Positions 1 to 64,000 of a stretch of DNA of 64,000 nucleotides are shown piece by piece (the stretch's first letter is position 1; each line of letters opens with the position of its first letter). Origin of the DNA: Ekhidna sp. (lineage in GTDB: Bacteria > Bacteroidota > Bacteroidia > Cytophagales > Cyclobacteriaceae); assembly GCF_965247405.1 (NCBI RefSeq), contig NZ_OZ252014.1, forward strand, positions 2,938,569-3,002,568, written 5' to 3'. The notes beneath the pieces are model-generated. The model was not told where the DNA came from. It saw only the letters and a list, made by a program, of their open reading frames with translations, and searched no databases. Made by a program: the position numbers and the translations under genes.

Positions 1-228
1 AATGTCAGTCTGGCCATTAATGGTTCTGGCGTACAAAACAGATTCTCCATCTGACCAAAATGAAGGTTGATTATCATACCCTTCATTTTTTGATATGTTA
101 AGAGGTTTTTCAATCAGCAAACCTTCGGAAGATCGACGAAGATCCATGACATAGATTTCAGTGTTTGGCTGTGCCTGACTAAAGGAATAGCTGAAAAGAG
201 TGATGATAGCAAATAGAAGTTTTCTCAT
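1..228 (-). CDS. N-terminal fragment (runs off window) of a secreted PD40/TolB-like beta-propeller protein
   Basis: A reverse-strand ATG at 228 opens a frame that stays open to position 1: MRKLLFAIITLFSYSFSQAQPNTEIYVMDL...YDNQPSFWSDGESVLYARTINGQTDI. It has a signal-peptide-like start and a PD40-type repeat signature. It is absent from the ORF track because it is truncated by the window edge. Confidence 0.4.
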   Translation of the reverse strand, partial: MRKLLFAIITLFSYSFSQAQPNTEIYVMDLRRSSEGLLIEKPLNISKNEGYDNQPSFWSDGESVLYARTINGQTDI

Positions 229-322
229 AATAGGTCTTAATTGTATAGCCGGTTTGATTCCGAAAATTCAGTGGTTAAATTTAGTGCTTCGACTTTAACT
301 AACCTTCCAAAATGAACCTAAC

Positions 323-1939
323 ATGAAACGAAGAAATTTCATCCAACTTAGCGCAATTACCGGGGCAATCCCTTTTCTTGGAATAAAAGCGTGTGCACCT
401 ACTGAATCTTCATCAGAAAATGCAAAAGCCGAGGAGCAACCATTTGAGCTCGAAGAATGGACTGTTGCACAATTGAGAGATGCGATGGAATCCGGCAAAT
501 ACACTTCACGTCAAATTTGCGAGTTATATCTGAAGCGAATCAAAGAAAAGGATCAATCATCAAACGGGCTGAATAGCGTCCTTGAATCCAACCCTGATGC
601 CCTGTCCATTGCAGATCAGATGGATAAAGAGCGAGCGGAAGGAAATGTGAGAGGACCATTGCACGGTATTCCGGTGATGATAAAGGATAATATTGATACC
701 GGAGACAAAATGATGACAACTGCAGGCTCCATGGCGCTCGCAGGAACCACTGCGCCGGATGATGCTTTCATTGTTAAAAAATTAAGAGAATCCGGAGCTG
801 TCCTTTTAGGAAAAACAAACCTAAGTGAATGGGCGAATTTTAGGTCGTTTCGTTCATCAAGCGGCTGGAGTGGGAGAGGGCGCCAAACCAGAAATCCTTA
901 TGCGTTGGATCGAAATCCATGTGGTTCCAGCTCAGGGTCAGGGTCTGCGGTTTCAGGAAACATGTGTGCACTGACAATTGGAACAGAGACCAATGGATCG
1001 ATCGTCTGTCCATCTTCAGCCAATGGTGTGGTTGGTATCAAACCCACCGTGGGATTATGGAGCAGAGACGGAATCATTCCCATTTCCGAAACACAGGATA
1101 CCGCCGGGCCCATGGGAAGAACAGTGGCTGATGCTGCAAGTTTGTTGGGGGCATGTATTGGCATGGATGATGCTGATAAACGAACGGCAGAGAGTGAAGG
1201 TAATAGCTATACGGATTACACCCAATTTCTGGATGCAAACGGACTGCAAGGTAAGCGAATAGGAGTGCTTAGTGGGACACTTGGCTATCATGAGCGGGTG
1301 GATGAAATCATGGAACAAGCATTCACAGCAATGGAGGCACAAGGAGCAACCTTAGTCCAAGACATCAAACTGTATGAAAATGATGCCTATGGAAATTCAG
1401 GTTTGGAGCTGTTACTTTATGAATTTAAAGATGGTTTGACCAAATATCTGGCTACTCGTCCGGATGTAAAAGTTAAATCGCTGGCGGATGTCATTCAATT
1501 CAACAAAGACAATGCAGAGATAGAGATGCCATATTTTCCCCAAGGTATTTTAGAGCGAGCTGAGAACAAAGGACCTTTGACTGATGAAGAATACAAAGAA
1601 CACTTAAAGGTGGTCACGGAAGTTTCCAGAAACGGAATAAATAATGCTTTGAAAGAAAATAACCTGGATGCCATCATTGGGGTAACCGGGGGGCCTGCCT
1701 GGCCCATTGATGTAATCAATGGAGATCACTTTGGGACGGGCAGCTCCACACCTGCAGCCCGATCCGGATATCCGAATATTACTGTTCCTGCAGGTTATGT
1801 GCATGGTTTACCAGTAGGTATGTCCATTTTCGGAGGAAAGTATCAGGAGCCGAAGCTTATCAGTATTGCCTACGCGTTTGAGCAGGCAACAAAGATTAGA
1901 AAAGCACCTAAGTTATTACCAACTTTAGATTTGATATGA
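323..1939 (+). CDS. Amidase (amidase-signature family), probably Tat-exported lipoprotein
   Basis: 538 aa. It has the Gly/Ser-rich AS signature (GKTNLSEWANFRS ... CGSSSGSGSAVS ... GTETNGSIVCP). The N-terminus MKRRNFIQLSAITGAIPFLGIKAC has a twin-arginine motif followed by a lipobox-like Cys. Confidence 0.85.
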   Translation: MKRRNFIQLSAITGAIPFLGIKACAPTESSSENAKAEEQPFELEEWTVAQLRDAMESGKYTSRQICELYLKRIKEKDQSSNGLNSVLESNPDALSIADQMDKERAEGNVRGPLHGIPVMIKDNIDTGDKMMTTAGSMALAGTTAPDDAFIVKKLRESGAVLLGKTNLSEWANFRSFRSSSGWSGRGRQTRNPYALDRNPCGSSSGSGSAVSGNMCALTIGTETNGSIVCPSSANGVVGIKPTVGLWSRDGIIPISETQDTAGPMGRTVADAASLLGACIGMDDADKRTAESEGNSYTDYTQFLDANGLQGKRIGVLSGTLGYHERVDEIMEQAFTAMEAQGATLVQDIKLYENDAYGNSGLELLLYEFKDGLTKYLATRPDVKVKSLADVIQFNKDNAEIEMPYFPQGILERAENKGPLTDEEYKEHLKVVTEVSRNGINNALKENNLDAIIGVTGGPAWPIDVINGDHFGTGSSTPAARSGYPNITVPAGYVHGLPVGMSIFGGKYQEPKLISIAYAFEQATKIRKAPKLLPTLDLI

Positions 1940-2592
1940 TAAAAGCGATATTAAAATTTTTGGGTGCTGGACTGGTTGTTCTCATCATTATTGGAATTCT
2001 GGCCTACTTATTCATTGATGAGTCCGTACCTGATGGCACACAAGGACAAGAAGCAGAGGCTTTAGCGGATGAAATGCTGAAAGCATTAAATAAATCCGGT
2101 TATGATACCCTTGCGATGATTAGATTTACCTATCCGGGTGATCACAACTATGAGTGGGATATAGACAACAACAAGGTAAGGGTTCGATGGGATGACAGAG
2201 ATGTTTTTCTTGACTTGAATCAATCATCTGATGAACTAAATGCCATCGAGTATCAAGCGTATGAGTACTTTTTGAATGACACGTTTTGGTTGGTGGCTCC
2301 CTTTAAAGTGCGAGATGAAGGAGTTATGCGATCTACCGTCAATGTAAAAAACGGAAGAGGGCTGTTGGTTACTTACACCACTGGAGGGGTAACTCCAGGA
2401 GATTCTTATTTATGGATCATTGGTGATGATGGCTTTCCCAAAGCCTGGAAGCTCTGGACTTCAAATGTTCCCATCGGTGGGTTGAAAGTAGGCTGGGGCG
2501 GCTGGGTAGAAAAAGAGGGCGTTTGGTTTTCTACTTTTCACCCGAGTGCGGTTATTGATTTGGAAATTACGGATTTAGAGGTAGGTTACTAG
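1936..2592 (+). CDS. Hypothetical membrane-anchored protein
   Basis: 218 aa. Its start overlaps the amidase stop as ATGA. It has one N-terminal TM helix (GAGLVVLIIIGILAYLF). I recognise no family. Confidence 0.5.
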   Translation: MIKAILKFLGAGLVVLIIIGILAYLFIDESVPDGTQGQEAEALADEMLKALNKSGYDTLAMIRFTYPGDHNYEWDIDNNKVRVRWDDRDVFLDLNQSSDELNAIEYQAYEYFLNDTFWLVAPFKVRDEGVMRSTVNVKNGRGLLVTYTTGGVTPGDSYLWIIGDDGFPKAWKLWTSNVPIGGLKVGWGGWVEKEGVWFSTFHPSAVIDLEITDLEVGY

Positions 2593-3814
2593 ATTCTTGT
2601 ATTTCAATTGAGAGTCGTTTTATTTCATCCCAATATCCAGGATAAGATTTTTCAACTACCGATGGATCATCAATGGTTACATCCATTTTCAAACATAGAG
2701 GCGCAAATGCCATGGCCATGCGATGATCTTCATAGGTTTCAATTGTAACAGCATCAGGAAGATGATCCGATGGGATTAGATACCACATCTTATCATTTTC
2801 TGTGAGAGTAGCTCCAATTTTAGCTAGCTCATGTTGCATTGCTGCTATACGATCCGTCTCTTTTATTTTCAGGCTTTCCAGGCCGGTCATTTCTAATTCA
2901 ATTCCAATTACAGCAGCTGAAACCATGACTGTTTGTGCCAGATCAGGGCAGCTTCTAAAATCAATCGTGAGTTTTTTTTGATTGAGTGGTAGCTTTCTCA
3001 AATACACCGCGTTCTGTTCAAATTGTGTTTCAACACCCAAATCATTCATGATGGTGGCAATGGCAATATCTCCTTGAGTTGAATCTTTCCTCAGGGTGGG
3101 TAATTGAAGTTTGGAATCCTCTGGTGCCATCGAAATGAACGAATACCAGTAGCTTGCTCCAGACCAATCACCTTCGATGGTATATTCAACGGGTTGATAG
3201 GTTTGACGTGAAACTTTAATCGAATTTCCAGTCCACTCATTTCCCACTCCAAAAGCCTTCATCAACGAAAGGGTCATTTCAATGTATGGTCGGCTGTAGA
3301 TCTCAGAGGTCAATGTAATTTCTAGCCCCTGCTCCATGCTTGGGACAATCATCAGCAAAGCACTAATGTATTGACTACTAATATTTCCCGGAATAGCGAT
3401 TTTGTTTGTAAGCTGGTTTTCGATTCGATGGATTTTTAACGGAGGATATCCATCTTTCTCCAGGTATTCAATCTTAGCTCCAATGGTTCGTAGCGCATCT
3501 ACAAGAGGTCCTATTGGACGGTTTTTCATTCGATCTGTGCCTGTGATTATTTCACCCTGTCCATGAATTGCCAGATATGCAGTCAAAAATCGCATGGTGG
3601 TGCCGGCATCTTTTACATCATAAACATCAGGTTTTCCCTGCAGCAATGAACGCATGGTTTGTGTATCTCGAGCATTGGAAAGGTTGTGAATATCAGCCAC
3701 ATTTCCACCAGCCAAAGCGTTGATAATGAGTGCACGATTACTTTCACTTTTAGAAGATTCCAGTGTAATGGCACCTTTTAATCTGGAATTATCCCTTTTT
3801 AGTCGATTCTTCAA
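2567..3814 (-). CDS. aroA: 3-phosphoshikimate 1-carboxyvinyltransferase (EPSP synthase)
   Basis: 415 aa with EPSP synthase hallmarks: SKSESNRALIINAL, DAGTTMRFLTAYLA, TGTDRMKNRPIGPLVDAL, DHRMAMAFA. Confidence 0.9.
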   Translation of the reverse strand: MKNRLKRDNSRLKGAITLESSKSESNRALIINALAGGNVADIHNLSNARDTQTMRSLLQGKPDVYDVKDAGTTMRFLTAYLAIHGQGEIITGTDRMKNRPIGPLVDALRTIGAKIEYLEKDGYPPLKIHRIENQLTNKIAIPGNISSQYISALLMIVPSMEQGLEITLTSEIYSRPYIEMTLSLMKAFGVGNEWTGNSIKVSRQTYQPVEYTIEGDWSGASYWYSFISMAPEDSKLQLPTLRKDSTQGDIAIATIMNDLGVETQFEQNAVYLRKLPLNQKKLTIDFRSCPDLAQTVMVSAAVIGIELEMTGLESLKIKETDRIAAMQHELAKIGATLTENDKMWYLIPSDHLPDAVTIETYEDHRMAMAFAPLCLKMDVTIDDPSVVEKSYPGYWDEIKRLSIEIQESSNLPLNP

Positions 3815-3817
3815 TTT

Positions 3818-4039
3818 TTGGCAGGCTTTTTGACAAACATTATTACAACTTTTTACGTTGCTAAGATGTCAATAAATTATAATATGTCAAGATCACGTAC
3901 CATAGGAACAATCTTCGCCTCTATCGCCATAGGAGCTCTTACCTTCTTTCTAAGCTCGCCCAAAAAAACGGTAAAAAAGAAAGAACAACAGACTTCTCAA
4001 GACGACAGAAACAGCGACAAAGAAGACCTGTTTATTTAA
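3818..4039 (+). CDS. Small hypothetical membrane protein (doubtful)
   Basis: 73-aa ORF between aroA and aroB on the opposite strand. It has one hydrophobic helix (TIGTIFASIAIGALTFFLS) and a charged tail. No homology was recognised. Confidence 0.25.
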   Translation: MAGFLTNIITTFYVAKMSINYNMSRSRTIGTIFASIAIGALTFFLSSPKKTVKKKEQQTSQDDRNSDKEDLFI

Positions 4040-5054
4040 GAATATTCTTAAGTACAGTTTCTTCAACTAGTACATCGTGGGCGCATGCCCCAATTTTTTT
4101 TAACAATGAAAACCTGATGCCTTGCGCATCATTTTTTTTGTCTTGTAAAAGATGGCTTCTGAGCATTTCATAGTTTGGAAGTTGCAGATTTAGATTATAA
4201 ACAGATCTAATAAATTCGTTGATTTCTGCACTCTCACCCTGACTCAGCAAACCTACTGTTGCAGCAATTTCATTTTCGAGTATCATACCCAATGCTATCG
4301 CCTCTCCGTGTAACAGAGGAGTATCAGAATTCAAAAAATGGGATTCCAACGCATGTCCTATAGTATGGCCATAGTTTAAAATCTTCCGAGCGTCGGCTTC
4401 AAACGGATCTTCCTGAACCACTTTACTTTTGATGCTGATGGATTTTGGAATAATTTCATTCCAGTTGATTTTCTCAAATGAATGTCGGTTCAGGTACTCC
4501 CACTGCTCTGCATCTCTAATCAAAGCATGTTTGATTATTTCAGCAAATCCTGATTTTAGCTCTCTTTCAGGGAGAGTTTTAAGGAATGCGGTATTGATTA
4601 TAACACAGACCGGATTCTGGAAAACGCCAATATGGTTCTTCAAACCTTCAAAATCAACCCCCAACTTACCTCCAATACTTGCATCCACTTGGGAAAGTAA
4701 CGTGGTTGGTATATTAATAAACGGCATTCCTCTTTTGTAGGTACTGGCAGCAAATCCGCCCATATCTCCGATAACACCACCTCCAAGATTGATCAAGAGA
4801 CTTTTACGTGAGCATCCAATTGCTGTCAGTTGAGTCCAGATCTTAATGCATGTTTCCAGTGTTTTATATTGCTCACCACTTTGAATTTCGATTTGAGCAT
4901 CAACCGAAACATGTAAGTGAGGGAAGCAATACTTTTTGGTATTCTCATCTACCAGTACAACGATTTTATCCGGATTCAACGTTTCAATTGCCTTGCTTAA
5001 ATCGCTATTGATTTCCGTTGAAATAGTAAGATATGAAGGAAGATTACTAGACAT
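4032..5054 (-). CDS. aroB: 3-dehydroquinate synthase
   Basis: 340 aa with GGGVIGDMGGFAASTYKRGMPFINIPTTLLSQVDASIGGK, and metal-binding histidines in YGHTIGHALE and HGEAIALG. Confidence 0.9.
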   Translation of the reverse strand: MSSNLPSYLTISTEINSDLSKAIETLNPDKIVVLVDENTKKYCFPHLHVSVDAQIEIQSGEQYKTLETCIKIWTQLTAIGCSRKSLLINLGGGVIGDMGGFAASTYKRGMPFINIPTTLLSQVDASIGGKLGVDFEGLKNHIGVFQNPVCVIINTAFLKTLPERELKSGFAEIIKHALIRDAEQWEYLNRHSFEKINWNEIIPKSISIKSKVVQEDPFEADARKILNYGHTIGHALESHFLNSDTPLLHGEAIALGMILENEIAATVGLLSQGESAEINEFIRSVYNLNLQLPNYEMLRSHLLQDKKNDAQGIRFSLLKKIGACAHDVLVEETVLKNILK

Positions 5055-5115
5055 TTGATTAAACAGATAATGGTGTGAATCTGTTAGCTATCTTTGCACA
5101 CCGATTTTCAAAAAT

Positions 5116-6294
5116 ATGCAATCAGAGTCAATCAATTTTGATGATACCGCAACTGCTTTTGCGCATCGATCAACGTCGGAGCTGAAGAACTCACATTTTG
5201 TTTTCTCCACCATGAGTATGCCCTGGATGGTGAAAACAGGTACAGTGATGACTAACCTTGCACTGAAGTTGAAATTACCTGTTAAAGGGATCATTAAGAA
5301 GACAATCTTCAATCAATTTTGTGGAGGAGAATCCATCAAGGATTGCAGTAATACCATTAATAGACTAGGTGATCATAACGTGCAGACCATCCTTGATTAT
5401 TCGGTGGAGGGACTGAAAAATGAAGATGGGTATGATGCCACCAAGGAAGAGGCTTTGAGAGTTATTGATTTTGCTTCGACCAATGATCATATTCCTTTTT
5501 GTGTATTAAAGCTTTCCGGATTGGGATCTACCGACTTGATGACGAAGGCACAGAATAAGGAGCAGCTTACTGAGATTGAAAAAACGAAACTCTATAACTG
5601 TGAGCAGCGTGTAGATGAGATCGTACACAAAGCAGGTAGCAAGGGTCTGATGGTCATGATTGATGCTGAGGAATCATGGTTTCAAAGCTTTATTGATGGT
5701 ATAGCTTATCGCATGATGGCTAAATACAATAAGGAACGACCGATTGTCTATAACACCTATCAAATGTATCGTCATGATATGTTGGACAGGCTTACACGAG
5801 CACAGATCGAAGCAGAGGTGAGTGGTTATTACCTGGGAGCTAAATTGGTAAGAGGTGCTTACATGGAAAAGGAAAGAGACAGAGCAGAAGAAATGGGATA
5901 CGAATCCCCTATTCATGCGACCAAGGAAGCTGTTGATAAGGATTACGACGAAGCGTTGAAGTTTTGTATGCAGCACATTGACCGTATGGGGCTATGTGCC
6001 GGGACACATAATGAAAATTCTAGCAAGTTGTTGGCCAGGCTTATGGAAGAGCAGGAAATATCCAAGAAAGACAATCGAGTTTTTTTTGCTCAGTTATTAG
6101 GAATGAGTGACAACATTTCATTCAAGCTGGCTGACTTGGGCTACAATGTGGCTAAGTATGTTCCTTATGGTCCGGTTGAAAAAGTACTTCCCTATCTATT
6201 CAGAAGAGCAGAAGAAAACACATCCATAGCTGGGCAAAGTGGAAGAGAATATACCCTGGTAAAAAAGGAACTAAGAAGACGTAAGTCTGCCTGA
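5116..6294 (+). CDS. Proline dehydrogenase
   Basis: 392 aa of the monofunctional PutA-type proline dehydrogenase pattern: LDYSVEG, MIDAEESW, AKLVRGAY, FAQLLGMSD, KYVPYGP, YLFRRAEEN. Confidence 0.85.
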   Translation: MQSESINFDDTATAFAHRSTSELKNSHFVFSTMSMPWMVKTGTVMTNLALKLKLPVKGIIKKTIFNQFCGGESIKDCSNTINRLGDHNVQTILDYSVEGLKNEDGYDATKEEALRVIDFASTNDHIPFCVLKLSGLGSTDLMTKAQNKEQLTEIEKTKLYNCEQRVDEIVHKAGSKGLMVMIDAEESWFQSFIDGIAYRMMAKYNKERPIVYNTYQMYRHDMLDRLTRAQIEAEVSGYYLGAKLVRGAYMEKERDRAEEMGYESPIHATKEAVDKDYDEALKFCMQHIDRMGLCAGTHNENSSKLLARLMEEQEISKKDNRVFFAQLLGMSDNISFKLADLGYNVAKYVPYGPVEKVLPYLFRRAEENTSIAGQSGREYTLVKKELRRRKSA

Positions 6295-6332
6295 TAATCA
6301 GATTTTAAAAATAAGAATACAAGCAAAACAAA

Positions 6333-8051
6333 ATGCAGTTAAGCGAACAGGAAATCCAACGAAGAAAATCCAGAGAGGAACTGATGGCAATGGGGGTTGA
6401 CCCATACCCTGCCGAATCATTTGATGTGAATATGACTGCCAAACACATCAAGAAAAATTTTGATAGTCGCCCCGGTGATTACACCAACATTTCAATGGCT
6501 GGACGAATCATGAGCAGAAGGATCATGGGATCTGCATCGTTCGCTGAGCTGCAAGATTCAAGTGGCCGTATTCAGATCTATTTACGAAGAGATGATATCT
6601 GCCCGGGTGAGGATAAATCACTCTACAATGATGTGTTCAAAAAGAAGTTGGATATCGGCGACATTATTGGTATCAAAGGCTATGTCTTTAAAACAGAGGT
6701 AGGAGAAATCTCTGTTCATGTAACTGAGCTAAAGCTGCTGACTAAATCACTTCGTCCGCTTCCAATAGTGAAGGAAACGACTGATGAAGAGGGCAATAAG
6801 AAGACGTATGATGCATTCAAAGATCCCGAGCAGCGATATCGTCAACGGTACCTGGATTTGATTGTGAATCCTGAAGTGAAAGACACCTTCATTCAACGGA
6901 CTAAGTTGGTAAACTCCATACGGGAATTTCTTGCTAATAAAGGCTATCTGGAAGTTGAAACGCCTATTCTTCAGCCACTTTATGGAGGTGCGGCTGCTCG
7001 TCCGTTCAAAACGCACCATAACACATTGGATATGACGCTCTATTTACGCATCGCGAATGAGCTGTATCTGAAAAGACTAATTGTAGGCGGATACGATGGC
7101 GTGTTTGAGTTTGCCAAGGATTTTCGTAATGAGGGAATGAGCCGGTTCCACAACCCGGAATTCACTCAAGTAGAGCTTTATGTTGCTTACAAGGATTACA
7201 ACTGGATGATGGACCTCATGGAAGCCATGATCGAAAAAGTAGCACTTGACCTTCACGGAGATACCAAAGTGCAGGTTGGTGAAAACGTAATTAATTTCCA
7301 GCGTCCGTGGAAGCGCTTTACCATGTTTGAGGCGATTGAGCACTTTACCGAAATTGACATTTCGGAAATGGATGAGAAAGAATTAAGAGAAACCGCTAAG
7401 AAGCTGGAAGTGCCTTTGGACGATACGATGGCAAAGGGAAAAATCATCGATGAGATCTTCGGTGAGAAATGTGAGCCGTTATTGATCCAGCCAACATTTA
7501 TTACCGATTATCCTGTGGAGATGTCTCCGCTGACAAAAAAACACCGATCCAGGGAAGGACTTGTGGAGCGATTCGAAGCAATCTGTAACGGAAAAGAAAT
7601 CATGAACTCTTACTCAGAGTTGAATGATCCAGTGGATCAGCGGGAGCGATTTGAGGAGCAGCTGGAGTTGGGTAAAAGAGGGGACGATGAGGCCATGACA
7701 CTGGATGAGGATTTCCTTCGTGCCTTGGAATTTGGAATGCCTCCTACCGCCGGCGTGGGTCTCGGCATTGATCGATTGACCATGATCATGACCAATTCCA
7801 ATTCCATCCAGGATGTACTCTTCTTCCCTCAGATGCGACCGGAAGTGAAGTCCCGAGCAGCCGAGCTTGAAGGTGACGCAAAAGCTGTGTTTGAGATGTT
7901 GGAAAAAGAAGAAAAGGTCGAGCTGAATGCACTCAAAGATCAGTCTGGACTGTCGAATAAGAAATGGGATAAAGCCATCAAAAAGCTTACTCAAGGTGGA
8001 TTTGCTAAGGTGAACAAGACCGATGAGGGGTTGTTTGTGGAGGTGGTTTAA
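6333..8051 (+). CDS. lysS: Lysine--tRNA ligase (class II) with Bacteroidota-type C-terminal extension
   Basis: 572 aa. It has an OB-fold N-domain, class II motifs ([20 protein letters not shown]; [20 protein letters not shown]) and a charged C-terminal tail of about 70 aa. Confidence 0.95.
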
Positions 8052-8066
8052 CAAATCCGTATTTAT

Positions 8067-8101
8067 GTCATTTCGAACCGGAGGTTCGATGGTGAGAAAT
8101 C
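8067..8101. repeat. GTCATTTCGA...GAGAAATC type short palindromic intergenic repeat (copy 1)
   Basis: The sequence is gtcatttcgaaccggaggttcgatggtgagaaatc. It shares its termini with the copy at 10533-10556 (gtcatttcgacgataggagaaatc) and has an internal cgaacc/ggttcg palindrome. Confidence 0.6.
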
Positions 8102-8132
8102 TATACCTGGTGGTTTTTGTACTTTTATTTCG

Positions 8133-8206
8133 TTTCGTGAGGACACGAACCGTGGCTGAGATCAGACATTGAGATTCCTAAGTCTCGTCGTTCCTCGCAA
8201 GGGAAA
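8133..8206. repeat. MITE-like element with imperfect terminal inverted repeats, short copy
   Basis: It starts with the 20-mer tttcgtgaggacacgaaccg, identical to 8475-8494. It ends gagattcctaagtctcgtcgttcctcgcaagggaaaa, matching the right end of the longer copy. Confidence 0.6.
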
Positions 8207-8212
8207 ATGAAT

Positions 8213-8238
8213 TTTGTGGAGGTGGATTATTTAATCCC
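8213..8238 (+). repeat. Duplicate of the lysS 3' terminus
   Basis: tttgtggaggtgg at 8034-8046 (the last lysS codons) recurs at 8214-8226 and is followed by a related A/T-rich ...aatcc tail. The two copies bracket about 180 bp of repeat DNA. Confidence 0.5.
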
Positions 8239-8264
8239 ACCCCTGACCTCTCCCAGGAGGGGAA
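8237..8264. repeat. CCACCCCTG...GGAGGGGAA hairpin repeat (copy 1)
   Basis: ccacccctgacctctcccaggaggggaa resembles ccacccctgccactccttggaaaggaggggaa at 53769-53800. It forms a cccct/agggg stem. Confidence 0.5.
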
Positions 8265-8474
8265 TTACATTGTCCAAAGATTTTCTAGTTAAGCCAGGAA
8301 TTCCCCCTTTGAAGGCGGTCCGACGTTTAGTGGTGTGGTGGAAATGTGCGAGGGAGGGGGATGTAATTCTCTTATCCACCCAACCCCAACAGCGGCATCT
8401 TCTTCAACTTGTGATAAGTCTAAGCTATTGTATTGGTTTGTGTCTCCACAAACCAAAATCTTTAAAAAATGGTA

Positions 8475-8615
8475 TTTCGTGAGGACACGAACCGAGGTGG
8501 TAGAAGCCCTATTCCTTTGGGAGGCCCAGAGGCCGAGTCATGGGAATCTCGTTCAAGGTCAGCAAATGAATATGAGATTCCCAAGTCTCGTTCGTGCCTC
8601 ACTCGCAAGGGAATA
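8475..8615. repeat. MITE-like element with imperfect terminal inverted repeats, long copy
   Basis: The left end tttcgtgaggacacgaaccg and right end gttcgtgcctcactcgcaagggaata are inverted complements (cgtgaggacacgaac versus the reverse complement cgagtgaggcacgaac). Both termini are shared with the copy at 8133-8206. Confidence 0.6.
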
Positions 8616-8641
8616 CCGACAAATTAAAAGGGAGATGTTAA

Positions 8642-9070
8642 CTATTTCTCACCCAAACCCAACAATGGGAGCTGTTTCACTTTATGATAAGTCAGAGCCG
8701 CTTTAATACATTGCTTCAATTCTTTTTCAGGTACTTTTTCATCCAGCTTAAATACAATGGCACGAGTGGTTTCATAATTGAATAGGTCGCCGAAAGCCAA
8801 CTGAAAGGATGGTACAAGTTTGCTGGTACATTTGAAGTACATGGCGTACTGATCCGGTTTCTTTTCCTTCCAATCGATGCGTATGGTGCTGCCATGCTTG
8901 GTGAGGTAGCTGGGCTCTCCCCATTTCAGTGTTTCTTCCAGATCAGTGATGCCAATTTCATCAGCTGTTTCTAAGATGAGTTTGCGGAGATGTACAACTT
9001 TTTCCTTCGCTTGAGGAGGGTAGGAGGAGATGACGGATTCTATTGTAGTAGGATCAACTTTCATTTTCAT
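8642..9070 (-). CDS. DUF1801 (YdhG-like) domain protein
   Basis: The ORF reaches 9091, but the likely start is MKMKVD at 9070. The pattern HLRKLILETADEIGI...EETLKWGEPSYL...GSTIRIDWKEK is typical of DUF1801 proteins. Confidence 0.65.
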   Translation of the reverse strand: MKMKVDPTTIESVISSYPPQAKEKVVHLRKLILETADEIGITDLEETLKWGEPSYLTKHGSTIRIDWKEKKPDQYAMYFKCTSKLVPSFQLAFGDLFNYETTRAIVFKLDEKVPEKELKQCIKAALTYHKVKQLPLLGLGEK

Positions 9071-9140
9071 CAAAGATAGAGGAGTAAACAAAAACCGCCA
9101 TCCCTGACGGTTGATGTCTTATGATTCTTTCGGTTTGAGA

Positions 9141-9518
9141 TTATGCAAACTCAGGCATAGGGGTGTAGAAGAATTGCTCCTTCACCACTTTTCCATCGTT
9201 TACCTCATACACGCATATCTCATCCATGTTGATTGGTTGATCCATACCTTTAAGGGTCACTTTGGATTTCATGGTCATTGAGAAGAAATTTTCCGCAACA
9301 ATGGGGTCAGAAATTTCCATCGTGTGAAATTCAGCGACCATTCCATGCCATTCTTCGGCTTTTTTCGCAATGGCGTCCAATCCCTGTACAGTACCCCAAA
9401 AGGCATCTTCCGGCTCTACACTTTTGATGTCAGGTGAGTAAAATTTTTGGATGCATTCATCCCATTTTCCTTCTTTGCACATGGCTACAAATTCGTTGGC
9501 TACTTCTTGAGTTGTCAT
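9141..9518 (-). CDS. SnoaL-like / NTF2-fold protein
   Basis: 125 aa. It has the size and alpha+beta cone pattern of small SnoaL/NTF2-like proteins: MTTQEVANEFVAMCKEGKWDECIQKFYSPD. Confidence 0.6.
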   Translation of the reverse strand: MTTQEVANEFVAMCKEGKWDECIQKFYSPDIKSVEPEDAFWGTVQGLDAIAKKAEEWHGMVAEFHTMEISDPIVAENFFSMTMKSKVTLKGMDQPINMDEICVYEVNDGKVVKEQFFYTPMPEFA

Positions 9519-9651
9519 GATTTTTATCTGTTAGTATTAAACATGATTCAAAGAAATGAGTTGGAGTGACAGCCCTATGTCACTGACTTTAGTCGAAATA
9601 AAAAAAATCTTCGTTTGTGGTGAATAAAATTTTCCGATCTTGGCGGATTCG

Positions 9652-10524
9652 ATGCGGAAGCTACTTTTCATACTTACCCTGTTGGTCTTTCATTTTAGCC
9701 ATTCACAATACTTGGATTTGGCTAAACTGGAGTATACCTATCTGCCAGGTGAGGATTCCAATTTTGAATATCAGCGTCAGCGAGCGCTATTCAATATTCC
9801 GTTCAAAGTAAGAGATAAAGGCTACTTCTTTGCAGGACTTGATTTCAGCAACATTCAGTTTAAGTACAAGGAAGATCAGGACTCTTACGATAAAAGGGAG
9901 ACAGAAAATTTCAAGTCCCTGGATCTGGCGATCTCATATATTTATGAACTAACGAATGATTGGTATGTGGGTATGCAGGTTGCTCCTTCCTTTACCAGCA
10001 ACCTGGAAGGGAGATTAGTAAGAAAGGACTTTCTGGTTTCGGGTCTTGTAGTGTTTGTAAAAAATAAGATGAATCCGGAGGAGGTAAAGAAGCCACACCG
10101 AATCATTGCAGGATTATATTATTCCAGCAATACTCGTTTCCCGGCTCCATTTCCTTTTTTCAGTTATTACCGAAAGTTTCATGAAAAGTGGTCGTACACC
10201 ATTGGGGGACCATCCTCAAGTCTGAAGTACTATTTTAATGAGAAAAACCGGTTGCAACTTTATGCCGAAGGCGATGGATTTAACTCAAATATTCAAAATG
10301 GGGTCTTGATCAATGATGAGATATTTGCGGATCGTTTACGAATGTTTTTGATACTAGCTGGACTCAGGTATGAATACAGTATCTCAGACTATTTTGAAGC
10401 ATATGTAAATCTGACCCGTACGGTGTTTGCGGATGTGCAGCTTAGGGAAGGGAAAGAAAATGTATTTTTCCCATCGATTGATAATGCCATGCTTTACCGG
10501 ATAGGAGTGAGATGTAGGATTTAA
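9652..10524 (+). CDS. Putative outer-membrane beta-barrel protein
   Basis: The signal peptide is MRKLLFILTLLVFHFSHSQ (the ORF opens at 9640; the second ATG at 9652 is preferred). Alternating aromatic/hydrophilic strands run throughout, as expected for an OM beta-barrel. Confidence 0.5.
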   Translation: MRKLLFILTLLVFHFSHSQYLDLAKLEYTYLPGEDSNFEYQRQRALFNIPFKVRDKGYFFAGLDFSNIQFKYKEDQDSYDKRETENFKSLDLAISYIYELTNDWYVGMQVAPSFTSNLEGRLVRKDFLVSGLVVFVKNKMNPEEVKKPHRIIAGLYYSSNTRFPAPFPFFSYYRKFHEKWSYTIGGPSSSLKYYFNEKNRLQLYAEGDGFNSNIQNGVLINDEIFADRLRMFLILAGLRYEYSISDYFEAYVNLTRTVFADVQLREGKENVFFPSIDNAMLYRIGVRCRI

Positions 10525-10532
10525 TTGCTATT

Positions 10533-10556
10533 GTCATTTCGACGATAGGAGAAATC
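10533..10556. repeat. GTCATTTCGA...GAGAAATC type repeat (copy 2)
   Basis: The sequence is gtcatttcgacgataggagaaatc. It belongs to the same family as 8067-8101. Confidence 0.6.
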
Positions 10557-10629
10557 CTTAAAATCTGAAATCGCTAAAGGTTGAGTAAATATTTCTCGCT
10601 GCTCCCGCGTGTACGGCTAGGTAGCTCGA

Positions 10630-10708
10630 AGACTTCAAAAAACTTTTTTTCAAAATCCTCCCTCTAACTCCCTCCGAAGGGAGAAATAATTTGTGTTTTT
10701 TGAAGTCT
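10630..10708. repeat. Long hairpin element (14-bp perfect inverted repeat)
   Basis: agacttcaaaaaac (10630-10643) pairs with gttttttgaagtct (10695-10708). The loop carries ctccctctaactccctccgaagggagaa, related to the CCCTCC...GGAGGG hairpins near 53769 and 54005. Confidence 0.55.
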
Positions 10709-10746
10709 AAAATCGGAATGCTGCTCCTGCTCCAGAGAGGGAAGTT

Positions 10747-11886
10747 TCACTTGAAGAAAGTTCCAAAGAAGGCCTGCCAAAACTGAGGTTTATTCAATGA
10801 AAACATCACTTTAATATCTTCTGATAAACTACTTTCTTCATCCAAAAACCGGAATACTGATTTGATACCTGGTTTGGTATAAAGTCGGGTGAAAATATCT
10901 TCTCCCAAATCGTTTCTTGCCGAAAGCACATTCAGGAATATAGAGTCATACATTCGAAATCGTGAGGTTGCAATTCCTTTTTCAGGTCGTCTGCTATTTT
11001 TGATATTTTCCACCATCATGGAAGAGTATCGATCGGCATTTTTGAATGAATAACCCGAGGACGGTCGCACCCAGCCACCTGCTGTGCCGATTTTTGTGGT
11101 GTGCTTTGAGTGGTGTTTGTGAAATGGATAATCTGACATAGGTATCATGCCTTGCTCCACTTCTGTTATTTCGTAATCGAATAGATTTAAGTATGTTTTC
11201 AGATACTTTTCCAGGTATTGATCGTATTCACCCACCATTAGCAACTGATCATTGAAAAGAGTGAACTCTACTAAGGCTTCCGTTTCTGAAACAGGCAGTA
11301 CATAGGTGAAACTGGTGCTGTCCTTCCATTTCAGTCGATAATCCATCATGGTGAAAGAGTCCGGATCAAATACCGGCTTTTTGGTTTTAATAAACCAACC
11401 TTTAAAATGCTGAATCAGCGAGTGATAGTCGTCTTGTCGATCATGAAATCCTTGTGGAATACGGCTATCAAAAATATGTATTGCTGAATAATGATCTTTT
11501 GAGCCTTCAATTTTCTGACCCTCAATATTGGCAATCTCATCAATGATCCAAGTGACATTTGAAGCTGAGGCTAATTCGTCTTTGGCAGAGCGGTAGAAGT
11601 CAGCCGAACGTACCATCTTGTACCGGTAAGGGCTCAGATCAAAATCAATGGTTTCTTTATTGTTGATGAATGCCCCGTGCCGCCAGGAATGAGTAGCTAG
11701 TTTGTCCCATTTGGTTTCTCCCCGCTCCCAAAAGCACCAGGTTCGATCATTCGTATTCTTATGATCCTTGTCTAGAATTAAAATATTCTTCTCCTTGAAA
11801 TAAGCATCACGGATCATTTTAAGCACAAGTTGAAGGCCTGCTGCTCCTGCTCCAATAATGGCATAATCGTATTGCTTCTTATCCAT
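10747..11886 (-). CDS. crtY: Lycopene beta-cyclase
   Basis: The FAD-binding N-terminus is YDYAIIGAGAAGLQLV. The length (about 380 aa) and motifs (FWQAFF C-terminus, GGWVRPSSGYSF) fit CrtY-type cyclases. The ATG at 11886 is preferred over the TTG at 11919. Confidence 0.8.
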   Translation of the reverse strand: MDKKQYDYAIIGAGAAGLQLVLKMIRDAYFKEKNILILDKDHKNTNDRTWCFWERGETKWDKLATHSWRHGAFINNKETIDFDLSPYRYKMVRSADFYRSAKDELASASNVTWIIDEIANIEGQKIEGSKDHYSAIHIFDSRIPQGFHDRQDDYHSLIQHFKGWFIKTKKPVFDPDSFTMMDYRLKWKDSTSFTYVLPVSETEALVEFTLFNDQLLMVGEYDQYLEKYLKTYLNLFDYEITEVEQGMIPMSDYPFHKHHSKHTTKIGTAGGWVRPSSGYSFKNADRYSSMMVENIKNSRRPEKGIATSRFRMYDSIFLNVLSARNDLGEDIFTRLYTKPGIKSVFRFLDEESSLSEDIKVMFSLNKPQFWQAFFGTFFK

Positions 11887-11978
11887 TGGGGTTAAAGATA
11901 AAGAGCCTTGCAAAAGCAAGACTCCCTATTCTCCAAACTATTACTCGTCTCATTAAATCATTTATTCCACTTTTTGTT

Positions 11979-12224
11979 TTAGTGATCTAGTTCTGAGCAT
12001 TCAAATCCGACTTTTTCCAGAATTACTGCAATATTTTTACAGGAGAGCACATAGGACTCTACCTTCAAAACATGCTCCCAATCATCAAGATCTACCGTCC
12101 ATCTTTTTATGCAATGAAGCTGACTAAATGCATGGTCGACTTTTCTGACATCATCTGGGGTACTGATATTACTTTTAAGAATAAGGACGTTAAGGTCTTG
12201 TTTTGGTCTAGTGAGTATTTCCAT
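11979..12224 (-). CDS. Small hypothetical protein (HMA-like fold suspected, no CxxC)
   Basis: 81 aa lying between the TonB-dependent receptor and crtY on the same strand. The beta-alpha-beta-like pattern resembles metal-chaperone folds but has no metal-binding cysteines. Confidence 0.4.
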   Translation of the reverse strand: MEILTRPKQDLNVLILKSNISTPDDVRKVDHAFSQLHCIKRWTVDLDDWEHVLKVESYVLSCKNIAVILEKVGFECSELDH

Positions 12225-12229
12225 GTCTA

Positions 12230-14632
12230 CTAAAATTGAATGCGATACATTACATCAGGGAAGAAACCGATCTGCTCTACCACGTTAATCTGGTCGGTCA
12301 CAGAATTGTACCTTCTTACAAATTCATTCTTTCTGTTGGTCACATTTTGAAAATCCACAAAGAACTGATGAGATACTTTCGGACGGTTCATACGAACGCC
12401 AAGTTTCACATCCCATCGAAAATATTCACCATAACTTTCGCTGTAGGCAACTTCTTCCATCCGGATTTCTCTTCCTGCATTATCTCGTGTTGCTTGTAGG
12501 TCAATAGGAGTGTATGGACGACCACCGGAAGTAGTCATTTTGGTGTCAAACGTCCATGCGTTTCGACCATTCGGTCCAAACTTCCACTCTTTACCGAAGA
12601 GTACATTCAAAACATAGTTGTTGTTAAATGCGGTACTTCTTTCCACTCCGTCACTTCCTTCATATTGTGAATCAAATAGCGATGCAGTTAGTAACATGTA
12701 GTAGTTGTTGCTGAAGAACTTTTCGAGTGTGGTTTCTATCCCATAATTGGATCCCGAACCCTCATTCACGAGTGAGCCTTTCTCCTCGAAAATGAAATCA
12801 TTTCCTTCATTCAACACTGAGTAGCTGGATGGTGTAGGTTCCACTGGTACATCATAAAGGCTTTGATAGTACACTTCTGTTTTTAACCTCCAGTTGGTTC
12901 CCAGGTTGCGGTCCATTGCCAGTACAAAGTGATGCGCTTTCATGAAGTTTAGATCTTCATTTGTTCGTTCGGTCATACCTTGTGAAGTCTCCTCCTGAAG
13001 GAAAAGTATAGGGGTAGGAATGGCTTGTCCATGCAATCCATAAGCGAGACTCCAACGCTGTACGGGACTACTTTGCCAACTGGCGGCTGCTCTTGGCTCC
13101 AGGATAAAGTCATTCATAAATTCGTGATACTGGGTATGCACACCGAATGTGGTTGATATATCATCTGTGAATTTGTACTCTGCCTGAGCATATGTCTGAA
13201 GGAGATTGAATTGCTCGTCTACATCTCTGAAGATTAGAAAGTAGTCCGGCACACCATCATTGTTATTATCCGGTATTGATGCACGATCGTCTCTATCCTC
13301 TATGAAAAGATTCAAATCATAGGTTTCGTTTAGGAAACCAGCCCTCATACTCCATTGGGAATTAAACTTTGTATTGAGTGTGGAAGTGATGGTGTATCTG
13401 TTTTCTCTGTTTCGAAGATTGGTTGCACGGTATTTGCCAATGAGTTCATCATTTACATCAAGCATGCGGTTATCCTGAATGTATTCATTGAAGTTGGTCG
13501 AAGCACCCAAAGAAGTCTTCAAATAGGTATTCTGAGATAGTCTAAGTGTGTGCGCAAGCCCCATGAGGCCCAATTCGTTTTCTACAAATGCATTCTGGGA
13601 TGGGTCGGCGAAAAGATCTGTTTCATCAATTTCATCTCCCAGGAAATCGATGCTGCTTTTGCCGCCAAGTCCAAAGAGTTCAAACCTTCCAATTTTAGTA
13701 TTGCCAAGGTTTACTTTAAACGATAAATCCTGATAATACGGGGTAGCCGAGGTTCCGGTGGCAGCCAGACTGGCGATTCCATACCGGTAGGATGCGACGA
13801 ATGATGAGTTATTCTTTTTGTTTAGCGGCCCCTCAGCCATAAACTCCAGCCCGCTAAATGCGGACATTTGCCCAGTGAACTCAAACTTATCAGTGTTGCC
13901 GTTTCTAAAGAAGACATCAAAAACTGCTGCATTGGCATTCCCATATTCAGCAGGAAATGCTCCGGTAAGAAAATCAGATGTACGAAGCAAGTTGGTGTTT
14001 AGCGCATTTACAGGACCTCCGGTGGTTCCCTGGGTTGCAAAGTGATTGGTTGTCGCAATTGGAATTCCTTCTACCCGCCAAAGCAAACCCACAGGTGAGT
14101 TACCTCTTACTACAATGTCATTTCGTGCATCGTTGGTGGCGTTTACTCCCGCAAAAGAAGTAGCCAGTTTTGCCACATCATTTCTCCCTCCTGAGAAACG
14201 GGTCACTTCTTCAAGGCTAAAGGTTCTGGCACTGACTTTTGCCAGATCATTAATAGGAAGGTCTTTGTCTGCATCGGCCGTGACCACCACCTCTTCCAAT
14301 TTTTCAACTGATTCTTCCAGCAGGACCCGAAGTACGACTTCCTTTCCTGATGTTACCAGGACATTAGGAAGTGTAATGCTTTTGTATCCGAGATAAGTGA
14401 CTGCAAAGGTTTGCCTACCGACCCGCACATTTTCAATTCGAAACTTTCCATCTACATCAGCGACGGCACCTTGCACTGGGTCAGATCCCACAAGCTGGAT
14501 AGTAGCCCCGATCAGTGGGTACTCAGCCTGTGCGTCTAAAATGATTCCCTTTACGGTTTGATCCTGAGCAAGACTGACAATGGATGTCAGGATGCCCAGA
14601 ATAGTAATAATGATAGCTTTTGAGTTCTTCAT
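12230..14632 (-). CDS. TonB-dependent receptor with N-terminal carboxypeptidase-regulatory-like domain
   Basis: 800 aa. It has a signal peptide, a CarbopepD_reg-like start (VKGIILDAQAEYPLIGATIQLVG), a plug region, a long beta-barrel and a C-terminal aromatic residue (MYRIQF). Confidence 0.9.
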   Translation of the reverse strand: MKNSKAIIITILGILTSIVSLAQDQTVKGIILDAQAEYPLIGATIQLVGSDPVQGAVADVDGKFRIENVRVGRQTFAVTYLGYKSITLPNVLVTSGKEVVLRVLLEESVEKLEEVVVTADADKDLPINDLAKVSARTFSLEEVTRFSGGRNDVAKLATSFAGVNATNDARNDIVVRGNSPVGLLWRVEGIPIATTNHFATQGTTGGPVNALNTNLLRTSDFLTGAFPAEYGNANAAVFDVFFRNGNTDKFEFTGQMSAFSGLEFMAEGPLNKKNNSSFVASYRYGIASLAATGTSATPYYQDLSFKVNLGNTKIGRFELFGLGGKSSIDFLGDEIDETDLFADPSQNAFVENELGLMGLAHTLRLSQNTYLKTSLGASTNFNEYIQDNRMLDVNDELIGKYRATNLRNRENRYTITSTLNTKFNSQWSMRAGFLNETYDLNLFIEDRDDRASIPDNNNDGVPDYFLIFRDVDEQFNLLQTYAQAEYKFTDDISTTFGVHTQYHEFMNDFILEPRAAASWQSSPVQRWSLAYGLHGQAIPTPILFLQEETSQGMTERTNEDLNFMKAHHFVLAMDRNLGTNWRLKTEVYYQSLYDVPVEPTPSSYSVLNEGNDFIFEEKGSLVNEGSGSNYGIETTLEKFFSNNYYMLLTASLFDSQYEGSDGVERSTAFNNNYVLNVLFGKEWKFGPNGRNAWTFDTKMTTSGGRPYTPIDLQATRDNAGREIRMEEVAYSESYGEYFRWDVKLGVRMNRPKVSHQFFVDFQNVTNRKNEFVRRYNSVTDQINVVEQIGFFPDVMYRIQF

Positions 14633-14828
14633 CGTGTTGAGTGTTGGTTTTGATGCTAACCTACGAGTGCAAATAGGGTGCGGAAACGCTTTTTGAAGCG
14701 ATATGGTATATTAGATAGTTCAAACCGGAGAATCTGCGCCTGAACTGTGTTTCATTAATTGACAAGATGTAAATCAGGTTTCAGTTCCCTTTATTTCCAT
14801 TTCACACCCTGAAATCTCAGGTTCGCAT

Positions 14829-15914
14829 ATGTACTATTTTGCTGGGTGGTGTTCACTATCTTTATTCACAATAATGGGAAAGCTGAATGAAGTACATGTT
14901 CGTTGGATAGGCATTTTTTTGGTAGCCGTGTTGGCTACTTTAAATGATGGCGATGATCATATGGCTAATGAGCCGCTATGGTTTCACTATTTCGTTTCGC
15001 TGTGCTTTACAGCCGTCTATTGGAATGGCGCCTGGGCAATTATTTATTTCTTCAGGAGAAAATTTCCTGAAATCAGTAAAACAAAGAGACGAATATCACT
15101 TACTGGCTTGAGTATGATTATTTGGATGTCGATCGGGGGGATTCCATTGAAACTGATTTTTGATGTTGTTTCATGGAAGGAGGTCATGACGCTGCAGGAG
15201 CATCTGAGGTATATCCCTTTCAATTTCGTCATAGCAGCAGTAGTCTCTCTTTCCTATGAGGCTTTTTATTTTTTTGAAAAGTGGAAGGACCAATTTCGCT
15301 TGTATGAACAATTGAAAAATCAGCAAATACGAACGCAATACGAAGTTTTACAGAATCAGATGAGTCCGCACTTTCTTTTTAATAGTCTGAATACACTTAC
15401 CTCAATCATTCCTGAGGATGCAGACGCTGCAGTGGCCTTTACGGAAAAACTTTCAGAGGTTTACAGATATATTCTTCAAAATAAAGATCGGGAATTGGTT
15501 AGCCTAAAGGAGGAGTTGGATTTTGTGGAATCGTATTTGTTTTTATTACGAATGAGGTACCCGAATAATTTGAGTTTCCAATTCAATATCGACAAAAAGT
15601 ATCTGGGATTGACAATTCCTCCTTTAACGCTTCAGATGCTGGTGGAGAATGCGATCAAGCACAATGTGGTATCAAAGGCAAAACCACTTCATATCGACAT
15701 TTACATTGATAATGGTAAGTCAGTAGTAGTGAAGAACAATCTTCAGCTAAAAGGGTCACTAGAAAAATCAACCAAGACCGGATTAGAGAATATTCGTAAG
15801 AGATATAGCATTTTGGGTAACCGGAAAATTGATGTGATTACAAGTGCCAGTAACTACATGGTGGCCGTTCCTTTAATTGACTTGTTGGAAGAAAAAGATT
15901 TACACCTGGTATGA
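14829..15914 (+). CDS. LytS/YpdA-type sensor histidine kinase (pair 1)
   Basis: It has a multi-TM N-terminus and the His_kinase (PF06580-type) core: LQNQMSPHFLFNSLNTLTSII...VYRYILQN...LVENAIKHN. Confidence 0.85.
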   Translation: MYYFAGWCSLSLFTIMGKLNEVHVRWIGIFLVAVLATLNDGDDHMANEPLWFHYFVSLCFTAVYWNGAWAIIYFFRRKFPEISKTKRRISLTGLSMIIWMSIGGIPLKLIFDVVSWKEVMTLQEHLRYIPFNFVIAAVVSLSYEAFYFFEKWKDQFRLYEQLKNQQIRTQYEVLQNQMSPHFLFNSLNTLTSIIPEDADAAVAFTEKLSEVYRYILQNKDRELVSLKEELDFVESYLFLLRMRYPNNLSFQFNIDKKYLGLTIPPLTLQMLVENAIKHNVVSKAKPLHIDIYIDNGKSVVVKNNLQLKGSLEKSTKTGLENIRKRYSILGNRKIDVITSASNYMVAVPLIDLLEEKDLHLV

Positions 15915-16672
15915 AGGTATTGATCATAGAAGATGAAGCACCGGCCTTCCGGCGACTGGAGAAAATACTCCATGAAATCGATCCAACAATTGAAATTGTG
16001 GAGGTTTTGGATAGTGTGGAGGACACTGTGAAATGGCTTAAAAATCATGAACAACCTGACTTGGCATTATTGGATATCCAAATCAGTGACGGGATCAGTT
16101 TTCAGATATTTGATGAGACAGAAGTCGCTTGCCCTGTCATATTTACCACTGCTTTTGATGAGTATTTACTTAAAGCATTTAAGGTAAATAGTATCGATTA
16201 TTTGCTGAAACCAATTAAGAAAGAAGACTTACAAGGTGCCTTGGATAAGTACAGGAATCTGAAAGTCAGCTACAATCAAAATGGAATTGATATGGCGACT
16301 CTGCTTAGTCAAATCAATCTGACCGAAACCAAATACAAGTCCAGATTTCTCGTGAAGCAAGGGGATAAGATGATGGCTATTCGATCCGAGGATATTGTTT
16401 GTTTTCATACCAAACATGGAGTGGTTCATATCTTCACGAAGAATGAAAAATCCTATTTGTCAGATTTTACACTGGATGAGTTAGCACAGCAACTAGACCC
16501 TCAAGATTTCTGTAGGGCTAATCGACAATTCGTTCTAAATGCCAATTACATCATCGCTGTTCATAAGTATTTTAAAGGAAAACTTTTGGTAGAGCTTGAA
16601 CATTTCGATGAGGAGCAAATAATTGTGAGCAGCGAAAAGGCGACCACTTTTAAGCAGTGGCTGAATCAATAA
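15911..16672 (+). CDS. LytTR-family response regulator (pair 1)
   Basis: Its start overlaps the kinase stop. It has a receiver domain (MKVLIIEDE ... LALLDIQISDG ... FTTAFDEY ... DYLLKP) and a C-terminal LytTR DNA-binding domain. Confidence 0.9.
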   Translation: MKVLIIEDEAPAFRRLEKILHEIDPTIEIVEVLDSVEDTVKWLKNHEQPDLALLDIQISDGISFQIFDETEVACPVIFTTAFDEYLLKAFKVNSIDYLLKPIKKEDLQGALDKYRNLKVSYNQNGIDMATLLSQINLTETKYKSRFLVKQGDKMMAIRSEDIVCFHTKHGVVHIFTKNEKSYLSDFTLDELAQQLDPQDFCRANRQFVLNANYIIAVHKYFKGKLLVELEHFDEEQIIVSSEKATTFKQWLNQ

Positions 16673-17028
16673 TTCGGTTTAGGTTTTTTCTTTTTTCTGC
16701 CCGTCAAGAATCGAAAAGCATCCACCATTTTATAAGTACCTATTACACCTGTGATGCCACCAGCTACGAGAAGAGCTTGCCCTGCTTCGTCATTTTCTCG
16801 ACCAAGCATAAGACCACCTGCAATGGTGGTGGTATATCCAAGTGTGGCTATGAGTATTCCGCTCTGAAATTTCCTTTGCGATTGTTCAAGGTTTAGGTTG
16901 ATTTCATTTACACCTGCCTCCAGCTTCATGATTCTGTTTTTTAATGAATCGTAAGATGAGGGTGTCTGTGCAAAAAGGGTGGTGGAGGTGATGAAGATTA
17001 AAAAGCTGATTGTTATGCGATAAACCAT
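16666..17028 (-). CDS. Hypothetical membrane protein downstream of response regulator 2
   Basis: 120 aa with a signal/anchor, a short coiled coil and two Gly-rich TM segments. Its start overlaps the end of the RR gene, so it is probably co-transcribed. Confidence 0.45.
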   Translation of the reverse strand: MVYRITISFLIFITSTTLFAQTPSSYDSLKNRIMKLEAGVNEINLNLEQSQRKFQSGILIATLGYTTTIAGGLMLGRENDEAGQALLVAGGITGVIGTYKMVDAFRFLTGRKKKKPKPNY

Positions 17029-17762
17029 TCTTTAAAAGGATTGACTTTTTCTCTGCTCAACACAAGTTCTTCCGAGCTTGGTATTGCCAATGATAACGAT
17101 AATCGTTGATTTTTATAAGGTTTTAAAGCTGTTATGGCTTCCTTGTTCACAATGTGCTTTCTGTTGATTCTGAAAAATGATCTTTGCGAAAGAAGGCCCT
17201 GTTCAAGTTGCTCTAACGTAAAATCAGTCACATATACTTTACCCTCTATAAGGTCAGCAGCATGAACTACTTTGTTTTTGGAATAAAATATAGCCAATTC
17301 TGATTCCTTCTTGGGGATTAGGCGCTGACCTGATTTCAATAAGAACCGTTTGGTCTTTTCTGGCCCAAAACGATCCAGAATTGTTTTTATGTCTGAGTTT
17401 TCGGAATTGGTTTTTTCAAACTTTAAAATGGCTTTAGCCAGATCACTTTGGTCAATAGGTTTCAATAGATAGTGAAGGCTATTTACATCAAAGGCATCTA
17501 GCGTGTACTCATCATAAGCAGTTGTGAAGATGATTGGCACATCACACTTCAATTTTTTGAATATTTCAAAGCTGTTTCCGTCCGCAAGATGAATGTCACA
17601 AAAGATGAGGTCCAGATTGTCATGATGAGTGGAGAGGTATTGAACGGAATCCCGAACCGTATCAAGGGTCTTCAATACCTCATAGTTTGGATGATTATTA
17701 GCAATGATGCGTTTTAAGCGATCTGCAGCTATCTTCTCATCTTCTATTATTATGGTTTTCAT
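17013..17762 (-). CDS. LytTR-family response regulator (pair 2)
   Basis: It has a receiver plus LytTR architecture. The start MKTIIIEDEK at 17762 is preferred over the ORF start at 17777. Confidence 0.9.
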   Translation of the reverse strand: MKTIIIEDEKIAADRLKRIIANNHPNYEVLKTLDTVRDSVQYLSTHHDNLDLIFCDIHLADGNSFEIFKKLKCDVPIIFTTAYDEYTLDAFDVNSLHYLLKPIDQSDLAKAILKFEKTNSENSDIKTILDRFGPEKTKRFLLKSGQRLIPKKESELAIFYSKNKVVHAADLIEGKVYVTDFTLEQLEQGLLSQRSFFRINRKHIVNKEAITALKPYKNQRLSLSLAIPSSEELVLSREKVNPFKEWFIA

Positions 17763-18762
17763 GCGTGATGGATTCAATTACCGGTAGCTTAACAATAAAC
17801 ATACCCGAATTATTTACGATTTCAGGGGTTCTGGACGTGATTAGTACATACCTATTGGAAATGTTATTGAGTCCAATTCCTGAACGACTGGGTTTATTTG
17901 ATCTAGCTTTCGTATTGTTCTCAACAATCAGTTGGTCATTTTGTTGGAAGATCCGGATTTTTAGTGTGTGCGCATTCGAGATTTCATTGTGTTTTATTGC
18001 ATTCTCAATCAGCAGTTGGAGGGTGGAAGGGGGAATGCATTGATCTTTTTCTTGGACGTCTATTTCCACATCCAGATTCTTATGAAAACGAAGTTTTAAA
18101 AGAAAAAGGTAAGAGCTGATAAAAGAAAGTTCCTCATCTAATGATACAAGATTTTCGCGCTCAGTTTTAAGCAAATACCGATAGACTTTTGATAGTTCAT
18201 TTACATATTTTACTGCTGCATCACTATCTTCCTCTATTACTGAGGTGAGAATATTTAGACTATTAAAGAGAAAGTGTGGGTTAACTTGATTTTTAAGGGC
18301 CTCAAGTTTGGCTTCAGTGGTTTGCTTTTTCAACTGCTCAGCTTCTAATCGTGAATTGCTGAGTGCGCGATTGTATTGATAAAGGGCATTGATGGAATGA
18401 AGGAATAGATTGATTCTGAAGGCAAAACCCAAGGTCTGTTTAAATCCTGGTAATAGAATATTCTGTGATGTGATAATCCCCACAACATACGATGCAATGA
18501 TGGACAAAACAGAGACTACAACAATGCTTAGAAGAAAACGGTAGATAAGTTTGGGTGCAAGCTTTTCTATTTTTTTCCAGCATCTTTCTATCAAATGATT
18601 ACATTCCCAAACAGCGAGCGTGAGTGACATTATCACAAGGAGCAATGTGAAATCTCCCAGGTTAGCGGATATGGCTTTATCTCCTTCCGTAAACTTGATG
18701 TTCAAAAAAGAATAAACTCCCAGGAGGGTTATGTAGATATATCTGTATTTGTTGGAGAACAT
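17737..18762 (-). CDS. LytS/YpdA-type sensor histidine kinase (pair 2)
   Basis: LKNQVNPHFLFNSLNILTSVIEEDSDAAVKYVNELSKVYRYLL ... LIENAIKHN. The N-terminus has multiple TM segments. Confidence 0.85.
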   Translation of the reverse strand: MFSNKYRYIYITLLGVYSFLNIKFTEGDKAISANLGDFTLLLVIMSLTLAVWECNHLIERCWKKIEKLAPKLIYRFLLSIVVVSVLSIIASYVVGIITSQNILLPGFKQTLGFAFRINLFLHSINALYQYNRALSNSRLEAEQLKKQTTEAKLEALKNQVNPHFLFNSLNILTSVIEEDSDAAVKYVNELSKVYRYLLKTERENLVSLDEELSFISSYLFLLKLRFHKNLDVEIDVQEKDQCIPPSTLQLLIENAIKHNEISNAHTLKIRIFQQNDQLIVENNTKARSNKPSRSGIGLNNISNRYVLITSRTPEIVNNSGMFIVKLPVIESITHENHNNRR

Positions 18763-18825
18763 TTTAGAAACAATACAAACCCTGCCCTTTAAAAGGGACA
18801 GGGTTATTTGTTGAATAAAATTACT

Positions 18826-20301
18826 CTAAGGAAGAATAACTTGATCTATCGTGTGAATGACACCATTTGTTGCAAGGATATCAGTTCCAACAATGGCTGC
18901 ATTTGAAGTTCCGAGTGAAAGAGCGCCATCAGTATCAGTAATCGTTAGGTCACTATTTAGTGTCCATGATCCACCGGCAACTGCAGAAATGGATACGGAA
19001 GCATTTCCATCTAATAGATTAGGAATATCTTTTGAGAATACTCTCCCTGAATAAACATGATATTGAAGAACAGTAGCAATAACGTCTAGTCCACCTGCAG
19101 CAGCTACAAGATCAGTGATGTCATTATCGCCATCATCATCGCTATCTGGTACTTTGTCATATAGCGCCTGAAATGCAGCATCTGTTGGTGCAAAAACAGT
19201 AAACGGGCCATCGCCTTTCAATACCGTGATCAAATCAGCTGCCATCTCGTCATTCTCAACAGCGGTAAGAGCTGCCACCAACTGGCCAAATTCAGCATCT
19301 GAAGCTTCCGAAGCAGCTACAGCTATTTCCACAATATCCTCATCAGCTGGAATAAGCGTACGGTTGATTACATGAACCACACCATTATCTTGATCAATGT
19401 CTGTTGCTGTGACTTCCGTCAATCCGTTGATAAATACACCATCACTATTGATGCTCAAATAGAAATCACCATTCAAAGTAGTTACAGCACTACCAGTAGC
19501 AGGTAGGTCTGCTTGTTTCACCTCTGAGTCCAGTACATGATATTGTAATATTGGAGTTAAATCATTAGCTGTTAATCCTTCAAGAGAAGTAATACCTGCA
19601 GCCTCAAATGCATCATTAGTTGGAGCAAATACAGTGAAATTGGCGTCTGAGTCAATGAGCGTATTTAAAAGACCAGCCGTTACCACCGCTTCAGTAAGAA
19701 TTGTGAAGTCTTTATTGAAATAGGCTGGCTCCACTACAGTATTCAAAATGCTTGACTCCAATGACGGTACAAGAATTCCATCTAAGATATGCACGATTCC
19801 GTTTGATGCTTCTACGTCGGCTGTTGCTACAGCAACACTATTTATTGTCACATCAGATCCGTCTACTCCAACGGTAATATCTTCACCTAAAACAGTGGTC
19901 GCAGTTGCACCGTCAGTAAGCGCGGTTGATACTAACTCAGATCCGCTTACAACGTGATATTCTAACACTCTTCTTAGAACAGCATCGGGGACATTATCCA
20001 AACTTGTTTGTCCGGTCGCCTCTAATAATGCGCTGAATGAAGCGTTTGTAGGAGCAAATATGGTAAATGAACCGTTTTCATCAGAAAGCGCATTTACTAA
20101 ATCCGGAAATCTATTTAAAGCAGCTACAAGTGACGATAAATTATCTGTCTCTGCAGCTATCTCAACGATACTATCAGCAGAGACTACAGCACTATCGTCA
20201 TCTCCACAGCTTGTGGTGAGCAGTATTAAAGCAAATGCAGCAGTGCCTAATGCTAGCTTAATCCCTTTAAAAAGTTTTGGTTCTTGTATTGAATGTTTCA
20301 T
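18826..20301 (-). CDS. Secreted fasciclin (FAS1) repeat protein
   Basis: It has three FAS1 units, each with the F(T)(I/V)FAPT(N/D)xAF and NG(I/V)VH(I/V)(I/L) motifs, and a lipoprotein-like leader (LLTTSCGDDD). The start MKHSIQ at 20301 is preferred over 20352. Confidence 0.85.
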   Translation of the reverse strand: MKHSIQEPKLFKGIKLALGTAAFALILLTTSCGDDDSAVVSADSIVEIAAETDNLSSLVAALNRFPDLVNALSDENGSFTIFAPTNASFSALLEATGQTSLDNVPDAVLRRVLEYHVVSGSELVSTALTDGATATTVLGEDITVGVDGSDVTINSVAVATADVEASNGIVHILDGILVPSLESSILNTVVEPAYFNKDFTILTEAVVTAGLLNTLIDSDANFTVFAPTNDAFEAAGITSLEGLTANDLTPILQYHVLDSEVKQADLPATGSAVTTLNGDFYLSINSDGVFINGLTEVTATDIDQDNGVVHVINRTLIPADEDIVEIAVAASEASDAEFGQLVAALTAVENDEMAADLITVLKGDGPFTVFAPTDAAFQALYDKVPDSDDDGDNDITDLVAAAGGLDVIATVLQYHVYSGRVFSKDIPNLLDGNASVSISAVAGGSWTLNSDLTITDTDGALSLGTSNAAIVGTDILATNGVIHTIDQVILP

Positions 20302-20458
20302 GATTCGATTTTTTTGTTGAATTATGAAGGTAAAACCAATGTATATACACATGTTTTGGTTGATTTTATCGAATCATCTAAGAATGCATCTGAACTAGCT
20401 AAAAAGCCGACCGAACTGGTTTACCAATCAATTTCGGATGTCAATTGTTTATCCTACA

Positions 20459-20899
20459 ATGAATCATATTGTTCTAATTTTTTTACTGTTAAATCATATT
20501 CAAATGAATCCGATATCATCTCATAAATGGGAAAATAGAGTTTTGATTTTTTCAGCTGCCTCTCCAACGAACATTGGATACAAAAGACAAGATCAGATCA
20601 TGTCTAAAGGGAAGAAAGGAATGAAAGAGCGAGATTTGATTATCTACAGACTGTATGACGATCATTGGTTAGATCATAAAGATGAATTGCTTTCAGAAAA
20701 ACAGGCAATCGCTATTAGAAAAGCTTATGCGATACCCGAGGGAAAGTTTATGGTCGTTTTGATCGGGAAGGATGGTACTGTGAAAATGAGAAAAGATGAT
20801 ATCGTTTCTACTAGAGAGATCTTTCAATTAATTGATAGTATGCCAATGCGGAAGCAAGAGATGAGACAGAATTCAGCTAACAAAAACAGCATTAATTAA
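20459..20899 (+). CDS. DUF4174 domain protein
   Basis: WENRVLIFSA...RDLIIYRL...VLIGKDGTVK is the DUF4174 (thioredoxin-like) pattern. A leader peptide begins at MNHIVLIFLLL. Confidence 0.6.
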   Translation: MNHIVLIFLLLNHIQMNPISSHKWENRVLIFSAASPTNIGYKRQDQIMSKGKKGMKERDLIIYRLYDDHWLDHKDELLSEKQAIAIRKAYAIPEGKFMVVLIGKDGTVKMRKDDIVSTREIFQLIDSMPMRKQEMRQNSANKNSIN

Positions 20900-20930
20900 G
20901 ATCTCCTTATTCTAGTCTTACCTTTGCCAT

Positions 20931-21971
20931 ATGGAAAAAATAAATGTTTTACCATGGCACGAACAAGCATTGTGGTTAATAGGTATTTTCCTTGGAGGTC
21001 TGCTTTTAGGTCTCACCTTTTATTGGATAATCAAAAAAATACTAAGAGTTAGCCATTCAGAACTGGGAAGGGACTTACCTCGTGTTAAAAAGCCATTTGT
21101 TTTTGTTGTTATCGTACTCTCCTTGCAGCTATGGCCTGAACTTTATTTTGAATCCAAAACACCTTTTATCACTCAGCTCTCTCAAATCGTAAATATTCTG
21201 GCTGTCACCTGGCTGTTGATTGGGATTGTTAAAGGGGTTAGAGATTCTATTGTAAGGAGATATAAACAGGATGTTGGCAGCAGTCTGAAGTTGAGAAAGC
21301 TGTTTACTCAGGTCAGACTCTTCGAACGAATAGTGATTGTTATCATCATCATCCTGGCCATTGCACTGATACTAATGACGTTCGATAGCATCCGAAGGGT
21401 AGGAGTAAGTATTCTTACTTCAGCGGGAATTGCTGGTGTAATTATTGGTCTGGCTGCACAGCGTTTGATTGCAAACCTGTTGGCTGGCTTCCAATTGGCC
21501 ATTACTCAACCCATTCGCTTAGGGGATGTCGTGATCGTGGAGGGGGAGTGGGGGACAATTCATGAAATGACTCTGACTTATGTTGTGGTAGCAATCTGGG
21601 ACAAACGAATGCTTGTAGTGCCATCTACTTATTTCATTGAAAAACCATTTCAAAACTGGACTAGAAAAAGTGGTGATATGCTTGGCACTGTATACCTATA
21701 TGTTGACTATCATTTACCTCTTGAACCAGTGAGAAAGGAACTCAAAAGAATTGTAAAAGACAATCCTTTGTGGGATGGAGAAACTGCTAATATTCAGGTG
21801 ACGGGAAGCACAGAGAAGGCGATGGAGATTCGTGCACTCATCGGTGCGGAAAATGCAAATGATGCATGGATTCTCCGTGTTCATGTGAGAGAAAAGCTTA
21901 TTGAGTTTTTACAGAAGGAGTTTCCGGAAATGCTACCAAAAAGTCGGGTAACATTAGAGAAAGAGAGTTAA
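20931..21971 (+). CDS. Mechanosensitive ion channel (MscS family)
   Basis: It has TM helices followed by the MscS beta-domain signature: QPIRLGDVVIVEGEWGTIHEMTLTYVVVAIWDKRMLVVPSTYF. Confidence 0.85.
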   Translation: MEKINVLPWHEQALWLIGIFLGGLLLGLTFYWIIKKILRVSHSELGRDLPRVKKPFVFVVIVLSLQLWPELYFESKTPFITQLSQIVNILAVTWLLIGIVKGVRDSIVRRYKQDVGSSLKLRKLFTQVRLFERIVIVIIIILAIALILMTFDSIRRVGVSILTSAGIAGVIIGLAAQRLIANLLAGFQLAITQPIRLGDVVIVEGEWGTIHEMTLTYVVVAIWDKRMLVVPSTYFIEKPFQNWTRKSGDMLGTVYLYVDYHLPLEPVRKELKRIVKDNPLWDGETANIQVTGSTEKAMEIRALIGAENANDAWILRVHVREKLIEFLQKEFPEMLPKSRVTLEKES

Positions 21972-21972
21972 A

Positions 21973-22719
21973 CTACCTATCCAACCACTCTTTAAAAGCC
22001 TTCACTTTTTCCCTACTCACAATCACCTGTTCATCAAATTCTGGTCTCAAAGCAAGTATAAGTCGATTGTTGAAATATGAATCGATGGAGTTTATATACT
22101 TGTCACAAACCATCATATGCCGGTTAATCCGAAAGAAATCTTCCGGGTTAAGCATGGTCTGCAATTCATCAAGTGAGTGATCGGTGATCAGACTGTCACC
22201 CTTCAATGTCTTTAGATAGGTGGTACTGGCCTGGCTGTAGAAATACGTAATTTCATCCACGGGTATAGAATGAAATTTATGTCCAATTTTGATTAGAAAT
22301 TTCTTTTTGAAACCTGTTTTAATATGATCTCTTAAAGAATCAACTGCAGCACTGATGTCACTTTGAGCATGTACTTTTTTTAGTTTCTCCACAGCTGCAA
22401 TCAAATCCTCTGCTTTTACAGGTTTAAGCAAATAGTCTACACTATTGTATTTGAATGCGTCTAAGACATACTTGTCAAAAGCGGTAGTAAATACCACCTT
22501 GGGATACGATGAAAGTTCGTTTAGAATATCAAAGCCGGTCCCATCTCCAAGCTGGATATCCAGGAAAAGCAAATCCGGTGTTTCATTTTCCTTCAACCAT
22601 TTCAGCGCAGTTTTTACAGAGTAGAATGTACCAAAAACTTTAATGCTGGTGTGCTCAGTTACGAGCTTTCCCAAACGGTTTGCTGAGAGTTCTTCATCCT
22701 CTATGATAATTGCATTCAT
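21973..22719 (-). CDS. LytTR-family response regulator (pair 3)
   Basis: It has a receiver plus LytTR domain. Its start overlaps the kinase stop as ATGA. Confidence 0.9.
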   Translation of the reverse strand: MNAIIIEDEELSANRLGKLVTEHTSIKVFGTFYSVKTALKWLKENETPDLLFLDIQLGDGTGFDILNELSSYPKVVFTTAFDKYVLDAFKYNSVDYLLKPVKAEDLIAAVEKLKKVHAQSDISAAVDSLRDHIKTGFKKKFLIKIGHKFHSIPVDEITYFYSQASTTYLKTLKGDSLITDHSLDELQTMLNPEDFFRINRHMMVCDKYINSIDSYFNNRLILALRPEFDEQVIVSREKVKAFKEWLDR

Positions 22720-23735
22720 GCTCGTGAAAGAGGTAATCTAACCTGGAATATCTGATCATTATCCAATACTTCCAAAGCCCTACCGGCAGAAAGCATTAGC
22801 CTTTTTGAAAGGTTCTTTAAACCAATCTGAGTACTACTGGTTAGGTGTTCTTTTTTCCTCTTTTCATTTTCTACAATGATGGCCTTTTGGCCATCATTTT
22901 TCACAATTATATGTAAGGGTTCATCAATGGAGAACGAATTGTGCTTAACCGCATTTTCAATCAATACCTGAATAGACATAGGAGGTATTAAAATTTCTTT
23001 GGCTGGCAAATCCAGGTGTTTGTGTACAATTATTGCTGAACGATGGCGCATAGAGAGGAGGAAGGTGTAACTATCAATAAAAGCCAACTCTTCCTCCAGT
23101 GATACCACCGTTTTTTCGTCGTTTTCAAGAATGTAGCGATACATATCTGACAGCTTTGAGATGAATTTTACCGCAGTTTTAGAATCTTCTTCTACAAGTG
23201 AGGTAAGTACACTGAAGCTGTTGAAAAGGAAATGGGGATTGACCTGATTCTTAAGGCTTTCCAGTTTGGCGGCTGCCAGCTCCTTCTGAATCTGCTCCTT
23301 TTCACGTGCACTTTTTATGGCATTTCTGACATAAAGATTAATGATTTCGTAAGCGATGATTAGCAGTGAAATGACAAAACCCTGGGCTGCATTGATCAGA
23401 AAGCTCCCATAATAATGCTCTGGACAGCAACTAATGTATTGAAGGATGTTATCATAAATGTAGGCAAACAAAAACACCAAAGGCAACATCAGAAGTGTTG
23501 CCTTTGTAGAAAGGATATATAAGCCTTTATTAGAATTAATGCCGGTTTTGTTGCTTGTCGCACGAATGTAGCGAGCCACTATTTCCCATAGCGCAAGAAT
23601 TACGATAACAGTGTAGACCAATGATATCGAAGTGCCTAGATCCCAGTGAAATAACTCATCTCTGAAATCATCTCTGGTCAACTTAAAAAATAAGAAGACA
23701 AAGACACCAATCGTTAGCCTATACCAATATTTCAT
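22716..23735 (-). CDS. LytS/YpdA-type sensor histidine kinase (pair 3)
   Basis: LKNQVNPHFLFNSFSVLTSLVEEDSKTAVKFISKLSDMYRYIL ... LIENAVKHN. It is a close paralogue of the pair 2 kinase. Confidence 0.85.
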   Translation of the reverse strand: MKYWYRLTIGVFVFLFFKLTRDDFRDELFHWDLGTSISLVYTVIVILALWEIVARYIRATSNKTGINSNKGLYILSTKATLLMLPLVFLFAYIYDNILQYISCCPEHYYGSFLINAAQGFVISLLIIAYEIINLYVRNAIKSAREKEQIQKELAAAKLESLKNQVNPHFLFNSFSVLTSLVEEDSKTAVKFISKLSDMYRYILENDEKTVVSLEEELAFIDSYTFLLSMRHRSAIIVHKHLDLPAKEILIPPMSIQVLIENAVKHNSFSIDEPLHIIVKNDGQKAIIVENEKRKKEHLTSSTQIGLKNLSKRLMLSAGRALEVLDNDQIFQVRLPLSRA

Positions 23736-23744
23736 TTGGCAAAT

Positions 23745-24158
23745 TTACTCTCCATCTTTCGATGCTACAGCCTTTGATGGAGTAACATTGAAGGAAAGAG
23801 TAGTTCCAACAACTTTTTGAGTACCTGTACTACGGGCAGAGACGGTTGTTGAATATTGACCTGTTTCCACATCTTTGGCAGAAACGGTTACAACGTAATG
23901 ATCCTTGTTATTCTCGTCTTGAGTGACTTCAAATGTCAGGCCAGAACTGGAAATCAGTTTAGGTTCCATGAATGTTGCTCTCCTGGCAAATCGAGACCTT
24001 ACTAACCATAGGTCAAAAGTTGTTTCATTGTCAGAATCAACAGAGATCGTGTATTCTTTCGCGTAAATCTTAGCTCCTTTTTTTGGAGCTTCAAAGTCCT
24101 GAGCTACAGCAATAGTGCCGAATAATATAAATGAGAAGATAGCGATGTACTTTTTCAT
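23745..24158 (-). CDS. Secreted hypothetical protein, first gene of the pair 3 operon
   Basis: 137 aa with the signal peptide MKKYIAIFSFILFGTIAVAQ and a beta-rich body. It ends 10 bp upstream of the kinase start. Confidence 0.5.
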   Translation of the reverse strand: MKKYIAIFSFILFGTIAVAQDFEAPKKGAKIYAKEYTISVDSDNETTFDLWLVRSRFARRATFMEPKLISSSGLTFEVTQDENNKDHYVVTVSAKDVETGQYSTTVSARSTGTQKVVGTTLSFNVTPSKAVASKDGE

Positions 24159-24373
24159 AATCGTATACTTTTACTTTTTGGTTTCTTATTACAAATGACA
24201 CGAGTATTCGGCGTTTCTAAACTATCAAAATGATTGAGATGTCTGAAATTCTGTTGAGCTGTCACTTTTACGTATTGACCTGTTTTTTATACAAAATATG
24301 AAAAAATATAACCAAAGGGATTTTTTCACGTTTTGATTTTTCATACATTTGGTGAATTAATAATTTCAGAGAA

Positions 24374-24709
24374 ATGAAAGGAACGAATCTTGGTGAATTT
24401 GAAGAAATCGTTTTGCTAACCATAGCTTCTCTCATGTCAGAGGCATATAGCGTGAACATCGTGGATGAGATTGCTAATGTGACGGGTAGAAAAACCAAGC
24501 TAGGTGTGGTTCATGCGGTGCTCAAAAGACTGGAGGACAAAGGACTAATTACTTCAGAGTTGGGAGAGCCAACCAAAGAGAGGGGTGGTCGCAGAAAGCG
24601 ATTTTTTACTGTTTCTCATACGGGTAAGGTGGCATTGATGAAAGCCAAAGCACAGCGAGATAAACTATGGGATAAGATTCCCGAACTGGTTTTTCAGGAA
24701 ATCAAATGA
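24374..24709 (+). CDS. PadR-family transcriptional regulator
   Basis: 111 aa. The winged-HTH pattern is GEFEEIVLLTIASL...YSVNIVDEIANVTGRKTKLGVVHAVLKRLEDKGLITS. Confidence 0.85.
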   Translation: MKGTNLGEFEEIVLLTIASLMSEAYSVNIVDEIANVTGRKTKLGVVHAVLKRLEDKGLITSELGEPTKERGGRRKRFFTVSHTGKVALMKAKAQRDKLWDKIPELVFQEIK

Positions 24710-27342
24710 ATAAGCAAATAAAAGGACCACCTCGATGGATGGATAGAATCATCGAATTCTATTGTCGAAAGGATCTTCTCGAAGACCTGCAAGGTGATTT
24801 GCATGAATACTATTTCCGAAATATTGAAAAAAGCAGAGCAAAAGCCAATCTGATTTTTCTACTGGATGTTCTCAAATTCTGCAGACTATACACTATTCAA
24901 AAACCCAAAATACTAGGACAAATGACATTCTTCAATCTAATCGGCAACTACTTCAAAACGAGTATTCGAAGTATTGCCAGAAACAAACTTTTTGCTTCTA
25001 TCAACATTGTTGGTTTGGCCGTCTCCATGTCGGTAGGGCTACTCATGATCACCTATATCAATGAAACGCTCTCGTTCGATGAATTTCATGAAAAGAAAGA
25101 TCGGATATACAGAGTTACCTCTACTTATTCGAGTATTACTAACGATGATCCATTCGATTTGGCATCAACCTCCGTTTTTATTGGCGAAAAACTGCGAAGC
25201 GAATATTCAGGTTTTGAGAAGGTTCTGATCATGCGTAGAAATTTTCGGGCAGATATTTCTAAAGGAGAAAATATCATTAGTGTCAGAGGGCATTATTCAT
25301 CCCCCGAGTTTTTTGATGTCTTCTCATTTGAATTACTTTCGGGTGATCCTCATTCAGCTTTAATCGAGCCGAATTCGATTATTCTTACTGAGAAAACCGC
25401 TCAAAAATTGTTCAAGGGGGATAATCCGGTGGGGCAGGTCGTAATGTTTGGAGAGGAGGCATACACGGTTACAGGTGTGATTCAGGATGTTCCTAGAAAT
25501 TCTCATGTGCAGTTTGAAGCACTTGCATCACTTTCCACACTGGAGAATAAACACCGGGATGATGAAACTTCAAGTTTTTTTACCTGGCGAAGCATCTGGA
25601 TGAATTATGTCTACCTACTTATGGAAGATGGAACAACCCCCGCGCAGGCCAATAGGTATCTTCATGAAATTGCTGTGGAGGAAAATGCTAAGACCGACCG
25701 TTTTACAATTTCTCATGAGGTGGAAAGTTTGAGTGCTATTGCACCTGGCAGAGACCTTTCTAATCAAATTGGCCCAAACATTACATGGGAAAGTATTTAT
25801 CAGCTACTCGGCCTTACACTTATCATCATCCTGTCTGCATGTTTCAATTACACGAACCTCTCAATTGCACGATCCTTAAGAAGGGCAAAAGAAGTAGGTA
25901 TACGTAAGGTGGTAGGAGCCTCGCGATCGCAGGTGCTCACGCAATTCGTATTTGAAGCAATCGTTATTTCTGTTTTTTCTCTTGTGATAGCCGTCGCGTT
26001 ATACCTTATGCTGAAGCCTGAATTCGTTCAATCTATTATAGGAGAAGATACCATTGCGATGGAATTCAGATGGCTTCATGTACTATACTTCCTGGCATTT
26101 GCAGTAGCGATTGGTTTGATTTCAGGGTTTTTACCGTCATTGATTTTATCAAAATTGAAGGCTATTTCGATACTAACGGACGTAACTAAATTGCGCCTTT
26201 TTAAAGGTGTCAGTCTTAGAAAGATTTTGATTGTCTTTCAATTTTCGATCTCAATGGCATTGATTATTGGTGCCACAATTACCTACCGTCAGTATAATTT
26301 CTCTATTAACTATGATCTTGGATTTACTTCTGAGAATGTTTTAAATCTGGACATGGCTGGAAATGATCCTGCAATCCTGATGGCGGAAATAGAAAAATTA
26401 CCAGAAGTGACAGATATGTCACTGTCCGGAATGATTCCCAGCACAGGAGAAATTTGGGCAGATGAAGTAAAGTATAAAGACCCACTTGACTCGGTAAAGA
26501 TTTATATCAATTACGTAAATAAGGATTACGCTCGTATTCATGAATTGAACTTTCTGGCAGGTGAAACTTTTCCATTTGATCTGAATGGTGAGGATGAAGC
26601 AAAGTTTTTAATTATCGATAGAAATTTAAGCGAACGACTTGGATTCGAAAATCCAGATCAGGCGGTAGGTGAAGTGCTCTACCTGGACCGAAGAGAAGAT
26701 GATTTACCTCTTCAAATTAGCGGGGTGATCGAAAACTATCAATATCAAAATTTAGCAAGTGACCCTGAGCCTTCCGCCTTGATACAAAGTGGTAGAGACA
26801 ACTTTATTCATTTAAACATGAAGGTAAGCACCACGGATGTGATTGGGATGATGAATAAGCTGGAGGATATCTGGTTGGATATTGATAAGCTACATCCATT
26901 TCGGGCAGAATTCATGGATCAGCAAATCCAGGAGTCATACGCTGATTATCGTATCATGTATCGTATTTTCACTTTTCTGGCCTTATTAGCGATTTCCATA
27001 TCTACGATGGGATTATTGGGGATGGCCGTATTTACCACAGAGACCAGAATCAAGGAAGTGAGTATACGCAAGGTACTTGGTGCGACAGAAAGAAACCTTG
27101 TTATGATCCTATCCCGAAGTTTTATGTTCATGCTTTTGATCTCGGCAGTGATTGCGATTCCACTGACTTATTATATTTTCTCCTCGCATGTTCTGTCAGA
27201 GTTCAAAAAGCGAATAGCGATCGGACCGATGGAGCTAATTCCGGGGGTACTTCTAATCTTTCTAATTGGGTTTGTAACAATTAGCTGGCAAACCATAAAA
27301 GCAGCGAAGACCAACCCGGCAGAAATGCTAAGAGATGAATGA
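24706..27342 (+). CDS. FtsX/MacB-like ABC transporter permease (duplicated FtsX domains)
   Basis: 878 aa. Its start overlaps the padR stop. It has two MacB_PCD/FtsX units (RRAKEVGIRKVVGASRSQ and RIKEVSIRKVLGATERN). PadR plus a double-FtsX permease is a common Bacteroidota pair. Confidence 0.85.
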   Translation: MNKQIKGPPRWMDRIIEFYCRKDLLEDLQGDLHEYYFRNIEKSRAKANLIFLLDVLKFCRLYTIQKPKILGQMTFFNLIGNYFKTSIRSIARNKLFASINIVGLAVSMSVGLLMITYINETLSFDEFHEKKDRIYRVTSTYSSITNDDPFDLASTSVFIGEKLRSEYSGFEKVLIMRRNFRADISKGENIISVRGHYSSPEFFDVFSFELLSGDPHSALIEPNSIILTEKTAQKLFKGDNPVGQVVMFGEEAYTVTGVIQDVPRNSHVQFEALASLSTLENKHRDDETSSFFTWRSIWMNYVYLLMEDGTTPAQANRYLHEIAVEENAKTDRFTISHEVESLSAIAPGRDLSNQIGPNITWESIYQLLGLTLIIILSACFNYTNLSIARSLRRAKEVGIRKVVGASRSQVLTQFVFEAIVISVFSLVIAVALYLMLKPEFVQSIIGEDTIAMEFRWLHVLYFLAFAVAIGLISGFLPSLILSKLKAISILTDVTKLRLFKGVSLRKILIVFQFSISMALIIGATITYRQYNFSINYDLGFTSENVLNLDMAGNDPAILMAEIEKLPEVTDMSLSGMIPSTGEIWADEVKYKDPLDSVKIYINYVNKDYARIHELNFLAGETFPFDLNGEDEAKFLIIDRNLSERLGFENPDQAVGEVLYLDRREDDLPLQISGVIENYQYQNLASDPEPSALIQSGRDNFIHLNMKVSTTDVIGMMNKLEDIWLDIDKLHPFRAEFMDQQIQESYADYRIMYRIFTFLALLAISISTMGLLGMAVFTTETRIKEVSIRKVLGATERNLVMILSRSFMFMLLISAVIAIPLTYYIFSSHVLSEFKKRIAIGPMELIPGVLLIFLIGFVTISWQTIKAAKTNPAEMLRDE

Positions 27343-27423
27343 ATTGTTTAATATTTTTAATTAAAAGTTAAACAAAATAATATATTGTAGGGTTAGTAGC
27401 TAAAATTTAAAAGTTGAAAAACT

Positions 27424-28152
27424 ATGAATACAACATTAGCCGCAACCCTGCAATCAGGTGATTATGTAGGGTTCACCTTCTTTATTGGCAGTATGGCCAT
27501 GTTAGCAGCAACCGTCTTTTTCTTCCTGGAGATGAAAAGTGTAGACGGAAAATGGAGAACTTCTCTCTTAGTGTCAGGACTGATTACATTCATTGCAGCC
27601 GTGCATTACTATTACATGCGTGATTACTGGGTGCAAAATGGAACCTCACCAACCGAATTCAGATACATTGACTGGATTTTGACAGTACCGTTAATGTGTG
27701 TGGAGTTCTACCTGATCCTCAAAGCATTTGGAGCTAAAATCGGACTGCTCTGGAAGATGATCTTTTATTCAGTGTTCATGCTAGTAACCGGATACCTAGG
27801 TGAGACAGTATTCAGAGATAGTAGTGCCATTTGGGGAGCTATCTCAACGTTGGGGTACTTGGGTATCTTCTACGAAGTGTGGTTTGGATCAGCAAAACAG
27901 CTATCTAAAAGTTCTAATGATCCGGTTTTACAAAAAGCTTTCAATACGTTAGCCTGGTTTATTTTGGTTGGGTGGGCAATCTATCCAATTGGGTACATGG
28001 CTATCGAAACCGATGGTTTATTAAGTGGAATACTTTCTCCAAATTCTTTAGATATTATTTACAATATTGGTGATGCCATCAATAAAATTGGATTTGGCCT
28101 TGTGATTTACAGTTTGGCCGTTAGTCAATCAGCTAAAAAAGCAACAGCTTAG
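27424..28152 (+). CDS. Proteorhodopsin (light-driven proton pump type)
   Basis: 242 aa with seven TM helices. RYIDWILTVPLMCVEF supplies D83/T87/E94, the DTE motif of D97/T101/E108 in GPR numbering, with M91 at tuning position 105. The Schiff-base lysine K221 lies in GDAINKIGFG. Confidence 0.92.
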   Translation: MNTTLAATLQSGDYVGFTFFIGSMAMLAATVFFFLEMKSVDGKWRTSLLVSGLITFIAAVHYYYMRDYWVQNGTSPTEFRYIDWILTVPLMCVEFYLILKAFGAKIGLLWKMIFYSVFMLVTGYLGETVFRDSSAIWGAISTLGYLGIFYEVWFGSAKQLSKSSNDPVLQKAFNTLAWFILVGWAIYPIGYMAIETDGLLSGILSPNSLDIIYNIGDAINKIGFGLVIYSLAVSQSAKKATA

Positions 28153-28169
28153 TAATTTTTAATGATGAT

Positions 28170-28201
28170 GAGTGGAGTGCCTTTGCACTCCACTCTTTGT
28201 T
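28170..28201 (+). terminator. Rho-independent terminator after proteorhodopsin
   Basis: An 11-bp perfect stem, gagtggagtgc / gcactccactc, has a cttt loop and is followed by tttgttt. Confidence 0.6.
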
Positions 28202-28202
28202 T

Positions 28203-29102
28203 ATGGTTAGGATTATTCAATATGGATCAGCGCTTGTACTCATGGCAACTTTCCTTATCTGGAACTTGCCTCTTCAGTATGTCAATGCTTTTTGCTTAAT
28301 CTTAATCCTTGTTTTCGGTATACCTCATGGTGCAGTAGATCATCGCATTCACCTTTCCACGTCAGAAGACACAAGCGTTATCAAGTACGTTTTAAAATAT
28401 GTTTTGATAGCAGGGGGTTTCATCCTTTGGTGGCTTTTAGATCCATCCAAAGCTTTACTCATGTTCATTCTTTTATCATCTTATCATTTTGGTCAGGAAT
28501 TGCTAGAAGATCAAGAAATAAAGAATTCCAGTTTGTTTGTACGCATGATTTGGGGTGCATTGATCCTCATCGCGCCGATGATTTACCATTTGGAAGAAAT
28601 TACACCCTATTTGGTAGTAGTCGTCAAAGCTGAAGTATTCGACATTGGTAGCTGGAGGTTTATTACCCCTTCTTTGATCATATTAATGGCAATTGGGAGT
28701 TTGATTATGCTTTATCGTCAAGGAACAGGAATCCGTAAAATCTTTCGGCTTTTCATTTTCTTAATGTTTATTGTGATTAGTCACGTGTTAATGCCCTTCG
28801 TTTTGGCGTTCACACTATACTTTGTGCTATTTCATTCCTTAAATGCTTTTAGACATCAATATTTTTGGCTTAGAAGAGAAAAAAAACATTACAACCTGGG
28901 CCGTTTTATATCTGATTTAATAGGATTTAGCCTGCTGGCCATTTTGGGCATCCTTGCATTGCTCTGGTTTGTCAAGCCGGAAAATCAGACAATCCTTATT
29001 ACTTACTTCTTTATATTAATTTCCCTAATCACACTTCCTCACGCGATCACTTTAGATCAATTCTATCGATTCAGAAGCAAGCCTAAGCTTCGAACGAATT
29101 AA
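28203..29102 (+). CDS. blh: Brp/Blh-family beta-carotene 15,15'-dioxygenase
   Basis: A polytopic membrane protein with the conserved His set (GIPHGAVDH, SSYHFGQ, FHSLNAFRH, LPHAI). It lies adjacent to the rhodopsin. The ATG at 28203 is preferred over the TTG at 28197. Confidence 0.85.
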   Translation: MVRIIQYGSALVLMATFLIWNLPLQYVNAFCLILILVFGIPHGAVDHRIHLSTSEDTSVIKYVLKYVLIAGGFILWWLLDPSKALLMFILLSSYHFGQELLEDQEIKNSSLFVRMIWGALILIAPMIYHLEEITPYLVVVVKAEVFDIGSWRFITPSLIILMAIGSLIMLYRQGTGIRKIFRLFIFLMFIVISHVLMPFVLAFTLYFVLFHSLNAFRHQYFWLRREKKHYNLGRFISDLIGFSLLAILGILALLWFVKPENQTILITYFFILISLITLPHAITLDQFYRFRSKPKLRTN

Positions 29103-29133
29103 AAATATCCCTGCCATTAGTTACTTTTCTGTC

Positions 29134-29673
29134 ATGAACAGAGAAGAAGCAAAAGAGTTGTTGCATTCCATGACTGAAAGTGACAGCCTGCTTCGTCATG
29201 CACGAACTGTCGAATTGGTCATGGAAGCCTACGCTGAAAAATTCAAAGAAAGCCCAGAGGAGTGGGCCATTACCGGAATGCTTCATGATGCGGACTATGA
29301 AAAATATCCTGAAGAGCATCCTAATCGAATTGTTGGACTTCTACGAGAAAAAGGAGAGGAGAAGATCGCACATGCAATCTCTGCTCACTATACTAAATGG
29401 AATGTATCCTACGAAACAACCCTTGATAAAGCATTACTTGCTTGCGATGAATTGACTGGATTCATTGTTGCTTGCTGCCAGGTACGCCCGGAGGGGATTG
29501 AAACGCTTACCGCTAAATCTGTCAAGAAGAAGTTAAAGCAAAAGAGCTTTGCTGCGAAGGTCGAACGAGATGAAATAGCGGCAGGAGTAGAGATGCTAGG
29601 TGTGGATATGACCGAACATATTAACTTTATAATTGATGTACTGAAAAGGCATAAAGAAGAACTACACCTCTAA
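29134..29673 (+). CDS. HD-domain phosphohydrolase
   Basis: 179 aa. H...HD metal-binding residues are present (LRHARTV, GMLHDADYEKYPEEHP). Confidence 0.7.
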   Translation: MNREEAKELLHSMTESDSLLRHARTVELVMEAYAEKFKESPEEWAITGMLHDADYEKYPEEHPNRIVGLLREKGEEKIAHAISAHYTKWNVSYETTLDKALLACDELTGFIVACCQVRPEGIETLTAKSVKKKLKQKSFAAKVERDEIAAGVEMLGVDMTEHINFIIDVLKRHKEELHL

Positions 29674-29684
29674 ATCACACTATA

Positions 29685-30230
29685 ATGAAAAAGAAACTAC
29701 TCATCGGATTCGGCATATTGATCCTTTTGATCGTTGCTGCCTTCTTTTATCTCAATAATAGAAACAGGACATTGAGTCCTCCGGGTCAGACATCTGCCGT
29801 GGCTAATGGCGACACAGTCACTGTATCGTATTCACGTCCTTCTGTTCGAGAACGAATGATTTTTGGTGAAGCGGAGGAAGGAGCACTACAACCTTATGGC
29901 GTCTATTGGAGATTAGGAGCAAATGAACCGACCTTCATGGATATCGATTACGATTTCCAGTTTGGAGTTTCGGAGATTGATGCTGGGAAATACGTGATTT
30001 ATGCGATTCCTCGGAAAGGAGAAATGGAGCTAAGGCTTAATTCAGATCTTCGATTCTGGGGATATACAGAACCGGATTATTCTCAAGATTTAGCAACAGC
30101 CTTGGTGCCAATGATCACCAGTGATCATACTGAACAATTTACTATTGAAGCAATACCTGATTCTTTGAGTGCCAGATTGTTGTTCTCCTGGGATAAATAT
30201 CAGTGGGAACTACTCTTGGAAAGACAATAA
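29685..30230 (+). CDS. DUF2911 domain protein
   Basis: It has a membrane anchor, then VSYSRPSVRERMIFG...LQPYGVYWRLGANEPT...GKYVIYAIP, the DUF2911 pattern. Confidence 0.65.
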   Translation: MKKKLLIGFGILILLIVAAFFYLNNRNRTLSPPGQTSAVANGDTVTVSYSRPSVRERMIFGEAEEGALQPYGVYWRLGANEPTFMDIDYDFQFGVSEIDAGKYVIYAIPRKGEMELRLNSDLRFWGYTEPDYSQDLATALVPMITSDHTEQFTIEAIPDSLSARLLFSWDKYQWELLLERQ

Positions 30231-30233
30231 CAG

Positions 30234-30259
30234 AAAAGGCCATCATTTGATGGCCTTTT
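30234..30259. terminator. Bidirectional terminator between convergent genes
   Basis: A 12-bp perfect palindrome, aaaaggccatca / tgatggcctttt. The A/T runs allow it to function on both strands. Confidence 0.55.
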
Positions 30260-30270
30260 CTTTGTGATTA

Positions 30271-31602
30271 TTAATTCAATGATAGGATCATTCGTTTCCA
30301 TATCTCATCCAACCAATCTTCATGTTCTGGCTTCATCAAAGACGACCGTAAACAAACGAGGTATTTTGAGTCAATTTCAAAATCAGGATTTGAGAATTTT
30401 TCAGTTGGGTATTTATAGAGTGACAGGTATAGATGGTTCTCCTCTGCTTTTTTGAAGAATGCATGAGCCAGTTCAGACATTTTGCTGGTTGTTTCCCCTT
30501 TTAATCCCCAGGTAACGATATCGGTTTCCGGTTTCACTATTGGGAAAAAATTTTCATTCGAGCTAATCTTCTCAAATAATTTCAGTGCAGCACTTCTTGA
30601 CTTTTCCAGGTCTAATGCAAATTGACCATTCTCAACCGGAGGCATCAGTTGATGAGTAGCCCACAGCGCCACCGCAGAGGCTCCCGCACGCGAACATTCC
30701 AGACTAATCTCACCCAGGTGCAATTCATCTGATGTGAAATAGGTGTATGGCGAATCATGTATATAAAACTTTGCAACCTCAGGATTCCTGAAAATCACAC
30801 ATCCACATCCATAGGGTTGCAGTCCTTGTTTATGAGGATCTATAACAATGCTATCTACATGGTCAATGAGTGAAAATTTGTTTTTGGTATGGTCATCCAG
30901 GTTGGATAATAGCATGAAGTAACCACCATAAGCTGCATCAGCGTGAATTCTGAAACCATATTTCTTCTGAAGTTCCAATATCTCATCTAGAGGATCGACA
31001 GACCCAAGTCCAGTTGTTCCCATCGTACAAACCACCGTGCCCACATCTCCTATTTTCAATTCTTCCTCAAGAGCTGAAAGATCAATTCTTCCCTGATGAT
31101 CGGTAGCTACTTTATCAAATCGGAGTTTCAATACTTCTGAGATTCGCTCATGGGTATAATGCGCCTGATCAGAAGCGATGATCTTTTTATCTGGATGAAT
31201 CTTGCCGGAAACCCAAAGTGCTTCCAGGTTAGCCATGGTTCCTCCACCTGTCAGATGCCCCAGGTGCTCACCCCAACCAAACATTTTGGCCAAATCGGCA
31301 ACCACCTCTTTCTCCATTGGTGAGCTGGCTTTGCTTCCATCCATGGCATGATTATTTGGATTGATCCACATGGCCATCATGTATGCAACTTTGGCAATGG
31401 GATGAGGTGGTTTTAGCATCTGCCCTGCAAAGAGTGGATGAAAATAGGGATAGTTATCCTGCATTTTTTCAGCCGTCAGTAACATCACCTCCTCCATCTT
31501 TTTGGTGTCGAATTCGACTTTGAAGTCAGGAAGGTTGAAGCCAGCCTCTAGTTTTACGAGGGCTTTTTGCAGCAGTTCTAATGATTCTCGTTCTAGTTTC
31601 AT
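30271..31602 (-). CDS. PLP-dependent group II amino-acid decarboxylase
   Basis: 443 aa with GGTMANLEAL, HADAAYGG and a PLP-lysine motif in IVIDPHKQGL. Confidence 0.8.
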   Translation of the reverse strand: MKLERESLELLQKALVKLEAGFNLPDFKVEFDTKKMEEVMLLTAEKMQDNYPYFHPLFAGQMLKPPHPIAKVAYMMAMWINPNNHAMDGSKASSPMEKEVVADLAKMFGWGEHLGHLTGGGTMANLEALWVSGKIHPDKKIIASDQAHYTHERISEVLKLRFDKVATDHQGRIDLSALEEELKIGDVGTVVCTMGTTGLGSVDPLDEILELQKKYGFRIHADAAYGGYFMLLSNLDDHTKNKFSLIDHVDSIVIDPHKQGLQPYGCGCVIFRNPEVAKFYIHDSPYTYFTSDELHLGEISLECSRAGASAVALWATHQLMPPVENGQFALDLEKSRSAALKLFEKISSNENFFPIVKPETDIVTWGLKGETTSKMSELAHAFFKKAEENHLYLSLYKYPTEKFSNPDFEIDSKYLVCLRSSLMKPEHEDWLDEIWKRMILSLN

Positions 31603-32162
31603 TCTTCAATCCATTCAACTTTCTCTTTGATTGGCTTTTTTGTCGCAACTCGTTCCGAAGGTTCGCAATATCCCATATAGAATAACCCAATGCAAGTTTC
31701 ATTTTCTTCCATGGCTATGTGTTCACCCATAAATTTGCAAAGAGCAGGGCTGCTCCAATACCCACCCAATCCATATTGCTCCAACGCGATCCAGATATTT
31801 TGTACTGCACAAGCAACTGCTGCAATTTCCTCCCATTCAGGCACTCGTTCCGCAGGATCACGATGCAGGATAATGGCTAAAACAGCTCCTGCTTGGTCTG
31901 GCTTTGCCAGGATCTTTTTGATTTTTGAAGGGTCAGCATCGGGTGTAATCTCCTGATATTTCTGTGCTAGAAATTCACCTAATCTCGATTTAGCTTTTCC
32001 AGTGAAAACCTTGAAACGCCACGGTTCCGTAAGTTTATGAGTGGGCGCATGATTGGCATTGAGCAGGAGCTCTTCCAGGATTTCCCTGGAGATGGGCTTA
32101 TCGATATATTGCAAAGGGTAGACGGACCGACGCTTGCGTATGATTTTGTTTAATTCACTCAC
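31599..32162 (-). CDS. Nitroreductase-family protein
   Basis: 187 aa with RRSVYPLQY, HAPTHKLTEPWRF and a C-terminal YMGY motif. Its stop overlaps the decarboxylase start. Confidence 0.8.
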   Translation of the reverse strand: MSELNKIIRKRRSVYPLQYIDKPISREILEELLLNANHAPTHKLTEPWRFKVFTGKAKSRLGEFLAQKYQEITPDADPSKIKKILAKPDQAGAVLAIILHRDPAERVPEWEEIAAVACAVQNIWIALEQYGLGGYWSSPALCKFMGEHIAMEENETCIGLFYMGYCEPSERVATKKPIKEKVEWIEE

Positions 32163-32181
32163 GATTGAAAACTGTTTTTAA

Positions 32182-33045
32182 ATGACTAAATCTCAGAATG
32201 TTTTAATAACCGGTGTTTCCACTGGAATAGGATATGATCTGACAAAGATATTTGTTGAAAAAGGTTATACCGTATTTGGGAGTGTAAGAAAGCAAGCGGA
32301 TGCTAATGGTTTGTCAAAAGAACTGGGGGAGAGTTTTCGACCAGTGATTTTTGATGTGACGAACTTTGATGAGGTAGATTCTGCGGCCAAAAAGCTTGAA
32401 AAAGAGATTGGTCATGAGGGGTTGGTGGCATTGATTAACAATGCAGGGATTGCGATAGGCGGGCCATTGATGGATTTAGAGATAGATGATTACAAGCGGC
32501 AATTTGAAGTGAATGTTTTTGGGTTGATCAAAGTAACACAGGCATTTTTACCCCTCTTGGGCGCAAGGGAAAACCACCCTATTTATCCTGGAAGAATTAT
32601 TCAAATATCATCCGTAGCAGGGAAACACGGGATGCCATTTATGTCGCCATATGCGGGCTCCAAGCACGCTGTGGAAGGGATTACAGAAAGTTTAAGAAAA
32701 GAATTATTGCACTTCGGAATTGATGTGATTCTAATTGAGCCTGGGCCAATCAAAACACCAATATGGGAAAAAGGCACCTCTCAGGCGGAAGAAGAGAAAT
32801 TCAAAGAGTCGGTTTTTTATCCAGCGTTAAATAAATTTCAGGATGTTTTTATGGCTAAAGCAGTAAAGGGCGCTTTGACGAGTGAAAAAGCAGCGAAAGT
32901 TATTTTCAAAGCTTTTCTGGCAAAAAGGCCAAAGGTCAGATATGTATTGATGGCCGGCAAGTTTAAGAACTGGACACTGCCACGCATGATGCCTACCCGT
33001 ATGGTGGATAGATTTATTGGAAAAGCACTCGGTCTTTTGAAATAG
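32182..33045 (+). CDS. SDR-family oxidoreductase
   Basis: It has TGVSTGIGYDL (TGxxxGxG), NNAG and YAGSKHAVEG (YxxxK). Confidence 0.85.
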   Translation: MTKSQNVLITGVSTGIGYDLTKIFVEKGYTVFGSVRKQADANGLSKELGESFRPVIFDVTNFDEVDSAAKKLEKEIGHEGLVALINNAGIAIGGPLMDLEIDDYKRQFEVNVFGLIKVTQAFLPLLGARENHPIYPGRIIQISSVAGKHGMPFMSPYAGSKHAVEGITESLRKELLHFGIDVILIEPGPIKTPIWEKGTSQAEEEKFKESVFYPALNKFQDVFMAKAVKGALTSEKAAKVIFKAFLAKRPKVRYVLMAGKFKNWTLPRMMPTRMVDRFIGKALGLLK

Positions 33046-33075
33046 GTTTTTAGGAAAACAGCTTAGTTTTAGGTT

Positions 33076-33942
33076 ATGAAATTTGGAAGTGTAGATAACC
33101 CTGAAGAAATAGATTTTAGCCTACCCGATGATCATCATGATACGGAAAAGGTACTAGCTAAAGGAAAGGGTTTGAAAAATGTCTTTGTAGGCTGTGCAAA
33201 ATGGAACCGCCAGGATTTAAAGAAGTTTTACCCCCGTGGCACCAAGGACGAGTTAGAATACTACGCCACACAGTTCAACTCCATCGAACTTAATGCTACC
33301 TTTTACAATCACTTTCGTGTAGAGCAGATTGAGAAATGGGTTGAAAAGACACCCAATAACTTCAAGTTTTTCCCCAAGGTGCATCAGATGGTCAGTCATA
33401 TTAAAAGACTGAACGAAGTAGAGGAGCCAATTGAACGGTATACAACCAATATTCGCGCGTTTGGCGATAAGCTGGGCATGTGCTTTCTACAGCTACATGA
33501 TAATTTCAAACCTAAAAATATGGATCGACTGATCACTGCTGTGGAATGCTGGCCAAAGGATATACCCCTGGCCATTGAACTGAGGAATACGGAATGGTTT
33601 AATGATGCGGAGGTAGCCAATGAAGTGTACGCATTATTTGAAAAATATAACGTTTCAAACATCGTAACCGACACGGCAGGAAGGAGGGATCTATTGCATA
33701 TGAGATTAACCTCCCCGTCTGTATTTGTCAGGTACGTAGGGGCCAATCATGAAAGTGATTATTCTCGATTAGATGCTTGGATGGGGCGAATTAAGAAATG
33801 GGCAGATCAGGGGATGGAAAACCTGTACTTTTTTGTGCATCAAAATCTGGAAAAGGAGTCGCCGGTGTTGTCTGCTTACTTCATTCAAAAAATGAATAAA
33901 GCGTTAGGGTTGAATCTTACTGTTCCGGTGGGTCAGGACTAA
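33076..33942 (+). CDS. DUF72 domain protein
   Basis: 288 aa with YYATQFNSIELNATFY and the later ELRN..WF motif typical of DUF72. Confidence 0.8.
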   Translation: MKFGSVDNPEEIDFSLPDDHHDTEKVLAKGKGLKNVFVGCAKWNRQDLKKFYPRGTKDELEYYATQFNSIELNATFYNHFRVEQIEKWVEKTPNNFKFFPKVHQMVSHIKRLNEVEEPIERYTTNIRAFGDKLGMCFLQLHDNFKPKNMDRLITAVECWPKDIPLAIELRNTEWFNDAEVANEVYALFEKYNVSNIVTDTAGRRDLLHMRLTSPSVFVRYVGANHESDYSRLDAWMGRIKKWADQGMENLYFFVHQNLEKESPVLSAYFIQKMNKALGLNLTVPVGQD

Positions 33943-34017
33943 AAAAGGTTTATTTGAGTGAATTGTTAGATCGTCCTGCTATTTCATTTAGCAGGACGAT
34001 CTAGGTGCTTGGCCAAA

Positions 34018-34407
34018 TCAATTACCGTCTCCTCGACGATCTTTTCTGCGATCTCTTCGTTTTTCTACGTTTTCGCGCACTTCTTTTTTGATGACTTCCA
34101 ATTCTGCAAGCTGTTCGTCATTCAGGATTTTTGCTACTTCCTTTTCCTGCTTTTCAACGATATCTGCTTTTGCTCGCATTTTGTCGCTTCTGGATTTCGA
34201 ATCATCATTCCGAATGGCTTCCAGTTCTGGTTTCATCGATTCACGCAGCTTTTTTAGGTCAGCTGTCTGGCTTTCCGTAAGGTTGAGTCGCTCTTTGTAC
34301 TCTTCAATTTTCACCTCAGCTTTTTCTCTCACAGCTTCCCTTCGGTTCTGGGCAAAAAGGATGTTTACTGCTACCAATAGTCCAATAATTAAGGTAAGTT
34401 TTTTCAT
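34018..34407 (-). CDS. Periplasmic Spy/CpxP-like (LTxxQ motif) protein
   Basis: It has a signal peptide, a highly charged helical body and two LTxxQ-like motifs (LNLTESQTADL, LNDEQLAEL). Confidence 0.5.
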   Translation of the reverse strand: MKKLTLIIGLLVAVNILFAQNRREAVREKAEVKIEEYKERLNLTESQTADLKKLRESMKPELEAIRNDDSKSRSDKMRAKADIVEKQEKEVAKILNDEQLAELEVIKKEVRENVEKRRDRRKDRRGDGN

Positions 34408-34474
34408 CGTGTAAAATTTTCGTTTGCTGTTAGATGACCGTATTAGGAAATGGTTTAATCAGCAAGAAAAAATA

Positions 34475-35248
34475 TTATTCGAATCTCAAATGCTTCACAG
34501 ACTCACCTGAACTACTTAGCTCCATCAGAGAGTCAATCCCAATATCAAGATGGTTAGAAACAAACTGAGATGTCACCTTTTGGTCACTCTTAGAGGTTTT
34601 TACTCCTTCTGGAGTCATTGGGTTATCAGAGACAAGTAGTAAGGCCCCACGGGGTATTTTGTTTGCAAAGCCTACTGTGAAAAGTGTAGCAGTCTCCATA
34701 TCGATGGCGGATGCTCTAATTTCTTTCAGGTAATTCTTAAAATCTTCATCATGTTCCCATACCCGACGATTGGTAGTAAAAACAGTACCAGTCCAGTAAT
34801 CAAATCCTTTTGCCTTGATGACGTGTGAGACCGATCTTTGTAATCGGAAAGAAGGAAGTGCTGGGATTTCCTGTGGCATGTAATCATCAGATGCTCCTTC
34901 GCCGCGAATAGCCGCAATGGGAAGGATAAGATCTCCTAACTGATTTTGTTTTTTCAGTCCACCACATTTTCCAAGAAAGAGCACAGCTTTTGGCATAATG
35001 GCGGACAAAAGATCCATGACGGTTGCAGCCATTGCGCTACCCATTCCAAAATTGATAATGGTGATGTCATCATGGGTGGCCGTCTGCATGGCCCGCTTTC
35101 TGCCTTTCACTTTCACGTCAAACTTCTCTGCAAAGAGGTCTACATAGTTTTGAAAGTTTGTAAGCAGGATGTACCTGCCAAATTCGTCTAACTCCGTGCC
35201 GGTGTACCTGGGTAACCAGTCGTCTACAATTTCATTTTTTGTCTTCAT
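34475..35248 (-). CDS. AMP nucleosidase-like nucleoside phosphorylase (PNP_UDP_1 family)
   Basis: YILLTNFQNYVDLF is followed by a phosphorylase core (INFGMGSAMAAT, GKCGGL, IDMETATLF). The ATG at 35248 is preferred over the TTG at 35257. Confidence 0.65.
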   Translation of the reverse strand: MKTKNEIVDDWLPRYTGTELDEFGRYILLTNFQNYVDLFAEKFDVKVKGRKRAMQTATHDDITIINFGMGSAMAATVMDLLSAIMPKAVLFLGKCGGLKKQNQLGDLILPIAAIRGEGASDDYMPQEIPALPSFRLQRSVSHVIKAKGFDYWTGTVFTTNRRVWEHDEDFKNYLKEIRASAIDMETATLFTVGFANKIPRGALLLVSDNPMTPEGVKTSKSDQKVTSQFVSNHLDIGIDSLMELSSSGESVKHLRFE

Positions 35249-35399
35249 CAGGTGCAAAAGTATAGTCTCTGTTGATCATAAACCGGATTTAGATCTTTTC
35301 ATATCATTATATCAATATAAAGTTGTCTTTACTTAATGGAAACTGATTTTTCCTTACCAGGTACTTTTTCTCATTCCTGAAATCCATTAAATTAAAATT

Positions 35400-36164
35400 A
35401 TGGATTCACCGCCAAACAAAGTTTGCGTCATCACCGGCGCAGCACACGGGATTGGTGCAGCCACCGCCCGCCTAATGAGCCTTCATGGAGGTATGAATAT
35501 GGTTTTGTCTGATCAGGACAAAGAGGCCGCTGATCAACTGATGCATCATTTAAACACCATTCGTCCACAATCATGCATTGCCCTTGCAACAGATGTTTCT
35601 GACCCTAAGCGGGTGTCTCAGCTGATGAAAGCAGCTGTGGATCGATTTGATCGTCTGGATGTATTGATAAACAATGCAGGCATCTGGCCAAAAAAAGTTG
35701 CCCGCACGGCCGATACAGATGTTGCGGATTGGGAAAAAGTAATAGGAGTGAATCAGAGTGGCGTTTACTATGGAATGAAATACGCGATCCCCTATATGGT
35801 GGAGCAAGGAGGGGGGTTGATAGTGAATGTGGCTTCTCTTGCAGGGTTGAAAGCTTCACCCAACCATATTTCGTATGCGGCCAGTAAATATGCCGTGGTG
35901 GGGATGACAAAAACGGCCGCTCTGGAGTACGGCAAAAAAAATATTCGAATCAATGCTGTGTGTCCCGGCTACACCGATTCACAATACATGGATCAATTAC
36001 ATTCCACTAAACCAGAAATAAAAAGCCGTTTGCTAAAAGCGACACCACTGAGCCGCTATGCCAAAATAGATGAGGTGGCTGACGCGATCTACTGGCTTTG
36101 TTCTGACCAGGCCAGTTTTATCACAGGCCAGACATTGACCATTGATGGCGGGATTGGCTTGTAA
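35400..36164 (+). CDS. SDR-family oxidoreductase
   Basis: It has ITGAAHGIGAA, NNAG, YAASKYAVVGM and a PG motif in CPGYT. Confidence 0.85.
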   Translation: MDSPPNKVCVITGAAHGIGAATARLMSLHGGMNMVLSDQDKEAADQLMHHLNTIRPQSCIALATDVSDPKRVSQLMKAAVDRFDRLDVLINNAGIWPKKVARTADTDVADWEKVIGVNQSGVYYGMKYAIPYMVEQGGGLIVNVASLAGLKASPNHISYAASKYAVVGMTKTAALEYGKKNIRINAVCPGYTDSQYMDQLHSTKPEIKSRLLKATPLSRYAKIDEVADAIYWLCSDQASFITGQTLTIDGGIGL

Positions 36165-36260
36165 CACATGTCTTCTTTGAAGTGAATGATTAAAGCAATC
36201 CTGTTGATATCTGCCAACTTAAATCAATAGCTGATTAAATTTGGTATAACAAACACAACC

Positions 36261-36857
36261 ATGAAAATCATCATTATCTTATTAAGTGGCTTATTAGCTT
36301 TCAGTGCAAGTGGTCAGGACAACCAAATAATAGCAGCCGGTATACTTCCTTATACGATCATCAACGATACTGTGTACGTGCTGTTGGGTTATGATGAAGA
36401 TAAACCTGGATGGACCGATTTTGGAGGAAGTAGAGAAATGGTAGGAACTTTAGATAATGATCAAAGACTGGAAACTCCACAGGAAATTGCAGTGAGAGAG
36501 TTTTTTGAAGAATGTAGAATGGTGTATGAAAAAGAAGAAATCAATCTCAATTTCAGACCGGAGGCCTACATCACTGCGGTTAATGGTGTTTACCGTAGCT
36601 ATGTTGTTAATATTCCATACAAATCCCGTCAGGAAATAAGGCAGGCATTAATTCCGGTCGATGAGAAGTTTGAAATTTTCAACGAAAAGAAAGATTTCTA
36701 TTGGATCACTTTGAATGAACTTAAATCTGTGATCCGAACTGGTAGCAATCGGCTTTCCAATTCACCAAATCAAGGGATCATTTATAAACACTTTTATAAT
36801 ACGTTGAATAAGATCTTACAAGATGATCAAATTGATTATTTGTTTGTGAAAGAATGA
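36261..36857 (+). CDS. Divergent Nudix-like protein with signal peptide
   Basis: The leader is MKIIIILLSGLLAFSASGQ. ETPQEIAVREFFEECRM matches E-x7-REUxEExGU except that G is replaced by R, and the upstream Gly loop is lengthened. Confidence 0.45.
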   Translation: MKIIIILLSGLLAFSASGQDNQIIAAGILPYTIINDTVYVLLGYDEDKPGWTDFGGSREMVGTLDNDQRLETPQEIAVREFFEECRMVYEKEEINLNFRPEAYITAVNGVYRSYVVNIPYKSRQEIRQALIPVDEKFEIFNEKKDFYWITLNELKSVIRTGSNRLSNSPNQGIIYKHFYNTLNKILQDDQIDYLFVKE

Positions 36858-37009
36858 TGCAAATCATTGATATAAAAAAGGCCAATCTTACGGTCATTTC
36901 TTTTTTTGAGTCGGAGAGAACTGAGCGTTAAAAAATCTTCCTGTGTAAGATTTTAGCGAAGGGATGGGGGCACCTAGTCAGGTTGCAGGGTAGCCCCGAA
37001 GACGAAACG

Positions 37010-37034
37010 AAAAAGCCCACAGTTTGTGGGCTTT
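37010..37034 (-). terminator. Probable ancestral ssrA terminator
   Basis: On the minus strand it reads aaagcccacaaactgtgggcttttt. It lies immediately downstream of the outermost ssrA 3'-end relic at 37037-37054. Confidence 0.5.
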
Positions 37035-37036
37035 GA

Positions 37037-37054
37037 AGTGGAGTCGGAGGGATT
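37037..37054 (-). repeat. Relic copy of ssrA 3' end (older att site)
   Basis: agtggagtcggagggatt is identical to 46397-46414. Beyond it the sequence diverges but still folds as a T-arm-like hairpin (ggagggat...atccctcc). Confidence 0.55.
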
Positions 37055-37189
37055 ATTCTATGATCCCTCCTTTCAATCTAGTCAGTCTCGAAAGCGATAC
37101 TTCGTATCCTAACCTCTCTACTTTCGCAATTCCAGAAATGAATTTCTTTCTTGCTCATTAGAAGGTTGTTTTTTGGCTTTCGAGCCATT

Positions 37190-37218
37190 GTGGAGTCGGA
37201 GGGATTCGAACCCTCGTC
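37190..37218 (-). repeat. att repeat (distal copy) of the ssrA-integrated element
   Basis: gtggagtcggagggattcgaaccctcgtc is a 29/29 match to 46398-46426. Confidence 0.85.
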
Positions 37219-37297
37219 TATATTTGATAAGTGACTGATTATGAGTTGTTTAATAAAATATTAGGCTGATTGATTGGTTCAAAATCATGTTTTTATT

Positions 37298-37315
37298 GAC
37301 CTATTTACTCAACCT
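37298..37315. repeat. Sub-terminal 18-bp repeat (candidate integrase arm site), left end
   Basis: gacctatttactcaacct matches gacctatttactcgacct at 46323-46340 in 17 of 18 positions, in the same orientation. Each copy lies 60-80 bp inside the att core. Confidence 0.4.
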
Positions 37316-37322
37316 ATTTTTT

Positions 37323-39017
37323 TTAATAAGATTGAGTTCTCAAATCTCGCTTGTTCTGATAATTTAAAACTCCTACCAAGTCTTTTCCATCTCCTTTTAG
37401 TTCACCGGTGATGTTTAGATTGATTGTTTGTCCGGCTATATTGTTGGCGAAGCTGCCACGGCCTGAGCTAGAGCCTCTTGAGCCACCTCCAGAGCCGCCA
37501 CCTCCTAAATTTGACCTAGCATTTGCTACTGCTGCCTTTAAAGCTGCTCCGGCCGCTATTGCTGCTATTGATAATCCAAGCGTCAATTCAGGTCTACCAC
37601 TAAACAGAGAGTTTCTTATTGATATTAAAAGTTCTGACATGGCTTTCGATGCTAACCCTAATTTGATTAACTGATCTCCTATAGTATCAGCTATTCCTAA
37701 TCCTGCCCGCTCCAGAGCTGCTTGAAAACCTTCTGATCCTACAGCAACACCAAATCCTGAGAAAGCATTAGCTAACTCCTGTTGCATCTGCATAACCTCA
37801 CTTATTATAGGCTTTGCCATTTCTTTAAATCGGTCTGCATTCGCTTGCATTGCTTCAAAGTATGAATTGTCTAGCTGCAATGGCCCTACCTCTGCCTGCG
37901 GTGCTACTCCTACAGATTGACGGTTGGTGAGGGTGTTATTCCTTTGGTTTTGCCAATCTTGGTATGCTTTATTAGCTCTTTGGCGTTCTGCTGCTTCTTG
38001 AGCTACAGCATCGTTTATTTCTTTTTGTCTGGCTAAAAGACCATCTAATATTCCTTGTTTTTTTGCCCAGACTTCTCCATCTACCTTACCCGCTTCTTCT
38101 ACTTCTTTTCGATACCTTTTTATCAGTATGGATAGCTGTGTTTGTTCTGTGATTTGACCTTTTAGGCGTTCGGTCATTTCTTTTGCTCCTGCAATGGCAA
38201 GATCATAAGCTTCACCAAACCCTCTTAATCTTATTTGGCTTTCTGCATCTCCACCTAATGCTGATACGGCTGTATTTGCAAAATCTAGCATTGCTGCAAT
38301 CACTCCGCTTGACTGATCGCCTATGGTTTTCTTTAGTTGGGTGAAGTTATCCTCTAGGTTGGATATTTTACCTCCTACCGTCTCGGAGATAGCAGCCATA
38401 GATCCGCTCACTCCTGTAGCATCTCCCAGGCTTAGTATGTAATCACGGATGGCTTGGTCTGTGAAGTTTACCTGCGTTTCTACACCTTTGAATGTAAACC
38501 TGACCTTATCGCCTTCTTTTTGTGATCGTATACCAAATTCTTTTAATCGCTCAAACTCTCCTACCTGTGCGTCTATTACGGCTTCTGCTAATTGATCAAA
38601 GTCTTTGCCTGTGGATGCTGCTAAGTCGCCTAGCTTACGCATTTCGTTTGAAGTGGGTACAAATCCCTGATTTGCCAGCTTTACAAATGCGCCTGTAAGG
38701 CCGTCTACCTGGAAGGGTGTCTTAGATGCAAACTCAGTGATCATCTGCATCGCTTTTTGTGCTTCGCTCCCTGATCCTAATGTGTTGGATAGTACCGCTT
38801 CCATTTTTTGGAACTTGGCCGTGGTTTCTATCACGGATTTTCCAAAGGATACCATCGTGCCTACGGCGAACATTCCGGCTAGTGTTCCTTTGATTTGTCT
38901 GCTTATATTGGAAGACTGCTGCTGAAATCTGGATAGTGAACCTTTGGCGTTATTAAGGTCTTTTTCCAGCCGCTTTTTGTCGGCCATCAGGCGATATACT
39001 AATGCTTCGCTGCTCAT
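37323..39017 (-). CDS. Phage tail tape measure protein
   Basis: 564 aa. It has the TP901/PhageMin_Tail-type core (ITEFASKTPFQVDGLTGAFVKLANQGFVPTSNEMRKLGDLAASTGKDFDQLAEAVIDAQVGEFERLKEFGI), coiled coils and a Gly/Ser-rich C-terminus. Confidence 0.8.
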   Translation of the reverse strand: MSSEALVYRLMADKKRLEKDLNNAKGSLSRFQQQSSNISRQIKGTLAGMFAVGTMVSFGKSVIETTAKFQKMEAVLSNTLGSGSEAQKAMQMITEFASKTPFQVDGLTGAFVKLANQGFVPTSNEMRKLGDLAASTGKDFDQLAEAVIDAQVGEFERLKEFGIRSQKEGDKVRFTFKGVETQVNFTDQAIRDYILSLGDATGVSGSMAAISETVGGKISNLEDNFTQLKKTIGDQSSGVIAAMLDFANTAVSALGGDAESQIRLRGFGEAYDLAIAGAKEMTERLKGQITEQTQLSILIKRYRKEVEEAGKVDGEVWAKKQGILDGLLARQKEINDAVAQEAAERQRANKAYQDWQNQRNNTLTNRQSVGVAPQAEVGPLQLDNSYFEAMQANADRFKEMAKPIISEVMQMQQELANAFSGFGVAVGSEGFQAALERAGLGIADTIGDQLIKLGLASKAMSELLISIRNSLFSGRPELTLGLSIAAIAAGAALKAAVANARSNLGGGGSGGGSRGSSSGRGSFANNIAGQTINLNITGELKGDGKDLVGVLNYQNKRDLRTQSY

Positions 39018-39526
39018 CTAATTGCTTTCTTTATCTGGTCTCTCATTAGCTTTTTTGCTGCTTGCTCAAAGCTGGCTTTAATGGTGGTTTTTGCTTTGTC
39101 TGCAAAACGGGCGATGTAGTTGTCTCCGCCTCCTACACTCTTGCCCTGAAATGCGCCCCTGTTTGCGCCTGTGCCTCTAGTGGTTCTTTGGCCTGTATCG
39201 TCTTTCTGGTATAGCTTGGCTACTCCCTGTGCGCTCCAGTCTCTGTCTCCCATGGGTATATCCGGTCCATCTATAACAATACGTGCGCCGGGCAAATATC
39301 CCTTTCGACTCATCTTCCTCCTTACCATTCGGGCAAGTAGCAGGGCTTTACTTATCCCGTCTTTACTGGTAGATCCTTTGAATGCTTTTATCCCTGCTCT
39401 TACCTCATGTACTCCGGGGATTAGTGCTTTGCTGGCGGCACGGTTTAGGTCTTTGTCTGATAGCTGCAACTTATCCAGCACGTTTAGTGCTTTCTTGAAG
39501 TCTCTATCGTCAAATCCTGTTTTCAT
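39014..39526 (-). CDS. Phage structural protein, HK97 gp10-like (tentative)
   Basis: 170 aa. Its stop overlaps the tape measure start as ATGA. The N-terminal pattern FKKALNVLDKL...AASKALIPGVHEVRAGIK resembles gp10-family tail-completion proteins. Confidence 0.4.
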   Translation of the reverse strand: MKTGFDDRDFKKALNVLDKLQLSDKDLNRAASKALIPGVHEVRAGIKAFKGSTSKDGISKALLLARMVRRKMSRKGYLPGARIVIDGPDIPMGDRDWSAQGVAKLYQKDDTGQRTTRGTGANRGAFQGKSVGGGDNYIARFADKAKTTIKASFEQAAKKLMRDQIKKAIR

Positions 39527-39624
39527 TCCCCCTCAGTTGAAAAAAGGGAACTCCTCATTTAATGGAAATTCAAATAATGGACGTTTTTGAAATTGAAGCG
39601 AGAGGAGCCCCTTTGCCAAACTAT

Positions 39625-39759
39625 TTAACCAAACTCTTTCTTGTGTTCCTTTATAACATCCTTGATGGATGAGGCTTTGTACTCTTTACCTTGCTCGAAT
39701 ACCTCCAACTTGCCGTTGTTATATGCCTGAAATGTTCTAAGTGCTTTTAATTTTTCCAT
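39625..39759 (-). CDS. Small phage ORF (44 aa) coupled to capsid gene
   Basis: The protein is MEKLKALRTFQAYNNGKLEVFEQGKEYKASSIKDVIKEHKKEFG. Its ATG shares one base with the capsid stop (TAATG). It is below the size cut-off of the ORF track. Confidence 0.3.
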   Translation of the reverse strand: MEKLKALRTFQAYNNGKLEVFEQGKEYKASSIKDVIKEHKKEFG

Positions 39760-40964
39760 TATGCTGCTGCTATGTATCTGATTTTAGTAAATGATTCTGC
39801 GTATCGTAGTGTCACTGCCATTCTCATGGTCAACCTAAATACGGTCTGATCATAGTCTGATCTTCTGTAAGGATCAATGAAAACATTAGGATTTAATCGA
39901 ATGGACACAACTGCATCTGAGAAGTTCCCCAAGATTGAAGTTGAGAGATCAGTACCACTTCCAACCGTTCCATTAATTGGTAAAGCCTGACTTATTAGTA
40001 CATCAACATCATCCAGGAATTCTGGCTTCATTAATGGCTGATTGTCACTTGCTTGAAGGTTAGACAGATCCGCCAATGTTCTAGGGTGATGAATAAGCGA
40101 TAAACTATCTGAGTTACCTTTAGCTGTAAGGATTGCTTCTTTAGCATCAATAAGCTTACCGTAATCTGCAAAAGCTGCACCATCACCTGAACCAAGCGAA
40201 ACAACGTTAATTCCTGATTGATTAATTATTCCGGTTGGTTCGTTAGATGAACCAGAACCAGCCAAAGCGGCCGCATCTAAAGCCTCAGATGCTCTTCTTT
40301 GTAAGTGGTTATCTAGGAATTGGGCACCTACTACCATATCCTGCAACACCTCGTTAGGAACAGTAACATTTAAAGCGAACTTTGTGAACGTTGGTGATAT
40401 AGCTGTAAAAGCTGGGTCACTATCTGCTATTTGATCAGATTCTGCATACCAGGCACCTGTTACATTAGTGGATACCTTTGCCTCTTCAAACTTGTTTCCG
40501 TTCGGCTCTGATTGTAAATCTCTAATAACTCCACCGGCCTTGGTGAATGATGAAAAGTTAAATAGCCCCGGAACGATTTGATTTAATTGGTGAGTAGGGA
40601 TCAAATCGCTATCACTGGACGAGCTAAGAGCTTTATTTTGTAGCTCTAGTTTTTTGAGAGCTTTTGTTTGTAGGATTTTGCCTAATGAAAATTCCTTGTC
40701 TGTTTTTGTTCCATTGGAATGAACATTAAAATCTCCGGTCAGAGTTTTACCTTCCTCTGCTGCTCGTTGGCCTTCTCTTTCTTCAGCCTTCTTTGCTGCT
40801 GTTAATGTTTTGCTTAGATCGTTCAGCTCCTTTTGAACGTCAACGATCTCATTGGTGGCATTATTCTGATCTTTCTTATCAGTGCTGCTCTTGATTTTAG
40901 CTAGGAGTTTTTCTTCTTTTTCCTCCAGCTGGGCAATTTTTGCCTCTAATTCATGTATCTCCAT
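39759..40964 (-). CDS. HK97-fold major capsid protein with N-terminal coiled-coil (delta/scaffold-like) domain
   Basis: 401 aa directly downstream of the prohead protease. It has an N-terminal heptad-rich segment of about 80 aa and a capsid-type motif ALDAAALAGSGSSNEPTGIIN. Confidence 0.8.
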   Translation of the reverse strand: MEIHELEAKIAQLEEKEEKLLAKIKSSTDKKDQNNATNEIVDVQKELNDLSKTLTAAKKAEEREGQRAAEEGKTLTGDFNVHSNGTKTDKEFSLGKILQTKALKKLELQNKALSSSSDSDLIPTHQLNQIVPGLFNFSSFTKAGGVIRDLQSEPNGNKFEEAKVSTNVTGAWYAESDQIADSDPAFTAISPTFTKFALNVTVPNEVLQDMVVGAQFLDNHLQRRASEALDAAALAGSGSSNEPTGIINQSGINVVSLGSGDGAAFADYGKLIDAKEAILTAKGNSDSLSLIHHPRTLADLSNLQASDNQPLMKPEFLDDVDVLISQALPINGTVGSGTDLSTSILGNFSDAVVSIRLNPNVFIDPYRRSDYDQTVFRLTMRMAVTLRYAESFTKIRYIAAA

Positions 40965-40987
40965 GTTTTGTCCTTTTTTTGAGTTTT

Positions 40988-41581
40988 TTATTTGTAAGTC
41001 CTTAGTCTTTTGTTCCTTGCTGCATTCGCCAGTACGTAATCAACTTTTTGGCCATGGTCGATTACTAGCGTAGGCGTACTGCTGTTACTGCCTCTCAACA
41101 CCGCACTACATTCAATTAATTCTATATTTTTTACCACATAGAAAAGTGTGGCTTCTTCCGCCTTTTCTGGGTTAGCAATCTGATTTATATACTGATCCCA
41201 CACGGCCTTTTCTTTCGGGCTTTCTTTGTCGTTTATGGCTAACTCTATCTCACGATAGCGCATCCCAATTGAATGTTGTTTTATTAGTCCTAGCTTGTAA
41301 GAGTTGTGAATTTTTTCATCTAGTTCCTCTAATACTTCTGATCGATAAATAAGGCATTCAGTAGATCCGGTTGCGCTAATTCCCAGCTTTTCAAAACTTA
41401 CCTGTTCGGCAGTAACATTCTTTACTATGCCTACATGACCGTCACTGAATTGCTTATGATCCTTGAGATGGTTCCATCCTTCCTTTCGGTAAATAGACTC
41501 ATTGTAATTACCTGGTATATGAACATCTAAATGACTGTCCATAATATTGGTTGAATTGGCAACTACTTTTACGGTTATCAT
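40988..41581 (-). CDS. HK97-family prohead serine protease
   Basis: 197 aa. It has a His region (DSHLDVHIPG), a Ser region (KQHSIGMRY) and a C-terminal IELIECSAVLRGSNSSTP, matching the S78/U35 protease pattern. Its position upstream of the capsid gene also fits. Confidence 0.7.
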   Translation of the reverse strand: MITVKVVANSTNIMDSHLDVHIPGNYNESIYRKEGWNHLKDHKQFSDGHVGIVKNVTAEQVSFEKLGISATGSTECLIYRSEVLEELDEKIHNSYKLGLIKQHSIGMRYREIELAINDKESPKEKAVWDQYINQIANPEKAEEATLFYVVKNIELIECSAVLRGSNSSTPTLVIDHGQKVDYVLANAARNKRLRTYK

Positions 41582-41736
41582 TCTTCCTCCTTGATGATTT
41601 TAACCTCTACCTCTAAAGGGTCAGTGTATTTAATGGAGTCCTTCTTTTCCTGAATAAGTGCTTCTTTGTTCTCTCTCAGATATTTGAGGCGTTCCTTTTT
41701 GTCTTTGATGGTGGTGGGGTCTATTGGCTTATTCAT
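41578..41736 (-). CDS. Small phage ORF (52 aa) coupled to protease gene
   Basis: The protein is MNKPIDPTTIKDKKERLKYLRENKEALIQEKKDSIKYTDPLEVEVKIIKEEE. Its stop overlaps the protease start as ATGA. It is below the ORF-track cut-off. Confidence 0.35.
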   Translation of the reverse strand: MNKPIDPTTIKDKKERLKYLRENKEALIQEKKDSIKYTDPLEVEVKIIKEEE

Positions 41737-42436
41737 AAGTTTTTCTAATTTCTCTATTTATCCACCCATAGAATGCTTTCCTATTATTAGCATAATCGTC
41801 TGCAATTTCACCAGTGACAATTTTATTCATGATTGTAAAGAATGACTTTTTAAGAATTGTAACATCATCCATTAGGACCATATAATTTGAGTTAAACACT
41901 TCTGAATGATCTATCTTTTCCCAGGTTGATTTAGAATCCCTTTTAATCACTTTTCCAAATAGATATTGATCTTTACTTTCTGGAGCATAATCAAAACATT
42001 TGCCGTCACTGTATAAATAAATGGATCCTGTAGATTTACTAAGTCTAACCTCACTCGTGATAGGATAGTAGCTTGCTTCAGTACTTTTTTGTCTAATTAA
42101 ATAATCCAGTACTAAGTGCGGCGGGTGATTAAATTTCCCCAAATGGTAGCCTTCACCAGAATCCATAGCACAACGATTCATAGCTGTTGGAACATCGTTA
42201 AGGGTTCTGGATGTGGCTAGAACATAGATATAGTATCCTATTTCCTGATGTTCAATTTTATCATAGCCTTTTCTGAAATCAAACATTCCCGGATTCCAGA
42301 GACGTATGCTTTTAGCTACCTCTTCACATTTCCTTTTTCCAAAAAGATCATGAAGAAACGGTAATCCAACTAACTGTCCTATTGTCATTTTTGAGTGATT
42401 TAAAAGTTTATTCAAAAGTACGATGCTGAATTGCAT
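41729..42436 (-). CDS. Hypothetical protein, lead gene of the structural operon
   Basis: 235 aa with no family recognised. It occupies the position where a portal or terminase gene would normally precede the prohead protease. Confidence 0.5.
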   Translation of the reverse strand: MQFSIVLLNKLLNHSKMTIGQLVGLPFLHDLFGKRKCEEVAKSIRLWNPGMFDFRKGYDKIEHQEIGYYIYVLATSRTLNDVPTAMNRCAMDSGEGYHLGKFNHPPHLVLDYLIRQKSTEASYYPITSEVRLSKSTGSIYLYSDGKCFDYAPESKDQYLFGKVIKRDSKSTWEKIDHSEVFNSNYMVLMDDVTILKKSFFTIMNKIVTGEIADDYANNRKAFYGWINREIRKTYE

Positions 42437-42441
42437 TAAGG

Positions 42442-42517
42442 AGTAAACTTATTTGATAATAACAAAATTGGGAATTAATAAATACGAATTTGTTTTTATT
42501 ATGAAAATAAGTTTACT
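42442..42517. promoter_or_regulatory. Divergent control region with 13-bp perfect inverted repeat
   Basis: agtaaacttattt (42442-42454) and aaataagtttact (42505-42517) bracket a 50-bp A/T-rich spacer between the two divergent modules. Confidence 0.45.
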
Positions 42518-42526
42518 TTGCTCATT

Positions 42527-42721
42527 ATGAGGACTAAACTAGAAGTATTTACCACCGATTACTTTCAAAAGGAGCTAGGTAACCCTCATAGAACTATCAA
42601 GGAATCTTTTGAAATCGCAAATCAAAAATTCTGCAACCACTGCCAGTTCTATGCCTACAGCGACTACCGAAGTTATCAGGTCACCTTAAAAAAGTCGAAA
42701 ACCAAAAAAGAGAACGTATGA
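42527..42721 (+). CDS. Small hypothetical protein (first gene of rightward module)
   Basis: 64 aa counted from the ATG at 42527 (the ORF opens at the TTG at 42518). It contains CNHCQ and is basic at the C-terminus. A regulator or excisionase role is possible but unsupported. Confidence 0.4.
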   Translation: MRTKLEVFTTDYFQKELGNPHRTIKESFEIANQKFCNHCQFYAYSDYRSYQVTLKKSKTKKENV

Positions 42722-43176
42722 AAACTAACGAAACTGCATTATCAGGTATTCAAGCCAGCATAGAACAGAAGAAGAGGGAAGCTTTCAAGAAGCTTCGACA
42801 GTTATACACTCACGTACACGGAAAGCCAGCACCGTATTATAACGACGATACGGCGAACTCCTTAACCCGTTGCATTATTGACTACCTGGAGTGTAAAGGA
42901 CATCAAGCTGAACGAGTGAATTGTTTTGGCAATCCAATTCCTCAGGGCAATGGTCTCTACAAGTTTGGGAAAACGAATATGAATTTAGGTACTAGCGACA
43001 TCCATGCCGTTTGTGAAGGCATTGCTTTGAAAATCGAAGTAAAGATAGGATCTGATCGAATGAGCAGCTACCAAAAACAATACCGTGATCAGGTTATTGC
43101 TGCAGGTGGAAAATACTTTGTGGCGAGAAGTTTTGACAAGTTTTTGATTTGGTTTCATAATGAGTTTGGAGGATGA
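42718..43176 (+). CDS. VRR-NUC / PD-(D/E)xK nuclease
   Basis: GTSDIHAVCEGIALKIEVKIGSDRMSSYQKQYRDQVIAAGGKYFVA fits the D...E-x-K core and the S..Q...aGG tail of VRR-NUC domains. Confidence 0.65.
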   Translation: MKTNETALSGIQASIEQKKREAFKKLRQLYTHVHGKPAPYYNDDTANSLTRCIIDYLECKGHQAERVNCFGNPIPQGNGLYKFGKTNMNLGTSDIHAVCEGIALKIEVKIGSDRMSSYQKQYRDQVIAAGGKYFVARSFDKFLIWFHNEFGG

Positions 43177-43616
43177 GTGAAAATAGTGACGCTAGATACT
43201 TAAGTCTAAAAAATAGCTTTCTTATGTATTATGAGCATACTGAAGATTTTGAGCTATTAACGGATGAACAGATAGGGAAGCTCATGAGGGCTGTCGATTC
43301 TTTTGAACGTCATGGAGAAACAGGGGTAGAATTCGAAGACCCATTATCTAAAAGCCTTTACAGAAAGATGGAAAAAGTGTTATCTGAGAATAAAATCAAG
43401 TACATCGAGAAATGTAAAAGAAACGGCAGTAATGCCAAGAAAGATCCTGGCAAACCAAGAGAGCTATCCTATCAGTTTGTGAGTGCCTTGGTTAAAAAAC
43501 ACTCATCGCTAAGCATTAGCAATCATTTCAAAATGCTTGAAAAAAATGGCGCTGATGGTAAGCCTCTTTGGAGCTTTATAGATAAAAAAACTGAGAATAA
43601 TTTTTTAGTCAAATGA
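43173..43616 (+). CDS. Phage protein, DUF6291-like (tentative replication-associated)
   Basis: 147 aa. The pattern LTDEQIGKLMRAV...GE...EDPLSKSLYRKMEKVLSENKIKYIEKCKRNGSNAKK resembles DUF6291 proteins of Bacteroidota phages. Confidence 0.35.
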   Translation: MSENSDARYLSLKNSFLMYYEHTEDFELLTDEQIGKLMRAVDSFERHGETGVEFEDPLSKSLYRKMEKVLSENKIKYIEKCKRNGSNAKKDPGKPRELSYQFVSALVKKHSSLSISNHFKMLEKNGADGKPLWSFIDKKTENNFLVK

Positions 43617-43669
43617 AAAGCCAAACAAACCCAGTGGGTTTATTACGATACTACATGGGTTGCGATATA

Positions 43670-43715
43670 ATCTATATCTATATCTGTTTCCCTAATCTGG
43701 ATCTATATCTATATC
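43670..43715. repeat. Iteron-like direct repeats
   Basis: The 15-mer atctatatctatatc occurs at 43670-43684 and 43701-43715, with 31 bp between starts. It lies in a segment that is probably non-coding (43617-43747). Confidence 0.5.
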
Positions 43716-43747
43716 AGATAATACCATTTCGCGAAAATTTTGAAAAA

Positions 43748-43915
43748 ATGAAAATCAACACAAAGGTAAAAACCCGGATGCTTCAGCTCTTAGATGAGAT
43801 GATATATGAAATCCGTGAGATTGAAAACACTCATCCTTTCAGCAATATGCCACCGGAGGATCTCCCAGTCATTTACCTATTGAAGAAAATAGCAGAACTA
43901 GAATTAGAACTATAA
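43748..43915 (+). CDS. Small hypothetical phage protein
   Basis: 55 aa counted from the ATG at 43748 (MKINTKVKTRMLQLL...). The longer ORF-track version starting at 43613 would read through the iterons, so it is not preferred. Confidence 0.35.
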   Translation: MKINTKVKTRMLQLLDEMIYEIREIENTHPFSNMPPEDLPVIYLLKKIAELELEL

Positions 43916-43927
43916 ACCAATACAATT

Positions 43928-44092
43928 ATGAAAAATGAGAACGAAAAACCACTAGCAACTTTCGAAAAAGAAGGAATTACCCATGGGTTCTTTCAGGCTC
44001 CTGAAAGTGATTATCCATTAATCGAGATCATCAAACGTCTAGACACTATGGAAACTGTCTCTCATGTTTTTGACAGGGAGCGTAAAAACTGA
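43928..44092 (+). CDS. Small hypothetical phage protein
   Basis: 54 aa (MKNENEKPLATFEKEGITHGFFQAPESDYPLIEIIKRLDTMETVSHVFDRERKN). It fills a gap in the rightward module and is below the ORF-track cut-off. Confidence 0.3.
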   Translation: MKNENEKPLATFEKEGITHGFFQAPESDYPLIEIIKRLDTMETVSHVFDRERKN

Positions 44093-44125
44093 AAATGAAT
44101 TTTAGAACATAAAAATCAAATTACA

Positions 44126-44416
44126 ATGAACAACATTAACAAGAAAATTGAAGGTTTAGAATCTCAACTAGGCAAAAACCTTGAGATAGACTGGACAGAT
44201 TCTATTACAAGAATACTTAATGAAACATGCATAAATAATGCGTTGCTTCTAGGGCTTACTAAAAGGCTCATTGAAAAGGATCCATTGGTAACCGATGTGG
44301 AAAAAGAGGTAGAAGAGGAGATAGAGGAAGCTGAAGAAAGAGCAGAGAAAATGTATGTTGAAATTCTTTCCGATTTGATTAATAAAACAGAAAAAAGGAG
44401 AAATAATGGAAACTAA
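44126..44416 (+). CDS. Small acidic coiled-coil phage protein
   Basis: 96 aa with a Glu-rich helix (EKEVEEEIEEAEERAEKMYVE). Confidence 0.4.
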   Translation: MNNINKKIEGLESQLGKNLEIDWTDSITRILNETCINNALLLGLTKRLIEKDPLVTDVEKEVEEEIEEAEERAEKMYVEILSDLINKTEKRRNNGN

Positions 44417-44660
44417 AAAGAATACAAGTTCAGGGCCTAGTTTAAACGTGAGAGGCTATAACAAACTGAAAAGGGCTGAAGCTATGATCGCGGGGGCAAT
44501 GGCTCTTATTGAGGATGATACCCCTAATTCATGTATTACCCTATTGGATAATGCAATGATGAATATTCGAGAAATAACCAATAAAATCGGAAGTCGAGAA
44601 TTGCACTTTTCCACTGTAGAGGAAAGCCGAAAAGAACCAAATTTAGAGCATCTTTATTGA
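44406..44660 (+). CDS. Small hypothetical phage protein
   Basis: 84 aa. It overlaps the previous ORF by 11 nt. Confidence 0.4.
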   Translation: METKKNTSSGPSLNVRGYNKLKRAEAMIAGAMALIEDDTPNSCITLLDNAMMNIREITNKIGSRELHFSTVEESRKEPNLEHLY

Positions 44661-44806
44661 GATCAGTAAATTGTAACATTCTAATAAAATGCTTTCTAAA
44701 AAATGGTCACGTAAAAAAGAAATCAGGGATTGGGTTTCGGCTCGATCCCTAAAAAACAATTAAGCATCCCCCTCCCCAAATTTTTAACAATAAACTGCAA
44801 ATAATT

Positions 44807-45040
44807 ATGAAATACGAAGACGCACTTGATTCTATCAAAAGACAGTTAGAAGATTGCCCGATTTATTTCTTTGAAGATACAAAAGAGGTTCTCGGTAATC
44901 TAAAATCTCAGTATGATAAAATATATCAGGGCCAACTATCAGAATCGGAAATAGACAGGCTTAGTAAAGCTGTAATCAACATTCATTTTGAAAACATGTT
45001 CAATGAACTGTTGGACATCAAGAATGAATTACTGTCATGA
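44807..45040 (+). CDS. Small hypothetical phage protein upstream of integrase
   Basis: 77 aa. Its stop overlaps the integrase start as ATGA. The position is compatible with an excisionase or accessory factor, but no motif supports this. Confidence 0.4.
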   Translation: MKYEDALDSIKRQLEDCPIYFFEDTKEVLGNLKSQYDKIYQGQLSESEIDRLSKAVINIHFENMFNELLDIKNELLS

Positions 45041-46302
45041 ACCCGCTGCAAATTCCTAAAAGGCATAGGGATTCAAAGCTAGGAATGTACGTCCGATGTA
45101 ATCACTGTAAGCAAAACATTACAGGTAAATGCGTCAAGACTGGCTTAAAGGTTTATACCTGTAAGCATGGCGAAAACCATCGGTATGTGAGTAAGGTATT
45201 TGATAAATCCAAAAACCACATGGTAACCGTTAAAACCTGGCCTAAGGAACTAAGAGACTTTAAGGAATTTTTTCGCTTGCATCTCCAGGCAATCAATAAC
45301 TATGAAAGTAGTCATAGAACTATTAATAGTAAGCCCGGACTAATGGGTGATTGCTTACGGATGTTTATTGATTATTTAGCAGATGTAGGGGTGCCTAGTT
45401 ATGAGCGAAAGAACCTTACTGAGAAGTACATCAAAAGCCAGGTTAATAACCTCAAGGATTTAAAGAGAGCTCTTTCAGATGAAGGAATGAACACTGATTT
45501 TCTAGTTGTTACTGAGTTCTCTAAAAGCCATGTTGGTATAGTTCACGACTACTTAGAAAGTAAGTATGCTGCCAAGACCTACAATCATAAGGTTTCAACT
45601 TATAGAGCCTTTTTTGCCTATTTAATTAAACAGGGTTACGAAATTGACAACTACTTTGATGAGGTTAGAAAGAAGCACACTCAATCTAGAGTTAAAATTA
45701 TCCCGATCCCTTTATTTAAGGAATTATGCGATACTGTTACTCCGATAGGAGGTATCAAGATTGAGAGACAAATCAGGAACGGAAAAGAGCGAGTTTATCA
45801 GAGAAATCTTTATAGGAAATGGCTAATAGATGTGTGGCGTTTTGCTATGTATTCCGGGGCAAGGAATAACGAGATAGCATTCATAAAAGTAAAAGACATT
45901 GAAACTGACTACATACGATGCAGAAACAATAAAGTAAGCACGAAGGAAAAAGAAGTATTTCGTTTAATCTACTTCACCAATGAGTTGATTGAGTTGGTTG
46001 ATCAACTAAAAAAGGGATTGTCAAATGATGATTATCTTCTTGCCCCGGATGAGTTAAATCGTAGAAATATGATTGATGTGGCTTCTAAAGCCTTCACTCA
46101 TTACATGAATAAAATTAGTGATGAAGGTTTCCAGCTATACGATTGTAGATCAACCTACTCAACTGAATTAAGAAAGGTGTTTGATTCTGAAACGGCGCAT
46201 TTATTAGGAGACCTTCATGCCAGATCTACAACAACCATTCAGAATTACATTAACAAGCAGGAATTATTCAAAATCCATAAAGGAAAAAAGCTATTTGGGT
46301 AG
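45037..46302 (+). CDS. Tyrosine-type site-specific integrase with N-terminal Cys/His cluster
   Basis: 421 aa. Candidate catalytic residues are R in YSGARNNEI, an H/R box in LYDCRSTYSTEL and H...Y in GDLHARSTTTIQNYI. The N-terminus has CNHC-x8-C...CKHGENH. It is adjacent to att and the tmRNA. Confidence 0.85.
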   Translation: MNPLQIPKRHRDSKLGMYVRCNHCKQNITGKCVKTGLKVYTCKHGENHRYVSKVFDKSKNHMVTVKTWPKELRDFKEFFRLHLQAINNYESSHRTINSKPGLMGDCLRMFIDYLADVGVPSYERKNLTEKYIKSQVNNLKDLKRALSDEGMNTDFLVVTEFSKSHVGIVHDYLESKYAAKTYNHKVSTYRAFFAYLIKQGYEIDNYFDEVRKKHTQSRVKIIPIPLFKELCDTVTPIGGIKIERQIRNGKERVYQRNLYRKWLIDVWRFAMYSGARNNEIAFIKVKDIETDYIRCRNNKVSTKEKEVFRLIYFTNELIELVDQLKKGLSNDDYLLAPDELNRRNMIDVASKAFTHYMNKISDEGFQLYDCRSTYSTELRKVFDSETAHLLGDLHARSTTTIQNYINKQELFKIHKGKKLFG

Positions 46303-46322
46303 TGGATTTTTGTTATCTACTC

Positions 46323-46340
46323 GACCTATTTACTCGACCT
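46323..46340. repeat. Sub-terminal 18-bp repeat (candidate integrase arm site), right end
   Basis: gacctatttactcgacct. In addition, tactcgacct itself is repeated at 46317-46326 and 46331-46340. Confidence 0.4.
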
Positions 46341-46361
46341 TCATACCCTAAAAAAAATGAA

Positions 46362-46395
46362 AACCGCCCATAAATCACTTTAAAGGCGGTTTTTC
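46362..46395. terminator. Bidirectional terminator between integrase and ssrA
   Basis: The stem is aaccgcc / ggcggtt. T-runs follow it on the plus strand (ttttt) and on the minus strand (ttcatttttttt). Confidence 0.5.
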
Positions 46396-46397
46396 CA

Positions 46398-46426
46398 GTG
46401 GAGTCGGAGGGATTCGAACCCTCGTC
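46398..46426 (-). repeat. att repeat (proximal copy) = 3' end of functional tmRNA
   Basis: It is a 29/29 match to 37190-37218 and forms the T-arm and the 3' acceptor strand of ssrA. Confidence 0.85.
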
Positions 46427-46796
46427 CAGCTAAGGAAATCATATACACTCTACATGCTTAGTCGTTCTTGTTTTATCTCGTACCTGCAGCTGGTGAACAA
46501 CAACCTACTGCAAATACCAGTTGCTTAATTTCATTCAGGATCCACAACACTACCCTGAACTATTCCTTATTATGACACCCCAAATTCCTCTCTCAAGGAC
46601 AAAGAGTGGTGGGATGTGGCAGGGGGAGCCTATGTGGCTCAACCCTGATTAATTAAAACATCTAAGTTCTAATTAGGCTGCCATAGCGTAGTTAGACTCG
46701 CCAATTACAATTTTGAGCGCATTTATCACAGATGTACACTCGCCACCTGGCATGCTAGCATATGCTTTGCACTTCCTGTCGATTCCAGTCGACCCC
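46399..46796 (-). ncRNA. ssrA: Transfer-messenger RNA (tmRNA)
   Basis: The minus strand reads 5' GGGGTCGACTGGAATCGACAGG ... GGACGAGGGTTCGAATCCCTCCGACTCCA 3'. The acceptor stem GGGGTCG/CGACTCC has a G3:U pair. It has a TTCGAAT T-loop and the internal tag ORF GGC GAG TCT AAC TAC GCT ATG GCA GCC TAA (GESNYAMAA) at 46673-46702. CCA is not encoded. Confidence 0.92.
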
Positions 46797-46931
46797 ATAA
46801 ATGAAAGAACGTAAAACACAAAGGTAACATTCCTTTGTGGGAGAGTAAGACAATCAAAAAACTAAAATAGTTCGATCCTTTTTTATAAGATTTTTTCAAT
46901 AGAACCCCCCACATCATTAACTTGCCAGCAG

Positions 46932-48047
46932 ATGGAAAACTTTGTGGTATCGGCGCGTAAGTACAGGCCTTTGGGTTTCGAGGAGGTGGTGGGACAAGAG
47001 CATATTACCACCACACTGGAGAATGCCATCAAATCCAATCACCTGGGTCAGGCATTGCTGTTTTGTGGTCCGCGTGGAGTGGGAAAAACGACCTGCGCTC
47101 GTATCCTGGCTAAGACAATCAACAACTTTGAAAGTGAGTCTGGTGATGGCACTAATAATTTCAACATCTTCGAGCTGGATGCGGCTTCAAATAACTCCGT
47201 AGAGGATATTCGTAACCTGATTGACCAGGTACGGTACCCACCACAACAGGGTCAGTATAAGGTGTACATCATTGATGAGGTTCACATGCTTTCCACCCAG
47301 GCTTTCAACGCCTTTTTGAAGACACTGGAAGAACCACCAGAGTATGCCATATTCATCCTGGCAACTACAGAAAAACATAAAGTGATCCCTACGATCCTTT
47401 CCAGATGTCAGATCTATGATTTCAACCGGATCGAAGTTGCAGATATCGTGAAGCAGCTGGAGAAGATTGCTGCGAGTGAGAAAGTAGAAGCAGAAAAAGA
47501 GGCACTTCATTTGATTGCTCAGAAAGCAGATGGAGCATTGCGTGATGCACTTTCTATTTTTGACCTGATTACCACGTTTTCATCTGATGGTAAGATCACT
47601 TACCAGGATACGATCAAGAACTTGCATATTCTTGATTATGACTACTATTTCAAGTTGGTAGATGACTTGCTGGATCAAAATATGTCCGGATCACTCATGC
47701 TTTTTGATGAAATTCTGAGAAATGGATTTGATGGGAATAATTTCCTGAATGGCTTTCAGCAGCACCTGAGAAATTTACTTGTTTCAAAGGACGAGAAAAC
47801 GATTACTTTACTTGAGGTTACGGACAACCTAAAAACCAAATATGCTGAACAAGCAGCCAATTGTAGTCCATCGTTTTTGCTTTCTGCACTTAATATCTCC
47901 AACCAGTTTGAGTTAAACTTCAAGCAAAGTAAAAATCAGCGACTTCATGTGGAGCTATGCCTGATGAAACTAGCCCATCTGCAGAATGCGCTTGCACTTA
48001 GCTCCTCAGATAATGGAGCAAAAAAAAAAGGCCACATAGTAGCATAA
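46932..48047 (+). CDS. dnaX: DNA polymerase III subunit gamma/tau, zero-frame (gamma-like, 371 aa) product
   Basis: It has the clamp-loader AAA+ motifs GPRGVGKTTCARI, IIDEVHML and SRC (ILSRCQ). The frame ends 6 codons after an A10 run. Confidence 0.92.
   Translation: MENFVVSARKYRPLGFEEVVGQEHITTTLENAIKSNHLGQALLFCGPRGVGKTTCARILAKTINNFESESGDGTNNFNIFELDAASNNSVEDIRNLIDQVRYPPQQGQYKVYIIDEVHMLSTQAFNAFLKTLEEPPEYAIFILATTEKHKVIPTILSRCQIYDFNRIEVADIVKQLEKIAASEKVEAEKEALHLIAQKADGALRDALSIFDLITTFSSDGKITYQDTIKNLHILDYDYYFKLVDDLLDQNMSGSLMLFDEILRNGFDGNNFLNGFQQHLRNLLVSKDEKTITLLEVTDNLKTKYAEQAANCSPSFLLSALNISNQFELNFKQSKNQRLHVELCLMKLAHLQNALALSSSDNGAKKKGHIVA
48020..48029 (+). promoter_or_regulatory. dnaX: A10 slippery run in dnaX (candidate frameshift or transcriptional slippage site)
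   Basis: The zero frame reads GGA GCA AAA AAA AAA GGC. The -1 frame has a stop at 48011-48013 and is open from 48014 to 48700. GGAG lies just upstream of the run. Confidence 0.6.
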
Positions 48048-48700
48048 ACCAAGTCGACGAATCAAAATCAAGCAACTCGAATCAAGCTTCTAAAGGAGCG
48101 AGTGAACCTTCTGAAAAAGAGGATGTAAAACCTGTTGATGAAACACCGCCACCTCCCACCGAGGAGCCACACGTAACCACTACTGCACAACAAGAATCTA
48201 AAGCTCCTATACCGAGACCTAGTCCGGTGGTGAAGCCTTCTAATTCAGATAAGCCGAAAGAAACACCGAGCATTTTTGGTAAGAAGAAAAAGAAGGTATC
48301 AGAAGAGGAGGCTTCTCCAGTTATTGACAAAAAGGAAAATGATTTTTCTGATGATGATTTACAAAAGGCATGGAAAGCGTTTTCGGAGCAAAAAACGAAT
48401 GCAGGAGATACTGAAAAGCTAGTCCTCAGCAAGTCAGTGAAAAAAGGTGAGGAGTCCAGTGTGATTTTAATGTTGGGTAGTCAGCTAGAGGTTAGCTTTC
48501 TTGAAAAATTTGATACAGAAGTTGTTCAGTTTCTGAGATCAGAACTTCAGAATGATCATATCGTCATCCGAACAGAGATTGCAGAAATCAAGGATGAGAA
48601 GAAGCTTTATACCAGCACAGATATCTTCGATTACATGGTCAAGCAAAATCCAGATTTGAAAGATTTAAAAGATCGGTTAGGGCTGGACTTTGATTATTAG
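48029..48700 (+). CDS. dnaX: dnaX tau-specific C-terminal segment (-1 frame relative to 46932-48047)
   Basis: The -1 frame encodes a Pro/Glu/Lys-rich linker and then a conserved-looking C-terminal domain (AWKAFSEQ...VILMLGSQLEVSFLEKF...VQFLRSELQNDHIVIRTEI...YMVKQNPDLKDLKDRLGLDFDY). The ORF track shows only 48227-48700. Confidence 0.7.
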   Translation, partial: RPHSSINQVDESKSSNSNQASKGASEPSEKEDVKPVDETPPPPTEEPHVTTTAQQESKAPIPRPSPVVKPSNSDKPKETPSIFGKKKKKVSEEEASPVIDKKENDFSDDDLQKAWKAFSEQKTNAGDTEKLVLSKSVKKGEESSVILMLGSQLEVSFLEKFDTEVVQFLRSELQNDHIVIRTEIAEIKDEKKLYTSTDIFDYMVKQNPDLKDLKDRLGLDFDY

Positions 48701-48801
48701 TTAGATGGACTCCTGTCTTTTAATCCAATTTTTTATTCAATAAATCCAACCAATAGGTCGCGTTCGTAAGTAGGTCAAAACAATTGAAAATACTTATGAA
48801 C

Positions 48802-50004
48802 ATGAAAAAACTAAAGTCAATATTTACATTAATACTTGTATCAGCTCTATTGTTGAGTTGCGGAGATGATGATGGAGCTTCCATATCCTTAGAGACAGGT
48901 ACTGAAGTTTCTTTTAATCTATTTGATGTCACAGGTGGGGGCGTCTTAGGAACAGCAACATTCGCAGAACTATCAGATGGAACAACCAAGGTAACAATCG
49001 ATATTGCAAGCTCATTATTGGTTGGAGATCACCCCATTCATATTCATGAAAATACAGCAGCAGAAGGAGGTGATATAGCGGTTACCCTTAATCCGGTTGA
49101 TGCAAGTGGTATGAGCGAGACTACTGTGGAAACACTTGACGATGGCACTTCAATCAGTTATAACGAACTTGTGACCTTTGATGGCTACATCAACGTACAT
49201 TTGAGTGCTGCTGAGTTAGCAACTCTTGTGGCTCAAGGCGATATTGGAGTGAATGCATTTACCGGAGAGTCAATGTCTTATGATCTAAATGAAGCTGACC
49301 TGGTAGGAATTTCTGGTACTGCAATATTTGAGGAGCGAGTGAGCGGTGAAACGCTAGTGACATTAATGTTGGAAAATACTCCTGATGGGGGTTCACATCC
49401 GTCTCATATTCACATGAATACTGCAGCTGAAGGAGGTGACATTGCTGTCACGCTGGAGAGTGTCAATGGAACCTCTGGAATGTCAAAGACGAATGTTTCA
49501 GCCTTGGATGATGGAACCATGATTTCTTATAACGAACTGATCGATTATGATGGGTATATTAATGTGCACGCAAGTGCTGATGACTTGGCTACCTTAGCTG
49601 CACAAGGAGATATTGGACAAAATGTGTTGACGGGGATGTCTGAGACGTATGATCTGAATGAAGTAGATGTCGCTGGTGTTTCCGGTACAGTTACCTTTAG
49701 TCAACGAGTAAATGATGAGATCCTAGTTACAATACAATTAATGGGTACAACTCAAGGAGATTCTCATCCAACACACATTCACTTCAACTCTGCTGCTGAA
49801 GGAGGAGATATCGCAGTAACGCTAACGAGTGTGGACGGTACGACAGGAATGTCTCAGACCAATGTGTCTGCTTTGAATGACATGACTTCTCTGACTTATA
49901 ATGCTCTTATCACTTTTGATGGGTATATCAACGTACACCAAAGCACCGATGATCTTGCTACCCTGATAGCTCAAGGCGATATCGGAGCAAATGCAGGAAT
50001 GTGA
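48802..50004 (+). CDS. Lipoprotein with three tandem CHRD-like domains
   Basis: It has the lipobox LLLSCGDDD. Three repeats of about 122 aa each carry HP(I/S/T)HIH.N(T/S)AAEGGDIAVTL and DGYINVH...LATL.AQGDIG, which is the CHRD pattern. The ATG at 48802 is preferred over 48784. Confidence 0.65.
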   Translation: MKKLKSIFTLILVSALLLSCGDDDGASISLETGTEVSFNLFDVTGGGVLGTATFAELSDGTTKVTIDIASSLLVGDHPIHIHENTAAEGGDIAVTLNPVDASGMSETTVETLDDGTSISYNELVTFDGYINVHLSAAELATLVAQGDIGVNAFTGESMSYDLNEADLVGISGTAIFEERVSGETLVTLMLENTPDGGSHPSHIHMNTAAEGGDIAVTLESVNGTSGMSKTNVSALDDGTMISYNELIDYDGYINVHASADDLATLAAQGDIGQNVLTGMSETYDLNEVDVAGVSGTVTFSQRVNDEILVTIQLMGTTQGDSHPTHIHFNSAAEGGDIAVTLTSVDGTTGMSQTNVSALNDMTSLTYNALITFDGYINVHQSTDDLATLIAQGDIGANAGM

Positions 50005-50025
50005 TTTAAAAGATATCTCTAAGTC

Positions 50026-50053
50026 AAAAAAGCGGCCGCAGAGCCGCTTTTTT
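50026..50053. terminator. Bidirectional terminator between convergent genes
   Basis: The 11-bp stem aaaaaagcggc / gccgctttttt has a 6-nt loop and A/T runs on both sides. Confidence 0.6.
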
Positions 50054-51857
50054 ATTCTTCATCATACACCTTCAACTCCTGACCGACATCCAAAGCAAAT
50101 CCATTGAGATTGTTTAGATCTACCACCTCATCTACCGTCATGCCGTATTTTCTGGAAATGGCATAAACGGTTTCGCCTGGTGCTACCGTATGGTTGATGA
50201 TTTTTTTCCCGACAGAAGCTTCCTCAATGGGAGCTTTCACCTGAATGTTTTGCCCGATGCTAATGGAGTTTGGATCCGGAAGGTGATTCCATCTAAGCAA
50301 ATCTTCCATCTCTACTTCATAGAGTTGAGATATGCTCCAGAGTGTCTCACCAGCTGCGATGGTGTGAATCTTCACTTTCTTCAAACGCTCCTCTTTGGTA
50401 TCAACTACTGGTACAATAATGTCCGGTACTTCTTCTTCGATGATTTCTTCGCTAACCGGTTCTTCTACTGACTCTTTAGTAATGATTTCATCATCCACAT
50501 TGCCAGCAGAGGCGATAGGTCTGGCAGCTGGTTTAGTAATGTTAGGTTTGCTTAGCTTATGATAGGCGATCGGTTCGCTGGAAGGGCGTGTTTTATCCAT
50601 CCATAAAACTCTGCCTGGCTTCAACTCATCGATGATGCTCATTCGATTTCGTTTGGCCAGTTTGGATAATCGTATTCCATATTGTTGAGAGATTCCCCAT
50701 AGTGATTCATCTCGCTTAGCCACATGAAATCCAATTTTAGCTTTACCCTTTTTCTTTTTGATGTAGTAAAATTCATTTGGGATTATCTTATCTGACTCAC
50801 CCATGTCATTGAATTTTCTAAATCGTTTTTCTGAAATTCCGGCACGTGCGGAAAGGCTGTGAACATCGTCACGCTCTCTGGCAAGTATGGAAGGAATGCC
50901 ATTCAGAGGGATGATAGTAGACTTATTCGCTTCGGTAATACCTGGCTTCAGCTCAGTAGGATAGATTTTCTTTTCAGGCTCTGAGATTTTGTTTCGTTTG
51001 GTATCATTGTGAGCAATGGCTCTTTTGGGTGGGGTACCATGCCGGGGAACAAGCACAGAGTAGGTTTTGTCTTTCGGAACATCACCCCGTTTCAACCATT
51101 TGTTGTATTTCTCTAGTTCCTCCAGGTCTACCTTTTCTTCCTTTGCAATTTGAGAAAGGCTTTTACCTCCGGCATTTTTGATTTCATCCAACCAGATTCC
51201 CTCCGAATTGGGACGACCAACAGCTGGAGTGAAAGCAACTATATGCGCTATGAATTTCTTTACGTACCAATGAGTCTTACTATTGATGGTCATTCGCTTT
51301 GCATCCATATTGGAATTGTCCACATATTTCTGAGCTCCACCACGCCCCGTGTTGTAGGCCATCACCGAATACACCCAGTTTTTCAGAAAGTAATTGTGAC
51401 TATTGAGGTACTTGGCTGATCCTCTTGAGGCAGAGACAATATTTAGCCGTTCATCTACCTGCCGATCTACTCGCAAGCCCACTTCACGTGCGGTAAAATC
51501 TTTGAATTGCCAGAAGCCGACCGCATTGGCAGAAGAAACTGCGTCTGAGATAAGGGCACTTTCCTGAATGGCAAGGAACTTTATTTCATCGGGAATGCCT
51601 GCTTCTCTATGCTCACGTTCAATGATTGGGAAGTAGAGGTTCATTCGATCTACCAGGATATTGTAGTAGGTCTGACTCTGAGTGAGTCGATCCACATCTT
51701 TTTGAATTTGCCTGCGGGTGGATTCATTGATTGAGAGACGTAAGTCACCCAGCATCATCTCACTTGGGACAGTTTGAGCGAAACCACCATAAGAAATGGC
51801 TAAAAACATAAGCCAGTTCAAAACTCGAAACTTAAAACTCGAAACTTTCAATTTCAT
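50052..51857 (-). CDS. MltD-like lytic transglycosylase with LysM domains
   Basis: 601 aa. The SLT catalytic region is IQESALISDAVSSANAVGFWQF. Three LysM-like units follow (HVAKRDESLWGISQQYG; HTIAAGETLWSISQLYE; HTVAPGETVYAISRKYG). Confidence 0.85.
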   Translation of the reverse strand: MKLKVSSFKFRVLNWLMFLAISYGGFAQTVPSEMMLGDLRLSINESTRRQIQKDVDRLTQSQTYYNILVDRMNLYFPIIEREHREAGIPDEIKFLAIQESALISDAVSSANAVGFWQFKDFTAREVGLRVDRQVDERLNIVSASRGSAKYLNSHNYFLKNWVYSVMAYNTGRGGAQKYVDNSNMDAKRMTINSKTHWYVKKFIAHIVAFTPAVGRPNSEGIWLDEIKNAGGKSLSQIAKEEKVDLEELEKYNKWLKRGDVPKDKTYSVLVPRHGTPPKRAIAHNDTKRNKISEPEKKIYPTELKPGITEANKSTIIPLNGIPSILARERDDVHSLSARAGISEKRFRKFNDMGESDKIIPNEFYYIKKKKGKAKIGFHVAKRDESLWGISQQYGIRLSKLAKRNRMSIIDELKPGRVLWMDKTRPSSEPIAYHKLSKPNITKPAARPIASAGNVDDEIITKESVEEPVSEEIIEEEVPDIIVPVVDTKEERLKKVKIHTIAAGETLWSISQLYEVEMEDLLRWNHLPDPNSISIGQNIQVKAPIEEASVGKKIINHTVAPGETVYAISRKYGMTVDEVVDLNNLNGFALDVGQELKVYDEE

Positions 51858-52492
51858 ACTTTTCTCAAAATCATCAAACCATCCCGAATAGGGAATAGAA
51901 CGTTTTGTACACGTGAATCCGTATGTACCTTTTTATTAAACGCTCGTATTGCTTCTGTGTCTTTATCTGATTTGGTTTTATCAAACACCTTACCACTCCA
52001 GAGTACATTGTCAGCAATAATAAATCCTCCGGTGTTCACTTGATCTATTACCTGATCAAAATAGTTACCATAGTTTTCCTTGTCTGCATCTATAAATACC
52101 AGATCCCATTTTTCTTTCAATGTGGGGATGATGTCAGAGGCATTTCCCACACGTAAATCAATCTGATCGGTCCATTTGGATTGATTGAAATACTCTTTTG
52201 TTCGCAAAGAAAGTTCCTCATTGTTATCTATGGTTATCAGCCGACCATCTGACTGCATGCCTTCTGCCATACATAGCGCAGCATACCCGGTATAGGTACC
52301 AATTTCCAGGATGTTTTTCGGCTGAATCATGTGTGATAGCATGGATAGAACACGCCCTTGTAGGTGGCCGGAGAGCATACGAGGCTTTAAAACATGGAGG
52401 TGGGTTTCCCTGTTGATCTGCTGAAGCAAATCAGATTCAGGTTCAGAGTGATCTTCTACATACTTTTGAAGATCTTCAGGTAAAAATTCCAT
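51854..52492 (-). CDS. Class I SAM-dependent O-methyltransferase (family 3, caffeoyl-CoA OMT-like)
   Basis: It has ILEIGTYTGYAALCMAEG, ITIDNNEE and DLVFIDADKENY. Confidence 0.85.
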   Translation of the reverse strand: MEFLPEDLQKYVEDHSEPESDLLQQINRETHLHVLKPRMLSGHLQGRVLSMLSHMIQPKNILEIGTYTGYAALCMAEGMQSDGRLITIDNNEELSLRTKEYFNQSKWTDQIDLRVGNASDIIPTLKEKWDLVFIDADKENYGNYFDQVIDQVNTGGFIIADNVLWSGKVFDKTKSDKDTEAIRAFNKKVHTDSRVQNVLFPIRDGLMILRKV

Positions 52493-52508
52493 GTATGTAA
52501 AGATAGGA

Positions 52509-53747
52509 TTATTCCGGGAGATATGTCAATGCACTCATGTTATCCGTGGGTAAATACCTAACTGCAAGATTCTGAATATCAGAGGCGGTGATATTATCAA
52601 TCTTCTCAAATACACTGTTGATGTCAGGGACCTTGTTTAGATCCAATTGGCTTTTTGCCATCATCAGCATTATGGCGTTTTTGTTTTCCTCAGAGAGAGC
52701 CATTTGTCCTTTGATCTGGTTTTTGGCTCTATGAAGCTGCATGCTTCCCAATGGCTTTTTCTTAAGGGCTTCAATTTCCTTTAAGATAATACGCTGACTC
52801 TTTTTGAGGTTTTTTGGGTCAGTCGCAAAATAAATGGCGAACTGTCCAGTCTCAAGATATGGAGCATAGCTCGCATCAACTCCATAAACTAATCCATGCT
52901 TTTCTCTGAGAGAAAGATTAAGTCTGGAGCTCATACTAGGTCCTCCCAGCAGATTTACCAAAAAGAAAAATGGAATTCGGTTTTCATCCTTGATGCTCAA
53001 AGACGGCATTCCCATAGCAAAGTGTGCCTGCGTGATGGGCTTTCTTGTTTCTTTCCTTGATGATTGATAGTCTGAGAACCAATTTCTGGAAGGAGTATGG
53101 TTTTTATGGGGTATTTCACTCAGATATTTATTAGCCAACTTTTCCACCTTCCTTGCTGAATAATTACCAACACTTGAAAGAATAATTTTTTCAGTATTCA
53201 GGTTGCGATCAAGAAATGATCGGAAGTCGCCTTGGTGGAAAGAGTTGACCGTTTGCTCTGTACCAAGAATATTTTTACCAAGTACATGATTTGGAAAAAG
53301 CTGCTCATCAAATTCATCCTGAATGGCATCCTCAGGTGTATCCCGATACATGCTCATTTCTTCTAAAATCACCGAGCGTTCTTTTTCAATTTGCTTCTCG
53401 GGGAAAGTTGAGTTGAAAGTGATGTCTACCAGCAGGTCTACGGCTTTTTCTAAATGAATATCAAGCAGCGTGGCATAAAAACAGATCTTCTCTTTGGTGG
53501 TATAGGCGTTTAGCTCACCACCTAGAGATTCCAATCGATTAATGATATGGTAGGAATTTCTTTTGGCCGTTCCCTTAAAGGCCATGTGTTCAAGGAAGTG
53601 TGCAAGCCCCTGCTCTTCCACCGTTTCATCCCTGCTGCCAATGTCCAGCATGATGCCTACGTGGGCGATTTTAGTTTGTGGCACTTCTTTATGAATCACC
53701 CGTATGCCGTTCGACAATTCTATCAGCTCGTATTCCTTCTTGCTCAT
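52509..53747 (-). CDS. M16-family (pitrilysin/insulinase-like) zinc peptidase
   Basis: It has the inverted zinc motif HFLEHMAFKGT (HxxEH). The 412-aa length fits a single M16 unit. Confidence 0.85.
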   Translation of the reverse strand: MSKKEYELIELSNGIRVIHKEVPQTKIAHVGIMLDIGSRDETVEEQGLAHFLEHMAFKGTAKRNSYHIINRLESLGGELNAYTTKEKICFYATLLDIHLEKAVDLLVDITFNSTFPEKQIEKERSVILEEMSMYRDTPEDAIQDEFDEQLFPNHVLGKNILGTEQTVNSFHQGDFRSFLDRNLNTEKIILSSVGNYSARKVEKLANKYLSEIPHKNHTPSRNWFSDYQSSRKETRKPITQAHFAMGMPSLSIKDENRIPFFFLVNLLGGPSMSSRLNLSLREKHGLVYGVDASYAPYLETGQFAIYFATDPKNLKKSQRIILKEIEALKKKPLGSMQLHRAKNQIKGQMALSEENKNAIMLMMAKSQLDLNKVPDINSVFEKIDNITASDIQNLAVRYLPTDNMSALTYLPE

Positions 53748-53768
53748 GAGGGCGCAAAGTTACTTCAA

Positions 53769-53800
53769 CCACCCCTGCCACTCCTTGGAAAGGAGGGGAA
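53769..53800. repeat. CCACCCCTG...GGAGGGGAA hairpin repeat (copy 2)
   Basis: ccacccctgccactccttggaaaggaggggaa is related to 8237-8264. It lies immediately 5' of the DUF559 fragment. Confidence 0.5.
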
Positions 53801-53805
53801 AATTT

Positions 53806-54027
53806 GTTGATTTTTATTGTCCCTCAGAGAAGCTCATTATTGAATTGGATGGAGCCCATCACTTTACCAGTGCAGGTTTTGAGAAGGGCAGAGACCGAGA
53901 TAGAACTCTAAAAGATCTTGGATTTAAGATATTGAGGTTCGAAAATCAAGATGTCTTTGATTCGCTTGAAAATGTACTTGAATCTATTCGCTCTAACTTC
54001 AGCTTCCCTCCATGTAAGGAGGGATGA
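53806..54027 (+). pseudogene. N-terminally truncated DUF559 (Vsr-like endonuclease fold) gene remnant
   Basis: Only the C-terminal half is present: VDFYCPSEKLIIELDGAHHFTSAGFEKGRDRDRTLKDLGFKILRFENQDV. The upstream part of the ORF-track frame overlaps the M16 gene start and looks non-coding. Confidence 0.6.
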
Positions 54028-54036
54028 AGGGTGGTT

Positions 54037-54567
54037 TTACTCCTTCCCCGGAAGCTTCTTCATCGCCCTGGCAACTCCATTCCAAATCTCTTTTTTATCG
54101 TAAATCGGATTTAGCTCCAGATATTTTATTGCATTGGAGCGCCACACCAGTTCAGAATTTTGTCGATCGATCACGTCAATAATCAGACTTCCTTTCAGAA
54201 ATTTTTGATACTCTGGATACAGCATCGTCAGCCATTCACGCTCACCTTGGTAAGTACCATCATATAATCCACCAACCTCGGCAGAATCTTCCTCAATCAC
54301 CATAAAAAAGTTGACCATTAGATCAGATTGATCATCTCCTTGCTGATAGCCTTTTTTGTACATGTTGTAAGCTACCGCATTTGCAATTTCATCCACTACT
54401 TTTTTATCGTAGAGATAATCGGGCCCCTGATATGTGACCTCACAACCTTCCAGCCAACACCAAGTCTCAAAATCATCAAATGATTGACCAGGTTTTTGAT
54501 ACGTTTTTACTGTCACGGCACATGCAGAAACCATGATCGCAAAAACAATTGTGTAGACCTTTTTCAT
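54037..54567 (-). CDS. Lipoprotein (DUF4136-like)
   Basis: 176 aa. The leader MKKVYTIVFAIMVSAC has a lipobox Cys. The size and beta-rich pattern resemble DUF4136 proteins. Confidence 0.45.
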   Translation of the reverse strand: MKKVYTIVFAIMVSACAVTVKTYQKPGQSFDDFETWCWLEGCEVTYQGPDYLYDKKVVDEIANAVAYNMYKKGYQQGDDQSDLMVNFFMVIEEDSAEVGGLYDGTYQGEREWLTMLYPEYQKFLKGSLIIDVIDRQNSELVWRSNAIKYLELNPIYDKKEIWNGVARAMKKLPGKE

Positions 54568-54644
54568 GCGTTTGATTTTCTCGCAAGGTCTATGAAAAAT
54601 GCATTAATTGGGCTGATGGGTGTCAGAAGGAGTTCTGAATTATA

Positions 54645-55874
54645 TCAATTAAGATTGTTTAGTTTATTTGATAAATAATCCATTTCACGTTCATTTTTGG
54701 TTAAACTCACGGCAATTTTTAATGCAGTTTTCGCCTCCTCAGTATTCCCGATTTTATGAAGCATTTCACTTTTTATGGCATAGAAAAGGTAATATTCCTC
54801 AAAAAACTGGGTTGCCTCCAAACGCTCCACCTCCTTCAATCCCAAAAGTGGGCCATGTACTTTCTCTAAAACCACTGCACGATTTAGCTCTACGATTGGG
54901 GAGGGGGTAAGCTGAAGCTGTAAATCGTATAGGCTAAGAATATTTTTCCAATCAGTCTCTTCAAAGTTAACAGCTCGGCAATGTGTTGCGCTAATAGCTG
55001 CCTGAATGAGGTATTCATTCATGGCTCCTTCCTCGGAAGCGACATTCAAAAAGTGTAAGCCCCTGTTAATTAGCTCCTGGTCCCATTTCGACCGATCCTG
55101 ATCCTCCAGTGAAATAATATTTCCTATTTGATCTACTCTAGCATCGAATCTGGAAGAATGAAAAAGCATCATTGCCATCAAAGCATTTGCTGATGGAGTA
55201 TTGCAGATTTCACTTTCGAGCAAAACGCTGTTAAGTCGGATCGCATCTTCACAGAGGTCCTTTCGGATCAGGCTATTTCCTTCGGCAGATTTATACCCCT
55301 CATTGAAAAGGAGATAAACAATCTTGAGAACGATCTCGAGTCTTTGTTCAATTTCATGTGCAGGAGGCAAAATCAGTTTGATTTCCTCTTTTTTGAATTT
55401 CTTTTTAGCTCGGGTGTAAGCTTTGGCGACTGTCTCTTCTTTCTTTAGCAGTGAACTGGAAATTTCTCTAACGGAGAGACCACCCAGAATCTTCAAGGTC
55501 AAAATGATCTGATACTCCTGGCTTAAAGAGGGATGACAGCAGGCAAATACCATCCTTACCATGTCATCGTTGATGGATTCTAAGGATAAATCTTCTTTCA
55601 TTTCTTCTGCACGTTCCGGTACTTCCTGATTGCTTGTTTTTTGATTTCTCCTCAGTTGATCAATCATTTTATTTCGAGCTACTCGTAAGATCCATCCGGT
55701 AGGATTATCTGGAACACGTGAGTATGACCAGGTCTGCATTGCTTTGATCAATGCTTCCTGAACGCTATCCTCTGCCAGCTCCAGATTAGACGAACCAAAC
55801 TTGCTGGTAAGGTGGGATACCGCCTTACCATATTCCGTTCGGAAAAAGTGGTCTACGAGTTGGGAGGTTTGCAT
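54645..55874 (-). CDS. ECF-type RNA polymerase sigma factor with long C-terminal (DUF6596/TPR-like) extension
   Basis: Region 2 is AEDSVQEALIKAMQTW...NPTGWILRVARNKMIDQLRR. Region 4 is LTLKILGGLSVREISSSLLKKEETVAKAYTRAKKKF. A helical C-terminal domain of about 230 aa follows. Confidence 0.8.
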   Translation of the reverse strand: MQTSQLVDHFFRTEYGKAVSHLTSKFGSSNLELAEDSVQEALIKAMQTWSYSRVPDNPTGWILRVARNKMIDQLRRNQKTSNQEVPERAEEMKEDLSLESINDDMVRMVFACCHPSLSQEYQIILTLKILGGLSVREISSSLLKKEETVAKAYTRAKKKFKKEEIKLILPPAHEIEQRLEIVLKIVYLLFNEGYKSAEGNSLIRKDLCEDAIRLNSVLLESEICNTPSANALMAMMLFHSSRFDARVDQIGNIISLEDQDRSKWDQELINRGLHFLNVASEEGAMNEYLIQAAISATHCRAVNFEETDWKNILSLYDLQLQLTPSPIVELNRAVVLEKVHGPLLGLKEVERLEATQFFEEYYLFYAIKSEMLHKIGNTEEAKTALKIAVSLTKNEREMDYLSNKLNNLN

Positions 55875-55884
55875 AATTTAGTTC

Positions 55885-55910
55885 GTCAATGCGAGCAAAG
55901 TGAAGCAATC
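55885..55910. repeat. GTCAATGCGAGC...GCAATC type intergenic repeat with adjacent 10-bp inverted repeat
   Basis: gtcaatgcgagcaaagtgaagcaatc. In addition, caaagtgaag pairs with cttcactttg about 20 bp downstream. It is related in design to the GTCATTTCGA...AAATC family. Confidence 0.5.
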
Positions 55911-55965
55911 TCAATTTTAAGATCACTTCACTTTGTTCAGGATGACACTCAATAGTGGGAGCGTG

Positions 55966-56295
55966 TTAGAAATCAGTTATGATCTCCCTCACCTCGGTCG
56001 TTCCGCCAAACTCGAAGATCGGGCAATCTTTGGAGAGTTCTACCGCATGATCCATGTCTTTGGCATCCAAATGAACATAGCCTCCAACAATCTCTTTTCC
56101 TTCCATGAATGGTCCATCTGTAACGATTTTACCTCCGGGACCGACTACCTTTCCCTCAGATTGTAGTGGGTAACCCTCAGCTTTTACTTTGGCCATCCAT
56201 TCGCCCCATCGCTGCATGTGAGCTTGCATTTCTTCGGGTGATTGATCTGCGTAACCTTCATCACCCCCTCGGAATACATACAAATACTTTTTCAT
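55966..56295 (-). CDS. YciI-family protein
   Basis: 109 aa lying upstream of the ECF sigma gene on the same strand, an arrangement commonly seen for this sigma type. The pattern is MKKYLYVFRGGD...GPFMEGKE.VGGY...DMDHAVELSKDCP. Confidence 0.7.
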   Translation of the reverse strand: MKKYLYVFRGGDEGYADQSPEEMQAHMQRWGEWMAKVKAEGYPLQSEGKVVGPGGKIVTDGPFMEGKEIVGGYVHLDAKDMDHAVELSKDCPIFEFGGTTEVREIITDF

Positions 56296-56425
56296 AGTTA
56301 TTAGTTGTGTTTAGTTAAGATAAATATTTCCTCTAAGACGAAGCAGATAACTGAGAATGGACAGTGCTGTAATTTATAATCTCATTCCTCCTTGGAGGAG
56401 TCAGGGCAGGACATAGATTTGCATT

Positions 56426-57019
56426 ATGAACCTTTCAGAAATCTTCAATATCGATCCGGAGTTGCTAAACTATGTGATTATCCCCTTGTTGATCTTCTTT
56501 GCCAGAATCTGTGATGTTTCAATAAACACACTAAGAATTATTTTCATGCTAAATAGCAGAAAATATGTTGCAACCATTCTAGGCTTTTTTGAAGCAGCAA
56601 TCTGGTTAATGGCAATCAGTCAGATTTTTCAGAACCTCGGTGGCTGGCAGACTTTCCTCGCCTATGCAGGGGGGTATGCGATGGGGATATTTGTGGGAAT
56701 GATGATTGAAGAACGTTTGGCTATTGGGAACGTAGTGGTGCGAGTAATCACAGCTAAACCAGCTGATGAGTTGATCACGTTTTTCAGAGAGCAAAACATG
56801 CGATTTACAAATCTGGAAGGTGAGTCGGGGGATGGACCTGTGAATGTGCTGTTTACCGTTAATAAAAGGGAACGATTGCCAACGATCTTAGAGGCTATTA
56901 AACGATACAACCCGCAGGCACTCTACACGGTAGAAGGAGTGAAAAAAGTAAGCGATGGGGAAGTGGTTGATGATCGTGGATTTTCGAGAAGGATTTTTAG
57001 GTTTGGGGGAGGGAGGTAA
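56426..57019 (+). CDS. UPF0316 / DUF2179 membrane protein
   Basis: The N-terminal TM region has LIFFARICDVSINTLRIIFM. A C-terminal DUF2179-like soluble domain follows. Confidence 0.7.
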   Translation: MNLSEIFNIDPELLNYVIIPLLIFFARICDVSINTLRIIFMLNSRKYVATILGFFEAAIWLMAISQIFQNLGGWQTFLAYAGGYAMGIFVGMMIEERLAIGNVVVRVITAKPADELITFFREQNMRFTNLEGESGDGPVNVLFTVNKRERLPTILEAIKRYNPQALYTVEGVKKVSDGEVVDDRGFSRRIFRFGGGR

Positions 57020-57095
57020 CTTTACTTGGATAAAGAAATGCTAATTTTAGCCTATTACCACCTGCAGATATTTTTTGTTAGTACAATAATACACC

Positions 57096-58385
57096 ATGAG
57101 ATACGAACCAATTGATAATCAGTTGTTTATTCAAAATAGAGAGAAGTTGGCCAAACGAATGAAGCCTCGATCTGTCGCAATCGTTCATGCCAATGACATC
57201 ATGCCTACGAATGCTGATGGGACCATGAGGTTCATGCAAAACAGCAATTTATTTTGGCTGACTGGCGTAGATCAGGAGGAGTCAATCGTATTAATAGCGC
57301 CAGATTTTCCGGATGAAAAAATGAGAGAGATTCTATTTCTCAGAGAAACCAACGAAGAAATAGCAGTCTGGGAAGGTCACAAGTTGACAAAGGAGGAAGG
57401 AACACAAACCTCCGGGATTAAGAACATCAAATGGACAGCAGAGTTTGAAAAGACTTTTTATACCATTTTGGCAGAATGTGATCATATCTATTTGGATAGT
57501 AATGAGCACATCCGAAATGCCAGTGAGGTAGAAACACGCAATGCGCGTTTCGTGAAAGAGTGCAGGGATAAGTATCCATTATACGAGTACGAACGACTTT
57601 TTCCGATTCTGCAAGATTTAAGATGTATCAAATCTCAGTTTGAAATTGATATTATGCAGCAGGCTTGTAATATCACGGAGAAGGGATTCAGAAGGATATT
57701 GGAATTTGTGAAACCTGGAGTGATGGAATATGAAGTGGAGGCTGAATATTTACATGAATTTGTCAGAAACCGATCCAAAGGGTTTGCCTATGAGCCTATT
57801 ATCGGCGGTGGCGGAAACTCGTGTGTGCTTCACTATCTGGAAAACAACCAGGAATTAAAAGATGGAGACATCTTGCTGATGGATGTAGGAGCAGAGTATG
57901 GGAATTATAATTCTGATATGACACGAACCATACCTGTAAATGGAAAATATACTGATCGCCAACGTGAAGTGTATGATGCTGTGCTACGTGTGAAAAATGC
58001 TGCAACGGAATTGTTGAAACCTGGTAACAGGATTCCTGAATACCATGCAGAGGTTGGAAAGTTGATGGAGAAAGAGTTATTGTATTTAGGCCTGATTGAT
58101 AAAACGGATATTAAAAACGAAGACCCTGACTGGCCAGCTTATAAGAAATATTTCATGCATGGGACCTCTCACCACATTGGCTTGGATGTACACGATGTGG
58201 CCTCTATTTATAAAGTATTTGAACCAGGTATGGTGTTCACCGTAGAACCAGGTATTTATATTCCGGAAGAAAATATTGGGATCAGGATTGAAGATGACCT
58301 TGTGATAACCAAAGACGGTCACATCAATTTGATGAAGAATATCCCGATCGAAGCAGAGGAGATTGAAGAAATAATGAACAAATAG
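57096..58385 (+). CDS. pepP: Xaa-Pro aminopeptidase (M24B)
   Basis: 429 aa. The M24 metal ligands sit in context: DILLMDVGAEYGNYNSDMTRT, HGTSHHIGLDVHD, FTVEPGIY and IRIEDD. Confidence 0.85.
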   Translation: MRYEPIDNQLFIQNREKLAKRMKPRSVAIVHANDIMPTNADGTMRFMQNSNLFWLTGVDQEESIVLIAPDFPDEKMREILFLRETNEEIAVWEGHKLTKEEGTQTSGIKNIKWTAEFEKTFYTILAECDHIYLDSNEHIRNASEVETRNARFVKECRDKYPLYEYERLFPILQDLRCIKSQFEIDIMQQACNITEKGFRRILEFVKPGVMEYEVEAEYLHEFVRNRSKGFAYEPIIGGGGNSCVLHYLENNQELKDGDILLMDVGAEYGNYNSDMTRTIPVNGKYTDRQREVYDAVLRVKNAATELLKPGNRIPEYHAEVGKLMEKELLYLGLIDKTDIKNEDPDWPAYKKYFMHGTSHHIGLDVHDVASIYKVFEPGMVFTVEPGIYIPEENIGIRIEDDLVITKDGHINLMKNIPIEAEEIEEIMNK

Positions 58386-58387
58386 TC

Positions 58388-58810
58388 ATGGCAAGTACAA
58401 AATTTGATTCAGATAAAGCACCGGAACCAGTAGGATTGTATCCTCATGCCAGGCAAACCGGAAACTTACTTTTCCTGTCAGGGGTGGGTCCGAGAGAACG
58501 AGGAACTAAGAAAATCCCAGGAGTAGAATTGGATGAAAACGGAGAAATTGTAAGCTATGACATTGCAGAACAGTGCCATTCAGTATTTAAAAATGTTCGG
58601 TTAATTCTGGAAGCATCCGGGGCGAAATGGGAGGATTTAATCGACGTGACAGTGTTTCTCACGAATATGAAAGACGATTTTAAAACGTATAATAAAATTT
58701 ACGCCGAATATTTTAGCGACAATCAGCCTTGCCGGACGACTGTAGAGATAAGCTCTCTTCCAACTCCTATAGCGATTGAATTAAAGTGTATCGCTGTAAT
58801 CAACAATTAA
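58388..58810 (+). CDS. RidA-family protein
   Basis: 140 aa of the YjgF/RidA pattern (GNLLFLSGVGP...VTVFLTNMKDDF..YNKIYAEYF...PCRTTVEISSLP). Confidence 0.85.
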   Translation: MASTKFDSDKAPEPVGLYPHARQTGNLLFLSGVGPRERGTKKIPGVELDENGEIVSYDIAEQCHSVFKNVRLILEASGAKWEDLIDVTVFLTNMKDDFKTYNKIYAEYFSDNQPCRTTVEISSLPTPIAIELKCIAVINN

Positions 58811-58814
58811 GTAA

Positions 58815-59243
58815 ATGGAAGATAAAAACTTAACGCTTACGATCGATGACAAAAACAACTTTCTGGAAACGGCCAAATGGGGGAAGTTTTTGGGAATTGT
58901 TGGATTTATATTGAGTGGCTTGATCATTATTGTCTCGCTTATCTTTATTGGGGGCGTAGGACTTAATCCCGGAGAATTATATCCGGGTATTGGTAGCGGT
59001 ATCGGTTTTTTCTATTTAATATTTTCGCTCATATATATTTTTCCTTCCTTATATGTTTATCGATTTGCTGTTCATATTCAAGAGGGGATCAGATCTGATG
59101 ATCAAGAAAAGTGTTCATCTGCATACAATAATCTGAGAAAGCTTTTTCTGTTTATAGGGGTGATGACAATAGTTGTTTTGGCGCTATACGTTTTGGTCTT
59201 TTTGGGCATCTTTCTAGGTGGTGCCTTGGGAGGGATGCTTTAA
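58815..59243 (+). CDS. Hypothetical membrane protein (DUF5362-like)
   Basis: 142 aa with three or four TM helices. The N-terminal motif AKWGKFLGIVGFILSGL is present. Confidence 0.45.
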   Translation: MEDKNLTLTIDDKNNFLETAKWGKFLGIVGFILSGLIIIVSLIFIGGVGLNPGELYPGIGSGIGFFYLIFSLIYIFPSLYVYRFAVHIQEGIRSDDQEKCSSAYNNLRKLFLFIGVMTIVVLALYVLVFLGIFLGGALGGML

Positions 59244-59971
59244 TCAAGGTTTTCTTCGATCCATTCAAGGCCTTTTTGCAGTAAATTCACATAATTACAT
59301 GCTTCATAATGAGATAGTGTCTCGCTTGTTTTGAATTCCATTCGCTGACTTTTCTGTTTATTCTTTTCCAGGATAACTTTAGATCGGCTATAGCTAAATA
59401 ACTGATCTCTTACACCGTGGATGACGTATGTCGGCACTTTGTAGCTGGCAAGCCTGTAATAGGCAGCAATTGCTATTGCACCATCAATTTGCTCAGGATG
59501 ATTAGAGGCAAAGTGAACAGCGCCTGTTCCACCATCGCTATATCCGGCTATGATCACCTGACTCACAGGCCAAAATTCTTTGACTAGACTAGTGAGACGC
59601 ACCAATTGCTTTTCCTTAGGATTTTCCCACCATGAGTGAAATTGGGATAGTGGTGCGATTATCATGTACCTGGAGGTATCAATGGCGGGGATCATAAGAC
59701 AATTCATAAAATCCTTATTTTCATTTGCTGATACACCCCAATGTAATGCAACAACTAGAGGCACTTTTTCTTTAATGGTTTTATGAGGTATTGACAGTTT
59801 CATTGGCCAGGCATCACCATTGGATAGTTTTAATGATATATCACTAAATCCTGGTTTTAAATCCAACTTTCTAATGTTACTTTTGGTGGGCAAGCCATCC
59901 AATTGCTGGGCAACAAGTAGGAAGTTTACTAACAGTAAGCAGATGTTAGCAACAATTCGTTTAGCATACAT
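59240..59971 (-). CDS. Secreted alpha/beta hydrolase (esterase/peptidase-like)
   Basis: It has a signal peptide, a nucleophile elbow GYSDGG (GxSxG) and later HG and D motifs typical of dienelactone hydrolase or S9-like folds. Confidence 0.6.
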   Translation of the reverse strand: MYAKRIVANICLLLVNFLLVAQQLDGLPTKSNIRKLDLKPGFSDISLKLSNGDAWPMKLSIPHKTIKEKVPLVVALHWGVSANENKDFMNCLMIPAIDTSRYMIIAPLSQFHSWWENPKEKQLVRLTSLVKEFWPVSQVIIAGYSDGGTGAVHFASNHPEQIDGAIAIAAYYRLASYKVPTYVIHGVRDQLFSYSRSKVILEKNKQKSQRMEFKTSETLSHYEACNYVNLLQKGLEWIEENLD

Positions 59972-60047
59972 GATCTTATAAAAAGTTAAAGAAGCTTGTC
60001 CCTAGTTTTTTGAAGATCAAAATCACTATTTTTGAGGTTAGATTATT

Positions 60048-60725
60048 ATGAATACATTAGAATACAATACGCAGCGAGCGCAGCTGAAGCTTAGAGAGTA
60101 CGGAAGAAACGTGCAGAATCTGGTAGCGCATCTCCGGACAGTTGAGGATAAAGAAGAGCGCAATAAAAAAGCGGCTACTTTAGTGGAACTGATGAAGTTG
60201 ATTAATCCAGACCTGGGAAAGAATAACGAAAGTGATCAAAAGGTTTGGGATGATTTGCACATCATCTCCAATTTTGAATTAGATATTGAGGGACCTTTCC
60301 CAAAACCTGATGCTTCTGTATTAGACCGCAAGCCTGAGCGCTTGAAGTATTATTCCAACGAAATCAAATATCGTCACTACGGCAGGGGAGTTGAACTCCT
60401 GATTGATCAGGCCATCGAGATGGAGGATCCTAAAGAACGCGAGGGTGCTATTGTAGCCATTGGTCGTTTGATGAAAGGGTTCTTCCAGACCTGGAACAAG
60501 GAGAGCATTGAGGATGAGCAAATCCTGAAAAACATCAAACGCCTTTCGAATGATAAGCTGGATATTGATATTGAGACGGTAAAGGAACTGGGACTATTTG
60601 ATTCTGAGAAGAAGCACTCAAATAGAAGAAGTAGTAGTAACCAGAATAAAGGCCGCCGTAGCAACCAGGGTGGCAAGGGTCGTCGCAACAATAATCAGGG
60701 CGGTCGCAACCGTCGAAGAAATTAA
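60048..60725 (+). CDS. DUF4290 domain protein with Arg/Gly/Asn-rich C-terminal tail
   Basis: 225 aa. The start MNTLEYNTQRAQLKLREYGRNVQNLV is typical of DUF4290 proteins, which lie upstream of murA in Bacteroidota. The tail is NRRSSSNQNKGRRSNQGGKGRRNNNQGGRNRRRN. Confidence 0.6.
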   Translation: MNTLEYNTQRAQLKLREYGRNVQNLVAHLRTVEDKEERNKKAATLVELMKLINPDLGKNNESDQKVWDDLHIISNFELDIEGPFPKPDASVLDRKPERLKYYSNEIKYRHYGRGVELLIDQAIEMEDPKEREGAIVAIGRLMKGFFQTWNKESIEDEQILKNIKRLSNDKLDIDIETVKELGLFDSEKKHSNRRSSSNQNKGRRSNQGGKGRRNNNQGGRNRRRN

Positions 60726-60731
60726 TTCAAT

Positions 60732-60763
60732 TTTTTGATTTGAAGATTTTTTGATTTGAAGAT
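60732..60763 (+). repeat. Perfect 16-bp tandem duplication upstream of murA
   Basis: tttttgatttgaagat occurs twice: at 60732-60747 and 60748-60763. Confidence 0.7.
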
Positions 60764-60825
60764 GGTTTCGATAGTTTAGTCGTCCAATCGAGTAATTAAA
60801 CAATCATCAAATTGTCAAATCAAAG

Positions 60826-62133
60826 ATGTCATCTTTTCGGGTAGAAGGCGGTCACCAGCTTAACGGTGAAATCATTCCCCAGGGGGCCAAAAACGAGGCA
60901 CTCCAAATCATATCAGCAGTATTGCTCACGGATCAGGAAGTTGTTATTAACAAGATACCAAAGATACGTGATGTGCTAAAGTTGATTGATTTGCTGGAGG
61001 ATATGGGCGTGGAGGTATCCAAAAACGGAGGCGAATCCTACACATTTAAAGCTGCGAACGTCAATCTGGACTTTCTGGATACACAAGACTTTAAGGAAAA
61101 AGCCGCTTCACTGCGTGGGTCTATTATGATCCTTGGTCCACTATTGGCGCGATTTGGAACAGGCAAAATGCCAAAACCCGGAGGTGATAAGATTGGAAGA
61201 AGACGTCTTGACACACACTTCGTAGGATTTCAAAACCTGGGTGCTAAATTCAAATATGATCCTAAAACATCATTTTATTCCGTTGATGGCAGGAATCTGA
61301 AAGGTGCCTACATGCTTTTAGATGAGGCCTCTGTGACAGGAACAGCCAACATCATCATGGCGGCTGCAATGGCTGAAGGCCAGACAACTATTTACAATGC
61401 GGCATGTGAACCATACATTCAACAGCTCTGTAAAATGTTGGTGCGTATGGGTGCTAATATCGATGGAATAGGCTCCAACCTGCTTCGAATAGAGGGAGTA
61501 AAATCTTTAAAAGGCACCGAGCACACCTTACTACCAGACATGATTGAAGTAGGGAGTTTTATAGGGATGGCTGCCATGACGAAATCTGATCTTACGATCA
61601 AGGATGCTCAAATTGAAGAGCTGGGAATAATTCCGGATACATTTAAGCGGTTGGGCATTAAAATGGACTTTAGAGGTGATGACATTCATATTCCTGCTCA
61701 GGAAAACTATGAAATTGAGTCATACATAGATGGGTCTATCATGACCATTGCAGATGCAATCTGGCCCGGTCTCACTCCGGATTTGTTGAGTGTAATATTG
61801 GTGACAGCCACTCAAGCTGCCGGAACTGTCCTTATTCATCAAAAGATGTTTGAAAGTCGCTTATTCTTCGTGGACAAGCTGATAGACATGGGCGCACAGA
61901 TCATCCTTTGTGATCCTCACAGGGCAACTGTTATCGGGTTGGATCGTGCCTATCCTTTGCGAGGTATTACCATGACATCCCCGGATATTCGGGCGGGTGT
62001 CTCGCTGCTCATAGCTGCTATGTCCGCTGAGGGAGTCAGCACGATTCACAACATCGATCAGATTGATCGTGGGTATCAATTCATAGACGAACGATTGAAT
62101 GCATTAGGAGCTAAGATTGAGCGGGTTGGCTAG
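60826..62133 (+). CDS. murA: UDP-N-acetylglucosamine 1-carboxyvinyltransferase
   Basis: 435 aa with GAKNEALQIISAVLL and the active-site loop KPGGDKIGRRRLDTH. Asp121 occupies the position of E. coli Cys115. Confidence 0.92.
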   Translation: MSSFRVEGGHQLNGEIIPQGAKNEALQIISAVLLTDQEVVINKIPKIRDVLKLIDLLEDMGVEVSKNGGESYTFKAANVNLDFLDTQDFKEKAASLRGSIMILGPLLARFGTGKMPKPGGDKIGRRRLDTHFVGFQNLGAKFKYDPKTSFYSVDGRNLKGAYMLLDEASVTGTANIIMAAAMAEGQTTIYNAACEPYIQQLCKMLVRMGANIDGIGSNLLRIEGVKSLKGTEHTLLPDMIEVGSFIGMAAMTKSDLTIKDAQIEELGIIPDTFKRLGIKMDFRGDDIHIPAQENYEIESYIDGSIMTIADAIWPGLTPDLLSVILVTATQAAGTVLIHQKMFESRLFFVDKLIDMGAQIILCDPHRATVIGLDRAYPLRGITMTSPDIRAGVSLLIAAMSAEGVSTIHNIDQIDRGYQFIDERLNALGAKIERVG

Positions 62134-62692
62134 TCAATAGATCTTGACAATACCGTTCTTTAATTATATTAAAATGTCTTAACTCATGTCCGGCGATGTG
62201 ATAGGCAAGACCTCTTACTGTTCTCCGATTCATCACCGTACCATCAAAATCCACTCCACACCCACTTCTCATGAAGGAATCTTCAGGTAGATGCTGAAAT
62301 AAGGCAATGGTAGATTTACGCACCCATTCGTACTCCTCAAAAATACTTTCCAGGGATCGCTCATTTGCCTCCGAATATTTTGCATAGCTGTCTTGATCAA
62401 AACCATGAAGTGGAGTGTCATCATTTCGGGCATACCTGAGTGCCCGATAGGCGAAAATCCGCTCATCATCGATGATATGAACTAAAATCTCCTTAATCGT
62501 CCATTTGTTGTCAGCATACCGGTAGATGAGTTTTTCCTTAGGTAGATCATAGATGAATTTTTTGATTTCAAGAAAATTTTTCCATAAATGTTCCAGAATA
62601 TTGTCATCATCGGCCAACAAATCCAAATAGATACTCGAATAGGCAGGATATTCTCCTTCAACAGGTTTTTTAATTGCTCTCATTTTACTCAA
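62111..62692 (-). CDS. DinB-family protein
   Basis: 193 aa of the four-helix DinB pattern, with conserved His residues (KEILVHIIDDERIF; AGHELRHFNII). Its 3' end overlaps murA by 23 nt in convergent orientation. Confidence 0.7.
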   Translation of the reverse strand: MSKMRAIKKPVEGEYPAYSSIYLDLLADDDNILEHLWKNFLEIKKFIYDLPKEKLIYRYADNKWTIKEILVHIIDDERIFAYRALRYARNDDTPLHGFDQDSYAKYSEANERSLESIFEEYEWVRKSTIALFQHLPEDSFMRSGCGVDFDGTVMNRRTVRGLAYHIAGHELRHFNIIKERYCQDLLTSQPAQS

Positions 62693-63014
62693 ATTTTTTA
62701 GCCCAACTATTTCTAGCCCACATACCCAAAGGCTCTATGAACTGGTATAGCTCATTGCCCAATTGTGTCAGTTGATACCCTTCATTTCCTTTTTCAATTA
62801 AGTGGGATTTTTGTAATTCTTTTAAGCGGGTATTCAGGGTAGTAGGGGATATCGATTGACAGTATTCTTGTATAGATCGAAACTTGCTCGGTCCATTATT
62901 CAAATGCCAGATAATCCCCATCGCCCAGTTTCGCCCTAATAAATCCAAGAGTGCCATGATGGGCTGGCCAGTGATGGATCCTCTGACTGGATTTCCAGGT
63001 ACGGGTAATTTCAT
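62685..63014 (-). CDS. HxlR-family transcriptional regulator
   Basis: 109 aa with LDLLGRNWAMGIIWHL..GPSKFRSIQE......SPTTLNTRLKELQKSHLIEK. It overlaps the dinB-like gene start by 8 nt. Confidence 0.8.
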   Translation of the reverse strand: MKLPVPGNPVRGSITGQPIMALLDLLGRNWAMGIIWHLNNGPSKFRSIQEYCQSISPTTLNTRLKELQKSHLIEKGNEGYQLTQLGNELYQFIEPLGMWARNSWAKKFE

Positions 63015-63017
63015 TTC

Positions 63018-63072
63018 GCTACATTATTTGTAGCAAAAGTATCGAATTTTTTATTTACTACAAAAATTGTAG
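63018..63072. promoter_or_regulatory. Two palindromic operator-like sites upstream of the hxlR-like gene
   Basis: The sites are gctaca-ttatt-tgtagc (63018-63034) and ctacaa-aaa-ttgtag (63058-63072). They share the motif ttgtagcaa, whose copies are spaced 39 bp apart. Confidence 0.35.
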
Positions 63073-63090
63073 CAACAATTAGAATAATTG

Positions 63091-64000
63091 TTAAATGGAT
63101 TCGATGATTTCTGATACCCTATCAATTTCATCGATAGAGTTGAAATAATGTGGAGATAATCGTATAGCCCAGTCAATTCCCTTGTTTGTGAAATCAAGAT
63201 AACCAGATTCTTTATTGCTCACACTGTAATAAACTTCCCTGTCGTTTAATCTTTTTTCAATTTCTTCCAGTGATTTACCATTTTTTCTGAAGGTGAGAAT
63301 ACTGCTTAAATTGGTGCCCATATCGAACATTTCTACATTTGGAATCGCTCGTAGATTGTTTCTGAATCTTCTCATTAGCTCTTTATTGTAGGCTTCAATG
63401 GGTATACTTCCTACTTCATTCAAATAGCGAATGGCCTCAGATAATCCAACAAGCAAGGCATAGGGTTTTTCCCACATTTCAAATCTCTTGGCACCTTCAA
63501 GTAGAGTAAAGTCATTTTCCTGATCCCAAATGGCACCTGCGCCATCCAGCATAAGAGGATAGATTTCATCATCTAACACACGATCTGACACATACAGAAA
63601 TCCTGTACCTCTGGGACCTCTTAAAAATTTTCTACCTGTGGTGGATAGAAAATCGCATTTGATTTCATTGACATTTACTTCTAGCTGTCCTACTGATTGG
63701 CAGGCGTCTACCAAGTAACGAATCTCATTTTTACTGCAAATTTCCCCAATGGAATGGACGTCCTGAACCATTCCGGAGTTTGTAGGAATATGAGATACAG
63801 AAACAAGTTTTGGCATATACTTTTCCACCTTTTCCTGAAAGTCCTCTAAATCCAGATCTCCATTCTCCAGACTATTTATTCGGACAATTTTGATGTCATT
63901 GCGCTTAACCAGGGAAAAGAATTGGATGTAGTTAGAATTGTAATCGCAATCTGTGGTGATGATCACATCGTTTGGTTGAAAGTCGATACACGTCAATGCT
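63091..64000 (-). CDS. Class V aminotransferase / cysteine desulfurase-like PLP enzyme (N-terminus outside window)
   Basis: It has SVSHIPTNSG, LVDACQSVG and the PLP-lysine region STTGRKFLRGPRGTGFLYV. The frame is open to the window edge. Confidence 0.8.
   Translation of the reverse strand, partial: ALTCIDFQPNDVIITTDCDYNSNYIQFFSLVKRNDIKIVRINSLENGDLDLEDFQEKVEKYMPKLVSVSHIPTNSGMVQDVHSIGEICSKNEIRYLVDACQSVGQLEVNVNEIKCDFLSTTGRKFLRGPRGTGFLYVSDRVLDDEIYPLMLDGAGAIWDQENDFTLLEGAKRFEMWEKPYALLVGLSEAIRYLNEVGSIPIEAYNKELMRRFRNNLRAIPNVEMFDMGTNLSSILTFRKNGKSLEEIEKRLNDREVYYSVSNKESGYLDFTNKGIDWAIRLSPHYFNSIDEIDRVSEIIESI

Follow-up and report, generated by a model that had tools for sequence, protein, structure and literature searches.

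A 9.2-kb element at the tmRNA gene of an Ekhidna genome carries predicted capsid and tape measure genes and may be a phage satellite

The tmRNA gene (ssrA) of this marine Ekhidna bacterium (Cytophagales) is almost certainly the site of an integration by recombination, to judge from comparison with relatives: within the window—the whole stretch of 64,000 nucleotides that was analysed—an element of 9.2 kb has entered the 3′ end of the gene. tmRNA insertion is in itself an ordinary, well-known insertion type, and tmRNA genes are frequent targets of islands (PMC11915505). The unusual part is the predicted cargo, which brings capsid and tape measure genes together in a member of the Bacteroidota. 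The element comprises 16 ORFs in two compact divergent operons, and we give roughly even chances to the reading that it leads the life of a helper-dependent phage satellite.

The insertion site is defined by the following features.

36261-36857: protein-coding gene of the left flank
37190-37218, + strand: attR core, ssrA 3′ end from before the integration, now displaced (exact match)
46398-46426, + strand: attL core, lying in the working tmRNA (T-arm and 3′ acceptor strand; exact match)
46398-46796, − strand: complete tmRNA (ssrA) gene (ARAGORN, tag GESNYAMAA)

The first-pass annotation had described a perfect 29-bp duplication at the two core positions, and the match is indeed exact and bounded on both sides. 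The window contains two and only two copies of the 29-mer GTGGAGTCGGAGGGATTCGAACCCTCGTC, both on the + strand, with no further copy even at three mismatches and a chance expectation of zero. The left copy lies between CGAGCCATT and TATATTTG, the right copy between GTTTTTCCA and CAGCTAAGG; because the neighbouring sequences disagree on both the left and the right, the repeat is short and bounded rather than a piece of a larger duplication. The right copy had been taken for the 3′ end of a complete minus-strand tmRNA, an assignment on which ARAGORN and Rfam agree (the full RF00023 model aligns to 46396-46796 with 150 bits), and the last 29 nt of the gene are the attL core. Among the matches listed, the identical 29-mer forms the tmRNA end in more than 130 other Bacteroidota loci. 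The G+C content of the right half of the element is 34-37%, as against 40-44% in the flanks.

An integration of 9.2 kb into the tmRNA 3′ end had also been proposed, with an empty site in a relative as the comparison to make, and such a site was found. The congeneric genome L230, from a sister species, is unoccupied: its tmRNA 3′ end continues straight into sequence homologous to that on the left of 37190, matching the deduced attB. Once 37219-46426 is removed, the window aligns colinearly with L230:12075-12450, with 29/29 identical positions in the core, 107/135 in the adjoining spacer and 114/134 in the tmRNA body. At the position orthologous to the attR core, the L230 allele has the 3′ end of its working tmRNA. 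The same arrangement as in the window is present in at least two separate assemblies. That the repeat arose instead by chance, by segmental duplication or as an assembly artefact is extremely improbable, since no chance match to a 29-mer is expected, identity ends sharply at both repeat edges, the L230 alignment refutes it, related integrases occupy the same ssrA site elsewhere, and the structure recurs in independent assemblies.

There is no essential difference between this element and tmRNA islands of the Islander type. In both, the integrase gene adjoins the intact tmRNA copy, the far end bears a directly repeated 3′ segment of the gene (here 29 bp, exact), the 3′ end of the gene is restored by the element, and older scars lie in tandem at the site. 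The present case is distinguished by a core that spans T-arm and 3′ acceptor strand completely, by an element-borne terminator, and by an integrase from a clade that has a Cys/His cluster at the N terminus and only about ten database relatives. In our reading an element of 9,208 bp (37219-46397 plus one 29-bp core) was inserted by its own tyrosine integrase, with recombination taking place inside the 29-bp identity block, a T-arm and acceptor-strand segment conserved across Bacteroidota. As the comparison with relatives shows, the insertion restores the ssrA 3′ end, brings in a new terminator and leaves the former 3′ end 9.2 kb off; what share of the working gene's 29 bp is element-derived depends on the crossover point.

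The recombination functions are located at the two ends of the element.

45037-46302, + strand: tyrosine integrase, 421 aa, with a conserved N-terminal Cys/His cluster (PHROG 1, 1.4e-18)
46314-46340, + strand: tandem 13-nt repeats TATCTACTCGACC and TATTTACTCGACC (Tandem Repeats Finder, period 13, 2.1 copies)
37298-37315, + strand: motif copy GACCTATTTACTCAACCT (family D10, 94% identical)

The integrase was said to abut the tmRNA copy, and only 95 bp separate its end from the tmRNA 3′ end, so that a tyrosine integrase gene adjoins the intact target RNA gene. Its score against Pfam PF00589 (23 bits) falls under the curated cut-off of 27.1; its homologs, at 42-49% identity over the full length, do carry PF00589. 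Across a 10-homolog alignment R276, K299, R371, H394 and Y404 are invariant, and the predicted protein thus retains the Arg, Lys, Arg, His and Tyr that form the catalytic set of tyrosine recombinases. The tandem repeats lie between the integrase stop and the core and are candidate arm-type integrase sites (P arm); at the same place, relatives have another tandem repeat, TTTCGAGGCATG, which changes together with the integrase. The motif copy at 37298-37315, found 80 bp inside the far end and expected by chance 0.19 times in the whole window, is a candidate P′ arm site. Both arms of the related element in genome L251 also hold that element's own motif.

The following features concern the ssrA terminators and the sequence next to the displaced end.

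46350-46393 (approximate), − strand: element-supplied ssrA terminator, hairpin and U-run (fold −17.4 kcal/mol, z = −3.6)
37055-37189: spacer of 135 bp between the displaced 29-bp end and a 17-bp copy (79% identical to L230:12148-12286)
37038-37054, − strand: third copy of the tmRNA 3′ end, 17 bp, GTGGAGTCGGAGGGATT (exact 17-mer)
37012-37034, − strand: strong native ssrA terminator (terminator scan, fold)

The view that the present ssrA terminator is supplied by the element holds up on three counts: the hairpin folds well, related elements in L222, L223 and L251 have their own hairpin and T-run at the same position, and the empty-site tmRNA of L230 meets its first terminator only beyond the spacer. 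A simple terminator scanner overlooked the hairpin because its loop is long. The description of the fragment at 37190-37218 as the displaced original 3′ end needs qualification. It is the pre-integration end, but not the primordial one, since beyond it come the 135-bp spacer and then the partial 17-bp copy, which abuts the native terminator. The spacer folds alike in the window species and in L230. L251 and L227 lack both spacer and 17-bp scar; there the tmRNA end runs straight into the terminator, in an orthologous 'terminator-GAA-GTGGAG' layout. Spacer and 17-bp copy thus read as an older scar, common to L230 and lying outside the 9.2-kb element.

Related elements occupy the same site in other Cytophagales. 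In L222 and L223, integrases 48-49% identical to the present one lie beside ssrA and an identical 29-mer, with quite different cargo, and a truncated relative of the integrase lies there in L251. All three elements bring a terminator hairpin and tandem arm repeats of their own.

The leftward operon appears to carry virion genes.

41729-42436, − strand: first gene of the operon, 235 aa, in portal position
40988-41581, − strand: putative prohead protease or scaffold-like head protein, 197 aa
39759-40964, − strand: HK97-type major capsid protein, 401 aa (Pfam PF05065, 6.4e-33, residues 120-395)
39014-39526, − strand: HK97 gp10-family neck or tail-completion protein, 170 aa
37323-39017, − strand: full-length tail tape measure protein, 564 aa (tape-measure PHROGs up to 1e-58, Pfam TMP_3)

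The capsid protein also matches TIGR01554 (1.6e-40) and PHROG 10, has a coiled-coil N-terminal extension of about 120 aa that resembles a delta domain, and is only 29% identical to its nearest database homolog. The 197-aa protein is 42% identical (1e-30) to the 'structural protein' of Polaribacter phage Danklef_1, the gene for which sits between portal and capsid genes, and homologs occur in 68 other flavobacterial phage records. Together with gene position and these phage homologs, a weak match to PHROG 80, head maturation protease (E = 0.01), and a local SIG/SVG-motif match to the protease domain of a fused protease-capsid protein weakly suggest a prohead protease. For the gp10-like protein, 25 relatives were found, two of which match PHROG 5 and PHROG 27 ('tail completion or Neck1'); its structure model (pLDDT 82) retrieves gp10-family proteins and 'tail component' proteins from a viral structure library (E = 1e-4 to 1e-3, probability 1.0). 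The stop of this neck gene overlaps the start codon of the tape measure gene, which ends about 105 bp from the attR core, adjoining the P′ arm site. Over its N-terminal 230 aa the tape measure protein is 54% identical to gp040 (542 aa) of Flavobacterium myophage pippi8-1, a tape measure of comparable length, and IMG/VR contigs reach 58-69% identity over the same domain. Danklef_1 and pippi8-1, unlike this element, are complete phages of 35-47 kb, and apart from the 197-aa head protein and the tape measure protein, neither has a match for the element's capsid protein, integrase or remaining genes.

Searches of Pfam, PHROGs, NCBIfam, PADLOC and phage genomes return no match for the 235-aa protein, which is also dissimilar to the portal of Danklef_1 and has a structure model of low confidence (pLDDT 34). 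None of the ORFs matches portal families; a very divergent portal is possible, yet 235 aa is too short for one. Beyond the capsid, protease-position, neck and tape measure set, no further phage-like genes were found with Pfam, PHROGs or NCBIfam.

The rightward operon and the region between the operons have the following content.

42437-42517: divergent control region between the operons (pair I25)
42518-45040, + strand: rightward operon, eight small ORFs ending in the integrase (ORF list)
42718-43176, + strand: VRR-NUC-like nuclease (weak VRR_NUC match; PHROG endonuclease/resolvase matches in the operon)
43173-43616, + strand: DUF6291 protein (Pfam DUF6291, 2.4e-12)
43669-43715: pair of iteron-like 15-mers ATCTATATCTATATC in AT-rich sequence directly past the DUF6291 gene (family D6)

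Neighbouring genes of this operon overlap at their start and stop codons. A perfect, operator-like 13-bp inverted repeat (42442-42454 and 42505-42517) brackets the control region, and the iteron-like 15-mers might be a candidate replication origin.

An autonomous tailed prophage was considered and rejected: terminase, portal, tail tube or sheath, baseplate and lysis genes went undetected with Pfam, PHROGs and NCBIfam among the 16 ORFs, and at only 9.2 kb the element is not an autonomous tailed phage. It nevertheless looks intact and still mobile, because the catalytic residues are invariant, motifs are present in both arms, the divergent operons are closely packed and have an operator-like inverted repeat, a possible iteron origin is present, ORFs overlap and no truncated genes are visible. 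The overlap of neck and tape measure genes, together with a tape measure stop at the P′ site, points to an evolved compact layout and not to random deletions. Several observations count against a satellite. No replication initiator, repressor or primase was recognised in the element, and no portal or small terminase in Pfam, PHROGs or NCBIfam, with 7-8 ORFs lacking an assigned function; the protease assignment is also weak. The integrase HxxR motif has Y in place of H, at a position that is variable in the family. IMG/VR scans returned nothing for the capsid protein, the integrase, the 235-aa protein or the gp10-like family, and no second element with this cargo turned up. Neither an excised nor a packaged form was seen: the attP junction of this element appears in 0 of the 17 IMG/VR loci that hold the 29-mer, and in none of 137 loci holding it among the matches listed.

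The main rival to a satellite is a cryptic prophage remnant, that is, a temperate phage at ssrA that lost most of its genome by internal deletions and kept its integrase module together with some early and a few late genes; it may still excise, with no life cycle of its own. We regard this as possible, though somewhat doubtful. The structural genes are ordinary phage genes in their usual order (protease, capsid, neck, tape measure), and a member of the integrase family is also found in L225, a 46-kb circular phage contig. Island decay is seen at the same site in L251, where a truncated related integrase lies at ssrA with different cargo, and older scars adjoin the present element. The non-coding stretches 39527-39624 and 42437-42517 might represent deletion joints, and no relative sharing this reduced gene set turned up. 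However, several independent clean deletions would be required, and no truncated or frameshifted genes are visible; the integrase is intact and both att cores are perfect. Stop/start overlaps, moreover, join genes that lie far apart in phages (neck and tape measure), and the tape measure gene ends at the P′ arm site.

An anti-phage interference island, in which capsid, neck and tape measure proteins would serve the host as decoys that poison phage assembly while the island itself goes unpackaged, seems unlikely. Islands at the same site with integrases of the same family do carry defence genes (TIR/SLATT in L223; AbiGi and a NucS-like gene in L251), and the tape measure N-terminal domain shares 54-69% identity with its counterparts in flavobacterial phages and IMG/VR contigs. 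Yet no part of the element matches PADLOC defence models, and a complete capsid protein with a delta-like extension, accompanied by a protease, suggests real capsid assembly. It is in any case hardly a separate model, because interference and a satellite lifestyle usually go together.

Satellite families have been described mainly in Proteobacteria and Firmicutes, and the host of this element belongs to the Bacteroidota. The element resembles cf-PICIs in being a small integrative element of about 10 kb with its own HK97-type capsid protein (a strong match), a putative prohead protease (a weak one) and a head-tail joining protein; like them it is without most tail genes, and would therefore depend on a helper phage. 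In contrast to cf-PICIs, whose gene set includes a portal and a small terminase, neither was detected here, AlpA-like or primase-replicase genes were not recognised, and the element encodes a tape measure protein, whereas cf-PICIs have no tail genes and get their tails from the helper. From the classical PICI/SaPI set (integrase, repressor, primase-replicase and origin, small terminase, capsid-size redirection) only the integrase was identified, although the iteron-like repeat past the DUF6291 gene hints at an origin. Capsid and tape measure proteins are both encoded by the EPIP satellites of Mycolicibacterium, a combination described as otherwise unknown in satellites (bioRxiv 2025, PMC12822802). 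The likeness to EPIPs is limited to that combination: EPIPs have a serine integrase in place of a tyrosine recombinase, encode a head-to-tail adaptor, a stopper, a scaffold and a small terminase (the last not found here), and live in Actinobacteria. A sequence relationship is not expected.

If the element is a helper-dependent satellite, it would, after excision, build or remodel capsids using its own capsid protein and protease, and would take portal, terminase and the remaining tail parts from a helper phage. Its own neck and tape measure proteins may adapt the helper tail to the satellite. The cargo is unusual, and the element may mark a new kind of phage satellite.

The 29-bp sequence GTGGAGTCGGAGGGATTCGAACCCTCGTC occurs in two exact copies in the window, where none would be expected by chance, and near matches to it are absent across the window. 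The flanks of the two copies are unrelated on each side, indicating a short, bounded repeat and no larger duplication. The right-hand copy constitutes the last 29 nt of the single complete tmRNA gene (ssrA)—the T-arm, the 3' acceptor strand, the discriminator base, and one extra C—and ARAGORN and Rfam concur on this gene (tag GESNYAMAA, 150 bits over the full model). The neighboring integrase gene reads toward the tmRNA 3' end.

Features of the element and its target site
37190-37218: attR core, the displaced former end of ssrA
37298-37315: candidate arm-type integrase site, P' arm
42436-37323, minus strand: leftward operon
42442-42517: divergent region bracketed by a perfect 13-bp inverted repeat
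42518-46302, plus strand: rightward operon, integrase last
45037-46302, plus strand: tyrosine integrase
46314-46340: candidate arm-type integrase site, P arm
46398-46426: attL core, the end of the working ssrA
46398-46796, minus strand: complete tmRNA gene

At least two independent assemblies (sources, ENA ERZ25074548 and ERZ26859016) show an identical layout of repeat, tmRNA, and integrase. A second assembly of this strain has a contig (L003:1-233) that ends within the integrase gene, which may reflect a repeat or population heterogeneity at the island. Site-specific integration through the element's own integrase is as good as demonstrated. The finding of the first-pass annotation—an att duplication whose second copy completes the tmRNA, next to a tyrosine integrase—is real and rightly interpreted and, in that form, ordinary. 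With ssrA a textbook target of insertion, it mainly confirms a known pattern.

The predicted attB junction reads ...CTTTCGAGCCATT, the 29-mer, and CAGCTAAGGAAATC..., and the predicted attP junction ...AAGGCGGTTTTTCCA, the 29-mer, and TATATTTGATAAGTG.... An empty site, which the same annotation had proposed seeking in relatives, is found in a congeneric Ekhidna sp. (L230), whose tmRNA lacks the 9-kb insert and lies between matching flank genes and dnaX. The window without 37219-46426 aligns colinearly with L230:12075-12450, with identity at 29/29 positions in the core, 107/135 in the sequence left of 37190, and 114/134 in the tmRNA body. The left-flank gene (36261-36857) encodes a Nudix-like protein with a signal peptide, and its homologs at 76-85% identity are named Ekhidna sp., which assigns the window to an Ekhidna species (Cytophagales). 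Scanning genome contigs with the neighboring dnaX protein yielded no empty site, only distant relatives (at most 76% identity) that all lack the left flank; exact-protein look-ups of the flank genes returned the same strain only, with the island present every time. The 29-mer itself occurs at no fewer than 137 loci in IMG/VR and metagenomes; among the matches listed, all are tmRNA ends or unrelated elements of other Bacteroidota, and none has a protein in common with the element. Some 8 kb to the left of the element, a rhodopsin gene (PF01036) is followed by a beta-carotene dioxygenase gene (PF15461; window ~27424-29100, L001:1164-2842), a pair that we take to be the light-driven pump cassette typical of marine Bacteroidota.

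The ssrA site has a layered history. The hairpin between integrase and core folds well (-17.4 kcal/mol, z = -3.6), and a hairpin with a T-run occupies the matching place in related ssrA elements, in agreement with the earlier proposal that the element supplies the present ssrA terminator. The accompanying view of 37190-37218 as the original ssrA end is upheld by the L230 alignment and needs one refinement: what follows it directly is an older scar and not a terminator. Outward from the displaced end, the first 135 bp (37055-37189) are a spacer; next come a 17-bp stretch identical to the tmRNA end (37038-37054), the bases TTC as read on the RNA strand, and then a strong terminator (37012-37034). 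The spacer and 17-bp copy are also present in L230 (L230:12131-12286; 79% conserved) and absent from two further relatives, L251 and L227, in which a homologous terminator directly abuts the tmRNA end. This distribution marks the spacer as the scar of an earlier event, which took place either once, in an ancestor shared by the window species and L230, or independently in both lineages; the 9.2-kb element was inserted after that event. The spacer adopts the same multi-branch fold in both species, with two hairpins showing apparently compensatory changes (in a comparison of two sequences only), and an Rfam search with it returned nothing convincing. Derivation of the spacer from a group I intron of the L227 type was rejected: the 3' end of that intron is homing-endonuclease coding sequence, with no likeness to the spacer visible by eye. 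The tmRNA 3' end has a fourth, degenerate copy (TTTGAGTCGGAGAG...) at 36905-36918, just downstream of the Nudix-like gene, and this copy recurs at L227:10829-10842 and L230:10641-10654. Taken alone, it is no more than chance would give across the whole window, and it gains credibility as what is probably a still older scar from its position and its conservation in three Ekhidna genomes.

Other occupants of this site share parts of the integration module. About ten database relatives of the integrase were found. Two of them, L222 (49% identical) and L223 (48%), lie next to ssrA with the same 29-mer, upstream of a syntenic dnaX block; the cargo of L222 is cut by a contig end, and L223 carries TIR and SLATT defense genes. 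Several TIR-domain and SLATT proteins are encoded beside the L223 integrase (L223:1-11086), and this locus is probably a defense island sharing the element's integration module. L251, from an Ekhidna relative, holds a 5.9-kb ssrA island (L251:11291-17237) with a 24-bp flanking repeat, an L222-type integrase truncated to 152 aa, AbiGi, a NucS/DUF4268-like gene, a terminator of its own, and TTCGAGGCATG repeats in each arm. Homologs also occur next to tRNA-Pro (L224) and on the 46-kb circular contig of a phage genome (L225). In all ssrA elements, the stretch from integrase stop to core consists of a tandem 12-13-nt repeat, the hairpin and T-run of the ssrA terminator, and the core. The tandem repeat is of the ACTCGACCT type in the window versus the TTCGAGGCATG type in L222, L223, and L251, indicating that it changes together with the integrase. 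The far arm, where available, has a repeat copy ~80-90 bp inside the end (P' arm in the window; around 11405 in L251), and the tandem and far-arm repeats are candidate arm-type integrase binding sites.

Smaller insertions occur at the same place. A pair of HTH_3 and Fic genes, edged by partial T-arm-like sequences, lies beside the tmRNA 3' end at L230:10990-12035 and at L183:11581-12626 in a moderately close relative, where nothing else was found beside the tmRNA; the pair looks like a further small insert at an ssrA hot spot. In L227:11076-11712, a group I intron (Rfam RF00028, 89 bits) with a LAGLIDADG homing-endonuclease ORF breaks up the tmRNA T-loop after ...GGGTT, and ARAGORN missed this split gene. 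Introns at the same T-loop position have been reported in Bacteroidia (PMC11915505). Because the L227 intron splits the 29-bp core serving islands as attB, and because the L227 genome has no ssrA island, intron occupancy may protect the site against integration. Depending on the genome, the ssrA site in Ekhidna and its relatives is occupied by the element, by defense islands (TIR/SLATT or AbiGi), by a Fic toxin pair, or by a group I intron.

The element itself is organized as two tightly packed operons that diverge from an 81-bp region, whose 13-bp inverted repeat is a candidate operator. Its right half has a G+C content of 34-37%, versus 40-44% in the flanks. The rightward operon comprises eight small ORFs, including a VRR-NUC-like nuclease and a DUF6291 protein, and ends with the integrase. 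Directly after the DUF6291 gene, two iteron-like 15-mers (ATCTATATCTATATC; 43669-43715) form a candidate origin, and the 100-aa ORF called there is probably non-coding in its N-terminal part. Alignment shows that the integrase retains R276, K299, R371, H394, and Y404. Homologs align from residue 1, which supports reading the protein at its full length of 421 aa; the 360-aa call of the public assembly is too short, with a start 61 codons too late. Within residues 1-60 (45037-45220), a Cys/His cluster (C21, C32, C42, H48) conserved across the integrase family suggests a zinc-ribbon-like domain.

Products of the leftward operon, in order (all minus strand)
235 aa: without match in any library searched
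52 aa: without significant match
197 aa: putative prohead protease; shares 42% identity with the protein encoded between portal and capsid genes in Polaribacter phage Danklef_1 and in many flavobacterial phages; matches to proteases are weak
401 aa: HK97-type capsid protein (TIGR01554, 1.6e-40) with a coiled-coil N-terminal extension of ~120 aa
44 aa: gene called in the assembly, under the ORF-list length cut-off
170 aa: neck/tail-completion protein of the gp10 family; model from 25 relatives (pLDDT 82) with gp10-family matches in a viral structure library
564 aa: tape measure protein; its first 230 aa match the 542-aa tape measure of Flavobacterium myophage pippi8-1 at 54% identity

The pippi8-1 homolog implies that the tape measure is full length; in phages that have its N-terminal domain, this is the sole gene in common with the element. 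PDB sequence searches with the 197-aa protein and the 170-aa family gave no match, nor did a PDB fold search with the 170-aa model give a significant one. Direct comparison rejected the 170-aa protein as a tail assembly chaperone like pippi8-1 gp038 and, by showing no similarity to the Danklef_1 portal, the 235-aa protein as a truncated portal; a single-sequence structure model of the latter was unusable (pLDDT 34). Searches of Pfam, PHROGs, and NCBIfam revealed neither a portal or terminase, nor a tail tube, sheath, or baseplate, nor a lysis gene or recognizable replicase in the element.

At 9.2 kb and with most virion genes missing, the element cannot be an autonomous phage. That it is a helper-dependent phage satellite is the reading we prefer, on a finely balanced judgment. 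In its favor, the genes show no visible breaks, neither att core has a flaw, and integrase and arm sites are preserved; genes that are distant in phages, such as those for neck and tape measure, are joined here with stop codon overlapping start codon; the tape-measure gene runs right up to the P' arm site; and satellites with capsid and tape measure (EPIPs) have been reported (PMC12822802). A prophage remnant is a real if minority possibility. The same gene set was found nowhere else: the best database homolog of the capsid protein is 29% identical, and IMG/VR scans with the capsid protein, the integrase, the 235-aa protein, and the gp10-like alignment returned no matches. A remnant would also fit the missing portal and small terminase, the decay of islands at this site as in L251, and the absence of a circular or packaged form among the IMG/VR and metagenome 29-mer loci listed; the unbroken genes and intact integration module argue against it. 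PADLOC returned no defense match in the element, and a purely defensive island is quite improbable.

Islands integrated in ssrA are common (PMC11915505), and the element shows every testable feature of them. Compared with known satellites, it is neither a classical PICI nor a P4-like element; it is not a cf-PICI because it lacks both portal and small terminase and has a tape measure, nor an EPIP because its integrase is a tyrosine enzyme (serine in EPIPs) and it lacks a small terminase, although it shares with EPIPs the combination of capsid and tape measure proteins (PMC12822802). The marine virion-encapsidated elements known from earlier work lack capsid genes (PMC9618062). The element is outside all defined satellite families compared, although it may work like a capsid-forming satellite. 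A more ambitious and rather doubtful proposal is that it founds a new Bacteroidota satellite family. Such an element would build an HK97-type capsid of its own and supply neck and tape measure proteins as well, would take portal, terminase, and other tail parts from a flavobacterial-type helper phage, thereby re-tooling both the helper's head and tail, and would spread through a tmRNA core identical across much of the phylum.

As an integration locus, this is a clean, fully documented example, with occupied and empty sites in sister species, that also records an element-supplied terminator, arm repeats changing with the integrase, and nested older scars. The cargo is what makes it moderately interesting. 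Few satellites, to our knowledge, have been described from marine Bacteroidota; if the satellite reading is true, the element would add an example from this group, would be among very few satellites with both capsid and tape measure proteins, and would offer a tractable system for satellite hijacking of both head and tail assembly.

Follow-up and report, generated by a model that had tools for sequence, protein, structure and literature searches.

A 9,237-bp element (positions 37190-46426 of the window, the 64-kb stretch of Ekhidna sp. DNA that was analyzed) occupies the tmRNA gene ssrA and is flanked by perfect 29-bp direct repeats of the tmRNA 3′ end (Table 1). It encodes an integrase and an HK97-type capsid together with a prohead protease, a tape measure of 564 aa, and an ORF of 170 aa, and only three of its ORFs are at least 300 aa long (564, 401, and 421 aa). 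The first-pass annotation had described an ssrA element with both ends intact, these three long ORFs, and the identities of the tape measure and the HK97-fold capsid. All of this is confirmed, the two identities by matches to PF20155 and PF05065.

Table 1. Features of the ssrA element of Ekhidna sp. and its flanks, in window coordinates.
Feature	Position	Strand	Remark
Terminator hairpin of tmRNA gene	37012-37034		
tmRNA 3′-end relic, 18-19 nt	37036-37054		follows the hairpin
attL core, 29-bp copy of tmRNA 3′ end	37190-37218		100% identical to 46398-46426
Putative arm-type integrase site GACCTATTTACTCAACCT	37298-37315		8 nt from tape measure stop codon
Tape measure, 564 aa, full length	37323-39017	-	PF20155, E=3e-9; PHROG tape-measure families down to 1e-59
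170-aa ORF	39014-39526	-	conserved partner gene directly upstream of tape measure
98-nt junction	39527-39624		in related phages, connector, tail-completion, tail-tube, and chaperone genes fill 3.4-4.7 kb here
44-aa ORF after capsid gene	39625-39759	-	alignment by eye; BLAST not significant
HK97-fold major capsid, 401 aa	39759-40964	-	PF05065, E=6e-33; phrog_10
Prohead serine protease, catalytic and C-terminal part, 197 aa	40988-41581	-	
Protease N-terminal 52 codons	41578-41736	-	frameshift, by alignment, at ATGA 41578-41581
235-aa orphan ORF	41729-42436	-	first gene of leftward operon
Rightward operon, eight small ORFs (~54-152 aa)	42518-45040	+	
PD-(D/E)XK/VRR-NUC-like nuclease	42718-43176	+	rightward operon
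DUF6291 protein	43173-43616	+	rightward operon
Hairpin and two copies of ATCTATATCTATATC	43617-43748		candidate operator or origin
Tyrosine integrase, 421 aa	45037-46302	+	PF00589; phrog_1; last gene of rightward operon
Arm-type motif, two tandem copies TATCTACTCGACC / TATTTACTCGACC	46314-46340		integrase side of core
tmRNA gene (ssrA)	46396/46398-46796	-	ARAGORN; Rfam, 150 bits; last 29 nt = attR core
attR core	46398-46426		29 bp, tmRNA 3′ end

The two att cores are identical and attP looks complete. The same 29-bp core is found in the tmRNA genes of two further loci (L229 and L230), and the putative binding-site role of GACCTATTTACTCAACCT is suggested by its position and repetition. A relic att about 135 bp outside attL is, to judge from its sequence, the trace of an older integrant at this site that was deleted almost completely and now amounts to some 135 bp; the hairpin segment next to it matches the native tmRNA 3′ flank of L229 at 22 of 23 positions. 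The integrase, which is probably still able to excise and reintegrate the element, is 41-49% identical to seven other integrases, and the two of these that were looked up at 48-49% identity adjoin tmRNA genes. The related integrases have different cargo. The ssrA-dnaX site is also home to two of them, of which one is accompanied by TIR/SLATT genes; a further one adjoins a primase, and another lies in a 46-kb phage contig where a small-ORF operon also ends in the integrase. Within the rightward operon of the Ekhidna element, the ‘100-aa ORF’ probably starts at ATG 43749. The orphan that opens the leftward operon is a singleton with an AF2 pLDDT of 34 and has no match in Pfam, PHROGs, NCBIfam, or PADLOC.

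The tape measure is 63% identical end to end to its counterpart in phage contig L001, a protein of 563 aa (63-66% across comparisons, with 74% DNA identity over 1.47 kb), and its five closest homologues (46-63% identity) all lie within phage virion modules. Four of these five loci span TerL and/or portal to distal tail in one conserved order, the fifth being a 5.7-kb fragment. Since its length is that of the phage proteins (564 aa versus 535-589 aa in the five homologues), no tail remodelling is implied, and the earlier suggestion that the element could alter tail length is unsupported. The 170-aa ORF has counterparts of 170-174 aa in the corresponding place of L083, L001, and L002, to which it is 67-72% identical, with the highest value (72%) for L083. 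It was previously labelled gp10-like, a name that is not sustained: it has no Pfam or NCBIfam match at E<0.1 and no PHROG family match, and as the conserved gene upstream of the tape measure it is probably a tape-measure or tail-assembly accessory protein. DNA homology to L083 ends exactly at the ATG of this ORF, and the 98-nt junction before it holds no remnant of the upstream chaperone gene.

Like these two genes, the protease has its relatives in complete metagenomic siphovirus modules, the three being 63-72% identical to them and in the same order and orientation. The 197-aa ORF shares 46-63% identity with the proteases of L083, L084, L002, and L001 (63% for L083), which are 263-279 aa long, and it retains every invariant column of the five-sequence alignment, including HLxDH and QHS; two of the five family members match Pfam Peptidase_S78. 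The leftward operon is tightly packed, with overlaps of 1-8 nt (ATGA at 39014-17, TAATG at 39757-61, and ATGA at 41578-81), which had been taken to mean that all ORFs are intact and translationally coupled. The overlaps exist, but the protease is split. In all eight relatives examined it is a single ORF (263-279 aa) or a single frame, and the segment upstream of the ATGA at 41578-41581 begins at the start of the phage gene, so that by alignment this ATGA is a frameshift breaking one protease gene and not a coupling of two. The 197-aa fragment may still be made, having its own ATG that overlaps the upstream stop.

The capsid is more divergent. The closest relative in a set of 1.84 billion representatives shares 39% identity with it, and its body is of a different type from those of L001, L002, L083, and L084 (26-33% identity). 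Its N-terminus forms a delta/scaffold-like coiled-coil domain (about 100 aa) that is 54% identical to the L084 capsid over the first 69 aa. Such divergence is, on these comparisons, nothing special, as capsid types are swapped within the phage group itself, where capsids are 24-27% identical between phages whose proteases are 43-52% identical. Following the capsid gene, the 44-aa ORF shows weak similarity to the post-capsid ORFs of L001 and L002, which are 56-62 aa long, and it may be shortened at its C-terminus.

Searches with Pfam, PHROGs, NCBIfam, and PADLOC recognized neither a portal nor a terminase or connector, and no tail tube, chaperone, baseplate, holin, or endolysin; apart from the connector, the first-pass annotation had proposed the absence of all of these. 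A small terminase, HNH, primase/Rep, or repressor was not recognized in the element either. Comparison of every gene of four related phages with the whole window (tblastn, E<5) likewise revealed neither the missing virion genes nor pseudogene debris of them. Neither the small ORFs nor the 235-aa ORF showed homology to portals or terminases: the portal and terminase proteins of the four phages do not match that stretch, and the 235-aa ORF shows no similarity to the L001 portal in direct comparison. Nor was cos/pac homology or another packaging signal recognized in the element. The element cannot be autonomous. Neither a capsid nor a tail could be built or filled without help, and any particle-borne transfer would need the portal, terminase, connectors, tail, and lysis functions of a helper, in line with the dependence on a helper for portal, packaging, and tail that had been predicted. 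An autonomous miniature virus that builds its own portal-less, tail-less particle, as suggested for other mini HK97 entities, is very improbable here: packaging enzyme, Rep protein, and lysis function are all lacking, a tape measure serves no purpose in the absence of a tail tube, and all virion genes of the element derive from ordinary tailed phages.

The reduced gene set appears to be unique. All ten element proteins that were looked up are singletons at 90% identity, recorded under Ekhidna sp. only and each with the same longest contig of 4.12 Mb. No second element with the same content was found among the best-matching loci from GTDB representative genomes and IMG/VR, or among the contigs of a 5.8-billion-cluster protein collection. 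Single-protein scans returned no close relative of the capsid, the integrase, or the 235-aa, 147-aa, and 152-aa ORFs in IMG/VR, and none of the integrase in GTDB. The capsid and tape measure genes are 3.4-4.7 kb apart in all ~23 GTDB/IMG/VR loci in which a capsid and a member of this tape-measure family were both detected, compared with 0.74 kb in the Ekhidna element.

The explanation preferred here, at about an even chance, is that the locus is a one-off, non-autonomous reduced derivative of a temperate siphovirus at ssrA. The analysis shows the identities of the genes, their phage ancestry and common order, the lack of the other virion genes, the split protease, and the uniqueness of the locus in the collections covered. 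The cargo of related integrases, the swapped capsid types, the ordinary tape-measure length, the relic att, and the failure to recognize a small terminase, HNH, primase/Rep, or repressor favour the same explanation. Its ancestor would have belonged to the Bacteroidota phage group whose virion genes run TerL, portal, protease, capsid, small ORF, connectors, tail completion, tube, chaperone, 170-aa ORF, tape measure, and large distal-tail proteins. Deletion or recombination would have removed three blocks (the terminase and portal genes; the stretch from connectors to chaperone; and all that lay distal to the tape measure) together with most early and lysis functions. What was left over would be the integrase with a complete attP, a short early operon, the frameshifted protease, the capsid with its small ORF, and the 170-aa ORF/tape-measure pair. 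The structural genes would then be leftovers and not a dedicated hijacking toolkit, and on infection by a related phage their products would at most mix into its assembly. We infer this deletion history, since a parent prophage sharing both integrase and capsid did not turn up. Among the observations that speak against this explanation, the tape measure is complete, with its stop 8 nt from the putative integrase arm site, and the long ORFs (564, 401, and 421 aa) other than the protease are open. The junctions at gene boundaries, the protease segment that begins with the phage gene, the lack of debris, the retained invariant protease columns, and the complete attP with identical cores count on the same side.

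The element had initially been put forward as a new type of phage satellite, with a prophage trimmed by clean internal deletions as the alternative. A genuine helper-dependent satellite is possible, though less probable than the derivative. It would excise and assemble its own small procapsid, using the built-in scaffold domain and the protease, around a portal provided by an infecting L001/L083-group phage, which would also supply terminase, connectors, tail, and lysis, while the 170-aa ORF/tape-measure pair would allow it to complete helper tails or compete for them. Two junctions coincide with gene boundaries and are free of gene debris, and because random deletions in a ~90% coding genome rarely give such junctions, they suggest a selected arrangement. 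The tight packing of the leftward operon, the intact integrase with identical 29-bp cores and arm-type repeats on both sides, a length of 9.2 kb that would suit a small capsid, and a repeat-bearing intergenic region that could be an origin are consistent with the same reading. The capsid delta domain (first 69 aa) and the C-terminal tail of the protease also resemble the candidate helper group, as co-assembly requires, and metagenomes have been reported to contain small, ~9 kb entities with integrase and capsid but no portal, terminase, or tail genes (bioRxiv 10.1101/2025.06.18.659913). However, the locus is a singleton whose five closest tape-measure relatives all sit in phage virion modules, its protease gene is frameshifted, and a tape measure of helper-type length confers no obvious advantage. 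A small terminase, cos/pac homology, a replication initiator, and a master repressor were not recognized, and no resident helper lies within the 64-kb window. While the junctions at gene boundaries fit the satellite proposal, the lack of relatives with the same content, as far as the tools reach, counts against it; the deletion alternative is at least as well supported, and the locus is more likely to be a cut-down prophage than to found a new family of satellites.

The same junctions, together with the retention of only these ORFs, intact, might point to a domesticated or interfering element, whose virion proteins act without its transfer by poisoning the assembly of related superinfecting phages with incompatible capsid or tape-measure subunits, or by forming empty procapsid-like, encapsulin-like shells. 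Defence-type genes (TIR and SLATT) are found on the sister island whose related integrase occupies the same site, and portal-less elements encoding a major capsid protein have been proposed to undergo transitions from procapsid to encapsulin. This is nevertheless unlikely, as there is no PADLOC match of note and no encapsulin (Linocin) or cargo signature in the Pfam scan, and the singleton status of the locus gives no evidence of selection. To our knowledge, a tape measure in defence is also without precedent.

Among known systems, VEIMEs, P4-like satellites, SaPI-type PICIs, and PLEs are likewise small, helper-dependent integrative elements, often at tRNA-type sites. Marine VEIMEs have no major capsid gene (PMC9618062), whereas P4 and SaPI redirect the helper capsid by Sid/Cpm and carry primase/Rep, small terminase or cos, and regulators, none of which was detected in the Ekhidna element. 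The cf-PICIs are integrative, encode their own HK97-type capsid and protease, and have neither lysis genes nor a complete tail module. They are defined by a full packaging module of portal, adaptor, connector, HNH, and small and large terminase (10.1101/2025.02.11.637232), all of it absent from the Ekhidna element, and they differ further in carrying no tape measure and in their size (10-18 kb versus 9.2 kb). The ‘mini/twilight’ HK97 entities are closer in size class (~8.9 kb), with integrase, capsid, scaffold, and RepA but no portal, terminase, or tail, and a rare lone tape-measure gene has been noted among them (bioRxiv 10.1101/2025.06.18.659913). These form recurrent clades, were recovered as terminally repeated contigs that are mostly of human gut origin, and have RepA/helicase and encapsulin-like capsids, whereas the Ekhidna locus is a singleton with a protease and a tape-measure pair, no Rep, and an ordinary PF05065 capsid.

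The uncultured Bacteroidota siphoviruses L001, L002, L083, and L084 (TerL-portal-S78 protease-HK97 capsid-...-tape measure) share gene order and orientation with the element, at 46-63% identity for the protease, 67-72% for the 170-aa ORF in three of them (31-35% to L084), and 47-66% for the tape measure. The element differs in having no TerL, portal, connectors, tail completion, tube, chaperone, distal tail, or lysis genes. Cryptic prophages at tRNA and tmRNA genes offer a further parallel, and the E. coli element CP4-57 is a cryptic (defective) prophage at ssrA. Compared with these, the Ekhidna element is unusually compact, with two debris-free boundary junctions and its virion genes in two tidy blocks. 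It shares with them the ssrA site, the integrase, and the att repeats, as well as a subset of phage genes with relatives in complete phages, from which essential functions are missing and in which one gene is disrupted.

The last 29 nt of the tmRNA gene (ssrA) recur as a perfect copy at the far end of the 9,237-bp insert, and the two copies form its boundaries. With a tyrosine integrase beside the tmRNA gene and the 3' end of that gene directly repeated at the opposite end, the insert has the defining features of an integrative element at ssrA. The motif CTAnTTACTCRACC occurs three times around the att core, twice in tandem on the integrase side and once on the tape-measure side. These copies are candidate arm-type integrase binding sites, are laid out as expected for a complete attP, and would delimit an attP of about 200 bp. 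Both flanks consist of housekeeping genes of the host, Ekhidna sp. (Bacteroidota), namely SDR and phosphorylase genes on the left and genes for dnaX, an SLT/LysM protein, an M16 peptidase and an M24 peptidase on the right, and no helper prophage was found within the 64-kb window. A relic of the tmRNA 3' end just outside attL resembles the attL of an older integrant, nearly all of which has since been deleted; this suggests that ssrA has served repeatedly as an integration site. The place of the relic beside the tmRNA terminator hairpin shows that an earlier integrant at this site was deleted down to 135 bp.

Seven relatives of the integrase were found (41-49% identity), and their varied cargo indicates that ssrA is a hot spot of one integrase family whose cargo is interchangeable. 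Two of the seven, at loci L229 and L230 of related bacteria (48-49% identity), occupy the identical site, where the tmRNA gene is followed by SiaC and then dnaX and downstream synteny is shared; both loci also contain the att core of the element, and their cargo is unlike its own. Another relative resides in a phage contig of 46 kb that also carries lysis genes and in which an operon of small ORFs ends in the integrase, as in the element, and one adjoins YqaJ/HNH genes. No other gene is common to these loci and the element, whose cargo is so far unique. Several TIR-domain proteins and one SLATT protein are part of the L230 cargo (positions 1-9800; GCA_028285685.1), which looks like a defence island. 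In L233, a 7.4-kb contig, a 43% identical integrase follows a 636-aa primase-helicase, an HTH protein and small ORFs; this contig may be a small primase-bearing PICI-like integrative element using the same integrase family.

The element is organized as two divergent operons. The first-pass annotation counted only three ORFs of at least 300 aa, a count that holds: all three are assigned and none of that length is left over. The small ORFs of the rightward operon include a PD-(D/E)XK-like nuclease and a DUF6291 protein. The real start of the listed '100-aa ORF' is probably the ATG at 43749, and the intergenic stretch preceding it, with its hairpin and ATCTATATCTATATC repeats, is a possible operator or replication origin. 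A sigma-70 promoter scan was uninformative, as counts were at shuffle level and Bacteroidota promoters differ. Single-sequence AlphaFold models of the 235-aa and 170-aa ORFs (pLDDT 34 and 43, respectively) were unusable.

Features of the element and its integration site, in window positions; L001, L002 and L083 are metagenomic Bacteroidota siphovirus contigs
Feature	Position	Strand	Evidence or remark
tmRNA gene	46396/46398-46796	minus	ARAGORN, tag peptide GESNYAMAA; Rfam RF00023, 150 bits, full length
Second copy of the tmRNA gene's last 29 nt	37190-37218
tmRNA terminator hairpin	37012-37034
tmRNA 3'-end relic, 18-19 nt	37036-37054		directly after the terminator hairpin; 135 bp outside attL
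Putative integrase arm site, 18-nt motif	37298-37315		8 nt from the tape measure stop; proposed from repetition and position
Same motif, tandem pair	46314-46340		integrase side, across the att core from the 37298-37315 copy
Leftward operon, in order		minus	235-aa orphan, 52-aa, 197-aa, 401-aa capsid, 44-aa, 98-nt gap, 170-aa, 564-aa tape measure
Rightward operon, in order		plus	eight small ORFs, then 421-aa tyrosine integrase adjoining the tmRNA gene
52-aa ORF	41578-41736	minus	part of split prohead protease gene
197-aa ORF	40988-41581	minus	part of split prohead protease gene; matches phage proteases, best L083, 46-63% identity
401-aa ORF		minus	HK97-type capsid protein; PF05065, E=6e-33; N-terminal coiled coil of about 100 aa
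44-aa ORF		minus	post-capsid ORF of L001/L002; weak, alignment by eye
170-aa ORF		minus	best matches the ORF immediately 5' of the tape measure in L083, L001 and L002; 67-72% identity
564-aa ORF		minus	tape measure; PF20155; PHROG tape-measure families to 1e-59; L001 over full length, 63-66% identity; 74% DNA identity over 1.47 kb
Intergenic stretch	43617-43748		hairpin, then two copies of ATCTATATCTATATC; within the listed '100-aa ORF'

The nearest relatives of the virion genes belong to metagenomic Bacteroidota siphoviruses with complete virion modules (contigs L001, L002, L083 and L084). All five of the closest relatives of the tape measure (46-63% identity) lie in phage virion modules. Four of their contigs extend from TerL and/or portal to distal tail genes in a conserved order, and the fifth contig, L086 (5.7 kb), is a fragment limited to the pre-tape-measure ORF, the tape measure and the next large gene. 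The phage modules run from TerL through small ORFs, portal (390-435 aa), a 35-41-aa ORF, protease (263-279 aa, with a weak Peptidase_S78 match), capsid (439-448 aa), a 47-62-aa ORF, an HCP-like protein and several more ORFs to tail completion, tail tube, a chaperone-like ORF, a 167-174-aa ORF, tape measure (535-589 aa), an 825-1,291-aa protein and more tail genes. Matched gene by gene, the element thus holds a subset of one known phage module with order and orientation unchanged. Phage-derived genes that keep their order and have their nearest relatives in complete phages are a mark of a defective or cryptic prophage.

The tape-measure family is very large (>1,500 matches) and found in Bacteroidota; its members are typically 550-650 aa long and 55-70% identical over the N-terminal 250 aa. 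Across 32 sequences this N-terminal part has 61 invariant columns, while the remaining 300-400 aa are nearly unalignable, and it occurs in phages that are otherwise unrelated in their virion genes. The first-pass annotation had proposed remodelling of tail length; the tape measure of the element is as long as those of the phages and gives no hint of it. The 'gp10-like' label for the 170-aa ORF was likewise unsupported, as the ORF has no Pfam or NCBIfam match at E<0.1, and PDB profile searches with the families of this ORF and of the protease gave no match. An interpretation of the 170-aa ORF as the 'T' frameshift extension of a G/GT tail chaperone was rejected, since the upstream ORF is in the +1 frame in three phages and in the -1 frame in one, and each homologue begins at its own conserved Met. 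The same N-terminal tape-measure domain is present in 873-1,206-aa proteins at four GTDB loci from Bacteroidota prophages (L005, L011, L040 and L082; about 9.7-16 kb), where the gene lies 0-2 kb from an opposite-strand integrase-sized ORF, confirmed as an integrase for L011 only, and a tRNA gene. The upstream genes in L011 and L005 are large (about 640-1,640 aa), those in L011 being without a Pfam match, and the architecture of the four loci is unlike that of the L001/L083 group.

The protease of the element is homologous to S78-type proteases, yet its gene is frameshifted. The 52-aa ORF aligns with the first 50 or so residues of the phage proteases, the start of the 197-aa ORF coincides with that of their catalytic domain, and a one-frame shift at ATGA 41578-81 parts the two. 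In the four phage contigs, as in four further relatives from IMG/VR, both parts belong to a single ORF or lie in a single frame. The ATGA overlap, formerly taken as a sign that all ORFs are intact, is therefore a lesion. Because the 197-aa ORF keeps all invariant columns of a five-sequence alignment, including the HLxDH and QHS motifs, and a basic C-terminal tail resembling that of the phage proteases, translation from its own ATG is still possible; judging from these conserved features, this part of the protease could still be made.

The best match of the capsid protein among 1.84 billion cluster representatives is 39% identical, and identity to the capsids of the phage group is 26-33%. The capsids of complete phages are 24-27% identical to each other, though the proteases of those phages are 43-52% identical, and in other phages with the same protease family the capsids were undetected by tblastn using the element capsid as query. 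By these comparisons, capsid swapping is normal in the L001/L083 phage group. A satellite-specific adaptation was considered for the divergent capsid body and rejected, since the capsids of complete phages are equally mosaic. Throughout L001, L002, L083, L084 and the related phages L314-L337, the protease, pre-tape-measure ORF and tape measure show good conservation (mostly 43-64%) and the intervening capsid gene is of at least three swapped types that are barely alignable (24-33%). The swap point in this group lies about 70 codons into the delta domain.

Searches of the element with Pfam, PHROGs, NCBIfam and PADLOC found no portal, terminase, connector, tube, chaperone, baseplate, holin or endolysin, and the portals and connectors of the four related phages had no tblastn match. 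Neither family searches nor tblastn with the genes of these phages found an HNH endonuclease, small terminase or large terminase in the element, and tblastn with all genes of the four phages (E<5) detected no portal, terminase, connector, tube or distal tail debris anywhere in the window. No family match to Sid/Psu, CpmA/B, primase/Rep, small terminase or master repressor was obtained in the 16 ORFs, among whose orphans divergent analogues are possible; Rep and helicase searches of the element ORFs gave no match. Helper cos/pac sequences were not recognised either, the non-coding DNA of the element showing no homology to the phage contigs. Essential morphogenesis, packaging and lysis genes are missing, as in defective prophages. 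The element is certainly non-autonomous, and its interpretation as an autonomous mini-virus is highly improbable.

In the test for decay, one gene (the protease) was split by a frameshift, no truncated remnants were found and two junctions fell at gene boundaries. DNA homology with L083 stops exactly at the ATG of the 170-aa ORF, and the 98 nt upstream hold no trace of the chaperone gene, which overlaps that start in phages. The tape measure is alignable through the last residues of its homologues, and the N-terminal segment of the protease starts at the start of the phage gene. Where about 90% of a genome is coding, deletions at random positions would be expected to run into genes most of the time; the junctions seen here suggest either that the retained genes mattered during the rearrangement or that recombination hit module boundaries. 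Recombination at module boundaries is usual in phage mosaicism. Variation of GC and GC3 along the element, examined as a sign of separate sources, proved non-discriminating, as phages span an equal range.

The gene-boundary junctions, the intact long ORFs, the complete attP, the suitable size of the element and the similarity of its capsid delta domain and protease tail to those of a plausible helper group all speak for a true phage satellite, a reading that is nonetheless rather unlikely. Slightly more doubtful is a specific form of it, in which the element would be the first Bacteroidota satellite bringing only its own capsid protein, maturation protease and tape-measure pair, and assembling these on components of a helper siphovirus of the L001/L083 group (its portal, terminase and connectors and parts of its tail). 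The new satellite type claimed in the first-pass annotation stands on one locus, its parts are all traceable to ordinary phages and its protease gene is broken. A role of the element in interference or as a compartment is improbable.

That claim had also been made to depend on conserved relatives with the same reduced content, and no such relative or element-like family was found in searches of GTDB and IMG/VR and in protein cluster look-ups. At 90% identity, each of the ten proteins looked up from the element is a singleton, recorded under Ekhidna sp. only. Single-protein scans retrieved no close relatives from IMG/VR (capsid, integrase, 235-aa, 147-aa and 152-aa ORFs) or from GTDB (integrase), and scans of metagenome and viral contigs with a capsid alignment returned relatives of at most 31% identity on fragmentary contigs that are uninformative on gene content. 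The tape-measure family alignment retrieved 80 loci each from GTDB genomes and IMG/VR. In the loci that matched the capsid profile as well as the tape measure (about 23 loci; 6 from GTDB and about 17 from IMG/VR), the capsid end lies 3.4-4.7 kb ahead of the tape-measure start, compared with 0.74 kb in the element, and no informative locus had a short spacing. Terminal repeats are absent from all retrieved IMG/VR contigs.

A one-off reduced prophage derivative is the favoured reading, with about an even chance of being correct, because the element has phage ancestry and a shared gene order, its protease is frameshifted, the locus is a singleton and the nearest tape-measure relatives all lie within phage virion modules. 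It is favoured also because satellite-type packaging, replication and regulatory functions were not recognised, a tape measure has no evident use when tube and chaperone are absent, and the relic at 37036-37054 shows an earlier integrant deleted to 135 bp. The element is rated as a reduced, cryptic prophage-derived integrative element of a kind already known.

As a stripped-down prophage, the element would be an ordinary feature of bacterial genomes, a neat case of extreme paring in which the integration module still looks functional, and plausible raw material for satellites. A satellite would represent a new strategy, with its own shell and protease and a borrowed portal, and the first such element in marine Cytophagales, for which the L001/L083 metagenomic phages would be candidate helpers. 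Such an own-shell satellite would be intermediate between capsid-redirecting satellites (P4, SaPI) and capsid-forming PICIs (cf-PICIs), and would imply that a foreign HK97 capsid protein is able to nucleate on the portal of a helper. Either way, the lack of a portal and tidy ORFs at a single locus are insufficient for naming a new satellite family.

Hallmarks of P4-like elements and SaPI-type PICIs were not detected in the element. Like cf-PICIs, it encodes its own major capsid protein and prohead protease, the latter frameshifted, whereas the portal, head-tail adaptor and connector of cf-PICIs, as well as their HNH endonuclease and small and large terminases, were not found in it. Those elements measure 10-18 kb and have an integrase, no lysis genes and no complete tail module; the present element measures 9.2 kb and carries a tape measure. 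Unlike marine VEIMEs, which are without a major capsid gene (PMC9618062), it has one. Mini/twilight HK97 entities are about 8.9 kb in size and carry an integrase, capsid protein, scaffold and RepA without portal, terminase or tail, any tail gene occurring in only 4.3% of 536 capsid-bearing twilight genomes (10.1101/2025.06.18.659913). The element shares their size range (5-11.6 kb), capsid protein, lysogeny genes and lack of portal and terminase, as described in the preprint by Aguilar et al., but not their complete terminally repeated contigs, RepA/helicase, encapsulin-like capsid domain or lack of tail genes. Its capsid has PF05065 only, a tape measure is present and no virome relative was found; mini/twilight entities form recurrent clades with Rep genes, whereas the element is a singleton in which Rep was not detected. 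These entities are the nearest published concept to the element, and through the preprint describing them small portal-less elements that encode a capsid are already documented.
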